Positions 1-64,000 of a stretch of 64,000 nt of DNA are shown here, piece after piece. Positions within the stretch are counted from its first letter, which is position 1. The number at the start of each line of letters is the position of its first letter. The DNA comes from Octopus vulgaris (lineage: Eukaryota). The stretch is from NCBI GenBank assembly GCA_951406725.2, contig OX597818.1, forward strand, positions 63,488,001-63,552,000, given 5' to 3'. Both the position numbers and the translations under genes were made by a program. The notes below the pieces were generated by a model. That model saw only the letters and a program-made list of their open reading frames with translations, had not been told where the DNA came from and made no database searches.

Positions 1-93
1 GTGAAATTTCGAAACTGTGTTCTGATTCCTAAATTATTTTTTGGATATTATTATCATTATCGTCATCCTCCTCCTCATCATCATCATGATCAC

Positions 94-168
<75 letters not shown>

Positions 169-260
169 TATTATTATTATTCAGGTGACTGCCTGGAATC
201 AAACTCGGATTCTTGGCGTTAGTAGCCCGCGTTCTTAACCCCTACGCCATATGGCCATGG
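1..260 (-). mobile_element. SINE family A (tRNA-like head + (AAT)n + tail), truncated by window start
   Basis: Reverse complement of 182-260 gives a tRNA-like head (TGGCGTAGGGG A-box, GAGTTTGATTCC B-box-like). 1-48 matches the start of the tail seen at 4719 and 33987. (TAT/CAT)n lies between them. Confidence 0.8.
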
Positions 261-264
261 GATA

Positions 265-556
265 ACACCTCTAAAGTTACCCTCCCAGACACAAATCTGG
301 ACAAGTCAGTTTATGAAAAACAAGCAGTCATCCAAACATACCACTCTCCCCTCTCCACGCAACCAAAAGTATCCAAGTAAAGAAAAAGACCGATGCAGCT
401 TCGTACTCGTGAAGTGGCAACTCATTTCTACAGTTGAGTGAACTAAGACAACGTGAATTGGAGTGCCTTGCTCAAGAACTCAACGCACAGCCCGTTACGG
501 GAATCGACCGCTCTATCTCATGATCGTGAATCCGACGCTGTAAACACTGAGCCATC
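265..556 (-). mobile_element. Degenerate tRNA-derived CORE-type SINE (family E)
   Basis: Minus strand has a tRNA-like head followed by TTGAGCAAGGCACT...TTCACGTTG...CTGTAGAAATGAGTTGC. A related copy lies near 17120-17240. Confidence 0.55.
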
Positions 557-594
557 TAATTCGCGCAAATGCGTAATAATGATTACAAAATGTT

Positions 595-1018
595 TATTTC
601 TTTATAGCTCACCGGGGGCTAAATGTAGAGGGGACAAACAAAGATAGACGAAGGGATTAAGTCGATTACATCGACCCCCCCCCACTCAGTGCGAAACTGG
701 TACTTATTTAATTGACCCCGAAATTATAAAAGGTAAAGTCAACCACGGTGGAATTTGAACTCAGAACGTAAAGGCAGACGAAATACCTATTTCTTTACTA
801 CCCGCAAGGTCCTAAACACAGAGAGAACAAACAAGGACAGACAAACGGATTAAGTCGATTATATCGACCCCAGTGCGTAACAAGTACTTAATTTATCAAC
901 TCTGAAAGGATGAAAGGCAAAGTCGACCTCGGCGGAATTTGAACTCAGAGCGTAACTGCAGGCGAAATACCGCTTAGAATTTCGCCCGGCCTGCTAACGA
1001 TTCTGCCAGTTAGCCGCC
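595..1018 (-). mobile_element. Two tandem CORE-type tRNA SINEs (family B)
   Basis: Both copies contain the reverse complement of GAGTTCAAATTCCGCCGAGGTCGACTTTGCCTTTCATCC. The same family recurs at 29987, 34327, 34558, 36720 and 56825. Confidence 0.85.
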
Positions 1019-1856
1019 ATCATGTTTGCAAAATATCAGATAATTCAAGTGCATCAATAAATCTGTACTTGTTTATCAACAGGTTATTATTAATCCATAA
1101 CTGTTTGGCATGGGGAAATTGTGTGAGGGCACGATCAATGGATTTTAACCCTGTTAAGGCATCATTAATTGTGAAATTGTCAAGCAGGAGGACACTGTAG
1201 AAGAAGCATGGCCGTTCTGCAGATATATTCCTCTCTTTTTAAAAACATTCTGATTTCAAAGCGAATCGAACACTGACCGCGTAACTTAAGAAGAAACGTG
1301 TTTATGGAGAAAATCTTTTTCCAGAAACTACTTTTTTAAATCCTAAACTGTTTTAAGTTGTTACCTTTAAGATGTACTCGGGTTTATATACATTGGCCTA
1401 TTTGAGATGGTAGGAACCTGTCTGATGGATAATGCGGAACACTTAGGGCCACTTCATAGGCAGAAAAAAACAACCGTTTCTTGATATAGAATGTGTGCTG
1501 ACAGCGTATTTGAAAATCCATTTTATATTTTCAATTGCCGTTTATCGATGTATCGACTAAAACAGAATCGTTATTTCGTAAATAATTTGCAGCATTGAAA
1601 ATAGAATTTTTATTTTCGTAAACTATGACAATATATAGGTACTTTCCAAGAAATATACTTTGAATCAATAACTCGTTCATTTTATAGTTTAACCTTTATT
1701 TGTCAGCAAAGGTTTTGTTTACTGTCTAACGAAGATGCGTTTTATGTTTGGGATTACGAGAAATCTCTGCTTAAAAGACGGATTACGATTTGACAATGTT
1801 CGGGAAACATTTTGCGATCGAATTTTCCATTACAGCACATAATTCTATCTCAGTTA

Positions 1857-1980
1857 TAACTCTTATAAGTAACTCTTCTATAATGGCTAAACTCTTATAT
1901 AATGGCTAAACTCTTATATAATGGCTAAACTCTTATATAATGGCTAAATAACTCTTACATAATGGTTAAATGCTAAATAA
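1857..1980. repeat. 19-bp minisatellite (AACTCTTATATAATGGCTA), about 6 copies
   Basis: Direct tandem units are visible, degenerate at both ends. Confidence 0.9.
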
Positions 1981-3379
1981 TTACTAAATTAAAGCATTCA
2001 GATAAATTGATGCATCTGCCGTTTTATTCAAATACTGCGCAGAATTGTTGTTTTATCCATTGCCAAAATATCTCTACGCTCAACTGTTCCTCCAATGACA
2101 CTGTCATCCTACACTGTGTATTCCTTTTATATTCAATTTCTTGTAATAATGGACGACGAAGCTGTCACTATATAGAATTGTGAACACTATATCCTATCCC
2201 CGGCAACGTATAAAATATTTATCTTAACGTCATATAATTATAATTCACATTTATATTAACAATATTGTATATTTCAACTTCATCAGTATTTGAGCAGGAT
2301 GGGTATAATCCATATTACTGGAGTTCAGTCTAAATTATTAGATTATAACTGACATAACCCTGCACCCGGGTTACAAATAATTCTTATATTGTACTGAAAA
2401 TCAAAATGATATTTAAATGTTGGTTTCGCATTTTAGCACAATTTGGGGGATTTAATCGACTTACACTCTCCCTTGAAATTGCTGGTCTTGTGTTAATACT
2501 GGAAACCAGCGGTATTTGATGCTATGAATTATATCATCAGCGATCGCTGTCCAAACATTAAAACATAAACAACTTTATTTACATAGTATTTGCTCTACAC
2601 GATGTATATTCTACCTTTAAAAAATCACTAATATCTACACAATTATGTTTCTCAGTTCAAAGTAAAGCGAAATACACCAGATGTTGCGGTGTAATACAAT
2701 GCTTTGATGCATCATATTTGATAGATAATTATTATAATCAGTATGCTGTTGATATATTTGGTTCGGTTTGATTTATTCGTCTAATTTAATGACATCCGTT
2801 TAATGAGATTATTCATGAATTTTTAAATAAATATCTTTATAATAATTTCTCACTGTTGATATAGTGTGTTCTAAATAAGTCCTAAAACAATCTTCTTGGT
2901 TAATGTGTAGGTGTTATGCATTTCCATATGCATAAAGTTGGATACATCGTTGCCACACAAAAATGAGTAACATTTTTTTGTATAGCTTAACGAAAGAATT
3001 TTCAAAGCAAAAATAATAAATAAATACATATATAATATATATATATATATATATATCAATAAATGATGTAATTTTAAATGCTAATGTGATATCAGTACTA
3101 AAATAGTTTTGTTCGTTTAAATGCATTAAAATAATTTTGCTATATTCCACTTTATATTTCCAAAAGATAATAAAAATCAAGACTGTCATTTCTGGATAAA
3201 CTTTTAATTGCCGTATCATTAATGATTATATGCATTGGCTAGCAATTACCATGAGAGACAATAAAGTTATTTCACAAAAAAGTTTTCTCCTCAAGACCTG
3301 GATTGATATACATTATCACATGGCTACCTTATTATTAAATAATAATCCTTCAGATTAACTTGTAAGGCCATATGTGTTA

Positions 3380-3471
3380 CAGTTCTATATTTAAGAGATG
3401 AGGAATTATATACATTGTTTACATTATTTACATTTGACGGATATTTGTCCCATGTAAAATATGTAAATAAT
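3380..3471 (-). mobile_element. 5'-truncated family A tail insertion with 14-bp target-site duplication
   Basis: Matches the 3' end of family A (CTCTTAAATATAGAACTG). Flanked by GGCCATATGTGTTA at 3366-3379 and 3472-3485. Confidence 0.8.
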
Positions 3472-3564
3472 GGCCATATGTGTTATGTGATTTTAATCAT
3501 TTTTACGTCCAATGGTTTCACACAAATGACATATAATGAAGCAAGTCTGGAACTATTATTAAGG

Positions 3565-4647
3565 TCATTTCGCCATACTTTTTCCAAGCAATCGCTCAAC
3601 ATTCGATGCAATTCCTGACAGTTTCATACACTCCATAATCCTAGAATGCGGGATCATATCGTACCCTTTACGATAGTCGATCCATGACAAGGCTAAGTTA
3701 CTTTTCCTCCTCTTGCAGTCTCTGAGTACAGTTTTGTCTATCAGGAGTTGATCCTTGGTCCCTCTGCTCCTACGCTTGCAACCCTTCTGCTCATGTGGCA
3801 GGACTCCATTTTTTCTAGATGTTCGTACATTGATGCTGAGAGTGTTCCACTCACTAACTTCCACATAAGTGGCAAACAGGATATTGGCCCGTAAATGTCT
3901 ACTGGATTGCCTTTTCGATGTTTTTCAGGCACAGCACTGTCCTACCCAATGTCAACCACACTGGTGTTACTTGGTCGGCATTTAACAAGGTGTTGAGTTG
4001 CGCAGCTATTCGTGTCTGTCATTCACCAAATCTTTTGATCCAGTAGCCTTGAACTGCATCTGGTCCCGGGTCCTTCCAGTTGCTCATTTGTTTGCTGATT
4101 TCCTTCACTTCACTAACTGAAATAACAAGTTCTGCCTGTTTTGTACAGACTACTGTTTGTTTCAGTTCTTGCAACCATTCAGCATCCTTCTTGTGTGCTT
4201 TGTCTTTGCTCCAGTTGTCACTCCAAAACCTTTGACTTTCAATGTTATCTGGTAGTAAATTTTCATCTGTACATCCTCCATTTAATTATTTATAGAACCT
4301 CCTCTGATCTATTCTGAATAACCCATTCTGGTGGTAACACTTCATTCTTTAGTCGTATCTCACCATCTTTGCTTTCTTTGCAACAAAGAGCCGTTTCAGT
4401 TCCTTCATTACTAATTTCAGGCCCCTTCTTTCAATATTATACTTCCTTTACAGCGCCCTGTATTTTTGTTTGCTTTTAAGCTTCCCTTTCTCTTTTCGGT
4501 CTAACACAGAGAATTCCTTCGAGTGCATTCTAACCCTGCCAGGATTCTTCATTTCCACAATGGATCTTTTCTTTTGTCGCTCCCATTACGTTTCTTTTTC
4601 TTGACATTGACAAACACATTTTCATTTTCTTTGTGAACATGTGGGTG

Positions 4648-4648
<1 letters not shown>
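3565..4648 (-). mobile_element. R4/Dong-clade non-LTR retrotransposon fragment (RT N-terminal half, frameshifted)
   Basis: Peptides [29 protein letters not shown] and [20 protein letters not shown]...[14 protein letters not shown] are typical of R4-clade RT. It abuts (AAT)n, the known Dong target repeat. Confidence 0.85.
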
Positions 4649-4705
<57 letters not shown>

Positions 4706-4718
4706 GTTTTATTATTAT

Positions 4719-4905
4719 TAACATCCCAAAAATACCTTAGGAATGAGAATCCAGGTTCAAAATTTTCCCAAGCCACCTGACGAAGGCTGGAGGGTGTATC
4801 AGCCGAAACGTTGTGTTAACAACAAACAAGAAGGTCACGTATATCAGTCAGATGTAAATAATGTAAATAAAGTACGTAATTCATCATCTCTTAAATAGAG
4901 AACTG
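4719..4905 (+). mobile_element. Family A tail with hammerhead
   Basis: Aligns with 33987-34162 and ends in ...CTCTTAAATAGAGAACTG. Confidence 0.85.
4772..4817 (+). ncRNA. Minimal type I hammerhead ribozyme motif (family A)
   Basis: gcCAC-CUGACGA-A-GGCUG(GAGGGUGUAU)CAGCC-GAAAC-GUU-GUGuu. Core intact, helix II 5-6 bp, palindromic helix III AACGUU. Confidence 0.75.
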
Positions 4906-5035
4906 TAAAGATTTTAAAATATGCAAACCGATCTTTAAAATGTACACCATGATAAATATAAGCCTTGTAGACGAATGCGGCAAAATACACTACAATTCTC
5001 ACTACAGCGTGAGGAAAATAGGGTGGAGCAAGTAA

Positions 5036-5210
<175 letters not shown>

Positions 5211-5710
5211 CTTAGCAGTGTTTAAATTTAACTACAATTAATATTAAAGACATTATTGAGTCAAGTGCGAAATATTTTACAGCTGCTCTCGCTCGGCGAG
5301 ACGCCATATTACGTATGTAGTCACTTTCTGTATTTAACCCCCACCCCAATCTCTTCCAGAGCAAAAATACCCAAAAACACACCAACCAACAAGCAGGTAG
5401 ACAGACAGATACACACGCACAAGCAAACGCAATCACACACAAACACACACAGATACACACAAATACACACGGTGAAACACTTATACTAGCTCAGACAACC
5501 TCTCGCAATTAAGGCGAGTGTGTATATCCGCGTTCATATTCATCAGGTTTATATGTAATCACACGCACACGCGAGCACACACGCGCACAAACGCACCATC
5601 ATAAACACATACGCATACACATGCAGACATATATACGGAAGCACACACACACACACATATAAGTATATACAGACATGTATATATATATATATAAATATAT
5701 ATATACATAC

Positions 5711-5844
<134 letters not shown>

Positions 5845-6744
5845 ATATGTATACAGACATGTATATAAATATATATATATATACACGCATGCATATAAGT
5901 GTATATGTAAATATATATGAATGCAGATATAAATATACATAGGTATACATATATATCTATATATGTACATATGTATGTATGTAAATGTGTGCGCGTGAGT
6001 TTCTGCATGTCTGTGTGCGTGTTTATGTTTGTGTGTGTGTGAGTGAATGTCTAAGGTGCAGGGGAGTAGTATGGTTATTTTTTTTCTTGCCAGCAAAGAA
6101 AATGTGTTTAAATATGTCTCTGAATATTTATAATGAAGGTGTAGGCACATCAAAGACAAACAAATATAATCTATATTTTATGGAGCAAAATGATTTCCTC
6201 CAGATCTCTAAAACTGATGATTAAACATATTTAAAATCGAAGCCAGTTCCAAATTCCTTAGAACTCTATGCAAAACGCTATGAATTAATTTTAACACTTC
6301 TTTTCGATTCTTCATTTCTTCTTTTTTCTTTAACGGATATATGATATATTCAATTGAACAGATCGAATTTACGTTGGCTACTTTAATCACGGTATGTAAT
6401 AATATATATCGACCTATATTATCTTGGTTATTGATTGATAAAAATATAGTGAAGTTTATAGATTCACACATTTCTCGTGAACATCATGATCGATTAGTAG
6501 AGACTCATAACTCATAGTATCTAACAGGACATTCGTGTACAATCCATTATAAATCGATGCAATTTTGTAGTATTCGTTATCGATTAGTTTTAGCTAGCAG
6601 CACACGATATTGATTGCTACAGTTTGTCAATAATGGCGACCATCAGTAGATTTTGATGGTTTAGCCAATTGTTGTTGTGAATTTCGCTTTCATGTATTGC
6701 TGGCTTATGTCCTCCGGCAATGAAACGGCGTTATGTCACTTGTG

Positions 6745-7113
<369 letters not shown>

Positions 7114-7198
7114 TATATGTCTGTATATATATATATATAATAAGATATACAAGTATTAATATATATATGTATGTATATATATATATTATATATATATT

Positions 7199-7249
<51 letters not shown>

Positions 7250-7267
7250 AATGCATCTGCGTCTATA

Positions 7268-7309
<42 letters not shown>

Positions 7310-7506
7310 TGATAGATATATAGGTAGATAAATAGCTAGGTAGATGCAGAGATATATGCAAAGATTAACTAGATAGGTAGATAGATAGATCAATAGATAG
7401 ATAGATAAATACCTAGATATATATATATATATAGATAGATAGATTGATAGATAGATAGATAGATAGATAGAGAGAGAGATATATAGATAGATAGATTGAT
7501 AGATAT

Positions 7507-7560
<54 letters not shown>
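7310..7560. repeat. (GATA)n microsatellite
   Basis: Direct observation. Confidence 0.9.
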
Positions 7561-7958
7561 GAAAGAAGAGGGAGAAATAAGTGTAAAAATACCAGAAATC
7601 TGCATGTAATATTTAATATTACGTCCGATTCAGATGAAAGGGTAACATAATTTCATACCCTGGAGTAAAAGTCCTTGATTTATGAAGTGCAGCGTAATAA
7701 ATAACTATTCTCGTGTTTCCAATCAGTTTACTTGCCATTGATGGCTTATGTAGTCATCTTTAAATAACATATTAAATCCTTGGCATAAAAGCTTTGATAA
7801 AACATATCGTTGAGTACAGTTCATGTTGATTACGGCAAAATAATGCAACGTATGTAAGATGTATAAAAACAACATTAGCATTTGAAGTGTTTTCTTGCAC
7901 TTAAATACATATGACTGCCGAAATCATAAACACACATACACACACATATATATATAAA

Positions 7959-7992
<34 letters not shown>

Positions 7993-8023
7993 CATACATA
8001 TATATATATATGTATATATGTAT

Positions 8024-8175
<152 letters not shown>

Positions 8176-8659
8176 CAAAACAAAGAAATGCAGAGGATAT
8201 CAACTCGACAAATATCCTCTCCATTTTATTATTTGACTTATAAATCCTGGGTGAATTTCCAATTTACCCCCAACCATACCTAGTATTAATTGCACCATTG
8301 CCATGGAATTGTAAGCACCAGGTTAAAAATACGTAGGTATACATCTAGTAATATATTGGATATTCAATATCAATTCATACACACGCACACATATATATAT
8401 ATACATATGTATACATATATATATATACATATAGATAGATATGTACTTTATTATTGTTATGATTATTATCATTATATGAATAAATAAAATAATATATAGA
8501 GAGATAATTAATAAATTGGTATTTATTAATTAAATAATTAACAGGTACATAATTATTATCTCTCTATTTTCTTATCTTATTTAAATAAAAATATATAAAC
8601 CACGGTTTATATAGTTCCCTTACAGATGAATATTAATCGTAATTTTCAACATTCTTTGA

Positions 8660-9330
8660 ACAGATAACTAACCAGTATTTTCTTTTGATTTCACTATCTG
8701 CTAATACGGTTTGCAACCGTTATTTGAACTATTATTAATTTACAACTTCTTCCCAACGTTCAACAAGATTTTCAATACCTCGTTTGTAGAAATCACCTGA
8801 TTTCGCCTCGAAAAATTGATCCAACCAAGCTCTCAATTCTGCATCACGATTGAACGAAACTCCGTCGTGGTTGCATTTGAAAGAGATTGAAAGCGGTGGA
8901 AATCCTTTGGTACCAAATCAGGGGAGTACAGCGGTTATGGCAGCACTTCCCAGATTGAATGGCTTCCTTCGTCATATTGGCGATATGAGGGCGGGCGTTG
9001 TCGTGCAGCAAAACTCTATGCTGCCGATTAGGTATTTTCCCTTGAATAGCTGTGTTGAGTCGTTCCATCTGTTGAACTTAGAGTTCCGCGTTGACCCTTC
9101 GGTACCGTTCAAGCAATTTGTATTGGATAATCCCTTCCCTATCTCACCATACGCACAACATCGTTTTACGCGGATGAAGATCGTGTTTCACGTGCGGTGT
9201 CGCCTGTTTACGGGGGCTAAGCCATTCCTTACGCTGCTTGATATTGATGTACAGACACCATTTTTCGTCGCCAGTAACGATTCGTTGCTTGTGTCCATGT
9301 GTTGAGCGGTGACGAGCAAGCAAACCAGCG
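8660..9330 (-). mobile_element. Mariner (Tc1/mariner DD34D-type) transposase remnant, catalytic half
   Basis: Minus-strand peptides RIVTGDEKWCLY, LLHDNARPHIA and DFYKRGIENLVERWEEVV, with frameshifts and stops. Confidence 0.9.
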
Positions 9331-9656
9331 GAGAATGTGGATCGATGATTTTTGTTGTTGTCACTTAAAGCATGCGAGGAGAAGGAGGAGGAGGAATCGA
9401 TATCACTTTTGTATTGGAAAATTGGTTCATGGCAGCAGAGTTTCTATCCAAGTCGGAAATTGTTGCCAAATGATTTATCTATTCCAGCTTCGGTAGGATT
9501 TCACGTATAAAATATATATATAAAATAATGGTACACTAAACAACATTTCAAATAATCCTATTCGAGATATTATAATCTTTCACTTCGTTCAGTCATTAGA
9601 CGACGGCCACGCTGGGGCACCACCTTCAAGAGTTTTTAGTCGAATCGATCCCAGTG

Positions 9657-9728
<72 letters not shown>

Positions 9729-9733
<5 letters not shown>

Positions 9734-10034
9734 ATGATCACGTGACCGACCAGGCTATCAGATGTTGCTACAAATCGCTAGTCGCAATGCTCTTCCCATT
9801 GATTTATCCTTCAAATGAAGCCACCCAGCTAGCTAAGCGAGCAGGCATACAGAAGAAAGAGTGAGAGAAAGTTGTGGCGAAGGAGCACAGCAGGGATCAC
9901 CCCCCCCCTGCGGAGCGTCGTCGAGCTTTAGGTGCTTTCGCTCAATAAACAGTCACAACACCCGGTCTGGGAATCGAAACTGCGATCCTACGACCGCGAG
10001 TCCGCTGCCCGAACCACTGGGCCATTGAGCCTCC
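9729..10034 (-). mobile_element. tRNA-derived SINE family C, tail type 1
   Basis: Head GGAGGCTCAATGGCCCAGTGG...TTCGATTCCCAGACC is shared with 22340, 30351 and 56481. The tail ends GTCACGTGAT at (TA)n. Confidence 0.85.
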
Positions 10035-10166
10035 ATACACATATATATATACATGATTTTTCTGATTTTTCAAATCTTTTATATGTTAGGCTACTGGTTT
10101 TAAATTGATATTAATTAAATTAATATTCCATTTATCTCCCTCAGTATTTAAATATAATACACATAG

Positions 10167-10287
<121 letters not shown>

Positions 10288-10382
10288 TATATATACAAAT
10301 ATTATCGAATATATTTTGTCGCTAGATAAGGAGATCAAAACACTACAACTCCGGCTATTGAGAGGTGGTGGGTACAAACACA

Positions 10383-10464
<82 letters not shown>

Positions 10465-11089
10465 ACACACACATACATATGTATATGCCGGTCGTCTTCA
10501 GTTTTCCCCACAATGGGTTCGTCGGCCCGAGCCGGGGAACCGAACCTAGAATCATATGGTTGGGAAGAAAGTTGCCTAACACATAGTCATGCCTACGTCT
10601 TTAAAGAATGTCCATGTAATTTTCAGACATGTGATTTAAAACTTCCTGTATATTATGGAAGTTATGTCAACGTAAAATATTTCTTTAATTTTACAGAAAT
10701 CGGAATTAATATATTGATACTACCAACTAGAAGGTTCCTGTCCACTAAGAGACCTACAATTTCAGTACAGATCTTAATTGATAACATTCTATACGTAAAG
10801 ATATTGTTATTCTAATAGTATACATAATAGAAATACTTAGACATGGCAAAGCTAAATGTGCGCATTAGATGGAACGACGTTCCGAATGCAATTCTGTATC
10901 TTAGTACTTTGCTATAAATAGACGAATATCATTAAATACATTTAATCTCGGATTACTTTCACAAACTTACAAATATGTATGTCGATAAAGGTGGAGCAAA
11001 TAAAACTACAGACGCGTATGACAGATATACAGATATAAGTATGTATATGTATATATATATGTGTACATGTGTGTTTGTGTTTGTTCTAT

Positions 11090-11386
11090 TATTTCTTCGT
11101 TTCAGTTATCTGACTGCGGCCATGCTGGCGCACAGCTTTTAGTCGAACAATTCGACCCCCAGGACTTATTGTATCGGTCTCTTTTGCCAGTTGTCAGGCG
11201 ACGGTTGGGGACAAACACAGGCACACAAACGTATACATACATACATACATACACACACACACAAACATATATATGTACGGATTTCTTTCAGTTTCCATCA
11301 AGCAAATCTAGTGAAAAGGCTTTGGTCAGCATGAGGCCTATATTTGAAGACACTTGCCTAAGGTGCAACGGAATGGGACTGAACCT
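11090..11386 (-). mobile_element. tRNA-derived SINE family D
   Basis: Matches 12392-13110 and 26151-26528 (TTGGGCAAGTGTCTTC...CCAAAGCC...GGAAACTGAAAGAA; tail CCAGCATGGCCGCAG). Further partial copies near 10350-10595, 28630-28850, 35770-35970 and 45600-45655. Confidence 0.75.
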
Positions 11387-11745
11387 GGATATATATATAT
11401 ATGTATATGTGTGTGTGTGCATATATATATATATATATAGACATATAAACATATATATATTGTATACATATATATGTATATATACACACATGCACACACA
11501 CACACATATGTCTGTGTGTGCACTGAGAGAGGGAGAAAGAGAGAGGGAAGGAGACTGTTGTACGAGGATGTGCCTGTGTGCGGATGTAAAGACACGTGGG
11601 CGATTCCGTTTTGAATATACCACTGAAGAATATTCCATCCATTCAAAAGACTTTAACCAATAACAACCGGATTTGTTCACCTTTTGTTGCCATGAACCAA
11701 TGTTCCTAGACAAAAATAATATCGACTCTTTCTCCTCCTCCTCCT

Positions 11746-11750
11746 ACTAT

Positions 11751-11797
<47 letters not shown>

Positions 11798-11932
11798 ATG
11801 TTGGTACTGGTGCCACTGCTGCTACTACTACTACTACTACTACTACTACTAATGTTGGTACTGGTGCCACTGCTGCTGCTACTACTACTACTACTACTAC
11901 TACTAATGTTGGTACTGGTGCCACTGCTGCTG

Positions 11933-11965
<33 letters not shown>

Positions 11966-11986
11966 ATGTTGGTACTGGTGCCACTG

Positions 11987-12035
<49 letters not shown>
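11746..12035. repeat. (ACT)n tract containing four copies of AATGTTGGTACTGGTGCCACTGCT
   Basis: Units start at 11797, 11851, 11905 and 11965. Confidence 0.9.
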
Positions 12036-12391
12036 TTCTACACAAGCAGATAGTACCATCTGTTAAAGAATGCAATACTCGTGACTTGTGTTAATTCACG
12101 GGTTTACTACTGCTTCACGTATGTGAGAATTTTGCATGGCCATAGTGATGAATATGATATAGGTGTCATACATCGGAATTTGTAGCCAGAATCAAACTTA
12201 AGTCAAAATAATTCCATATTGGACCTTCGTATTGGGGCTTCAGGCATAAGTTTAAAGTGTATGTACGATGAAGCTGTCTTTTCGATGTTCAGAGAGAGGT
12301 TAATGTTGCGCACTACAGGTTTTTGCATGACGCGAAGTTTTTACAGGAGAAGAGCAATTCACGGTAATTGTCAAAAATATAAACACAAACA

Positions 12392-12547
12392 CGTAGCTGT
12401 GTGGTTATAAGCTTGCTTCGCAGTCACATAGCCCCGGGTTCATTTCCACTGCGCGGTACCTTGGGCAAATGTCTTTTACTATAGACTCGGGCCGACCAAA
12501 GCCTTCTGAATGGATGTGTTAGACGGAAACTAAATGAGAAAGAGAAC

Positions 12548-12628
<81 letters not shown>

Positions 12629-12785
12629 TAAAAACGGTAAGATTACAAAACAAAGAAAGAGACCTTAATATTATGTAAATAGAGGAAATTTATCTATAAA
12701 ATAATATGTAACAATTATTCAAGGCCAAGATAAAACTCAGAGGTTTATCTTGGCTATTAAATAATTGTCACATATTATTTTACAG

Positions 12786-12835
<50 letters not shown>

Positions 12836-13110
12836 ATATTTATGTATACATACATATATATATATATATACAAATGTGTGTGTGAGTGCCTTTGTGTTTG
12901 AACCCCCATCACCACTTGACAACCGATGCTGGTGTGTTTACGTCCCCATAATTTAGCAGTTCAGCAAAAAATAGCGATTGAATAAGTACTAGGCTTACAA
13001 AGAATGTCCTAGCATCGTCGATTTCTCCGAGTATAAGCACATTGTGGCGGCGCTCCAGTATGGCCGCAATCATATGAGTGGAACGTGAAGAAGAATAAAG
13101 AAATAAAAGA
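12392..13110 (+). mobile_element. SINE family D with expanded internal microsatellite and nested insertion
   Basis: Head at 12392-12535, tail at 12890-13110. The (TC)(TA)(TATC) middle hosts 12625-12787. Confidence 0.8.
12625..12787 (-). mobile_element. Fold-back copy of hammerhead family F
   Basis: Reverse complement aligns with 63366-63475. Arms 12692-12737 and 12741-12787 are inverted. Confidence 0.75.
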
Positions 13111-13199
13111 ACATATTGCTTGACATGTGTGAGCGTATGTATTTTTCGATTTAAGTATGTATGAATATCTGAATTGGTGTAGCATAACTCTGTGGTATG

Positions 13200-13531
13200 C
13201 ATTATTTACATTTGACGATATTTATCCTCATTTTGTTTGTTGTGAAAACAACGTTTCGGCCTCGGGGAAATTTCGAGTCTGGGTTCTCACTTCCGAGGTA
13301 TTTTTCGATGTTATTGTTATTATTTTCATTATTATTATTATTGAGTGAGAGAGCAGTTCATGCCATCAAAGTGACACTGGGGTAAAATATACGACGCCCA
13401 ATATACCCATCATGACTACCCGTCTGATAAAGGTACACCAGGCACATGCATCACAACCATATGTGCGCGACATGGTGATCTCATATCAAGATAAACAGCA
13501 CATGACCTTGCAGGTATTATTATTATTATCA

Positions 13532-13587
<56 letters not shown>

Positions 13588-14141
13588 GAGTGAGAGAGCA
13601 GTTCATGCCATCAAAGTGACACTGGGGTAAAATATACGAAGCCCAATATACCCATCATGACTACCCGTCTGATAAAGGTACACCAGGCACATGCATCACA
13701 ACCATATGTGCGCGACATGGTGATCTCATATCAAGATAAACAGCACATGACCTTGCAGGTGGGGCCCAGTTAGAATTTTCTTCAGGTCGAGTAGCCCATC
13801 CCGCTCAAAAGGTCCCTGAATAAGGGTTGCTTTAGGATGTTGAACGAAACACCTATGTTTCCAGAGGTGAATTATTCAAACTCCAAAGAATCCCTCTCAA
13901 CACATGGCCATGAGGCTCCCCCACTACTTCTGCTCATGATCAGAGATGCACGTATTGTTAGCCACTAAGGGACATGCTCAACTGGTTAAGGTCAAACAAC
14001 TGACAAGCAAATCTGTGGTATTGAGCAGAATATTTGCTGTAGCCCATCTTTTATACCAAGACAAAACAATGTACATGATAACACTTCCAATCAGTTAAGA
14101 TCAGAAGCCATGAGAGCCACTGCCTGGTACTGCATCAGGGC

Positions 14142-14190
<49 letters not shown>

Positions 14191-14259
14191 GCTTAAGTCA
14201 CTGCTTGGAATCGAACTCCGAATCTTGGGGTTAGTAGCCCGCGCTCTTAATCACTACGC
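13200..14259 (-). mobile_element. SINE family A with nested insertions in its (AAT)n
   Basis: Tail at 13200-13312 keeps only the GAAACGTTG half of the hammerhead. Head at 14195-14259. Confidence 0.8.
13588..14143 (-). mobile_element. Non-coding (AAT)n-inserted element, about 555 bp, plus a near-identical truncated copy at 13343-13515
   Basis: Both copies are flanked by (ATT)n and share the same left end. The 173-bp overlap has one visible mismatch. Confidence 0.75.
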
Positions 14260-14395
14260 CCACGGGCATATGGCATAGTGGGTAAGAGCGCGGGCTACTA
14301 ATCCCAAGGTTCCGAATTCGATTTCAAGCAACTCCAGTGTGTATTTTATTTGCGAGTATTAATTGTAGCAATCTCAAAATAAAGCAGTATATTTC

Positions 14396-14428
<33 letters not shown>

Positions 14429-14908
14429 CAAAACATTTAGAGGAATGACCACTAATAGTGGACAGTCTGTATGCTAGATATAGACGTCAAACTCGCCATT
14501 TACCAGGAAGAATGTGTTCTCCAAAAAAATTCTGCAAAAACCAAAGTTTAAAAGTAAGACAAATGAAAATATACGAAAATAAAAAAAAACAACATTACCT
14601 ACGTACTAATTAGTAACATCTGCAAGATCATCAGCGTAAACTGTGGTTTACGAAATACAATTTCCAGAACTAGATACAGGGCACTCGACCGAAATCGAGC
14701 ATGTATAAAGCCCCACAAATTATATTTATGTGTGTCCTTCAAATGCCTTCACTTTGGCGCGCTGAGATCGGAAATTTCTCTGCAGTTAAAAAAACACAGC
14801 AGTTAATTTACCGGCTAGAGAACATTTTTTTATTTAAAATTAAATAAGGGTAGAAATTGATATTAATCAATTAAAACCAGTGGCCTAGCATATTGTTTTC
14901 AAAATCCG

Positions 14909-14979
<71 letters not shown>

Positions 14980-16210
14980 GAAGAATGAGAGAGAAAGATG
15001 AGCAGAAATGGCGAAATATATAATAGTGTTTGAGATAATTAAGGCATACGACGATGAAATTCGAGGGGGCGATTTCGTGGTATACATCCTCTGATCAACT
15101 AAATCGACTGATTCTTTATTAAAGGGATAATGAATTGGGTGAGACTGGGAGGTAATGTGTTTTCTTCCGGAATAAATATCGCTCCGAACAGTGTTCGACA
15201 CACCTTTGTGCCTAATCAGCAATCGAAGTTTGATGTGAATTGATAAGAAATATGCCACACATAGATGCAAATCGAAACTAAATATATCTCTCAATACGAT
15301 GAATGTTATAAAACGCCTTCCATTATACAAAACTCCACATGAGTCTCGACTGCACGTATAATGTACCGAGGTGGTGAACACCGACAAAGAATATTACTAG
15401 AGAAAGAGATAGATTCCTACAGGCACCATAAATATAGAATGCTGACTCCGCAACATGTCACGAGGAAGGTAAACAAAACACTTAACCACAAAAATAATAC
15501 AGTCACGTTTGCATACGACTCTGTTTAATTTAAGTTCACATCACATCGAAACAATATAGTTGACGTGTATTTGACAGAATACATGGACGGATGTATTTAT
15601 AACAGCAATAAATAAAAAATAAACATTTTATAGAAATAAAACAACTGCATTAACATTGCTGGGAAATGATAGCAAATAAACCGAAAATTCCATGAAATAT
15701 ATGAAAGTAAACGTGAATATCGATATTCTATGCAGCCCAATATGCTTGTGAATTATGGTACTATTCTATAAAAAGAAATACAAGTCCCATCATAAATCAC
15801 GATGTCGCCATTCACATTAACCCATAATACGTAACTGAAAAATACTATCTTCATAAAATTATGAAAACAGAATATAATTTTCATTACTCGGCGAAATAAA
15901 CTGAAAGGATGTTTCGTAACGATGAAAAAACAAAACGGTTGAAATGATTGGAAAATCAATATGAATGAAAAGGAAACTATACTGGAATGGAAACAAAGAC
16001 TTATGTAACTGATGTCAAGAAACGTGTGTGATAGAAGATTCATAGAAAGAATGAAGACGTTTCTTAATATCGATAGATATATATTTATATATAAATTAGA
16101 AAAAACGCCTTTCATCAATTCAGTAATGAAAAATGAAATTGCACCATCTAGAACATTACATATTATATATCATAATAATCCCTCTTATTATAATTTTATT
16201 ATAATTTTAT

Positions 16211-16260
<50 letters not shown>

Positions 16261-16265
<5 letters not shown>

Positions 16266-16531
16266 ATATTTCGGAATGGTCATATTGCCAGTTTAGCCAA
16301 TAAAAACACACGCACTATATATTTGGTGTTATTTTGCTTCAGTGATATTTATTTTTTACATTAATCTTAATCTTATTTCGGCCAAAGTTCTTTCGTCACA
16401 CTCCTGTGACCGCATCAGTGGTCCTTTGTTTTCTTCTCACTTACTTGTGTCTCTCCTTACTAACCGTCAGCCATTTTGTATTTCTATTGTATGTCTTCAT
16501 TTGCGCATATGACCATTCCGAAATATAACAA
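16261..16531 (-). mobile_element. Small element with perfect 25-bp terminal inverted repeats and an internal hammerhead
   Basis: TTGTTATATTTCGGAATGGTCATAT (16261-16285) and its reverse complement (16507-16531). Adjacent to (TA)n. Confidence 0.85.
16380..16423 (-). ncRNA. Minimal hammerhead motif, A9C variant
   Basis: GaCCA-CUGAUGC-G-GUCAC(AGGAGU)GUGAC-GAAAG-AA-CUU-UGGcC. Confidence 0.6.
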
Positions 16532-16588
16532 TATCTGTTTCAACACACGACTTCACATAAAAAATCTTGCACAACAAATATTTAAACG

Positions 16589-16627
<39 letters not shown>

Positions 16628-17281
16628 ATATGTAGTTAATCCAAACATGAAAACACAAAGAGAAAACAACAACGTGAGGACGTGGTACAAATATAGTATA
16701 GAAGCGCAAGGCACATGCGTTGTTATTCATAAGGAAATCGTTATTGAAAGCAATGCACTAACAACTGAAAGTGAATCGCAGTTGAAGCATAGGTAATATG
16801 AAAGGAGTTAGAACTATAAGCTGTATATTAGATTAGAAAGAAGGAAGCCTGATTTTCTTTCAGGGACAATGTTAAGTAGTATTCGTAATTAATATGTACG
16901 TCGTGTAATGAAAATATGTAACCTAACAGCATTGCTTGTAGTAAACGGTGACCTTTATTGCTGCTGAACAACCGATCCCATCCAATCAGGATTGACAGCA
17001 CGGTTTGTATTATTCATCCTTTCGATTACTGAATACAAAACGACGAACGCTAGACTCCCGATAGGGGGATTTGTTTGAGTCAGCATGTTACCCTTATGCA
17101 ACAATTAGGGGCAGGGTTACTCATTACTAGCTGAATAAACATGAGAAACGTAGAGCAAAGTGCTTTTCTCAAGAACACAATGTACAGCTTGCTTGGGAAT
17201 TGAACTCCCGACCTTGCAATCAGGATTGCAAGGTCACTAGGTAATATAGAAAGAAGATAACAGGAGAGTAATATTAATTAC

Positions 17282-17524
17282 ATTTCGCTTTGGGATTTGG
17301 TTTGCAAGATTCTTTATATGAGTTCGTGTGTTGAAGCATATTCTGTTGTGTCTGGGGAGAGTAATTTTCTTTTTGTGTCTTATAATGTAACACTATTGAA
17401 AAGGTTGTAAGACGCCACGAAAATTTTAGGAAAATAAAAATAAGATATAAATGGAAATTTTACCGGTGAGTGTGTTAAATTATATGGCACAAAAAGAAAA
17501 TGACTCTCCTCAGACACAACAAAT
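17282..17524 (+). mobile_element. Fold-back element with hammerhead and candidate 10-bp TSD
   Basis: About 17345-17393 is inverted relative to about 17472-17520. TATTAATTAC occurs at 17272-17281 and 17525-17534. Confidence 0.7.
17393..17429 (+). ncRNA. Minimal hammerhead motif, U3-A8 variant
   Basis: CUA-UUGAAAA-G-GUuGU(AAGAC)GCcAC-GAAAA-UUU-UAG. Confidence 0.5.
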
Positions 17525-18239
17525 TATTAATTACCTAAAACAGAAAACTCACAAAAGATTTCGGCAATAAACTTTGTTTACAATACATATACTTCAATGT
17601 TTTAGTGCATGCTAGAAAACAAGTCTACAAACGACAAGTATGAATTAGCAAACCAGTCTTATTCTAGTTGCATGCTAACATCTGCATAATCAAAATGAAG
17701 GACCATTCAAAAAGTTGGACCATTGGGTGCTTAAATATCAACCAATGAGGTAAAATATGAATGGCAGTACTGGAACAATTTTAATTGGAACCGTTTCTCA
17801 TGGCTCATCTCTAAAGATTGACTCGATATAAGAACATTTTTATTTCTCGTATATATTCTCGTGTTATATGTTGGTAACAAATTAGCCTTTGCTGATATCT
17901 CAGAATCCTGGGTACTTGATCCTTTCCAGTGTAGATATAATATTGTTCTGCGTCAAAGCTTTCATTCTCTTCTTGTGTCATTCATTAACCAGGAAGAGTT
18001 GCAAGCTTCAACGAATGTGTTGTAAGGAATGTGTGAAGGAAAAGAACCGCTCTCAGCGTGGAGGGATAAGAGAAATAGTGCCCACTTTGAAAGCGAGGCT
18101 GCTTTTGTTGAAGATTCAGCGTAAAAAATTAATTACTAAAATAGGGCGAAATGTTCACTCGACACAATATATTCCCAGAAGAAGAAATTGATTAAATAGT
18201 TACACAAATAGTTACATACATACGTAATCCATATATATA

Positions 18240-18711
18240 TCTATATATAAAACTCAACTCGCGTGTCTGTGTGTTTAACTTCCCGGCACATCTCCTCCTA
18301 GCCAACAAATCGTAGAACCACCAAAAATGGGTCACTTAAAGTTTAGGCGAATGAAAATTGAACTGCGCTATTTTTGTTCCGAAATTCATCTCGCAAGTGC
18401 AAAAATCGATAATGTGTTTGTTTAGGCCTTATCTCATGCATTGACTAGTGAACTTTACTCAGTCAGCTGTTTGACGTGAACTGTGTTCACCACGCGTGCA
18501 AGCATGCGTAAAATAAAAAATCAAGATTTAAAAACGAATCGCCGTAAACATTGTAGAAATCCGGCAAAGAAATGCATTTTCGGGATGTAGACTGGAGGGT
18601 TTTTTCGTATTAATCGTTTGGACTTTGTGAACACATACCAATTCTTTTCATTACACTTTTAACGCTTTGAATTAAGTGTGACCATTTTGCAAAGCCGGGC
18701 AATACTGCTAG
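18240..18711 (+). mobile_element. Non-autonomous Helitron-type element
   Basis: Starts a/TCTATATATAAAA and ends GCCGGGCAATACTGCTAG/t. The same end structure is present at 55069-55446. Confidence 0.75.
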
Positions 18712-18720
18712 TATATATAT

Positions 18721-18832
18721 ATTATTCACATTAGCTACAATTGACGGATGTTTGTTGTTAAGAAACAAGATGAGGATATATTCATGTCAATTTAAATTAA
18801 TGTAAACATGTTACATAATTCATTATCTCTCA

Positions 18833-18838
<6 letters not shown>
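18721..18838 (+). mobile_element. Degenerate family A tail with short inverted piece
   Basis: AAACAAGATGAGGA...CATAATTCATTATCTCT is preceded by inverted ACAATTGACGGATGTTTGT. Confidence 0.6.
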
Positions 18839-18867
<29 letters not shown>

Positions 18868-18875
18868 GCACACAC

Positions 18876-19196
<321 letters not shown>

Positions 19197-21362
19197 TATA
19201 TATATATATATATATAGTTATAGATAGATAGATTGATATACATCGATATACATATACAAACACATGGCAAACACACACACCACACACACAGACATACAGG
19301 CACACACATTTATATATAAACACGCACATGCATACAAGTATGTTGGTACATAGTGGAGTGCTTCCCAGTTACTAATAAGTGTAACAATTTCTTTGAATTT
19401 GTTTTCGATACTTAAATTCACTCACGTGGTACCTGTCTGGGAGATGTACAGGAATACATAGGAAAGTAATCTTCTGTATACTATTCATAATGGAATTGAA
19501 AAGAATCAGCTTTAAACTTGTTCCAGTTGTAGGACTGAATGGAATTATAAAATACAGACGTATCTATAATTTTAGAATAAGGTGTTCATAGCTTTACAAG
19601 TGAAACATAAAATCGCAGTTCTCAATGTTTCTGAATGGAACGCTGCTTTTTCAAAGTGGAAAGGTGCGATTTGGCTCACATTCAAGCGAAGGATTATTGA
19701 GTTAAGTTATTTTTCTTCTTTAATCGAAGGAACGATTTTATCGCTCACAGATCCTGAAGTAAAAATAAGTATCAGAACTTGCGATCTCAGGTGATTTAAG
19801 GAAAGAAAATGCGATTTAGATACACCAAGTGACATCACAGAGAAAGCCGTAACGTGGCAACGAAATAAAACGATAACTTTTCGAAATATGTTTCATGCAT
19901 CTGAAGTGAGTACCGTGGTTAAAAAAAAAAAACACCCTTCAAACACAACATGTCTAAATTTACTGTAGCCATTCATTCGCATGTTCACCCTAAAAATTTC
20001 TTATTTCAAAGATGATCACTATTTTCTAGTATTAATGTTAATTAAAAAATGTTCTAAGCAATTCCAATCAATTCACTGAAAGCTTTCATACCAAATAACT
20101 TTCTTAATAATTAGTTTCTCTATTCGCAGCATCTGAATTAACAGAAGTTTTCCATGCATAATGCTATTTTAATCGTATTTTTCTGTTTAAAATATATCTT
20201 CAAAAAGGAGGATTAACTATACCGAAACATATGAATAGTTACCTTTGTACTATTATCATGAAAACAACTAATTACACTACCGAATTTCTATTGTTATTTA
20301 ATTTGTATTACATCCTGTGTGATCTCGTTTACTTTTCCAAGAAAGAAACAAAGAGAATTTAGTTAAGGAACCTTACTCTCAGTACACTTGCAACGAGGCA
20401 CTATCATATTAATTGCGCCCAATCTTCAGTACTCTATATGAGAGAAAAGCGGTTATAGTGTATTAAAACTTATGGAAAACTCAATATTGCATAGAGAACG
20501 CAAAGTTTGTGTTTTGAGAGATTTTTCTGGAAAAAATACTTTCCCTTCAAATGCCATCAAATATGAAAATTAAATTATTTTCATTATTACACAAGAATGA
20601 TGGGAATATAGTCATTTGCAATTTATGCAGACGTGTCACTGCTGCGTGTATTTCCTCGGGGACCTTTGATGTATTATGTTTACACTATGATAACGAAATA
20701 AACAACGGCGGAGAAAATCCATAGAGTTAGACGAACCTTAAATCATTGATGTTATGCGATATTTATTAAGTATATCAATTTTATTCGTTTACTACTTGGG
20801 ATTCATTAGCGGGACTTATCTAAGTTATTTTGTTCCACTAGGGTTTGCAGGACGTTCTCGTCGAGCGCTACATATCTTTCAGGACGATCTTCTAGGCTAT
20901 AGTTTCTGGTTCGGAATATTTGGCTCGGAAAATGTATTACATGTCATAGTTAACTTGAAAATATTAAATTTTATTTCATTGTGGGGGAAACTTTGGTGTA
21001 TGGATACTTACATGCATACACTCACGCATTCTACACACACACATACACACACACACACATACGTATATATGGAGGTATATGTACATTCGTATACACTAGG
21101 AGTCTATGTACGTATGTATATATACATGTATGGGTATCTATGCGTTTTTGTGAGTGGTTGGCTATTTTATATATAGAATTATCGTTTTGATGTCGATTAT
21201 TAGATTAGGTGATTATATGGGATACCAAAATCAAGATATGGCATATCATAAAAAAATGCAATAGCTAACCATTTTACCACTTTAGGAAGACTAGTTGAAA
21301 TTTATGTTCAAAACAAGTATTTCACAGTTAATATCCGGAAATATTATACAGGAAAACGGGTA

Positions 21363-21450
21363 CAGTAATTCCTTGACTATCACGGGTTTTACGTTCCAAA
21401 CACTACCACCCGCGATAGGTGAAAATCATCGAAGTAGAAAAAACACTGTA

Positions 21451-21526
<76 letters not shown>

Positions 21527-21668
21527 TTCTATTTTTATAATTTGTATATATTTTTTAACTTGTATATAAATGAAAAACAACACGATGGAGGGATCGACGT
21601 AAGCTTACATAATAAACCGCAATAGGTGACCAGCGATAGGTGATCCGCGATCAGTGGAGGGATTACTG
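21363..21668. mobile_element. Tigger/pogo-like MITE with internal (TA)n
   Basis: Imperfect TIRs CAGTAATTCCTTGACTATCACGG / CCGCGATCAGTGGAGGGATTACTG. TA at the left flank. Confidence 0.65.
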
Positions 21669-21956
21669 GATTAAAAATGTGGCTGTTGGTCATACATCGC
21701 AAAAATTCTTCATATATATTAAGAACTACCTCATTCATTTACAAGCAGATACATGTGCCTTACCATAACTTTAAACTTGCTGGAAGAAACACCAAGATTC
21801 TTGTATATTCTTTAGTTCTTTGATTCTTTTAATCTGATTCAAAAATGTCGATAGTCAATTTTCTTTGGCTTAAATGGGATTCCGTACTCATATAAGTGAG
21901 ACGTAGAATTTCAAAATTTTAATTGAAATATCTACTTCCATGTGAATACTACGGGT

Positions 21957-22340
21957 CTCCGTTGGTTACGATGATGAGGGTAATAGTTGATCTAGTCAAC
22001 AGAACAGACTGATCGGAAAATTACTTTTAAGTGACCGAGCACTTCACAGACATGTGTATACTGAACCTAGTTCTCGGGGAGATTCGGCGTGACACAGAGT
22101 GTGACAAGGCTGGCACTTTGAAATACAGGTATAACAGAATCAGGAAGAAAGATTGAGACAAAGTTGTGGTGAAAGAGTACAGCAGAGTTCGGCACCGACC
22201 CCTGCCGGAGCGTCGTGGAGCTTTAAGTGTTTTCGCTTAATAGGCACTCACAACTTAATAAGCACTCACTATTTGGGAATAGGAACATCGATCCTTTGGC
22301 TGCGATTCCGTTGCCCTAACCATTGGGCCATTGCGCCTCC
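21957..22340 (-). mobile_element. SINE family C, tail type 2
   Basis: Reverse complement aligns over its length with 30351-30720. Confidence 0.85.
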
Positions 22341-22652
22341 CCTCATTATCAATAAATAACGTCTGATGCATCAAAAATTATTTTGCTGCATTTATATTTT
22401 ATTATTACACAAAGATTCAAAGCAGTTATGTTAGAAAACATATAAAGACACTCCTAGCAATTTCGGACAAAGGGACATAAAATGAATTGATTATGTAGTA
22501 AATATTTTGGTGGCTAAATCAGATCAGCGGACACGGCTAACGTTACAATGGAAGATAGCAAATAAACTCTCTTATTTACACATTGAGAGAGACTTACACT
22601 ATTACACACACACAGTAATAGATATATATATATATATATTCACAGACACATA

Positions 22653-22694
<42 letters not shown>

Positions 22695-22700
22695 CATATA

Positions 22701-22763
<63 letters not shown>

Positions 22764-24257
22764 GTTTCTGCTGAATTAGGTACTTAATTTGATACACCTT
22801 GCTAGTTCGGTATAATCCTCAATATTATTTCAATATTGAATATCAAGACACCATGTAGGGGTAACTGTACCTAATATTTCTGACGAATGTGCAGACATGT
22901 GAACACAGCTAAGTGAAGATATCCGCTCTTGATAAATCAGACGTGTACTTTTTCATATAACGTTATATAACTTTACAATCTATAGTATTTCCGAATTTCA
23001 GATTGCATATTTTCATTAACAATGACGTACAGTTATGACTTATAATTAAAAAAAACAAACAAAAGAACCTGGAAGTCCTAATATTGGTACTACTACTACT
23101 GTACCTGGAAACGTGTCTCACTTCAATGTCGAGATTTCTCGAAGCTTCTTTTATTTTCTTTCTAACTAAATTCTTACACAAAGACCGACACAACTATATT
23201 TACACACACACACATATGTATGAATGTGTACTAGTGAATATATTTTATTCTTTTCTCATTGTGACTTGAATCAAAGAAATGTTATTCGTTTATGACATCT
23301 GTTCATTGTGAAAAATTGTATATGACGCAGCACCTATTTAATAAATCGTATTGTAATATAACTGTTTAATATAATATCATTGCGAACGAACTTTATTGTT
23401 CAGCTGTCTTTATTATCGTCAATGCTAGAATTCATTGCTCAGCTGCATGTGTCTCATTAGTAGCATATGAGTTGTCACCACAACTACGTAGTCTCTTCAA
23501 AGGCTTTGCTCAGCCCAGCCGAAGGCAAAGTGCAGAATCAAATAGGAAAATAGTGTAATGAAGGGAATTTGTTTGAAATTAATCTTTATATCGTGGAAAT
23601 CAAATATTGTGTAGAAAATAAAATGTAACTCTGAAATAATGTTAGTTTATTGAAAACGATTTTTTAGCAATAAATTCTAATGTCGCCCATCTTCGTTAAA
23701 TTATTATTGCATATGTCTGCTTATGAATCGTAAAAGTGAACAGCAAACAAACATCTATTTCTAGGTGATGGTTATTTGATTCAGATAATATTTTATCATA
23801 GTCAATAGTCAATGTTTGGTACTTGTCCTTAAACTTGGCCAGTTTGTCAAAACACCTATGGAAAATTGTTTCCAGTGTATTTTTATAAAATGGGGAAAAA
23901 ATATTACTTTCACACTGAAATAAAACAATCACAAATTGGAATCGGTGTCTATCGCATCAGACGTGAAAGGAAAAGAAATATAGATATATGTCTAAAAAGA
24001 AATCAGCTATGAATACGACTGTAATAATGGATAATCAATAGGATGTAAACACAGGAAGTGGAAGGTAAATGAACCTGACAGCACTAGTATTGGAAGTTCG
24101 TATTGACTGAGACAGCACCGATGGCATAAGTATATTGTTGTTCGAGCGACATCAAACACAAACCCTACACTATATAGAGAAGAAAGAAACACTATGATAC
24201 TAATACTTGAAAGACTATTTACTATAGGTCAATACCTAATATATATATATACATACA

Positions 24258-24311
<54 letters not shown>

Positions 24312-24366
24312 TATTTGTATATATATACATATATATATATATATATTATACATATATATATATGTA

Positions 24367-24490
<124 letters not shown>

Positions 24491-25922
24491 ATACATATAT
24501 ATGTACATATATACGAATATATTGCGTGTATGCTCAACTGAATACCTATTGATTTTGCTTTACCAATATAATGGTTTTACACTGAGTGGATGGCGCTTAT
24601 TGGTGTTATTCGTAGCTATTTTATTGACACAAAATTCACAGAATATGAACGTTAACCGTCATAGATCTTAGGACACATGATTGATGTTTTAACGTTAGTA
24701 TCAGGTCAGGTTGCCTGAAGTAACGTAAGTAATAACTAGTGACTTTAAACAATGGACGTTCTGTGTAGTCGTAAGCCCAGCATAGAAATAAAACAAAACC
24801 TACCAAATTGTGTATCAATAACGTTACTACAGGGAACAGCACTTCTGATAATGTCATTCACTTATCGGAAGGACTGAGAGCAGTTTACTATTTATAATAG
24901 GTTACCAGATGAAATTCACATGCGGCAGGAAAATGATTGGTTCAATACTGAATTACCTCCGGTCAGATGTCCAGTTGCTCACGATTCATCTTATGCTAAA
25001 ACCAATAACAACAACAACTCTGCTTGTATCACATGAGCGGGCACGAAGTGTTATCGGCTGATCATCTTTAAATATCATGATTATCATCATAGTTATAAAT
25101 TATATTTGTAAAAAGAAAGCTCATTGGCTTAAATTTTGTAATATTTTCAAGTTTTTATATACCTATAGTTTTCTAGCATAGAGTATAGAATAAATTATAG
25201 GAATATGTGTTGGTAATTCTCAATGGAAAGCTGTCAATCATGGTCTGAATACAATTTACACTAGTTTCACAGAATATTTACATGTATTCTCAAAGTAGCA
25301 GCGATAAATATCGAAATCCTTTTATTGGATTCAGCGTATTACAAACCATAAACTCTGCTCCATATTATTTGTCTCACACACATAAAAATAACAATATTTT
25401 GTTTTTCTATTCAAACAGCATATGAGACATAGCCATTTTAAACTTGACGTGTCTGCAATTTGAAATATTGCAAATAAAAGAATCACCTATAAGCAAACTT
25501 TGTAGTGATAATTTCTCTAAAATCGGTGCAGAAATTCCAGAGTTTATATATTTCAGCCATAAACCATATCGACATTATTTAGCAATAATAAAGCGTCTCC
25601 AATACTAACATTGCTGAGACAATGATATGAATAATTTACTACTGGGAAACAGTTCACATAAACAGTTCTGTAGTCATGAAATTTGAGATGACATTTCTAG
25701 ACATTATAGAAAAAAAAAAGGAAAATGAGAATTATTTGTAATCTCATAGATTTAGAAATATCTAACATTTCTTAAAACAATACTATGAATGTTGTGTGAA
25801 ACGATATAAACAAAGTTTTTTTTAACTCTCTTGCTACTCAGACACACGCCGATATTTTTATAGTCATATACACATACGTACGCATATATAAACACGCATA
25901 ATATCAAGCACAGAGACACAAA

Positions 25923-25968
<46 letters not shown>

Positions 25969-26003
25969 CTTATATATACACACATATATATACATATATA
26001 TGC

Positions 26004-26045
<42 letters not shown>

Positions 26046-26150
26046 GTGTGTGTGTGTGTGTCTGTGTGTGTATGTATGCATGTATATCTATATCTATATA
26101 TATATATATGTGTGTGTGTGTAAGTGTGTGTGTGTCTGTCTATGTTTATA

Positions 26151-26528
26151 GGTGCAGGCGTGGCTGTGTAGTAAAAATTTCGCATCCCAACCACATGGTT
26201 CCGGGTTCTGTTCACTGCGTGGCATCTTGGGAATATGTTTTCTACTCTAGCCTCGGGCCGACCAATGCCTTTTGAATGGATTTGTTAAATTTAAATTCAA
26301 ATATGTCCGTCGTGTATATATCTATGTGTGTCTTTGGGTCTCTGTATGTCACCCCATCGATACTGGTGTGTTTGCATTCTCGTAAGCTAGCGGTCCGACA
26401 GAAGTAACCGAAAGAATATGTACCAGGTTTAAAAAGGATAAGTGCAAAGTTCGATTTCTTCGACTAAAAGGCGGTGAATCAGCATGACCCCCCGTCATAT
26501 GACTGAAACAAGTAAGAGAATAAAAGAA
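26151..26528 (+). mobile_element. SINE family D
   Basis: GGCGTGGCTGTGTAGTAA...CCGGGTTC head and ...GACTGAAACAAGTAAGAGAATAAAAGA tail. Confidence 0.8.
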
Positions 26529-26629
26529 TATCTGGTCTGTTAGCTGTTCTCGAATGGGCAGAGAAACATAATATGCAGCTAAACTAGAAAAAAAAAACAA
26601 CCTATGTCCACTTCGGTAACGAGACTACA

Positions 26630-27345
26630 TTCCAACAAACATACACTCTTCCCTCGAGCGAAACACTCGTGGCATGCAACACTGCTAGAGACCTGGGTGT
26701 TACTGTTGATAAGAATATAAGCTGGAGTGCTCATATAAAGGGCTAAGTTGACCTGGCTCGTTGGGTGTGGTCCTGAATCTTCAGCACTTTCCGGTCTAGA
26801 GACGACTCTAACATTATTTTACTTTTCTCTACTTTTGCTCTTCTCTTGAATACTGTTGTCCATCCACACTCTACAGAATATTATGAAACTTGAAGCTAAC
26901 CACAGAATAACCACAAAAATTAAACCCCTTAACTCTTGGGATCGACCCAAAAAGCTCAAGCTTTATTCCTCCAACGCCGCCGTGAACGCTATATCATCTG
27001 TATGTTGTGGAAGATATTCCATCAACGTTGCTCAAATGATAAAGGTAACATCTTTAAAATTCATCCGCGGCTTGACACCGTGCCAACTGTCCACTTCAGA
27101 AATCATGTTCCTATCGTATCACAACACTAGAGCTGAGCTTTTTCACGTCAACTGGCCCTGCTCTTTTCATCATGGTGCATTCAAACGATCCCTACACGAT
27201 TACCTCCAACCAATACCAGATAAACAACCCACACTTGGATACGTCTCTGAAAACAATAATTATTTGCTCAAATTGGCTATGTTGTCCAAGAGCTGACTAT
27301 GGATCGTTTCCAGGTCATTAGGCATGGCCTGGGCCAACTTCTATA
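26630..27345 (+). mobile_element. Degenerate CR1/L2-group LINE 3' fragment
   Basis: Peptides RDLGVTVDKNISWSAHI and KLKLYS/LQRRRERYIICMLWKI, with many stops and frameshifts. Confidence 0.8.
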
Positions 27346-27390
27346 GAATCTAATCTAGATAATCTCTCTCAATCTCTCTCTATATATGTA

Positions 27391-27439
<49 letters not shown>

Positions 27440-27647
27440 ATATGTATATATGTATATATGTATGTATATATGTATATATGTATATATGTGTGTGTATGTA
27501 TGTGTATGTCTATATATGTGTGTGTATATATATATGTATGTTTGTATATGTATACATATTTATATTTATATGTATATATATATACATATACATATATACA
27601 TACATACACATGTACACACTTATATTGTGAGATAACTTGGTAGATGG

Positions 27648-27687
<40 letters not shown>

Positions 27688-27718
27688 TTATACACACACA
27701 CACATATATATAGATACA

Positions 27719-27765
<47 letters not shown>

Positions 27766-28093
27766 GCATATATATATAGAGAGAGAGATACCAATTAACG
27801 CAATAAATCTCTCTTTCTCTCTCTCTCTCCATATATAGAGAGATATAGTTAGATAGATAGATAGATAGATAGATAGATATAGTTCTACATACACACTTAC
27901 AAATACCCATACATACAGGCACGCACACACGCGCGACCGCGAACTCACGCGCGCATATATGTGTATATAAATATATATGCAAAAATGTGTGTGTTTTTGT
28001 GAGTGTAAACGGGCTGCGACGTAATGTGTTTGCTTGTTTGTGTATGTGTATGTGTATGTGTGTGTATGTGTATGTGTATGTGTGTATGTGTGT

Positions 28094-28134
<41 letters not shown>

Positions 28135-29478
28135 TCACGTACAAACATATACGTTTATTCCCATTTCTAACACACAAAGCACTGATGCAGTCGATTGTCA
28201 AAAGAAATTGCTAACCATTCCAATGATTATTCACACTATCAGCACTAAAAGCAAATATCTCAAGTTCTTTCCTATAAATATACACACGTAAAAAATAAAT
28301 AAATATTATAAATAGATTAATCTAAACAAGCATCTTTTCTGTCCGTTATTATTACGTAGAATGCTGATTGGCGATATGAATAAGAGGACGAGTTCTGAGT
28401 ACAGTAAGTGCATTGCACCCGTGAATATAAAAGGAAAGCATTATATAATATATTGAGAACCACTACACGGAGAGAATACAGCGGTGGATCTGCATTCCTT
28501 CATAATATATTCCTGCAAATAAAAGCCACATTGCGGTTTGACATTCAACATTAAAATGTGTTTGGGTTTTCGTTCTTTATTTCGTAATTATTTGTTGTTT
28601 TCGTACATTTCTTTTAAAATATTTTACGCGTTACTGGTTTCAGTCATTAAGCTGCTGTCATAATCGGGCACTGTTTTGAAGGGATTAATCGAACAAAGCT
28701 ACCCCCGCGTCATTTAGTTTTCTTTAAAATTCTGGGACATATCTCATGAGTTTTTTTTTTGCCGAATCGCTAAGTTATGGAACGTAGATAAATGAAGACC
28801 GGTTGTGAATAGGTGGCGGGAGACAAGCACTGCATAAATTAAGACATACGCATATATATACATACATACATTTATATATATATATATATTTCTGATGAAA
28901 CTACATGAGTAGTTGAAAGCGCTTATATGAAGTAAAAATATGTAATATGTAAATAAATATATATTTGTACAACCATCCAGCATTCTGAACATCTTTTTTC
29001 TTTCATATATGTATATATATATAAATTTCTCAAATTTCCTTCTAACAGATTCACGAAAAAAATTCATTCACCCTGGGGTTACCGTAAAATATATGTCTTC
29101 ATTGCCACTCAGTGTGACAGAACCCAACACTAGCAAACACCTTAACTGCACAACTCTGCCAGCTCCTATATGGAATTTTTTCTGCTACGTCTAAATGCGT
29201 ACTGTCTTAAGTACGACATTTTTCGGCCTCCAAGGTTAGCGTGTAAACCAGAGCAATCTTTGAACACAATATCATCACGGACTGAGCAGTGGGATCGAAA
29301 ACTAAACGAGTGGTTGCGAAAGGAATTTCTCAATCACACTTGCGTGTCTTTTTTTTTTTCTTTTTTTAGTCGATTTGTGACTAAAATCTAGGCCATGCCT
29401 TCTGATTCATGATAAAACCGGTGCTTGGATCTCTTTTGTATATCTTTTCGGAGCAGCCTTGAAGTCCTTGTTCTAAAC

Positions 29479-29511
<33 letters not shown>

Positions 29512-29986
29512 TGCCTTGTTTTTAAATCCTCAAAAAAGCAGCTCGTCTTATGGAATTTAATCCAAATCCTCAAAATTGGGCTAAATACATAATTCATATC
29601 GAATCGGTATCAACCTAATATTAGCTTTGCGTTCACTATTTACTATAGAACATCTGGATTATTTAACTGGTTTGAATTTCATATTGCTAGACTCATCGTG
29701 CTGATTATATTTACTGCACAATTCTTAAAGGCATCGCATATGATGAAACACTTCTTAAAATTAAATAATTCACAAGTGTGACAAATAGCGCCTCTTTTGA
29801 TGTTGCAATTCCTCCATCATTTTACTGTAAGGTAACTAAAAGAAATAATCATTGGCTCTGAAATTACCGCTTACCGATTATTCAGGATATCAGAGGAAAA
29901 AGGTCAGCAAAACCAAGGCAGGACGGGCATCTCAGGTCATTTAGAGATTTTAATCAGAGGAAGTTTAATTAGACATAATTAATACC

Positions 29987-30209
29987 TATTTCTTTACTAC
30001 CCACAATGGGCTCAGAGAGGGCAAACAAGGACCATCGGATTAAGTCTATTATATCGACCTCAGTGCGTAACTGGTACTTAATTTATCGACCCCCGAAAGG
30101 ATGAAAGGCAAAGTCGACCTCGGCGGAATTTGAACTCAGAACGTAACGGCAGACGAAATACGGCTACGCATTTCGCCCGGCGTGCTAACGCTTATGCCAG
30201 CTCGTCGCC
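29987..30209 (-). mobile_element. CORE-type SINE family B
   Basis: Near-full match to 788-1018. Confidence 0.85.
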
Positions 30210-30350
30210 GTCTTAATCAACACTTTACACCGTAATTAATACCTTACACCGATTTCGGCGATATCTATATGCGTGTATGTATATGCATTTGTGTGTGCAT
30301 ATGTATTTATGTTCCGATGTGAGTTCTCTGATATGCGCGTGTATAAGAGT

Positions 30351-30720
30351 GGAGGCGCAATGGCCCAGTGGTTAGTGCAGCGGACTCGCGGTCGTAGGAT
30401 CGCGGTTTCGATTCCCAGACCAGGCGTTGTGAGTGTTTATTGAGCGAAAACACCTAAAGCTCCACGAGGCTCCGGCAGGGGATGGTGGTGATGCCTACTG
30501 TACTCTTTCACCACAACTTTCTCTCACTCTTACTTCCTGTTTCTCTTGAACCTGTATTTCAAAGGGCCGGCCTTGTCACACTGAATATCCCCGAGAACTA
30601 GGTTCAGGGTACACGTGTCTGTGGAGTGCTCAGCCACTTACACGTTAATTTCACGAGCAGGCTGTTCCGTTGATTTGATCAACCGGAACCCTCGTCGTCG
30701 TAACCGACGGAGTGCTTCCA
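30351..30720 (+). mobile_element. SINE family C, tail type 2 (well preserved)
   Basis: A-box TGGCCCAGTGG and B-box GGTTTCGATTCC. Tail ends CCCTCGTCGTCGTAACCGACGGAG. Confidence 0.85.
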
Positions 30721-31155
30721 TTAGACAGAACCTATGAGCAGATGGTTTCCTCTTCGGAAAATGATAGTTATGCAAGTTACATAAAATAGGTGAGATAGAC
30801 TCACTTTTACAGTAAATTTCTTTTTTGACTAAACTACTTCTAAAACATTGCCTCATCACTTTCACCTGGATTTTCACCTGTAGAAGCGACCTTCTGCTTC
30901 AATCATTTATGAAATTTGTTCACATATAGAAATAATACTGTCTGGTAAGCGAAACTTTGACGACACTACAAAAAACATTTTCACGTTATTATTTCAGTCT
31001 TCACATCATTTTCGAATCGCTGCGTTATCTTTATTTAGTAACTGTTGTGAACACATATTTCACTGAATCGATTCAATTATCTGTATTGTCTATTATCTAT
31101 ATTCACATAAAGATTCGATATAGAACCGTGAACACAGACACACACACATACACAC

Positions 31156-31216
<61 letters not shown>

Positions 31217-31388
31217 ACATCCATACAATGACACGAAAGCATGAGAGGATTATGCATTATGGTTTTTGTTTAGTTCTATTGACATATGTGAGCAAGCATC
31301 TAGGTATGTATGTATGTATATATGCATGCATGTATGTATGTATGGATGGATGTATGTGTGTGTATGTATGTATCTATCTATACACCCA

Positions 31389-31426
<38 letters not shown>

Positions 31427-31571
31427 AATGTGTGTGTGTGTGTGTGTACATATCTATATCTGTATCTATCTCTCTTTATCTATCTTTCTGACTATCTATC
31501 TATCTATTTATTTATTTATTTGTCAATCCATCTTTTTATCTCTCTATCTCTCTATCTATCTGTTTATGTAC

Positions 31572-31609
<38 letters not shown>

Positions 31610-32402
31610 CGTGTGCGTTTGCATACCCGTGAATATGCATACATGTATACATATATGCATATCAATTATTCTTATTCAGTAGTATGCATATAAAGAATCT
31701 TGTGCTAATCCGAGAAACTTTATATTATATGATTTATTAGACAAATAATCAAATCATGGAAATTATGAATATACTCATTTGTGTATCTGTAAAGTTGCAT
31801 GTCTGCCAGCATGCAATGGAAATCTATCATTAATATCTTAAATTCTCTCATGTTTCAGTTCTCTGCGATATTTAAACTCTCTGCAATATGTGACATGCAA
31901 TTTTCCCAAAGTCCGTTTGCTTATCATAATGCTGGAATACGTCAAACAGTCGCATTTTTGGTTCTGATTCTCGTTCTTGCGACGGACATAAATGAAAAGT
32001 TCTGCAATAGACGAAATGTCTACAAGATTTTGCGAATGTACAATTAGATTAATTAGCTCGTTTTATGAAAATGCTGAATTTATGACTGCTGTAGAAATAT
32101 TAACAACATGAAAGCATTTGTAACTGTAAATATGTAAAATTTGCCATCAAATAGATAATAATTGAATAGTTTTAATTAGTTAGAGAATGAGAAATAGCGC
32201 CTATAACATTCTTAAATTCCCAAAGACTGAGAAATATTCTTGGAGTACAGTTGCAAGTTCAGCAGAATGAGAGATATAATGTCTGACCTCAGTAACGTTA
32301 GGAAAATACGGTTTACCAGGCGTATGAAGGAGAAAGAAGATATTCGGCGTACGGGTGTCCCAAGAAGTCGTTAGACAACCGATCGGAGTACAGCGACTTT
32401 CA

Positions 32403-32560
32403 TACGAGGCGGTGCTGAAAGGTTCATGGCTTTGAGTAAAAGAAACTATAGTAGGAGGAACAATTAATTATGGTTTTATTCAATATTTTAACCTCTCAGA
32501 TACACACTCCTATTGCAGTGGTCCCCCAGTCTTTCTAAGATCTGTAGAAGAACTCGGAGG
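32403..32560 (-). mobile_element. Mariner 3' end (TIR plus transposase C-terminus remnant)
   Basis: TACGAGGCGGTGCTGAAAGGTTC is a mariner-type terminus. Minus strand reads HCNRSVYLRG*NIE*, like the mariner C-terminal KCxxxxGxYxE motif. Confidence 0.65.
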
Positions 32561-32696
32561 TGGGAACTTCCGAAAAGACCTTTTTATGTATGTATATATC
32601 TATATATGTATGCATGTAAGTGTGCATTGTGTATGTATAAGTATAAATGTATGTCAGACTATTTATCTATCTATATATCTATTTATCTATCTATAT

Positions 32697-32730
<34 letters not shown>

Positions 32731-33745
32731 CCATTCACCATCTATATCTGTTTGTATGTGTATGTTTATATATATATATATATAAACACATGTATGTGTG
32801 TCGGTGTCTGTGCCCGTCTGTGTCTATATGTGCAGTTTAGTGAATTTTGTCAAGGCTTTCTGTAATATTTAAATCAGACTTGAAATTCTTCAGCAGCCAA
32901 CATATTGCCCACTGGCTATTGAACTTTAGGCATAAACAAGGAAATGAAGAAGAACAGAGAGATGGTTCATAATCCAAAATTCATTTCAAAAGTTCTGCGT
33001 AAATACAATTCTGAACAGCGGGAGACGGAGGTAAGTTCCAATTTGGTAACTTTGGGTCGCATGTGTGCGAATGAGCTGGTTTTATGTCAACACTGTATAA
33101 CTTTCTTAGATTAATTAATCGGATTTAGATGTTGTCATGCTGCATCATTTCATCACGCCGAAAGATTTGCGCAAACATTGCATGAAGATTGCAGAAAAGG
33201 CAGCGAATACATATGACTCGAAAGAGTGCTAGCAAATAACGGTTGCTCAATGTCTTTCTCCAAACGCAAAAAGACAATTACATGTTAAGAAATAACGAAC
33301 ACCTCCCGTACACATGCAGCAAGGCAAATATTCAAAAACCACATTAGGAAATACAACATGTTGGAGATTTCACTTACCGTCAAATATCAAACTGAGGATC
33401 AATGAAGCTCTCTTAAAAACACCTCAAATTTTCGACTGAAAACGGGGAAATGTTACATGACACAGATTAATTCTTGTAAAATTACCTTGCACTAAGATGT
33501 CCATTGGTTATTTACACCATCTTTGATTCTTTTTTGATATTGAAATTTCTTTCCATTTGGAATTCCCTGCGTCAAGTAATTTCAGCCTGATGACTAGCTA
33601 CGCACTAGCGAGCTACTCACGTAATACGTTCATAACTAGCTAACAAAATGTATTGTTCATTGGTCTAAAATTCCTGGTAATCCTAAAGCGATATACAAAG
33701 TGGAATTGCATCATGGAGCGACTTTGGAAATCCATAGTTCCATTA

Positions 33746-33826
33746 CCCTTGGGCATATGGCGTAGTGGTAAAGAGCGCGGAGGGTACTAACACCAAGTTT
33801 CCGAGTTCGATTCCAGGCAGTCAACG

Positions 33827-33857
<31 letters not shown>

Positions 33858-33862
33858 TATAA

Positions 33863-33933
<71 letters not shown>

Positions 33934-34162
33934 AGAAAAGAAGAAGAAGAAGAAGAAGAAGAACAACAACAACAACAACAACAACAACATCGAAAAATAC
34001 CTTAGGGATGAGAACCCAGGTTCGAAATTTTCTCATGACACTTGATGAAGCCGAAACGTTCTGTTAATAACAAACAAGATGAGGACAAATATCCGTCAAA
34101 TGTAAATAGTGTAAATAATGTAAATAATGTACATAATTCATCATCTCTTAAATATAGAACTG
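33746..34162 (+). mobile_element. Complete SINE family A copy
   Basis: tRNA-like head 33751-33827, compound trinucleotide tract, tail 33987-34162. The hammerhead remnant at 34037-34065 has helix II deleted and C3 changed to U. Confidence 0.85.
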
Positions 34163-34326
34163 TAAGGAAAAATATAGCCTTAAACTGTAAATTTCAATGT
34201 CACGGCAGCGAAAGCACAACCAACAGCAGAACGAATGATATTAACAGCATGAACCGTATTCTTGTGGCGATAGAAATTCGCCGTGTGTACCCATTTATTT
34301 TGCTTGCAATATATAAAAAAAAATAG

Positions 34327-34752
34327 GGCGGCGAGCTGGCAGAAGCGTTAGCACGCCGCGCGAAATGCTTAGTTTTATTTCGTCTGTCGTCACGTTCTGT
34401 GTTCAAATGACGCCGAGGTCGACTTTGCATTTCATACTTTCTGGGTCGATTAAATAAGTACCAGTTGCGTACTGGAGTCGATCTGATCGACTGGTCCCTT
34501 CCCCAAAAATTTCGGGACCTGTGCCTAGAGTAGAAAAGAATTTATAGAAAAAAATCAGGACGGTGAGCTTGCAGAATCCTTGGCACGCCGGGCGAATTGC
34601 TTAGCGGTATGCCTTCCTTCGTTACGTGCTGAGTTCGAATTACGCCGAGGTCGCACCACTTACGCACTGGGGTCAATATAATCGACTTAATCCCTCAGTC
34701 TGTCCTTGTTTGTCCCCTCTATATTTAGCCCCTTGTGGGCTATAAAGAAATA
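34327..34752 (+). mobile_element. Two CORE-type SINE family B copies with different 3' ends
   Basis: 34327-34522 ends GTGCCTAGAGTAGAAAAGAAT. 34558-34752 ends CCCCTTGTGGGCTATAAAGAAATA. Confidence 0.85.
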
Positions 34753-35171
34753 AATATATAGAGAAAATGGAGTTCGCATAAAACTCGTTTATGCCATGTG
34801 ACTGTCGTTTTTTAATTATTTAAACAAATCTACAACATTTATTATATATTCATTGGTGTACCTTTTATTTATGAAAATTTATCTCGACAATAAAAGTAAC
34901 AAAAAAACAAAAATGCTTCGCTTCATAAAGGCCTGACAATAGGTCGAAAATTAATTATTATGTACCTATATATTGAAGTTATTCATGAATATTCTAAAAC
35001 ATGCTTTCGGTTAATTATACCAAAATCGATTTATCGATTAATGAATGCAAAATTTGAAAGACATTTCTTTATTAATTTGCAATATATACTCCTAAAACGT
35101 AAATTGTTCACGTACACAAGTACTCATATAAGCACGCACAAACTCACACATATAAGTATATATGCTTATAT

Positions 35172-35229
<58 letters not shown>

Positions 35230-36019
35230 TGATACATACTTACACATATATATATATATATATGTGTCTGTGTGTATGTGTATATATATATACATATATT
35301 GTCTGTGTGCACGTCTTTGTCTGTGTCCTTGCCTCTGTCTCTGCACAGGAATTTATTTTCGGAGCAAATTTGTGGCAGATCACATGAATAGGAACGTAAA
35401 ATAATGGTACACTAGAATATCTATGCAATAATTATGAAGTATCATATTAAAAATGAATAGCAGGACGTGCTAAGATATGACAGCTGTACATCCTTTTTCT
35501 TAAATCCAACGTCAACGAGTTCCTTTTCTTTTATCTGATATAATATAATCTGAATGCGCTGCACCAGTAAATTCCACCATAATACATAAATATTTTTGCT
35601 GATAAATACTCCGAAACGCGTAAATACGCTTAATGATTTTTTTGAAGAGTTTCTTGGCAAATTTGCATTTTAATTATTGCATGCTAAAGCCTATTAATCT
35701 GGTACTATTTATATTAAAGTATAGCAGAAATGTATTATATGTTATATTTTTATAGTTATAACTTACTTATTTCAGTGTTTAGATTGTGGCCACTATGGGG
35801 CAACACCTTAAAAGATTTAATCGTTCTGTTCGATCCCAGTTCTTTAATTTTACATATTGGTTCTTACTCTATTATTCTTATTTTCCGAATTGCTAAGTTA
35901 TCGGTGCGTAGAGAAACCAAACACCGATTTTCAGGCGGTGGTTGAAGGCAAACACAAACTGAAAGACAAACGCACACTCTCATATAATATATAAATCTAT
36001 TTACATTATTATTATTATT

Positions 36020-36537
36020 CTATGTTTGACTTTTGCTTTATTTTTGTACAAGTTGACTCCAAGTTTCACCCAGAGACTTCAAGAGACAACAGGTTGGAAG
36101 TTCGTATTGTTGTTATGCCTAGTGTGCCATATATTTGGTTTTGTATTTAGTGTTGTACTAGTGAATGCCTAAAATAAAAACGAAATTTATGTTTGTTTTA
36201 AAACTTGAGATTAAATAGAAAGTATTTTGCGTAGGATATGAGCAGTTCCCATGAGCACTATCTTTTGAATTTCTGCCATTTTGGGGTTTCCTGGTATCTG
36301 AGTTAGGTAGCGATCAACCCCTTTTGCTATCATTCCCAGGGTACCTATGACAACAGGTATTGTTTTAGTCTTCAGGTTCCACATTTTGCTGATTTCTATT
36401 TCAAGATCTTTATATTTGCACAATTTTTGACAGATACGTTTATATAGATTGGGACAGTCATATCAATGAGGAGGCATGCTCTTTGTTTGAAGACTATCAA
36501 TATGATGTCTGGCCTATTTGCATCTATCTTTCTGTCA

Positions 36538-36540
<3 letters not shown>
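36020..36540 (-). mobile_element. 5'-truncated R4/Dong element: restriction-like endonuclease end plus 3' UTR
   Basis: DRKIDANRPDII...KYKDLEIEISKMWNLKTKTIPVVIGTLG...LMGTAHILRKILS. (AAT)n on both sides. Confidence 0.88.
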
Positions 36541-36607
<67 letters not shown>

Positions 36608-36629
36608 GTTGTTATCATTATTACTATTA

Positions 36630-36685
36630 AAGTGACTGCCTGGAATCGAACTCGACATTTTGTGGTTACTAGCCCGCGTTCTTCA
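36630..36685 (-). mobile_element. SINE family A head fragment
   Basis: Matches 182-240, followed on its own strand by (AAT)n. Confidence 0.7.
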
Positions 36686-37528
36686 CTGTGCTAAGCAAAT
36701 TACAAAACTTGATATGAGGTAAGTCGTTCCCATTGACTCTAGTGCTCAGGTGGTACCTATTTTATCGCCACCAAAATATTAAAGGCAATGTCCACCTCGG
36801 CAGAATTCGTACTCAGAACATGTCGACATAGGAAGCGCCGGTAAGCATTTTGTCCAACACTTTATCTATCATAAATAATAAGACACAATAAGGATCAATA
36901 ATAATGCCTTTAATAAATCGCTTGATCTGCAAAAACAATTTGTTTAGTTTCTTATGATCAAATTGGTAAAAGGCTTTGCATAGAGCGGACGAAGTTCTCC
37001 AGCATCCGAGAGCGTATTACGATGTGTACCTCTAACAGTTGTTGGAAAGACTGCATCAGTATACAGTCAGACGTTTGGGTAAGAATAATAGTTTAAGAGT
37101 CGAACATGGCTGATCAAATATGAGACAGAAGAAGATCTTCTTTGTAGTGGGTGCTCCTAATTACCCAATTTTACCTTGACATTATGCGACATTCACAGAA
37201 AGTTGCAATCTTATTTTAAGTATCGAAACGTTATTGATTCAGAACGGAATTATGGATGAACGAAAGCGTCAGCTTTGCATGCGGAAGAACATGAAGGAAG
37301 GGCAGGAAGACGGGACAAGCATTGATGCATTTACCATATGTAACATCTTGTACAACATAATATATTTCATTCACAGTGTACGGGTGCACGCGATATATGT
37401 CACATTATATAATGACATGCAATTTGCAATTTTCCCTTTCAAATATATATATATATAAACAAAAAATTCAGGGTGAATACTTGATAAATGTAAGCACCTG
37501 TATATGCCAGTTAGTGGTGGAGGTGTAG

Positions 37529-37570
<42 letters not shown>

Positions 37571-37677
37571 TCATTTTGCTGTCAGGTAGGAATATATCAA
37601 GCAAACCAAATATTCACACGATAATTATCATGCATGAGTATATACATACAAACATACATACATACATACATAATATA

Positions 37678-38295
<618 letters not shown>

Positions 38296-38298
<3 letters not shown>

Positions 38299-38480
38299 AT
38301 GACAACAAAAGAATGAATGAAACATCGATATTATGTGAAATTGAGGAATTTATCAATAAATGTATGTGACAATTAGTTGGTTGTCATAATAAAATTCAGA
38401 GTTTCGGATACCGGAGTTGAAGTCCGATCCAGTACCCGAAACTCTGAGTTTTATTATGACAACCAACTAATTGTCACATA
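38296..38480 (-). mobile_element. Fold-back copy of family F
   Basis: Arms 38363-38415 and 38428-38480 are near-perfect inverted repeats. Sequence aligns with 12640-12740 and 63360-63470. Confidence 0.8.
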
Positions 38481-38555
<75 letters not shown>

Positions 38556-38891
38556 CATGTGTGTGTAGGAGTGTGTATGTTTGTGTGTCCTTGTTTGTCC
38601 CCCAATGTCACTTGAGAACCGATGCTAGTTTGTTTACGTCCCCGTCACTCTCCGGAGAGAATTGAGGGACGAGAGGATACTAAACGAAACAAAACAACGC
38701 AGATTGGGATTTAGGACGGTGGGCTACAAAGGAAAGACGATCAAAATACGGCATTTGGGCCAAGATACATACTCAGTCAGACAGAAAGACACAGACATAG
38801 GCACATGTTTATGCGTATATATATATATATATTTTTTTTTTATTAAATTAGAGACAAAGTAAGTTTGGATTTATTCCCTAATATTTATTAT

Positions 38892-38938
<47 letters not shown>

Positions 38939-39011
38939 TATCAATATCAGGGTAGCAAAAAACTCAAGCTCAAGAGAAATTTTTTCGCCACGTCATTCCT
39001 TAAAATTGTAG

Positions 39012-39072
<61 letters not shown>

Positions 39073-39605
39073 GAGGAGAATCAATGACGTGCATCAAAAG
39101 TGAATGGGGGAAGATGCAAATCATTACAAAATGTGTCACTTTAAGTAGTTGCTAGAGGGTAACTTAGAAATGTAAAAGTACTCCATAGAATTCATGCATA
39201 TCTGTAAAAAATGACAGGTAAACAGCTGTGTAGATAAGGTTTATGAAAATAGGAGTTACTGCACTCGGTTTCCTGTGATATACAAAGAGAATGAAGCTGA
39301 ATGGGATTCTTGTAAAATTTTCTGCAAAGAATTAAGCAAAGAAAAAGACGCAGGTAATCGTGATTAGGATAACTATTCTGGAAACTCGAAAGGTAAGAAA
39401 GAAGGCATCAGAACATTGTAGATAGTGAATAACAGTTTATAATTGTCCTGAAAGTCATGAAGCAGATTTCACATCATGGGAAAAAACATGGGCTTATGGA
39501 GGGAAAAAACCCTTAAAATCGTTCTGTCTGTAGAATATACAAGCAAAATATAGAGAATCCTGAAAGAAAATGAAATATTATTTTCCCATTTTAAACTGTG
39601 CCATC

Positions 39606-40030
39606 ATCGAGTTATGGAATCTGTGCTTCTATATTGATCTCCGGCTTGGACTCTCCCCAATAGACTCAGGTGTATGATGGACGGATACTATACCAGAATG
39701 ACACGTTCTCAACATGGTAGTTCTCAACATCTATAGGAGGTAGCATCCTACAAGACAACGGTTATATGGGAAAGTAACAATTTTCTCATCAATTTCCAAG
39801 TGCTGAGATTGAGTTTTTGCTGGCCACTGCCTCTGGAGAGGTAAAGAACAATTTTTGAGTAATATGTTGCTGTGGACACCAAATCATGGTACCAGAGCGA
39901 TTGGAAGACCATGGAATACGTAGATGGAAGATGATGGATGCAAAGTTGAAGATCTAAAATCCCTATTAGAACAATGGAATGGATTCAGGGATGTAATCAT
40001 GCTGGCCCGGGCAATCAGCTTGACTGGATT
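39606..40030 (+). mobile_element. Degenerate RTE-clade LINE 3' fragment
   Basis: VMESVLLY*SPAWTL...MDGYYTRM and FAGHCLWRGKEQFLSNMLLWTPNHGTRAIGRP are typical of RTE C-termini. Confidence 0.75.
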
Positions 40031-40455
40031 TGCCTCGATAAATGAAATAGAAATCTTGTAGTTGACAAAGGTACGGGTGTCAAATACTCAAATTTTAGTC
40101 AATTATTCTAAACAAAATTTCAGTGTTTGGTAAGTTTTATCCACTACCTTGAGATATAATACATTCAAAATGCTAAAACTCCAATGGAAATTAAAACAAT
40201 ATAACGCACTTATACCTCCCAGCTATTATGACGCTATAAATTCATCGTAAATGGCATCGTCTTTTGAAGTAGATTATATAGTAATGTGTGAAATGTATAC
40301 TTCAGAGAGAATATATATATACATACATAAGTGTGTCTGTGTGTCTCTGTGTTGGTGTCTGTGTAAATTGATGAATGTGTTACTTTGAAGCTACTGATTC
40401 AAGCTTTCGGTCCCCGGCTATAAACATACATATCTCTCTCATTCTTTATAACCAA

Positions 40456-40500
<45 letters not shown>

Positions 40501-40577
40501 ATATATATACATAGATATATATTTATATATATATACATACATATATATATCCATATATATATATATATATATCCATA

Positions 40578-40640
<63 letters not shown>

Positions 40641-40982
40641 TCAAAATTTTTAACGTATGGGTCATAAGTTAATAATATATCAACTAATCTATATTTCCGT
40701 TTATATTGTTTACATTGAACGCAGACAGGTTGAATAAATACTGAAAGCTAACATTTACGTAAAATGTTAGGGGAGAGCATGATCTGAGTGATGTCATTTT
40801 AAATCGGAGTTCAAAGTATATCGATATGAAATTTAAATGAAATTTCGAACATTCTACGTTCGGCGAAAGAGTCACAGAATGGACATTTGTAGAGGAAGAC
40901 GTAATTACGGAAAATAGCAATTTATTCTATTGGTAGGTATGCATCACGAAACAAAGATTGCATGAGCGACTTTGAGAACGAG

Positions 40983-41026
<44 letters not shown>

Positions 41027-44000
41027 TTATGGGAGTGTGTTTGTGTGTGAGCGTGCGCCTGCGTGTCTGAGTATCAATTAAGGGAAGAGAGCAATGGGAT
41101 AAAGGCAGTGTGACAGAGATGGAAATATAAGTAGGAAAGGATGTTGAAAACAGTGAGAGACAAATAAAGGATATGAATGAGTAAGAAGAGAGAAAGACAG
41201 AAAGCGAGAGGGAGAGAGAGGGAGAGGCAGAGGCAGAGATAGAGAGAGAGAGAGGAAAGGAGAAGGGTAGTGTGCCATAGGAAAGGGAAAATCACAAAGA
41301 AGCGTCTATTGATATCGAATGCACTTTAATCTAAGAGAAATGTAGATTAAAGTTTATTTTTATTTGAGGTTATGCAATTAAAATTAAATTAGTTTTCACT
41401 GGTTAGAATTCACTGTAGATAACCTGTCACACCGTAGAATTTTTATAGGCAATGAATCTATAGAGTAATGCTATGTAAAGAAACTATACAACCCTAGCTT
41501 TCATGTTTGTAATGTACTTACATCAAATATCAATCAAAAGCTAAATTGATATCACCACCCCCCTTAAAGTATCGATTTCCATTGGTTTCGGCAGGCATTA
41601 ATGCGTTAAACAAGACCAGGGAAATTCAACTAAAATCGAATTTCATGAGTTTCGAGGCAGCATCGACAAATTTCCTTTTCAGACATTTGAAAATGTCTAC
41701 GTGAGTGGATTGTAAGCTAGACTGACCAATTAAGTTTAAATACGCAATTAATCAGTTAAGTTATTAACTTTCAGGAACTAATCGGATTTCCGATTCCCAA
41801 AGCCAAATCGTTCGAGCATCAAAATCTAATATAGGAATATCAATCATATATGTGTTTAGGGATTGAATGACTGGTACAGATAAATTTCAAATAAAATGTA
41901 ATAAAGTAAGTAATACGAAAATAAAAACGAATTTCAAATTGTGATGATATTTTAGATAGATATAAATATGAGAAAATAAAATATAGTCAGCGGGTCTACG
42001 TCAAATTTTATATTTGCTTAATTTATTAGATTGCGTTTTAAATACATTTATTTTTTTCTAACTCCTGTCTGGGAAGCAACAGAAAGTACTTAGACGGAAA
42101 TTAAATAAAAGATTGAAATTAAATAAAAGAAATTTAGAAATACTTCAGTACCCTTCAACACATAATTATCTATAGCAGACAAAACACGAATGGCTGAGAT
42201 AAGATTAAACCAGGGGAATCTTTGCTTGAAGTGTTCGTCTCAGATTAAGACTTTAAACCATTGTGCATTAGTGTTATTACACTTTCAAAGCGATTTATTG
42301 CATTAAACAAAATATTTCTTGCCATCTTTTTTTTTGTCTCTTAAAGAACTTCCATTATACGAAATACGAGTAAGATCTACTACGAAATTGAACTACAACA
42401 GAGTAAGACTTTGACAAATTTCAGTCGTTTGCAAATCAAGAACGTGGTGGTAGGAGTCAGTGAAAATAATTGCTCTGTTGATTGCAGCCGCAATGAACAC
42501 ACATTTGATTGGTTATACATGGGAGAAAAGTTTATTTCACGAAATATACTACAGACTTGATAGAGATTAATTACAACTTTAATACATAGTAACCGAATTT
42601 ATGTCGTGTTTTATATCGACATAATTGTAGAGGCCGAGATAGACACTACCATACACAGATAGGCAACAGAATTCACTATCATTTACCATTCTCTTACAGT
42701 CACGCTATAATTCTATGTCTTACTTTTTCTCCCTTTCATTCTTTCTTTCTTTCTTTCTTTCTTACCTTCTTTGGTTCTACTATTTCTCTGTCTCTCTCAC
42801 CTCTCTATATCCACACATATATCGCATGTTATTGTGCAAACATACATACATACATACATACACACGAACACACATACGCACACACACTCGCACACACACG
42901 CACATACATATATGCATCGAGATAGATAGGTAGACAGTATAAGAGTGAGAGAGTGAGTGAGTGTGAGAGAAAGAGTGAGAGAGAGTGAGAGAGAGTAAGT
43001 GAGAGAGAGGGGAGATAACGTGTCTAAGAATGAGAGTGTGTTTTGTTTCTCTAAGTGGTGATTTTACTAACATTATGTCTGAAGAAATATCTAGATGTTT
43101 TCCGAAAACAGAGTCAGTTGCTTCACGAATATTTTTCTACAGAGATATATACCGAGTGACTTTTGCTTCCTTCAGACTAAAATGTGCTGGAGACTTTGGA
43201 CACCATCAATATCATGGAATATATTTACGAAATTATATATGAATGAATGACTGTGTCAATAAATATCTCACATAAATAAATTAGCAGTGGTTATCGCTCT
43301 CTATTCATTAAAGGTAACTATTTCATGTAATAGGTAAACATTTACTTACTGCGACGCGGTGAACCGTTCTCTCTACAGGTTTTAGTCGATCAGTTAATTA
43401 ATGGAATTAATATTAATATACGAATTAGCAATTAATGTAATATACAACTGTATAAAATGCTTGAGTTCCACTGGTAATGCATGAATAGGACGAAGGGTTT
43501 TGTACGGTTGTGTATGTGATATTAGCTATTTGATTTACGCACATCAGGTTCGTGCGTTCCTCGAACCGTCTACTTAATTCAAATTTCAGCTGTATCCTGC
43601 ATCGGTGCCCCATTAACGTTATACGACTTCGGGCTTTCAAAGTCTATAAACTTCAGTCATTCGTTACTGGACAATGATTCATTTTTATTTGGAATTTGAG
43701 ACCCAACTTCCTATTGCTGTCCTTTAGCAATCACATTTGCGTGTGGTTTCCTACACGTTATCGACTCAGCCATTCGCTATCAACGACGTCCTTTCGAAAT
43801 TCAGGGCAATAGATCGAGTTCGAAAATGCATTATTCATTTTCCTTATGGAAGAAAATATCCGGGATCAATGTATCGATAGCATATTGCTTTCGATTATCC
43901 TTGTTGGAGCTAATAATAACAAACCAGAATTCGGGAATGCGAGTAATGAAAGTGACTGAATGAGAATACGAACAGATTTTAATCTCAGCTGTCCGTATGG

Positions 44001-44574
44001 ATTAGATGCTGGCGCTGCTGATATACGTGCAGGGGGAGAACGTTTACGGTTTGTAGATATCTGGTCCTGTGTCTTGGGCTACATTTGGGAGAGTTCGACA
44101 TTGGGCAGGATCCTTAGATGCTATCTAAACTACTATGGTACCTGGACGATTCTCAGGATTATGGATTGCATTTGCTCGCTTTTCGTATTCAATCGACAAC
44201 TCTACTCAGAAACTAGAACGAGTGCTGTCATTCGTATAATTAAGGGAGCGTTAGCTCAGACTGTTTGGCAATGATGTTGTTCAATTGTCCATGTTAGACC
44301 CTGCTAAACCTTGTTCTCTTCACCGAGGTTCCGGTTGGGTTGATGGCTCTCGTTGATCGGCCACATACCATATGTTCCCAGTAGATGAACAAGTAAATCC
44401 ATCCCAGAAATTGGTACTGACTGGGACTCTGCTAAACAGGGCACCCGCGGAGGAACCGCATATATACCCACCGTATTTATACCGACGAATGCTGAATGGA
44501 GGAATGCACCGCAATGGTGCATCTCCACAGACTCTACCTTCATGGACAGAATGCAAACATATACATATACCATA

Positions 44575-44882
44575 TACATACACAGAATACCATATCATGT
44601 ATTTGGTATTTTGCCATTCTCCATAGATTCCCTCCATATCATGTAAAGGGGTTTCGACAATTGTGTCTTGCAGTTTTTAAGTATCATGGCATTGAAACCG
44701 TCAGGCTCCGCAGCCGAGTGCATGGAGAGCTTGTCTATGGCTCTTGCTATGTCTTCTGGGTTGAAATCAATGTCGGATAGGGTAGGTTTAGTATGGTCGA
44801 TATCCTTGAAGAATTTTCCTGGGTCATGGATCTTCATGGTTTTAGATGGCTCACTGAAGACACTTTCATACTGTTGAGCCAA
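44575..44882 (-). mobile_element. Inverted internal piece of a CR1/L2-group LINE
   Basis: QQYESVFS...IDFNPEDIARAIDKLSMHSAAEPDGFNAMILKNCKTQLSKPLYMIWRESMENGKIP, the pre-RT region. Confidence 0.85.
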
Positions 44883-45283
44883 CTTTGGTATCAAAACCTA
44901 CCACTCACTGCGCCACGGAAGACGTTGCCAGCTGCCACCAATCAACAAAAAGGCTGGCCAGGCAGCAAAAACCCTGCGAGAATCAAGTCTGTTGGTTCGA
45001 GGAGCACAACTGTTTAACTCCATTCCGGTACATGTCAGAAATCTATCAGGATGCAGTGTGGAATCATTCAAATTGCAACTGGATAGATACTTAAGCACCA
45101 TTAGAGATGAACCCCATCTCCCAGGATATACACAACGAGCACAAACTGACTCAAACTCGCTCCTACACATGTCAAATTTAAGCAGAGAATACAACCTGGC
45201 AACCACACCAGACTCTGAGGGTGGAGTCTTCGACTTGGCCTGAGCATGGACTCAAACCCAAATGAAATGAAATGAAATGAAAT
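44879..45283 (+). mobile_element. CR1/L2-group LINE 3' end with (AAATG)n tail
   Basis: NFGIKTYHSLRHGRRCQLP...RGAQLFNSIPVHVRNLSGCSVESFKLQLDRYLSTIRDEPHLPGY, then a short UTR and tandem tail. Confidence 0.85.
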
Positions 45284-45557
45284 ACTCGTGTGGAGTAGGA
45301 TATTTTATTCCTTGTGTAATATCATTGCTTTCATTTATTTTAATATTGACATTTCGGCCTCGGATTCCGTATTAAAAAGGGTTGAGGTTAATGTTCACTC
45401 TCATGTTCGGAACATTCGTGCAGAACTTAGTCCAGAAAAAAAAAACAAACTGAAAAATACTTTCGCATCTTTTTAGGATTTTTGCGTTTATAAGTACAAT
45501 CTTCAACTTTTACAGATCAAATCCTAACCATTTCCGGACAAGCATATCACCGAAATG

Positions 45558-46123
<566 letters not shown>

Positions 46124-46211
46124 ATGTCTGCTTATGTGTGTGTGAATATTTGCGTTCGTGTATGTGGGAATGTATGTTTGCGTGCGTGGATGTGTGTGTG
46201 CACATATTTGT

Positions 46212-46620
46212 ATTTTACTTGTTCCACTTATTCGACGGTGGCCATGTCGGCCTAACATCTTGAAGAATGTTAGTCGAATCGATCTCTGTACTTATTCTTT
46301 TGTAAACCTCGTACTTAGGCCTGCCACCAGTTTCTTTTGGTAAACTGATAACTTACAGAGACGGAAACATACCGTTTGTCAATTTGTGGAGACAAAGACA
46401 GCCAGAAAGTCCTAACATATAAGAAAATATTCAACTATGCAAGTTTGAAATGTTTAAGATAAATGCCGACAGTTCCGTGCTCGATTCTTTCAGTTTCCGT
46501 CTACCAAATCCACTCACAAGCCTTTGGGCCAGTCCGAGGCTATAGTAGAAGACACTTGTCCAAGGCCCTATGCTACTACGCAGTAGGACTGAACCCGGAA
46601 CCATATGGTTGGTAAGCAAC
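46212..46620 (-). mobile_element. SINE family D
   Basis: Head at 46485-46620 and degenerate tail at 46212-46400 match 26151-26528. Confidence 0.75.
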
Positions 46621-48283
46621 CTACTTTATTTCATGAAAGATTCGCCATTAAGGCGTTACATAGAGGGAACATACAAATACAGACAAACATATAGGGTGTA
46701 GTAGCTTAAAACGTTGGTGATTACAATAAAATATGTATAATATTTACGATATAAGGTTTTAAAAATTTGGTATTATACAGTAGAGCACGGATCCCTGCCA
46801 TCCGGGTAGAACCTTTACTTCTTGATCCGGCCACACTTACCTGGTGCCAGATATACCCAGCTTGCACGCTACAGACTTCCATCTCTTCGCAAACATATCT
46901 CGTAACAGACACCTCTTCTCCAGCCTGATCTTACTACCGAGGTGGTAACTAGCCACTGTTGCACCTATTGAATGAGAAACGATAAGGTTTAATAAAGACC
47001 TAAATAAAATTTCTATTCAAAAACTCGAATATTTAAACAAATATTTTCAGTTATATTATCTAGAGCTTTAACGAATGTGTAATTTTCTTTTAGTGAGCTA
47101 CTGTAAAAAAAAAACCAATGTTATAAATCCTCTGTACCATTTTGTAGCAGATATTTTTTTTCTATTTCTCCAAGAAATTGATCATTAATAAAAGTCATTG
47201 TGAGCGTTATGTGTACGAGATAAGTGACTAGTGAAAAATAAAAATAAATAAATAAATATATAAAACGTATTACAATTTGGCGTTATCTCTGTATTTACAA
47301 AGTTATAATCATATTTACATCATTTCCGCGTCGACAAAATGCTTTACTAATACAAAGATGTTAATCTACCTTTCGCATCACCTCGTCACTTCGTCTGCAG
47401 AAGTGATGCACATTTCAACTTTTTGTCAATGTACACACAGCTTTTATAATTATTTAACTATTTTCCATATTCGCCGCTTGATTTAGCAAAGTTGTTGATG
47501 AGAGAAGCGCGTTCAAAAGAATGATTTAGATCATTGTACAAACAGGACGCTTTCCATCATAAGTTGCATTATATGCGTGTGAGAGAGAAGGAGGGCGAGC
47601 GGGAGAGAGGGTGTATCTCTGGATAAGTAGCTGTGTGCGGAACTGAATGTATGTGAGTGTTTGTGTGCGTTTGGGTACGTGCGTGTGAGAAGGCGTGTAT
47701 GAGTCCCTGTGGTTCTCAAGTAATCGATGTACGTGGCATCGTTCGTTATTTTTCCCTCTACACCTACGTGAATTGTTTTTGAGTATACATTGTCTGGGAG
47801 ACTCTTCTTATAGTAGAGGAAATAGCTAAATTCTTTGGCTGCTATTTCTAAAATTTCGGTGTGTGGTAAAGTAAATTTTTTTGCTGGACCCTAATTATAT
47901 AACGTAATGTTTTAAATATACCGTAAATGGTGTTTTTACATACTGAACACTACTTGGTAAAATTATTAATTAATAATTAATTAATTTTACCCTTATTATT
48001 ATTGACTATATATATATATATATCATCAATCCTTCTTTCCTTTTCTGAGCATCCAATAATACTATATTTGTTCCACGTCCTCGCGTTGTTGTGTTTTCTC
48101 TTTGTGTCTTCATGCTTGGATTAACTTTATATATATATATATATATATATACATATGCGTATACATATACACCTTCTTTCACACTATTATGGATCATCCT
48201 GCTCTGTCCCCTGTTATACACTCCACGCACTGCTACGCAGCTGTAGCTGCCGATGCACCTCCAAAATTCTTTCTCGCTTTCTT

Positions 48284-48329
<46 letters not shown>

Positions 48330-49492
48330 CCAGTTGAGAGGAATTCGTCTAGCAAGTTACTTTGTGACCCTGTTGCTGTCAGTGCCAGGTAAAAGGCAGA
48401 AGAGACGGTTGCTCTTGCTACATAAAAGTCACCCTCTACACTTTGTAAAATGGTTGGTGTCGGGGAAAATTATGCCAAAACAGAGTTTCGAAACCGGTGT
48501 ACCTTTGCGGTTTGCCTGCTACAGCTAAAGTGCTACTGTTGCTGCTGCTGCTGCTGCTGATGATGATGATGATGTATGAGAAAGAGATAAAGATGGAAAA
48601 ATGCAGTGATTAATTTTATAATAATTTATCTTTATATGAGCCAGTATGTATTGATACTATCATAATTATAAAATGTTGACATTGTTTTTAATCACAATGG
48701 AAAATTTCTGATATGAGTGTCCATTTTGTGTTACATGAATTGAAACATGCTTAAAGAACTTCTGGATGCTCCTCCAGGTAACATGGATTCCTAATCAATC
48801 TCCATTATATAGGTGTTCATTTTGAAATACGAATTCTTCTAAATAAAATCGTTAGATATACGACATGTCAAAAATATTAGACGTATTGCTTCGGTTTCAA
48901 ATGTTAAACGGTGTAAATCTGCCTTTTATTCTCCCCGATCAATAAGATATATACCAATGAACTAATCTGGCTCAATATAACTGTCTCTTCATCCTCACAA
49001 TCATTGATATTTTATAGATTCTTTAGAGATCATTCTAGTAAAACCGTTTAGAATATTCCAAATTTCTCACAAAATAGGATCTATATATCAAAAAATTGAT
49101 ATATAAGATTATCGATTATGTATTTTAAATTACATTAAAATATATTTTCTAACCATTTCTTGTCGGTGAATATGCACGAGTGAGATTATATATGCAGCAG
49201 TTTCAAAATGCAAGCTTAAATCATTGCACTGTTATCAATAGCACGTATAATATAATTTATATTCTTCCTATCAATATCACCATAACGGATAACCGTTTGA
49301 TTGAATTAATCAAGAACGCCATGTGACTGATAGCTTGGCATGCAGCTAGCGGATACGTTCTTTGTTCGTAACGAAATATTCATTCGGTGACGCTCTTACG
49401 GTAAGTGTGCCAAAAGATTTTACACTGCATTCGTTTTCGTATTTAGATGGGAAAGTTTTAGCATAAATATATATATACATGCATATATATAC

Positions 49493-49611
<119 letters not shown>

Positions 49612-49752
49612 ATCCAAACAAGAAAGCATATACATAAATATATATATGTATATATATGTGTATGTGTGTAGATGTGCGTCTGTGTTTGTGCATGAGTATG
49701 CTTTTGTGTAAAGATAAACAGCTAAATGAAAGCTACTATACACACACATATA

Positions 49753-49835
<83 letters not shown>

Positions 49836-52800
49836 GTATGTATATATATGTATATATATATATGTATATATATGTATATATATATATGTATAGATACATA
49901 TATATGTATATTTATATATATGCATATATATATGTATACATGTATGTATAAATGTGTGTGTGTTGATGTGCGTCTGTGTGTGTATGTGTATGTGTTTCTG
50001 TAAAGATGGACAGCTAAATGAAATCTGTTATACACACACGTATATTTATACGTATGTATATATACATATATATGCACACACATATGGTGTCCAGTGTGTG
50101 TATATTTATACTCGTGTGTAATGAGAAGAGGGGAAAGGCGGCAATGAAGGCAAATGCATAGAAAGAGTCTGATGTAATCAATATCCCTGAAGTGGTTCCT
50201 TTATGGCACATTGGTTAAGGACGTCTTTAAAATATATTGCATTTAACTAGCTTCGTTTCAACAACTGATCCTCTCTTATGTCTCTCGTATAACTATGTGT
50301 ATAATATAATACTTTCGGAACGAATTGCATATTCGCATTAAATGTTCTCATACAAAATCGACCAAATAAAAGACAATTCCTCTATGAGCTTGTTTGTAGT
50401 TATGTAGGCGAAGAGAAAAGAATACAGAGAATGTGTTTGAAATGGAAACCTCTTCTTAGAAGTTTATCATTAAATGCTATTACATTGGTAGTTTTATTCT
50501 GATTAATAAGATCATAATGATATACTTGAATCAGCATGACTGGAATCTCTTTGCCACAGGCACGATTCTTTTCATAGCGAGCAGTTTATATTTCTATTTA
50601 TATGTACAAATCATTCCTTTATCGAAAATATTGTCTTCGTAAGTTTCTTTCAACATGTCATTACATTAAGACATTAATCTAAAGTGATTTAATTGAAGCA
50701 ATATACATAATAGTAGTCGTTTCTTTTCATCATTCATCTACCTTTTCAGAATCGCTCTGTTTTCCAGTGACACAGCTGATAAAATATCGATTTATTTCAC
50801 AAGATGCAAGTTCACTGAAGCAAATGTGTGTAGTATTGAATAGGGAGATTTCCCGCATTGGGGTTTTGACAGAGTATAAGATGTCACGAAACCGTATATA
50901 TTATGTTATCAATTTTACGCACCCTCTAGGATTTCAAGCAGTGCACAACTCTGAAAAATATTAGATGGTGAGGCATTTGAAGATATACGTTGTAGAACAA
51001 TGTGAAAAATCAAAATAATTTTACTAATTGCGTTAAACCTAATTTTAATTTTTGGGAGAAATATTTTAAACCATCAATCGTCAGTATATTATGTCTCAAC
51101 CTCATTATAAGGAACGAAAACTGAGTGGTATACCTTACACAATATCTAATTCTACACTCTTAAACTTTTCGACTCAAGAATGAGTTTTCGTTCGAGAGAA
51201 AAGAAATTCCTACAAGGTATTGAGTAGTTTTCAAAACTAAGATGAGAAAAACGTTTGAATACGATTGAGAATAAGAAATATCATTGTACACATTTGTGTA
51301 CGTTTGTATACGTGCATACGGAAAAATTATCATACTTTAAGAAAACAACGTGTAGGAAATGAGTATGTGTTTGTGTTTTTCAAGAAAGTAGCAGCAACAT
51401 CAGATAATTTGAAAATAATCAAAATCGCTGCTATCCCTCCATCATAAACGATGAGTCGAAAAACTGACATCAAGACTTTCAGTGGTTAACATCAACTTTG
51501 TAAATGATATATATAATTTTCTCTGTGCAAATTTATATTTTATCGTTTAGTATGAAGCTTCATAATTACAGGGAATATAAGATCAAAGAAAGTGGAATAT
51601 TGCTTTTCTAAATTACCGGAGTGTTTTAATTGAAAACTTAGAAGATGTTATTTTTTTTAGAAACTCAACGTCGCTACGAATGGTGCAGAGCTAAAGAAGA
51701 GTATTTAAAATCACTGATTATAATCATATTGGCAAGCGTCACTCAATTTTGAACTTATTCACCATTTTTATCTGTCAATGACATATCTAATTGCAAACCA
51801 GATTAAACTATTCCAGACGAGTCACACATTTAATGAGGTTTTAAGGTGGTTCTGTAGAGTGTGGGTTGCACTTTAGCCTTATGTTTCCAGTTTCAATCTT
51901 AATACGTAATTGATTGCTTTTTAACCAACAACAATTGTCTTTATTAGAAATTAGATAAAATCCCCGTTGTCTCCTTGATGCAAATACCTATAGATAAGTC
52001 TATATTTGTGTACATACACATATTGTGCACGTATATATGTGTACATATGTAGTGCACATTGCTTATGTGCATCTGCATGATTTTACTTCTAAGTGTACAT
52101 ACATATGTACCCATAACTGCTCGTATGTATATGCATTTATTCATAATCTGAATTCAAGAAGGTATTAAATATTTTCAGAAATCCATCAACAGCTTTTAAA
52201 CATGGTTTCCTATTTACTTGCAGCTTTTCTTGTTTTGTGAAGTGCATTTTCTATAAGCTGTCGCGTGGGCTGCTAGATACAAGCAGTCATTCTAAACTTA
52301 CATATGTAAATCAAAAGATAGAGTTTAGACACACATTTTAATCATACTGCAGTTAAATTAATAAGTTCTTTTCTGCCTCTCTTACGTTTCGCCATTTGTT
52401 AGTTTACATACTTTCTCTTTAAAGTGCATTATGATGTTATAAACAATGGCCTCTTCTGGGAATATTTAACTGCTATTTTTTCCCGTTTCTCTCGAATATA
52501 TATCTGTCAATAGTAAAGATCTACACTTAGAGCTGTAATATTTATAACGTTTATTGTTACAGTCGGTCATTTAAATATGTATGGTTTACCCATATCCGTT
52601 AAACACTACACACAGTGGGTCATGTAGTATATGTTCTACATCTCTGCTGTCCTACTGGAGGAATAGTGACAGCTGACACTATGCTTGAATGGGCAGCCTG
52701 TAGATAAGACACAATCCTGTATTTGTGGCCTTGTGCCGGCGGTGTTACGACGCTAATGTTATTGTTGCCATTATCGCTGCTCTTTGTGTTGTACCTACTG

Positions 52801-53141
52801 CATGTATAGCTGATTCCGTTGCTACTTAAGCAATCGCTGCAGTCGCAAGTGTCGCTTAAACCCTCAGCATCATACACTATATCTTCGGTGTTGCAACGAT
52901 CTCCAATAGGCATTTGTTCTTAACCTTGAACCAACATCTCGCCTGTGCACGTAGTTTAGAGATAATATTGATGCGATACCTGTCCAGCCATATATGTATG
53001 CATATATATATTATCTTCAAATATATATATATATGTATGTATGTATGCATGTATGTATATATATATATTATTTTCAAATATATATGCATATGTAAATATA
53101 TATATATGTATGTATGTATGCATTTATGTATACATATATAT

Positions 53142-53718
53142 GTCAGGTCACTCTCGAGTGCTACTGGTAACATGTAACCCAGTACAACCTGTTGCATGGT
53201 CGGGTCGTCGGCGACTAAACCGGCAACCCCACCAAACTTGCTTTGTGAGGAGAGTGTTTATTGGACATCCTGCGGGATGAAAAAGAAAACCCGCCAAAGG
53301 GCGGAGGAACTCTTGAGAGTCAACGGCCATCCAATAAATGTGTATTTATTTATTTTCTCTTAAGGCTTGAGGCTGCATCATGCGCGGGGACATAGAAATA
53401 ATCAGACTGAATACTCGATCGCGCAGTTAAACCATTGTGAGTGAAGGACTCCTAGCCTTTGTTAGGGCATCCTTCTAGGAGAAAGTAACTCAGGTAACTG
53501 GGATAACTCCGAAATAAAACCTGCGGCTCAGTGGTTACCGATGATGTTGACTTGTTCTTCTTTTCGGATTATGACTGCTGTTGCTTATTGAGTGGGATTG
53601 ACTCAGTGCACAGCCTCTCCTCACTTTAAAAACAGTCTTCTTGCACAGGCATTGCACGATAACAACATTGATTAAGCTTCGCGCAATGGCCATACTCGAT
53701 AACGAGGGGGCAGCCATC

Positions 53719-53720
<2 letters not shown>
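53142..53720. mobile_element. Structured, GC-richer non-coding element between (TA)n tracts, possibly RTE-derived
   Basis: Contains TTAGGGCATCCTTCTAGGAGAAAGTAACTC, resembling a motif I recall from RTE 5' UTRs. Several strong hairpins. Confidence 0.45.
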
Positions 53721-53802
<82 letters not shown>

Positions 53803-55068
53803 CATATATACATATACATACACACACACCACATATATATATATATATGAGTAAACAAATAGGGAGAATACACACACAGACACACATACAGACATACGCA
53901 CATGGAATTGATCCGGGGTTATAGTAGGTGGAACTTCCTCACGGTACAACGCAGAGGGTTTCCATGTGGAGCCACGTTGTTACAATTTGAGCTTTTTCTA
54001 GTGTATTGCACCATTATATATGCGGTATGTCGCTCTTATCAATTCTTCTAATACGAAAAAAATATATCCCTGAAATAATAATTTATACTTGGGTTGTTTT
54101 CACAAGGTTGACCAAACCCGTCGCCTACTTCATTGAATTGGCAGTGTAGCTTGATGATAATATGCATGCACATTTTTCATTTTGGGTACGTTGTGAGGTT
54201 TTGTATCCTACGTGATCAAGCTGATAATACATTCTGGGAACATCTTTCGCGAAACTTAAAAGATTTTATTATTTGCCTGTGAACTTGGCTCTTTTGTATA
54301 TTACGGTGTGAGATTATGTTATCGAATAGATGTGATCTTAAAGTTAAAGATTTTTTCAGTCGATTCTAGATCTCTGCTTCCAAGTTGGTTTTCAAGAAGC
54401 AGTATTTATATCAAATCATTGTTGAAATGCAAATTGATACCAAATACGTTCCGAGTGTTAACATCGATGACTCTAGATACCGTCTGGCACCAACAGTATT
54501 TACCACATTTGGGTATGTGTAAATATCAGGCGAACTTAAAGATTGATAACAGATAGTTTTGTTATACTGTTGTACATTATTTGCTGGTTTGATATTGTGT
54601 AGCACAAGCGATTATATGTCACAGACAAGCAATTGGTTTGGCTTCTTGATGAATCGAAAGCACAGTGCGGATAACATGAAAGACAACAAAATATCAATAT
54701 CCACCGTTGAAATTTGTGTGAAATTTCTGACTCGCCTGGAGTGTTATTTTCAGTGACTTTAAGAATCGGAGTCAGGAAAGGACGTGTCCCAGAACGTTAT
54801 TGAGAAGTATAATAAAACATTAAATCACATAGCCATTCCATACGACGGTAATAGCTCAGGAGGATCGCATAAGTCATCTGTACACAGATGTTAACGGTTT
54901 TGAGGGAGTTATTGCAAATTACGTCAGGAAGAGATTCGTTTAGAAAAGCAAACGATTCATGTTCGCAGTGTACGTATAGTATGTCATTATTTCAATAGAC
55001 GAATGTCCCATGTAGTAAAACATTGGCTTAAGACAATCTTTTACTGATTGCTTCGAATTATATTGAGA

Positions 55069-55446
55069 CTAGCAGTATCGCCCGGCGTTGCTCGGGTTGG
55101 TTTCGACTCTTTAGAATTGGAATTTTTCAAAAATAGAAATTCTGTTATTCTCTTTAAGTGAAAACTTTTCTGGTTGAAATACACCGACAAATGGCGACAA
55201 AGCAGTCAAAAAATCGTAAAAAATAGGGATTTTCATAGAAAAGAGTACCTTTATGATGTAAATAATTTTTGTTTTTAACATGGTTTGATTTGAATGTTTT
55301 CTTCTACGGAAGAAAGTGCAAGCCTTCTTCTATCATACTCTCAATTTTGGTCAACTTGCTCAGCAGGGTCTCGAAGGAGATAGTGTTAGTTGAAGGCTAC
55401 AAAAAACTGCCATACACAGACAACTTCAGCTTTATATAGAGAGAGA
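55069..55446 (-). mobile_element. Non-autonomous Helitron-type element
   Basis: Minus strand starts a/TCTCTCTCTATATAAAG and ends CCCGAGCAACGCCGGG (hairpin) CGATACTGCTAG/t. Confidence 0.82.
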
Positions 55447-56480
55447 TGTAACGAATAGTAGCGTAGAATTTTATGCAATGTTCTAAATAAACTTACGCAA
55501 CATTCTCATATTATTGGTTTCATTCACTGAATTACAAAACATAACAATTTGTCTATAATGCCATAATGGTATCTAGAAATTATTTCACTGCGCAGATTAT
55601 ATTTAGAATAAACTAACTTTTCTCTCAGACTCGCTGAGAAATGATACAAATATGCACATATATGTATATGTATATGCATATACGTGTGTATGTTCTCATG
55701 ATGAATGGTAGAACTGTGAAACTAATGATGCAAAATTATTATTGAGACATTTCTTACCTGAAATCTGAAAACATCTCAGTGTTTGCAACAGGATTTAAGC
55801 TCACAAAGAGAGAAACTATGGAATAAACTAATCGTTAGGTAACAGTATTGAAATTACAAAGAATTAATTTCTAACAACAATAGTTTAGAGAATATATATA
55901 CACATTGATGCATATATACGTTAAATTATATGTATATACCTCGTTCAGAGATATATTATTGCTTATATATATATAAATATGAGTATTTATGAATAACTAT
56001 ATACGCGTGTGGATCTTGTAAGTTCATCAATTAGTTTATCTGCTTATGCTTATTTAAGATTTAATTCAAATAAAAATATTCTTTATTGTTATTATAAATT
56101 ATCTCATAGTGTCTACATGAAATTAAATGACTGATCGGAAAAATTAACACGGAATGTTTTAGTAATTAAGTGCAATAGCAATTAAAATTATATTCATTCC
56201 CAAACTTATTAGGTTTCTCAGAAAATTCCTGTTTCGCTTTAATCAGAGATGTATGGAAACTAAATGTTTTAATTTATATGGAATTTGGAGAATTCCTTTC
56301 TAGCCTCGACATAGAATATAATAGTAATGATCCTGAAATCAGAAAATTTACATTCAAAACGAAACTTTTGCAAACATAAATCTGTAAAGATAGTTGTAGG
56401 ATTGAAACCATAGACATTATGTAGCTTGAGGTATAACGAGTTACATGGGATAAATTATATTATATGGCATTATTACCTTT

Positions 56481-56790
56481 AGATGCGCAATGGCGCATTG
56501 GTTAGGGCAGCGGACTCACGGTCGCAAGATCGTGTTTTCGATTCCCAGACTAGGTATTGTGTGCGTTTATTGAGCGAAAACATTTAAAGCTCCACGAGGA
56601 TCCGGCAAGTAGTGGTGGCACTCCTGTTGTACTCTTTCGCCCCAACTTTCTCTCGCTCTTTCTTCCTGTTTCTTGAGTAACGCTGTGATGGACTGGCGTC
56701 GAGTCAAGCTAGGGCGGAACATACACCATAGAAACCGGGAAACCGGGCACATGAGCCTGGCTAGGTTTGAGAGGGGCGCATAAATAAAAA
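56481..56790 (+). mobile_element. SINE family C, tail type 3
   Basis: Same head and body as 30351, then diverges into GATGGACTGGCGTC...ATAGAAACCGGGAAACCGG. Confidence 0.8.
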
Positions 56791-56824
56791 AAAATATTAC
56801 CTTTAATATTCAGGCTACAATCTA

Positions 56825-57030
56825 GAAGAATCGTTAGTATGACGAGTGAAAGTTTAAGCGTCTTTTTGCCAGCCTTTACGTTATGAGTTCAAATTCCGCT
56901 GAGGCCGAGTTTGCCTTTCATCGTTCTGGGGTTGAAATAATGAGTATCAACTAAGCGTTGAGATCGTTGTAACCGAATTGAACCCTCCCTCGAAATTCCT
57001 AGACCTCTGGCACAATTTGAAACCAACATT
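56825..57030 (+). mobile_element. Degenerate CORE-type SINE family B
   Basis: GAGTTCAAATTCCGCTGAGGCCGAGTTTGCCTTTCATC core. Confidence 0.7.
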
Positions 57031-57160
57031 ACCTTTAACATACGTTTAAAACTTTGCACTATATATATGATGAATTGAACCAATATATATGTGTCTATGT
57101 TGATATATATACCTATATTTAGACACACACACACACATATATGTACATGTATATACTTAC

Positions 57161-57209
<49 letters not shown>

Positions 57210-58971
57210 AATCACCAAGTAAGGGACCTATATACATTTATTCCACACAAAAATTATAGTCGTTAATCATCATTATATCAGTTACTACCGTCTTAACACA
57301 CAAACAAATTATCCCAGAAAATCTCATATACAAAAATGAGGCGGTAATAGCGTAGGGTGACATAATTCTGAACTTATGCATGATAAATGAGATGTGATTT
57401 GAGGCCTAGATGCGACAAAAAAGAGCATCGGTGTAGTTTGTTATCATTTATTCCTGGTTTAGTGGGCCACATATGGACAAGCGTTCGAGAGAAACATATA
57501 CGCACCTTTGAATGCAATTACTGAAAAACTAACTCATATTTCCTTGATAGGAATTATTTTGCTGACGTCAAGGCAAAACGCATCTTGTGATGACACATAA
57601 TGGTAAATCACTTCTCTCAGTTTATAAAGAAAATTAATAAATCATAACTCGTTTTTTTGTTTTTTTTTGAAAAAGTACAAGGGAAACAGAAAAATACATT
57701 AGTTAAGCGTCAGCTGTAAGCAAATACTTTTATGAAATGTGTAATTGTCTGCCTTCTTGTTCTTCCTATTAAACTTAATCTGTTTTTTAATGTTGCCAGC
57801 TATCATTCTTTATTGTAACCAATATTGTGGAAATAAATCTTTTATTGAGTGTCCAGTTGGAATATCCAGAATCGTTCCTTATATATTGCAGATGTAAACA
57901 TGAGTTTTTAAAGAGAACGAATATATAAGAATAGGCGGAAATTAGTTTAGTTCCCGAGTTCAGACTAGTGATCTAATTAACGGAGGCTTCCTATTTGAAG
58001 TATTTGTATAGGTGGACTGACACTACGAGGATAATTTCACAAACCTTTAAAGAAACTCACAATTTTTTCAATTAGCATAACAACCTGGTAATACTAACGT
58101 GTCAAATTTATTTGTCCATGGGGTGTACATGAATAAGGAGCAACGGTAAGCAAACATAGCAGAGATTCTGTTCCTCTTGTCAAATTCTAAAATGTAAATC
58201 AACAATTATGTGACAGAATTAAAATTAGTCACGAATGTCCTCACGACATGATTTAATTTATCGTTTATTTATTCAATAATTTGATTCGCCTACAGAAAAC
58301 ACCACAGGGGCTAGCTTTTATTAGAATATTTCTGATTATGAAAACACCCATTCCACTGTAATAAAGTTGTTTTTATCGAACTTAATTTGCGATGATAATA
58401 TATTTCAATATCAAGATCTATTTTTCCATGACATTTGCCGAACCTGTAAGTGGACAGTCTATAGTTTTTTAAATAAAACGTTATTGAAATAAAATAACGA
58501 TCTGTTGTGTCATACACATATTTGATCTTTGAAGCATATATGAATGCTCAGCAATTATAGTTAGTTATTCTGCAAGCAAAATGGAGCCTATTTCCACATC
58601 ATGAATTAATTGAGCCTAGCATGGTTAATAGCCGTAATTGTCAGCATACGGTAAGTAATGTAAGGAGAAGCAGAGAATGTCACTTGCACTAAAATTACAT
58701 TCAGCCAAGAAGAACGTAAAAAAAAATACTTAATTTCATTGCCTTTAAAAAGTAATATCAATTTGTGAGCGAACAATCCAAATTCAGTCTTGGACAATCT
58801 TTCTATATACAGTGATTTAGCCTATTCTAAATGCTAACATAAACTAGCATTCAAACAAGAACATTTTAAATTGGTCCTGTAGAAAAGAAAACCATTTATA
58901 TTTTTTTATATTTGCGTTCTTCATATATTCAATCTGGCATTCTTAGTACAGCATTTAGATTGGTATTCAAA

Positions 58972-59036
<65 letters not shown>

Positions 59037-59354
59037 AAGCGGCTTTTTAAATGCTAAATCTTAGTTAAAATAATGTATATACCGAAGCAGTTGCTTTAAA
59101 TCGAAAATTTTAGATAAAGTTTTACATTTGGAGGCCTTAGTAAACGATACACATATTGTTGCAGCTTCAGTCTCATCTCTAAGGATGAGATCCCTGTTCA
59201 CAACTGTCAATTCCCATTCGAAGTGAAATCACTGGTCATTTATTATGCATGAAAATATGATCAACTACTGGCGAAGCGTGGAAGTGTCAATTCTCGACAC
59301 TACTGATGCTGTTCAAAAATACCAGTGTCAATGAATCTTGCAACTAATGTCGGT

Positions 59355-59840
59355 AGACCTCGCACAACCTCTAGGGATACGGACACTTATTTCATAAGCT
59401 ACAATAAGAATTCCGGTTATACATTTCTTTCAAACGGAACAACATTTTTGAAACCATGAATAATACAAGGTACAGTTCGCAGAATTAGAATTGAAAAGGA
59501 ATAAAACAGGCGGCAGCAAGTGAGGTTAGTGCACCTTCGCACACCTACTCATATATACACACATATATGTATGTGTATGCAAGATTTATATATATATATT
59601 CATGCATAAATCTTGCATACACATACATATATGTGTGTATATATGAGTAGGTGTGCGAAGGTGCACTAACCTCACTTGCTGCCGCCTGTTTTATTCCTTT
59701 TCAATTCTAATTCTGCGAACTGTACCTTGTATTATTCATGGTTTCAAAAATGTTATTCCGTTTGAAAGAAATGTATAACCGGAATTCTTATTGTAGCTTA
59801 TGAAATAAGTGTCCGTATCCCTAGAGGTTGTGCGAGGTCT
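59355..59840. repeat. 235-bp near-perfect inverted duplication with 16-bp spacer
   Basis: 59355-59589 is the reverse complement of 59606-59840 with one mismatch seen. Confidence 0.95.
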
Positions 59841-61514
59841 TGTGGGTGTGTGTGAGTGGGGTGGGTGTTTGTATTTGTTATGGGTGTGTGTTTTACGTGT
59901 GTGTATTTGTGTGTGAATGTATAGGTTAAAGGGATTGCTATATAAGTATGTTATAGGGTTTAGCAAAGGGAGGTTTTATCATTTATGTTTTTATGAGTTT
60001 TAATTTATCATGGTAATTTTATTAAAGAATCCATTCATAATTTTTTTTAAATAATGTTGGTTTACCGCGTGAATATAGTTTTTAATTCCATTTATTCTAT
60101 TTCTCCATTCATAATTTTAAGTGACGTTTGCTTCCATAGCGCGTATTCTTTTTATACATAAGTTATGTTCTTATGGTAACGTAATTTTGGTTTGATGTTT
60201 TTTAACGGCTTAGAATTTAATTTCACTTCATAATTTGAAACTGACTTGAAAGTATGTATATTATTTCTCCTTATGTCATGTTGTTATTTTTGATATTCTG
60301 GTTACTTACGATGTATTTTATATATAGTATTATTTGTAATAATGTTGTTTTTCTTTGGAGTGTTTATGTATGTGGGATTGTGTGTGAGTGTGTGCGTATT
60401 TTGGTTGTGTAATTTATTTATCTGTATGAGTGTGGGTGTGTTAATATTGTTGTATATATCGAGTTTGGTGAGTATGTATATGTATATGGTGTGTGTTTAC
60501 GTATGTATATTTGTGTGTGAATGTGTTTATGGGTTTGCTATATAGGTTTGGGGATGTATGTGTTTATTTGTCTGTGTGGGGTTGAGTGGGTTTTTGGAGT
60601 ATATGTTGAGGTTTATATGTATGTATAGGTATGTGTGAGTGAGGTGGGTATTTGTATATGTCGTGGGTGTGTGGTTTACGTGTGTGTATTTGTGTGTGAA
60701 TGTTTAGGTTAGGGGGATTGCTATATAGGTATGTTATAGAGTTTAGTAAAGGGAGATTTTATCATTATATGTTTTTATGAGTTTTGGTTTGTCATGGTAG
60801 TTTTATTAAGGAATTCGTAGTAGTTTGTGTCTATTTGCGATGTCTGTTGTTTTATTGCATGTTTTCATTCATAATTTTTAAGTAATGTTCGTTTTACCAA
60901 GTGAATATAATTTTTAATTCCATTTATTCCATTTCTCCATTCATAATTTTAAATGATGTCCGTTTCTAGAGCGGGAATGTGGGTTGTATGTGTGTGTGAG
61001 GGAGTATGAATAAGTATTGTGTTGAAGTATTTGGCTATTTTATTTATTTATCGTTGCCTAGACGTTTTTATGTGTATGTATAGGGATATATATATAGGTG
61101 TGTGATTTAGTGTATGTATTTAGATATGGTTATATATAATTAGTTATATGTGTATGGGTATATATATAGTTTATTTTTTGTTTTGTTTTATATTTTATAT
61201 TTTATATTTTATATTTTATATTTAATTGTTGAAAGGTTTATTTTAGTTTATATATTGTTTATATATTGATTATATATGGATTATATATAGGTTATATATA
61301 GATTATATATTTATATTTTTTCATTAATACTTTAATTATTTTAAAATTATTATTTTTATATTTTAAAATATTGATATTTTAGATTGGAAGTCCACCTGAA
61401 GATTGTCGATTAGGACAAGAAACAATTGTAGTGGCGGTTTTTTTGACTTTTTATTAAAATTTTATGTATTGATTAAGTTTTTCCTTGTTTGTTTTGCAAA
61501 ATAGTGGTTTTGTC

Positions 61515-61518
<4 letters not shown>
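59841..61518 (+). mobile_element. G/T-skewed non-coding element ending in a hammerhead and (TA)n, probably Penelope-like-derived
   Basis: Abrupt strand-skew onset at 59841. Internal diverged direct repeat. Hammerhead about 85 bp before (TA)n. Confidence 0.55.
61392..61434 (+). ncRNA. Type I hammerhead ribozyme motif, fully canonical core
   Basis: CCAC-CUGAAGA-UUGUC(GAUUAG)GACAA-GAAAC-AAUU-GUA-GUGG. All helices Watson-Crick. Helix III is the palindrome ACAAUUGU. Confidence 0.88.
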
Positions 61519-61567
<49 letters not shown>

Positions 61568-62178
61568 TATGTAAGTAGTTGAATGAATTATCTTAGTATG
61601 GATAATTCGGTTAACCGATACCCGGGTAGCAAATTCACGTCAGCAAAACAAGGTTGGAGGGGAGAGATCTAAGAATAGGTAGGTGATAGGGTGCAAGTCA
61701 TATGAATGGTGATTTGTTGTTTGCTTTTGTGATTGAGTGCCTATGTGTGTGTATGTATATAACTGCATTCGTGTCTATGTGTGTGTATGTGTGTGCGTGA
61801 TTGTGTGTGTGGTTGGGTAGATGCCAAAAACAAACAGTGGTGGAGTGACAGGTTTGTGTCTGTGTGTTTGATTGTGCTTACGATAGAGAGAGGGAAAGAG
61901 AGAGAAAGAGAGAGGAGGGCGAGGTAGAGAGACAAAGGTAAAACATTTATTTATATATATATGTATGTATGTATTTATGTATACTTCAAAATGTAACCAC
62001 GCGTGTATCGTTCACGATTTTCTTCCTCCGTCTTCCCTTCTTTTGGTCTTTCTTCATTCATTCCTTTCCTGAACGTCTGATAATACATTACCTCTACCAT
62101 GTCCTCGTATCGATGTTTTTTTCTTGTGTGTCCTTCTTTGTTTGGATTCAATATATATATATACATACATACATACAC

Positions 62179-62209
<31 letters not shown>

Positions 62210-62224
62210 TACATACATACATAC

Positions 62225-62273
<49 letters not shown>

Positions 62274-62436
62274 CATTCATGTATCTATATATGTGTGTGG
62301 GAGGCATGCCAGACACACATGTAACGTAACCTACTCGCAGCCTCTTTCAATGGGATTTTATATACAAACTTTACTGTTTATAATTATGAATTTACTATTT
62401 CATGTTAACATTTTGAATATTACATTTACGACCATC

Positions 62437-62510
62437 ATTTCAAATAGAAATTGTTCTGCTTGTATTTCGAGTAGAAAGTGTTCTGCTTGCATTTCAAATA
62501 CAAATTCTGC
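62437..62510. repeat. 27-bp tandem repeat (about 3 copies) in a degenerate CATTTCAAATACA-type array
   Basis: ATTTCAAATAGAAATTGTTCTGCTTG-like units. Confidence 0.65.
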
Positions 62511-62757
62511 TGTTTACATTCAGAATACAGTTTCATAGTTATATTGTAAATACAAAATTCTATGATCAGGTTCTAAATACATTTTAAACTGTCATTTTAA
62601 ATACAGCGTTAACATTTCAAAGTCAGTATTCTAAACACAATAGCTGACATTTTAATACAGATTGAGTTAAATACACATCCACAACATGAACATTTAGAAG
62701 AATTGTAAAGGAATCCAGATTTCGTTCGTTTTTGGATGTTACATAACTCTAACATAT

Positions 62758-62801
<44 letters not shown>

Positions 62802-62804
<3 letters not shown>

Positions 62805-63002
62805 TAATCCAAACAAGAAAACACAAAAAAAACACAACAACGCGAGGACGTGGAACAAATATAGTATTATTGGACGCTCAGGAAAGAAGGGGAGAAGGAG
62901 GGTTTAAAGTTTCGAGCGGAGCTCTTCGTCGGAAACATAGGAGAAGGAAAGATCCCGAGAAGGGAAGACAGAGGAAAAAAATCGCCAACGGCACACACGA
63001 GG

Positions 63003-63005
<3 letters not shown>
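62802..63005 (-). mobile_element. Family G copy with altered hammerhead (62902-62936)
   Basis: Aligns to 18983-19196. Core reads CCGACGA...GAAACUUU. Confidence 0.85.
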
Positions 63006-63040
<35 letters not shown>

Positions 63041-63291
63041 GTATATAATATGTGTGGTTTAGTTCGCTGACGAATTAAACCAATACGTGCACTGTATAAG
63101 TGCTATAATTGGTTATCCGTTACCTTCCGAGTTCTCAGCTTAGGCTGGAGCAAGTGTTCCGGAGCATACCTTTCTGTCAGCAGTTATAAATTAAAGAAAA
63201 TGTTGACCTCGGATACTCATCCTGCCTTCGTTTTGTTTTCCATTTTCATTTATATATATATATAGATATATGTGTGTGTGTGTGTGTGTAT

Positions 63292-63475
63292 GTGTGACAA
63301 TTAATCGGTTGCCATAATTGCCTCGATAACTGAAGATGCCGGACCAGGTTTCTGTTCCGACATCCGAAACTCGGAGTCTTATTATGGCAACCGAATAATT
63401 GTCACATATTATATTACAGATAAATTGTTTTATTTACGTAATATCTAGGTCTATTTCCTCATTTTGTTGTCTTAA
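63292..63475 (+). mobile_element. Family F element with hammerhead (63325-63383)
   Basis: gAUAA-CUGAAGA-UGcCGGA...UCCGaCA-UCC-GAAACUC-G-GAGUC-UUAUu, enclosed by about 26-bp inverted repeats. Confidence 0.7.
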
Positions 63476-63485
63476 TATATAATTT

Positions 63486-63516
<31 letters not shown>

Positions 63517-63549
63517 CTTTATTTAAAGCAGCAGAAAATTCAACAAAAC

Positions 63550-63587
63550 CTGTTACTCTGAGTTTCCCGTTGCCGTTCGTCGGACAG
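63550..63587 (-). ncRNA. Minimal hammerhead motif, U4C variant, in a (TA)n-flanked element (63517-63702)
   Basis: CUGU-CCGACGA-A-CG(GCAA)CG-G-GAAACUC-A-GAGUA-ACAG. Confidence 0.6.
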
Positions 63588-63699
63588 TTTTTGCTAGAAT
63601 GGAACCGATATGTGTATTCTTTAAATAAAGCATATTACTCTACCACTGGTATTTGTGTACTCTATTTTCCACCTTGTTTCACATTTATGTGTTTACTCT

Positions 63700-63735
<36 letters not shown>

Positions 63736-64000
63736 GCATTCTAAAATACTAAATTATTTATACTGCCACAAGTAATTGAAAAATCTATCTTCAGCATTTT
63801 CATTTGATAACATTCAATTACAGAGGGAACCTCGGCTTTTCGTGTAACATTCTACCCCAATATGCCAATATCAACATTACGTGCGAGCTCGGGTAGTATC
63901 ACGGAAAGAGCAAGGAACAACACAATCGAAAGTCGTCAATGTCAGCGATCCCAGTCTAGGGAATGGTTACGTGAAGACTTTGTTTTTTATCTTCCTTATA

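Follow-up and report, generated by a model that had tools for sequence, protein, structure and literature searches.

A SINE-like repeat family of Octopus vulgaris in which an AAT microsatellite links a tRNA-like head to a tail whose majority sequence matches the minimal hammerhead motif

The window analysed here, a 64-kb stretch of Octopus vulgaris DNA, contains copies of a repeat family in which a tail follows a tRNA-like head across an AAT microsatellite; the majority sequence of this tail matches the minimal hammerhead motif. The family is short, non-coding, interspersed and present in high copy number. Its best explanation, in which we place moderate confidence, is a head-array-hammerhead-tail repeat that is likely transcribed by Pol III and likely copied as one unit by a Penelope-like reverse transcriptase and endonuclease. 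More tentatively, the family may be a true Pol III tRNA-headed SINE mobilised as one unit by a Penelope-like reverse transcriptase and a GIY-YIG endonuclease, and not by a LINE, and its hammerhead tail may have spread through several octopus-like genomes to places of the order of 100,000 in number; it would then be an undescribed Penelope counterpart of the SINE-LINE partnership and of that between Cassandra, Helenus or Ajax and LTR elements.

Anatomy and copies in the window

Heads and tails were counted by BLAST within the window, which contains five head copies and six tail copies (Table 1). Pairwise likeness is 77-89% among heads and 81-96% among tails where the overlap exceeds 25 bases. 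In the head of the focal element, the A and B boxes stand at tRNA-like spacing (A at 33758, B at 33805). Scored with patterns that we take to represent the two boxes, the B box is found in four of the five heads and the A box, with at most one mismatch, also in four, one of them at a shifted position. Three head copies share a start point just upstream of the A box. ARAGORN found no tRNA genes and the Rfam tRNA model gave no match at E values up to 10 in three head regions, a kind of search that decayed heads often escape. A B-box-like word at 34020-34028, within the tail, was considered as a second promoter and set aside, as it has one mismatch, is not accompanied by an A box and may be due to chance.

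The whole tail of the focal copy runs from 33988 to 34164 and carries an extra 9-nt unit. SINE tails are poly(A), a tandem repeat or a LINE 3' end; at the fixed 3' end of this family there is neither poly(A) nor a tandem repeat, and a comparison within the window gave no match of the tail to LINE-like fragments. Since its tail type thus appears to depart from one SINE criterion, the family is called SINE-like here. Downstream of the focal element, at a distance of 160 bp (34320-34492), there is a copy of another abundant SINE-like family, which occurs also at 30043-30209, 853-1018 and 36722-36850.

Table 1. Parts of the focal element, further copies of its family and copies of a second hammerhead family, with positions in the window
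Feature	Positions	Strand	Remarks
Focal element: tRNA-like head	33746-33827	+	A box 33758-33768, B box 33805-33813; no intact cloverleaf
Focal element: internal compound microsatellite	33828-33989	+	(AAT)12(TAG)24(AAG)11(AAC)9; (AAT)n in other copies
Focal element: tail 5' part, between array and hammerhead	33988-34036	+	Identical start behind the array in four copies
Focal element: broken minimal type I hammerhead motif	34037-34065	+	Core change at 34042, stem II deleted; predicted cut after 34060
Focal element: tail body with 9-nt repeat block	34066-34126	+	The family's short 3' end falls inside the block
Focal element: 38-nt terminal extension	34127-34164	+	Stops at the fixed long 3' end; no poly(A), no array
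Second head-array-tail copy	1-263	-	Cut by the window edge before the hammerhead
Third head-array-tail copy	13196-14260	-	Head 14197-14260; tail 13196-13310 with hammerhead deletion and short 3' end
Inverted head	14264-14330	+	Back-to-back with the 14260 head; one variant common to both and absent from the other three heads
Headless tail	4648-4907	+	Sole near-intact hammerhead of the family in the window (4772-4817); preceded by an inverted array
5'-truncated tail with inverted duplicate	3366-3485	-	Tail 3378-3450, inverted duplicate of the repeat block 3451-3471; perfect 14-bp direct repeat at 3472-3485 and 3366-3379
5'-truncated tail with inverted duplicate	18714-18836	+	Tail 18762-18836, inverted duplicate 18714-18762; continues into (TA)n
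Fifth head with array, LINE-like 3' fragment and short array	36005-36690	-	Head 36631-36690, LINE-like fragment 36020-36540; no tail by BLAST
Second hammerhead family	18987-19226	-	Intact motif 19084-19118
Second hammerhead family	62807-63039	-	
Second hammerhead family	61951-62140	+	
Second hammerhead family	48030-48121	+	
Second hammerhead family	16639-16699	-	

None of the window copies combines a head with an intact hammerhead. At the 36005-36690 locus just seven bases recall the short tail end, which is only suggestive. The array of the third composite copy holds two nested inserts: 13590-14143 is a 554-bp non-coding element and 13345-13515 a 171-bp, near-identical partial copy of it. The AAT array flanks each on both sides; the 554-bp element is likely a young array-targeting element.

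The hammerhead motif of the tail

The focal copy has a broken motif, with T in place of the core C at 34042 and about 20 nt of stem II missing, and the first-pass annotation had pieced together a complete hammerhead from this copy (34037-34065) and the headless tail at 4772-4817. Four of the 24 public runs that match the tail were aligned to 33966-34230 at 80% likeness (5,339 RNA reads; 16,568, 16,909 and 737 contigs). In all four, the majority of the loose ends before 34049 restores an intact stem II (1099 reads; 244, 259 and 23 contigs; agreement 0.75-0.87), while the core C at 34042 and the G at 34061, the first base after the cut, account for 85-99.6% of the depth. The majorities of the runs thus give the motif exactly as it had been guessed, so that the reconstruction is not an artefact of mixing two copies. 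In the majority motif, helix I measures 5 bp, an unpaired A accompanies the core, helix II has 6 bp and is closed by G-C, and where helix III would stand there is a palindromic join of four bases. According to the available text of PMC4209133, the minimal hammerhead consensus of metazoan Penelope elements comprises a CUGANGAH core, a G-C closed helix II of about 6 bp, GAAAN, a palindromic 15.2-16.2 join, NUH and a short helix I; every one of these terms is found in the majority sequence and in 4772-4817, but not in the focal copy. Helix II of 4772-4817 has 6 bp and -6.7 kcal/mol.

A structural descriptor returned three hammerhead-like cores in the window, including 4774-4815, versus none in 100 resampled windows, and the bare core pattern matched eight times versus 2.6 expected. 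A search of Rfam with the whole window showed no hammerhead or tRNA in the best 150 of 253 matches, all below the gathering score and nearly all of them microsatellite-driven microRNA models; nor was either among the matches listed for four small regions. This blank says little because minimal motifs have no helix III. Free folding of the motif and of the heads was no better than that of shuffled sequences (z from -1.16 to +1.61), so that folding energy gives no support. Other words resembling the hammerhead core were noted at 28892-28918 (+), 61392-61434 (+), which passes the structural descriptor, and 63290-63409; the core-like word at 63330 sits in a palindromic repeat found also at 38347-38486 and 12687-12787.

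The motif deletions of the focal and 13200 copies count against function in those copies, and the CpG beside the core is altered in about 18-20% of the DNA depth at each base. Integrated copies run through the predicted cut, which implies that the RNA that was copied was uncut or rejoined and that self-cleavage does not set its ends. In vitro, a single minimal hammerhead was without detectable cleavage and dimers were cleaved little (PMC4209133, available text). Self-cleavage of single copies appears doubtful. The U at the cut site was also considered as the mark of a false motif and this was rejected, U being common there in Hydra-clade motifs (PMC8557442, part of the supplement).

A single copied unit and its alternatives

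Four window tails keep their 5' start, and three of these sit behind a head of the same orientation across (AAT)n. Such a head-array-tail linkage had been proposed for three loci in the first-pass annotation; all three are present, with ends now refined to 1-263, 13196-14260 and 33746-34164, and each linked copy has an array, though it is pure (AAT)n, as had been stated, only in some copies and compound in the focal one. The first and last of these copies join directly across the array and the other across its two nested inserts. The fourth tail 5' start (4722) follows an inverted array and has no head. As for the five heads, three are linked, one (14264) is the inverted twin of a linked head and one (36686) has no tail. 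Under uniform random placement, a null that ignores any common preference for arrays, the probability is 4e-4 for at least two links within 200 bp and 2e-4 for at least three within 1 kb. Linked copies have the same junctions and different flanks.

In target-primed copying the 3' end of an element joins the nick, so an array-targeting element keeps the array on its 3' side. The window offers controls: (AAT)n flanks each of the two nested inserts and the LINE-like fragment on either side, and all five copies of a second hammerhead family end in (TA)n. The composite family has (AAT)n upstream of the head in none of five cases, with no array of any kind there, and downstream of the tail 3' end in none of five window ends, one of which meets (TA)n. 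In the public runs, the letters behind 34164 are diverse and AT-rich (agreement 0.41-0.44 over the loose ends listed there, 657 RNA reads and 334 and 293 contigs of the DNA runs; in the run with 334, another 143 contigs end at 34162). We therefore reject the idea that the head targets (AAT)n as well as the idea that the tail merely targets the (AAT)n of a SINE, which the first-pass annotation had named among the findings that would speak against it. With non-array DNA at both outer ends and the array at both inner junctions, the simplest reading makes the array part of a single template. Against a single unit it must be said that the linkage is known from one 64-kb window and that in one of the three links about 880 bp of inserts intervene. 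Microsatellites abound in the AT-rich window, and a 585-bp AAT array at 37715-38299 has neither head nor tail at its edges.

The tail could instead be a non-autonomous Penelope-type hammerhead family of its own, or the 3' end of an autonomous one, with (AAT)n at its 5' side, to which heads join secondarily and repeatedly by template switching or AAT-microhomology recombination without any fused master being amplified. Repeated chance fusion would hardly yield the same junctions at three of four independent head loci within 64 kb, and the headless tails that seem to speak for it, which are common (three of the six window copies, and a low depth on the array side of the tail), are already predicted by 5' truncation. 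Some support for secondary fusion comes from the second hammerhead family, which has no tRNA head, from the one head without a tail and from the two composite copies with both ends in the window, around which no significant target-site duplication was found. On balance we consider it unlikely.

The ends and integration scars of the tail bear on how the unit is copied. The main 3' end, at 34164, is fixed, bears no poly(A) and lies about 95 nt beyond the predicted cut in copies that do not have the extra 9-nt unit of the focal copy, close to the 90 nt first estimated; that estimate had allowed for one end, and there is a second, short 3' end some 35-38 nt before the long one. Among the ends listed, loose ends with diverse flanks behind 34108 amount to 162 contigs in run X1 and 100 in run X9. 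Those behind 34119 were rejected as true ends since their consensus runs on into the extension. Two of the six window tail copies (3366 and 18714) are 5'-truncated, and in each an inverted piece repeats a portion of the direct one. These inverted pieces both stop in the 9-nt repeat block, like the 13200 copy, and 35-38 nt short of the long end. For Penelope-like elements, the available text of PMC8557442 describes truncation from the 5' end, with a truncated copy in inverted orientation on that side, a tail of 30-40 bp at one end and hammerheads near the 3' end; the one-sided extension of 35-38 nt fits the 30-40 bp one. That a SINE had borrowed Penelope-like machinery together with a self-cleaving module was the original proposal, and its Penelope part is backed by the inverted duplicates, the extension and the lack of poly(A), whereas the self-cleaving part is doubtful for single copies because copies span the cut and cleavage of a single minimal hammerhead was undetectable in vitro.

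A perfect 14-bp duplication surrounds one copy (3366-3485). When six cases were tested for target-site duplications, five were not significant (103-300 of 300 nulls as good) and in the sixth 8 of 300 were as good at 8 bp, the duplication being 14 bp on inspection. Among 15 joints listed, five are to the opposite strand, one goes back and nine are skips; the opposite-strand joints rest on one to three contigs or one RNA junction and their geometry is ambiguous. With so few contigs behind them, the joints are given little weight here. Partial tandems are indicated by a few joints that go back, in single contigs or one RNA junction, and are absent from the window.

Duplications of this kind and 5' inversions also arise with L1-type copying, and the family could be an ordinary SINE that has a LINE 3' end as its tail, inversions due to twin priming and an incidental hammerhead motif. 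The 4648 copy has the inversion geometry of twin priming, and L1-Tx1, RTE and Dong-R4 are reported, in the sources available, as recently active in O. vulgaris. However, the tail ends in neither poly(A) nor a terminal tandem repeat, has no BLAST match to the LINE-like fragments of the window and satisfies all terms of the Penelope minimal consensus, and the inverted pieces duplicate the direct piece and have their outer end in common, which makes a LINE-derived tail improbable. Equally improbable is a cycle like that of Sm-alpha or the retrozymes, in which multimeric RNA from tandem master arrays is cut by hammerheads to monomers or circles whose offspring are the dispersed copies: the order of promoter and hammerhead is that of Sm-alpha, the few joints that go back indicate partial tandems and Penelope machinery has been proposed for retrozymes in the accounts available, but the window contains no tandem array, copies begin with the head and have their end not at the cut but about 95 nt beyond it, and tail sequence upstream of the head is absent for every head in the window.

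For the preferred reading, a single unit copied by Penelope-like enzymes, the following course can be proposed. The family would go back to a head-(AAT)n SINE behind which a Penelope-type terminal unit had come to sit, and to the later amplification of this fused master copy. RNA would be transcribed by Pol III from the head, and priming would begin at the fixed long 3' end and usually stop early, leaving many headless tails. Resolution of the 5' junction would often leave an inverted duplicate, and the outer end of this duplicate would coincide with the short end, 35-38 nt inside. The hammerhead would most likely be part of the borrowed Penelope terminal signal, or a passenger; it would cleave only as a dimer, and integrated copies would derive from RNA uncut at that site. 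Penelope-like elements are reported to make up 6.83% of O. vulgaris in the source available. No Penelope-type domain that could represent an autonomous partner was detected in the 115 window frames scanned, two tail motifs had no exact match in the searched part of the PMC8557442 supplement, and the exact tail pattern had no matches in viral, metagenome and prokaryote collections.

Abundance, known relatives and neighbouring elements

The tail stretch is present in public runs of five organism labels. In DNA runs the summed contig depth, which is not a copy number, peaks at 4.5 and 8.0 million, single contigs listed having a depth of 10-69; together with the six copies in 64 kb, this leads us to infer a tail copy number of the order of 100,000. 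Where the tail adjoins the array, depth falls to 0.16-0.23 of the peak, a drop that is partly technical, as the reference has a deletion and private changes there; most tails are accordingly probably headless. In the RNA run both directions are equal and read starts or ends do not pile up, so that nothing points to a discrete or cleaved RNA, in a type of library that may not reveal one. The missing T4 in the majority tail was discarded as evidence of Pol III transcription, since 28% of control windows lack T4 too. Over 33993-34164, A>G and T>C account for 32 of 67 places in the RNA run versus 7 of 32 and 7 of 30 in the DNA runs; the excess was noted in runs X24 and X15 over X9 and X1. Of the 12 minor A>G or T>C sites tabulated, 10 have an RNA share that is 5- to 60-fold the DNA share, though the same tendency is seen at four C>T sites. 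The pattern suggests that passively transcribed tail copies undergo A-to-I editing, in a comparison where RNA and DNA come from differing individuals; high editing has been reported for octopus (PMC5625713, available text).

Several ingredients of the family are already known: a Pol III promoter combined with a hammerhead, non-autonomous Penelope-like elements, retrozymes and LTR elements derived from small RNAs. The schistosome SINE-like elements Sm-alpha and Sj-alpha (PMC6765202, PMC8490949, as far as their available text goes) likewise have a Pol III-type promoter followed by a type I hammerhead. They are, however, tandem repeats cut to monomers by an active hammerhead, whereas the octopus family is dispersed, has a minimal motif of the dimer type and an internal array, spans the cut and bears Penelope-type scars. 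An internal promoter paired with a hammerhead is not new in itself (PMC6765202); what was not found in the literature searched is a dispersed tRNA-headed element with Penelope-type scars or end, most subscription papers lying beyond that scope, and the family may sit in Dfam, Repbase or SINEBase under an automatic label. With the pseudo-LTRs of Penelope-like elements and their non-autonomous relatives (MRC1 in Chlamydomonas, short ones in Heliconius) it shares the minimal hammerhead near the 3' end, the 5' truncation, the inverted 5' duplicate and the 30-40 bp extension. In contrast to them, it has a tRNA-like Pol III head, which the available parts of the descriptions compared do not mention, and does not end in a microsatellite target. 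The Hydra-1 motif, the one octopus hammerhead found in the literature searched (PMC8557442, part of the supplement), differs in sequence from the motif of the octopus tail.

Animal non-LTR retrozymes resemble the family in being non-coding and hammerhead-bearing and in their proposed dependence on Penelope. As described in the texts available, they form tandem repeats with a hammerhead per unit, mostly of canonical motifs, and circular RNA, and no tRNA head is mentioned, whereas the octopus family has no tandem array in the window and its unit ends are not set by the cut. Octopus tRNA-derived SINEs, including tRNA-Deu and tRNA-CORE, share with it the tRNA-like head with A and B boxes and the high copy number, but SINE tails are, in the descriptions available, LINE-derived, A-rich or tandem repeats, unlike the hammerhead tail. 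Three families of octopus tRNA-derived SINEs were reportedly distinguished by Ohshima and Okada in 1994, OR2 being a CORE SINE. Cassandra, Helenus and Ajax (PMC10886601, available text) are also non-autonomous elements that contain small-RNA-derived sequence and are moved by a partner other than a LINE; these are LTR elements, and the octopus family would be their Penelope counterpart.

The classification of SINEs follows their LINE partners. If a tRNA-headed element does have a Penelope-type 3' end, parasites derived from small RNAs would gain a third kind of host enzyme, the cis signal of Penelope would shrink to about 100-175 nt, and copying would be seen to tolerate an uncut single hammerhead. 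A large share of cephalopod repeat annotations may be misfiled members of the family, which may also give rise to edited double-stranded RNA. The function of hammerheads in Penelope-like elements is unclear according to the available text of PMC8557442, and they may simply parasitise them; the octopus family is consequently a short natural test substrate with very many insertion scars.

Other mobile elements were seen in the window. The second hammerhead family (Table 1) is unrelated to the first, measures about 240 bp, has a minimal hammerhead and shows (TA)n also 5' of its two longest copies; it has the appearance of a non-autonomous Penelope-type unit with (TA)n as its target. Two LINE-like fragments, which we take to be R4/Dong-like, lie on the reverse strand: 36005-36540 is an endonuclease-like end with a 3' UTR between AAT arrays, whose portion 36214-36462, presumably an R4/Dong-type endonuclease end, groups with clusters of mostly Mollusca members, and 3568-3924 is a reverse transcriptase piece (RVT_1, E 0.00086). 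Among molluscs, the R4/Dong type has been reported almost only from cephalopods (PMC10294476, available text). At 59521-59674 there is a MITE-like perfect inverted repeat with about 30 bp per arm and a (TA/CA)-rich core, and 9147-9443 (-) is a fragment of a mariner-type transposase (Transposase_1, E 2.3e-06).

Follow-up and report, generated by a model that had tools for sequence, protein, structure and literature searches.

A minimal type I hammerhead at 61392-61434 (+) of the window (the whole stretch of Octopus vulgaris DNA that was analysed, 64 kb in length) is probably the orphaned 3' end, or pseudo-LTR, of a truncated or non-autonomous Penelope-like element (PLE) inserted into (TA)n, and its predicted cleavage, after A61430, would require two copies joined via ACAAUUGU. 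The anatomy of the motif can be read directly, its cut site lies 88-89 nt from the (TA)n, and neither a reverse transcriptase (RT) nor a second copy was found in the window. Rather than being surprising, the hammerhead is of the same kind as the published PLE minimal hammerhead (min-HHR), and is a further example of a class published in 2014 that resembles the min-HHR minus two consensus traits.

Motif anatomy and control tests

The motif was delimited by sequence reading and a descriptor scan, and comprises, in order, CCAC, CUGAAGA, UUGUC, GAUUAG, GACAA, GAAA, CAAUUG, UA and GUGG. Helix I has four Watson-Crick pairs (CCAC, 61392-61395, with GUGG, 61431-61434) and helix II has five, again all Watson-Crick (UUGUC, 61403-61407, with GACAA, 61414-61418, around the loop GAUUAG). 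The core CUGAnGA...GAAA...UH is present in type I order, with C3-A9 as CUGAAGA at 61396-61402 (G5 at 61398) and G12-A15.1 as GAAA at 61419-61422. Helix III is formed by the perfect 8-nt palindrome ACAAUUGU (61422-61429), which gives 2 bp and a 4-nt loop in a monomer and 8 bp between two molecules. Helix II starts directly after A9 with no extra base, a shifted register failing at the second pair, and its closing pair at 10.1-11.1 is U61403-A61418, not the usual G-C. In older mutational work, a U-A closing pair of helix II slows hammerhead cleavage. The triplet at the predicted cut site is GUA (U16.1 at 61429, A17 at 61430, cut after A61430), which is described as a natural hammerhead triplet that is somewhat slower (PMC1636495). 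The core nucleotides, the three Watson-Crick helices and the predicted cut position after GUA are all as first annotated. It is also the cleanest Watson-Crick hammerhead in the window; the G10.1-C11.1 pair that is retained at 4777 and 19114 is missing from it.

The motif is far above chance. It is the sole match of the strict descriptor scan (both strands, 64 kb), and none of 300 block-wise dinucleotide shuffles (both strands) contained a motif with a helix I of at least 4 bp and a helix II of at least 5 bp; a looser descriptor has three real matches in the window, as against matches in 6 of the 300 shuffles. Among metagenome stretches sharing the core and palindrome letters, helices I and II also form in 2 of 56 (one sequence, found in loci L006 and L035), and 1 of 120 viral stretches from the looser scan passes the helix test, weakly. 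Matches to these letters thus rarely form helices I and II, and so the presence of the letters does not by itself entail the helices. Exact pattern scans for the hammerhead found no metagenome contig and no viral contig, and the 56 metagenome and 120 viral stretches from the looser scans included no homolog by blastn. No homologous copy of this family was found in the window or in the metagenome and viral scans. The interval 59300-61520 is partly present in 20 of 24 public-run rows among the matches listed (nine studies, four organism labels), by shares of sampled words, which are given no weight as evidence; two rows hold half or more of the sampled words, and no RNA run is among the matches listed.

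Predicted folds of the monomer and the dimer

Folds were predicted with nearest-neighbour energies without tertiary contacts. For the bare 43-mer as a monomer, helices I and II have predicted pair probabilities of 0.7-0.9 and helix III of only 0.04, and the complete monomer hammerhead is predicted to occupy about 2% of the ensemble, or about 0 when the U-rich 3' flank is included. For two 43-mers, the best predicted fold is a double hammerhead (-22.2 kcal/mol) with a rough predicted Kd of tens of micromolar, and the intermolecular ACAAUUGU duplex is predicted at -6.4 kcal/mol. The palindrome and this predicted dimer minimum agree with the original proposal that helix III can form either a 2-bp hairpin or an 8-bp intermolecular duplex.

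The predicted double hammerhead depends on where the RNA ends. It is the predicted dimer minimum in five of seven tested RNAs, all five ending at or before 61440, and is no longer the minimum in the two that end at 61445 and 61450; similarly, the predicted probability of helix I in the monomer is below 0.2 for RNA ends from 61442 on. Both losses in the longer RNAs are attributed to predicted pairing of the U-rich tail with the core, the first 20 nt of the tail being predicted to form a competing rod. The transcript originally suggested for a cleavage assay, 61370-61460, is predicted to adopt a rod that buries the core, and therefore a negative result with it would say little. With this predicted misfolding, and with G10.1-C11.1 kept at 4777 and 19114 and missing here, the description of the hammerhead as the most testable ribozyme in the window is not supported. 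Cleavage might be detectable if the RNA is trimmed and both RNA and Mg2+ are supplied at high concentration, although this is a tentative expectation, and meaningful cleavage in the native context is very improbable. In the cell, the single copy is most likely passive, since it has no partner in cis and carries a competing tail.

Tail, (TA)n spacing and the C-poor stretch

The predicted cut site is followed by a U-rich tail of 88-89 nt (61431-61519, +), the putative 3' end of the pseudo-LTR, which contains a weak 7-bp hairpin (61496-61513), and then by a (TA)n run (61520-61561), the putative insertion target. A comparable spacing of 88-104 nt before a TA run is seen in four of the five hammerhead-like motifs examined (three of four families), where the 63330 motif (+) counts by virtue of a short TA run at 96 nt and lies 112 nt from (TA)4+. 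The motifs at 19114 and 62932 (-) belong to one family, are 89% alike and have a TA run 104 nt downstream, and the 4777 motif (+), of the fourth family, has no TA run within 250 nt. As background, 13% of non-run positions lie at most 90 nt upstream of a (TA) run, and somewhat more do so for 112 nt. Upstream, a TA run lies at 65-82 nt in the other hammerhead units and a (TA)4+ run lies 95 nt from the hammerhead at 61392-61434, which would therefore be a solo unit of about 220 nt; the other hammerhead repeats of the window are units of about 200-230 nt between (TA)n runs. A common tail of the 61396 and 63330 families was considered and rejected, their likeness being no better than that of shuffles (231/500).

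Several of these repeats have relatives in the window. An abundant family of about 220 nt, flanked by (TA)n runs and carrying a minimal hammerhead, is represented at 18960-19200 (-) and 62780-63008 (-), with partial copies at 48030-48156, 16602-16699 and 61980-62175; its hammerhead is intact at 19114-19088, where the extra base and G10.1-C11.1 are also retained, and has an altered core at 62932. Directly upstream of the hammerhead-like repeat at 63290-63480 (+) lies its own tail in inverted copy; its relatives, at 38290-38490 and 12613-12860, fold back around a centre in or close to the hammerhead, as PLE inverted junctions do. A further minimal hammerhead at 4777-4812 (+) has the extra base, G10.1-C11.1 and a palindromic ACGU; it has relatives at 33986-34168, 13200-13313 and 3377-3444, and the copy at 34050 is without most of helix II.

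The hammerhead was initially placed at the 3' end of a 1.7-kb non-coding element. The stretch itself is real: 59841-61517 is a compositional unit with 1-10% C on the plus strand, its GC skew of 0.61 exceeds that of any other part of the window (minimum -0.22), and the G/T-rich part upstream of the ribozyme (59841-61391, +) is non-coding. On either strand of the stretch, no Pfam family was found, and there is no stop depletion, with stop counts at most about 1.6 SD from shuffles in all six frames; of four segments, three have a 3-base periodicity of 0.5-0.8 and the other has one of 2.5. Protein homologs were found neither for one minus-strand frame of the stretch body nor for the hammerhead region. 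An internal duplication of the stretch pairs 59845-60141 with 60628-60973, at 76% in a gapped comparison, and 60461-60550 is a third copy, only partial. That the stretch and the hammerhead form one element is not supported, as the other units measure about 200-230 nt and a (TA)4+ run lies 95 nt upstream.

Immediately to the left, a near-perfect fold-back of 486 nt (59355-59840) consists of two 235-nt arms with one mismatch and a 16-nt TA-rich centre, and stops exactly where the C-poor stretch starts. Its composition resembles the left flank and not the C-poor stretch, and its arms carry no hammerhead and no match to the hammerhead tail, so that it does not duplicate the hammerhead end. It may be a very recent duplication, a junction product or an assembly artefact. 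The exact abutment at 59840, the single mismatch in 235 nt, the TA-rich centre and the span of the C-poor strand bias from 59841 to the TA run would all be consistent with 59355-61519 being one recent 1.7-kb non-autonomous PLE insertion, whose 5' junction copied 235 nt of flank as the fold-back, and both inverted-junction palindromes and host-DNA capture are described for Penelope (PMC3846280). However, the inverted piece in published cases usually copies the 3' part of the element itself, which the arms do not resemble; the G-rich skew goes on beyond the TA run (61572-62000, skew 0.52); the fold-back may be an assembly artefact; and neither a second copy nor an empty site came to light. A single insertion of this kind is therefore unlikely. 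Less likely again is a recently mobile, protein-free 1.7-kb Penelope derivative with a G/T-rich duplicated body, in which a competing fold with the U-rich tail would hold the hammerhead off until the parent protein binds and the 235-nt fold-back at the 5' junction would be the host flank, copied by self-priming.

Relation to Penelope-like elements and other origins

Cervera and De la Pena (2014, PMC4209133) described minimal hammerheads in the pseudo-LTRs of metazoan PLEs, including a variant with a small palindromic helix III in Drosophila, rotifers, shrimp and mosquitoes. As in these min-HHRs, the motif at 61392-61434 combines type I topology and a full unpaired core with a 4-bp helix I (published range 4-5 bp), no defined loop 1, a closed helix II and a palindromic 15.2-16.2/loop 3, is a dispersed single motif, and has predicted dimer-only activity; published cleavage of PLE min-HHRs is low even as dimers (PMC4209133; PMC6765202). 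Recurring traits of the class are G10.1-C11.1 and an extra base after A9, the former being a consensus trait that lies outside the search descriptor of PMC4209133. The octopus motif differs in having U10.1-A11.1, no extra base between 9 and 10.1 and a GUA triplet, in its helix II of 5 bp compared with 7-8 bp in the Schistosoma min-HHR, and in the lack of a PLE ORF at its locus.

A second comparison is offered by PAc, a Poseidon element of Anolis carolinensis, for which insertion ends are reported to coincide with sites of RT initiation, 111-118 bp into the ORF, with hammerhead cleavage at +26 (PMC11167929). Subtraction of these figures places the PAc cut site about 85-92 nt from the insertion end, similar to the 88-89 nt between the octopus cut site and its putative 3' end, and the AT-rich target of PAc resembles the putative target here. 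The PAc ribozyme needs the protein of the element and is dispensable for insertion in vitro, according to the same paper, and its RNA remains uncut without protein, which fits the misfold predicted for 61392-61434. Unlike the PAc ORF, which opens where stem II starts, the octopus locus reads AUU there and has no ORF after it. PLEs are also reported to undergo 5' truncation, to lie beside inverted copies, to carry hammerheads close to their 3' ends and to target microsatellites or (TA)n (PMC8557442).

An analogue was found in an unrelated metagenome locus, L006, where a minimal hammerhead whose helix III is likewise ACAAUUGU lies on the same strand as, and upstream of, an 812-aa ORF with a weak RVT_1 match (E 3.7e-06, below the cut-off of Pfam). 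The RT motifs of this ORF are presumably of PLE type, and no match to it was found among solved structures. There is no blastn match between L006 and the window, and L006 is thus an analogue and not a homolog. Within L006 (137-4041, -), and also in L035, the hammerhead lies upstream of both a 441-aa ORF and the 812-aa RT ORF, which is without a GIY-YIG motif, and the locus resembles an endonuclease-deficient PLE from a microbial eukaryote.

The octopus hammerhead had also been linked to a possible RT/GIY-YIG element, and no such link was found in the 64-kb window by Pfam, RT profile or tblastn. Six-frame Pfam searches of 59301-61402, 61381-64000 and 47301-59302 identified no families; when the whole window was searched in six frames with a profile built from 80 of the L006 RT's 150 nearest relatives, no match had an E value better than 4.8, and tblastn of the L006 ORF gave no match there; these L006-derived RT probes carry no GIY-YIG domain, which was sought by Pfam only. 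An ORF with RT and GIY-YIG was found neither at the locus nor in the window by these searches (Pfam for both domains, the profile and tblastn for RT), and therefore the locus is at most a PLE fragment or a non-autonomous derivative. The window has a GC content of 26-40% per 2 kb and many (TA)n and (CA)n runs, including 158 runs of (TA)4+, and contains decayed LINE and mariner pieces. Among these are a decayed mariner-type transposase at 8820-9305 (-; Pfam Transposase_1, E 2.9e-16) and two fragments resembling non-LTR retrotransposon ORFs, one at 3565-3924 (-) with a weak RVT_1 match and one at 44595-45243 with none.

Overall, a PLE origin is well favoured. A motif far above chance with a predicted double-hammerhead dimer minimum argues for it, and analogy points the same way: the short helix I, palindromic helix III and dispersed single occurrence are min-HHR traits (PMC4209133), the cut site-to-TA spacing is akin to that of the Anolis PLE (PMC11167929), (TA)n targeting and adjacent inverted copies, the latter also seen in the inverted tail just upstream in the 63330 family, are PLE traits (PMC8557442), and L006 pairs the same ACAAUUGU helix III with an RT ORF. 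Against it stand the lack of an RT/GIY-YIG remnant adjoining the hammerhead or elsewhere in the window, the absence of both G10.1-C11.1 and the extra base after A9, the lack of the AUG with which stem II opens in the Anolis element, the failure to find a homologous copy in the window or in the metagenome and viral scans, the status of L006 as an analogue only, the 4777 family with no TA run nearby, and a likeness to the 63330 tail that shuffles equal. Judging from published PLEs, tandem pseudo-LTRs on one transcript, or the protein of the element, would have joined two ribozyme halves in the parent PLE, and the paired copies or bound protein would have let the ribozyme cut the precursor RNA. 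Reverse transcription would start about 85-105 nt behind the cut site, as published PLEs suggest, and this start site would fix where the genomic copy ends.

The locus might instead be a non-LTR retrozyme monomer or a SINE-like hammerhead repeat that spreads via small circular RNAs and is not a PLE end. Its non-coding repeat, type I hammerhead and low-GC DNA resemble animal retrozymes (PMC7229834; bioRxiv 10.64898/2026.07.22.740005), there is no PLE ORF at the locus, solo retrozyme monomers are reported to be common (bioRxiv 10.64898/2026.07.22.740005), and the hammerhead units of the window measure about 200-230 nt. Non-LTR retrozymes, however, are described as having canonical type I hammerheads in tandem repeats of 150-450 bp (PMC7229834), whereas 61392-61434 is a single minimal motif with a helix I of only 4 bp and no second copy in 64 kb, which makes this origin rather improbable. 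Since retrozymes are reported to derive from PLE pseudo-LTRs (bioRxiv 10.64898/2026.07.22.740005), the two origins partly merge. A ribozyme domesticated by the host to process one of its transcripts at this locus would account for the intact unpaired core, but is highly improbable, as Pfam finds no host gene in 47301-64000, the predicted monomer fold is about 0 in context, and one intact copy is expected where several such motifs occur in the repeats of the window. A chance match in AT-rich sequence would be in keeping with the Rfam searches (no hammerhead at the gathering score in the 64-kb window or at E<=10 in 59000-62000, and only miRNA-type sub-threshold matches, to the fold-back and TA runs), with the unremarkable folding z-score of the hammerhead region (-0.6 to +0.1) and with the off-consensus 10.1-11.1 pair, but can practically be dismissed because none of the 300 shuffles attains the motif, the descriptor matches together with a palindromic helix III, and the 3' spacing is the same as in other hammerhead repeats of the window.

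As a probable PLE end, this single locus carries little weight alone, given that, in 2014, such motifs were already reported to number in the thousands per animal genome (PMC4209133). The repeat annotation of O. vulgaris lists 31 recently active Penelope-like families, with no mention of ribozymes in its main text (PMC13282606), and the giant squid genome paper reports 235 Hammerhead_1 loci (PMC6962438). A literature search on hammerheads in octopus and cephalopods found no description of octopus PLE minimal hammerheads, although the supplement of PMC4209133 may list mollusc motifs. Octopus short repeats filed as unclassified SINEs may partly be hammerhead-bearing pseudo-LTRs. Additionally, since the RNA is predicted to switch between a double hammerhead and a rod that is inactive, it would offer an easy way to test why protein is required by PLE hammerheads, a question that PMC11167929 leaves open.
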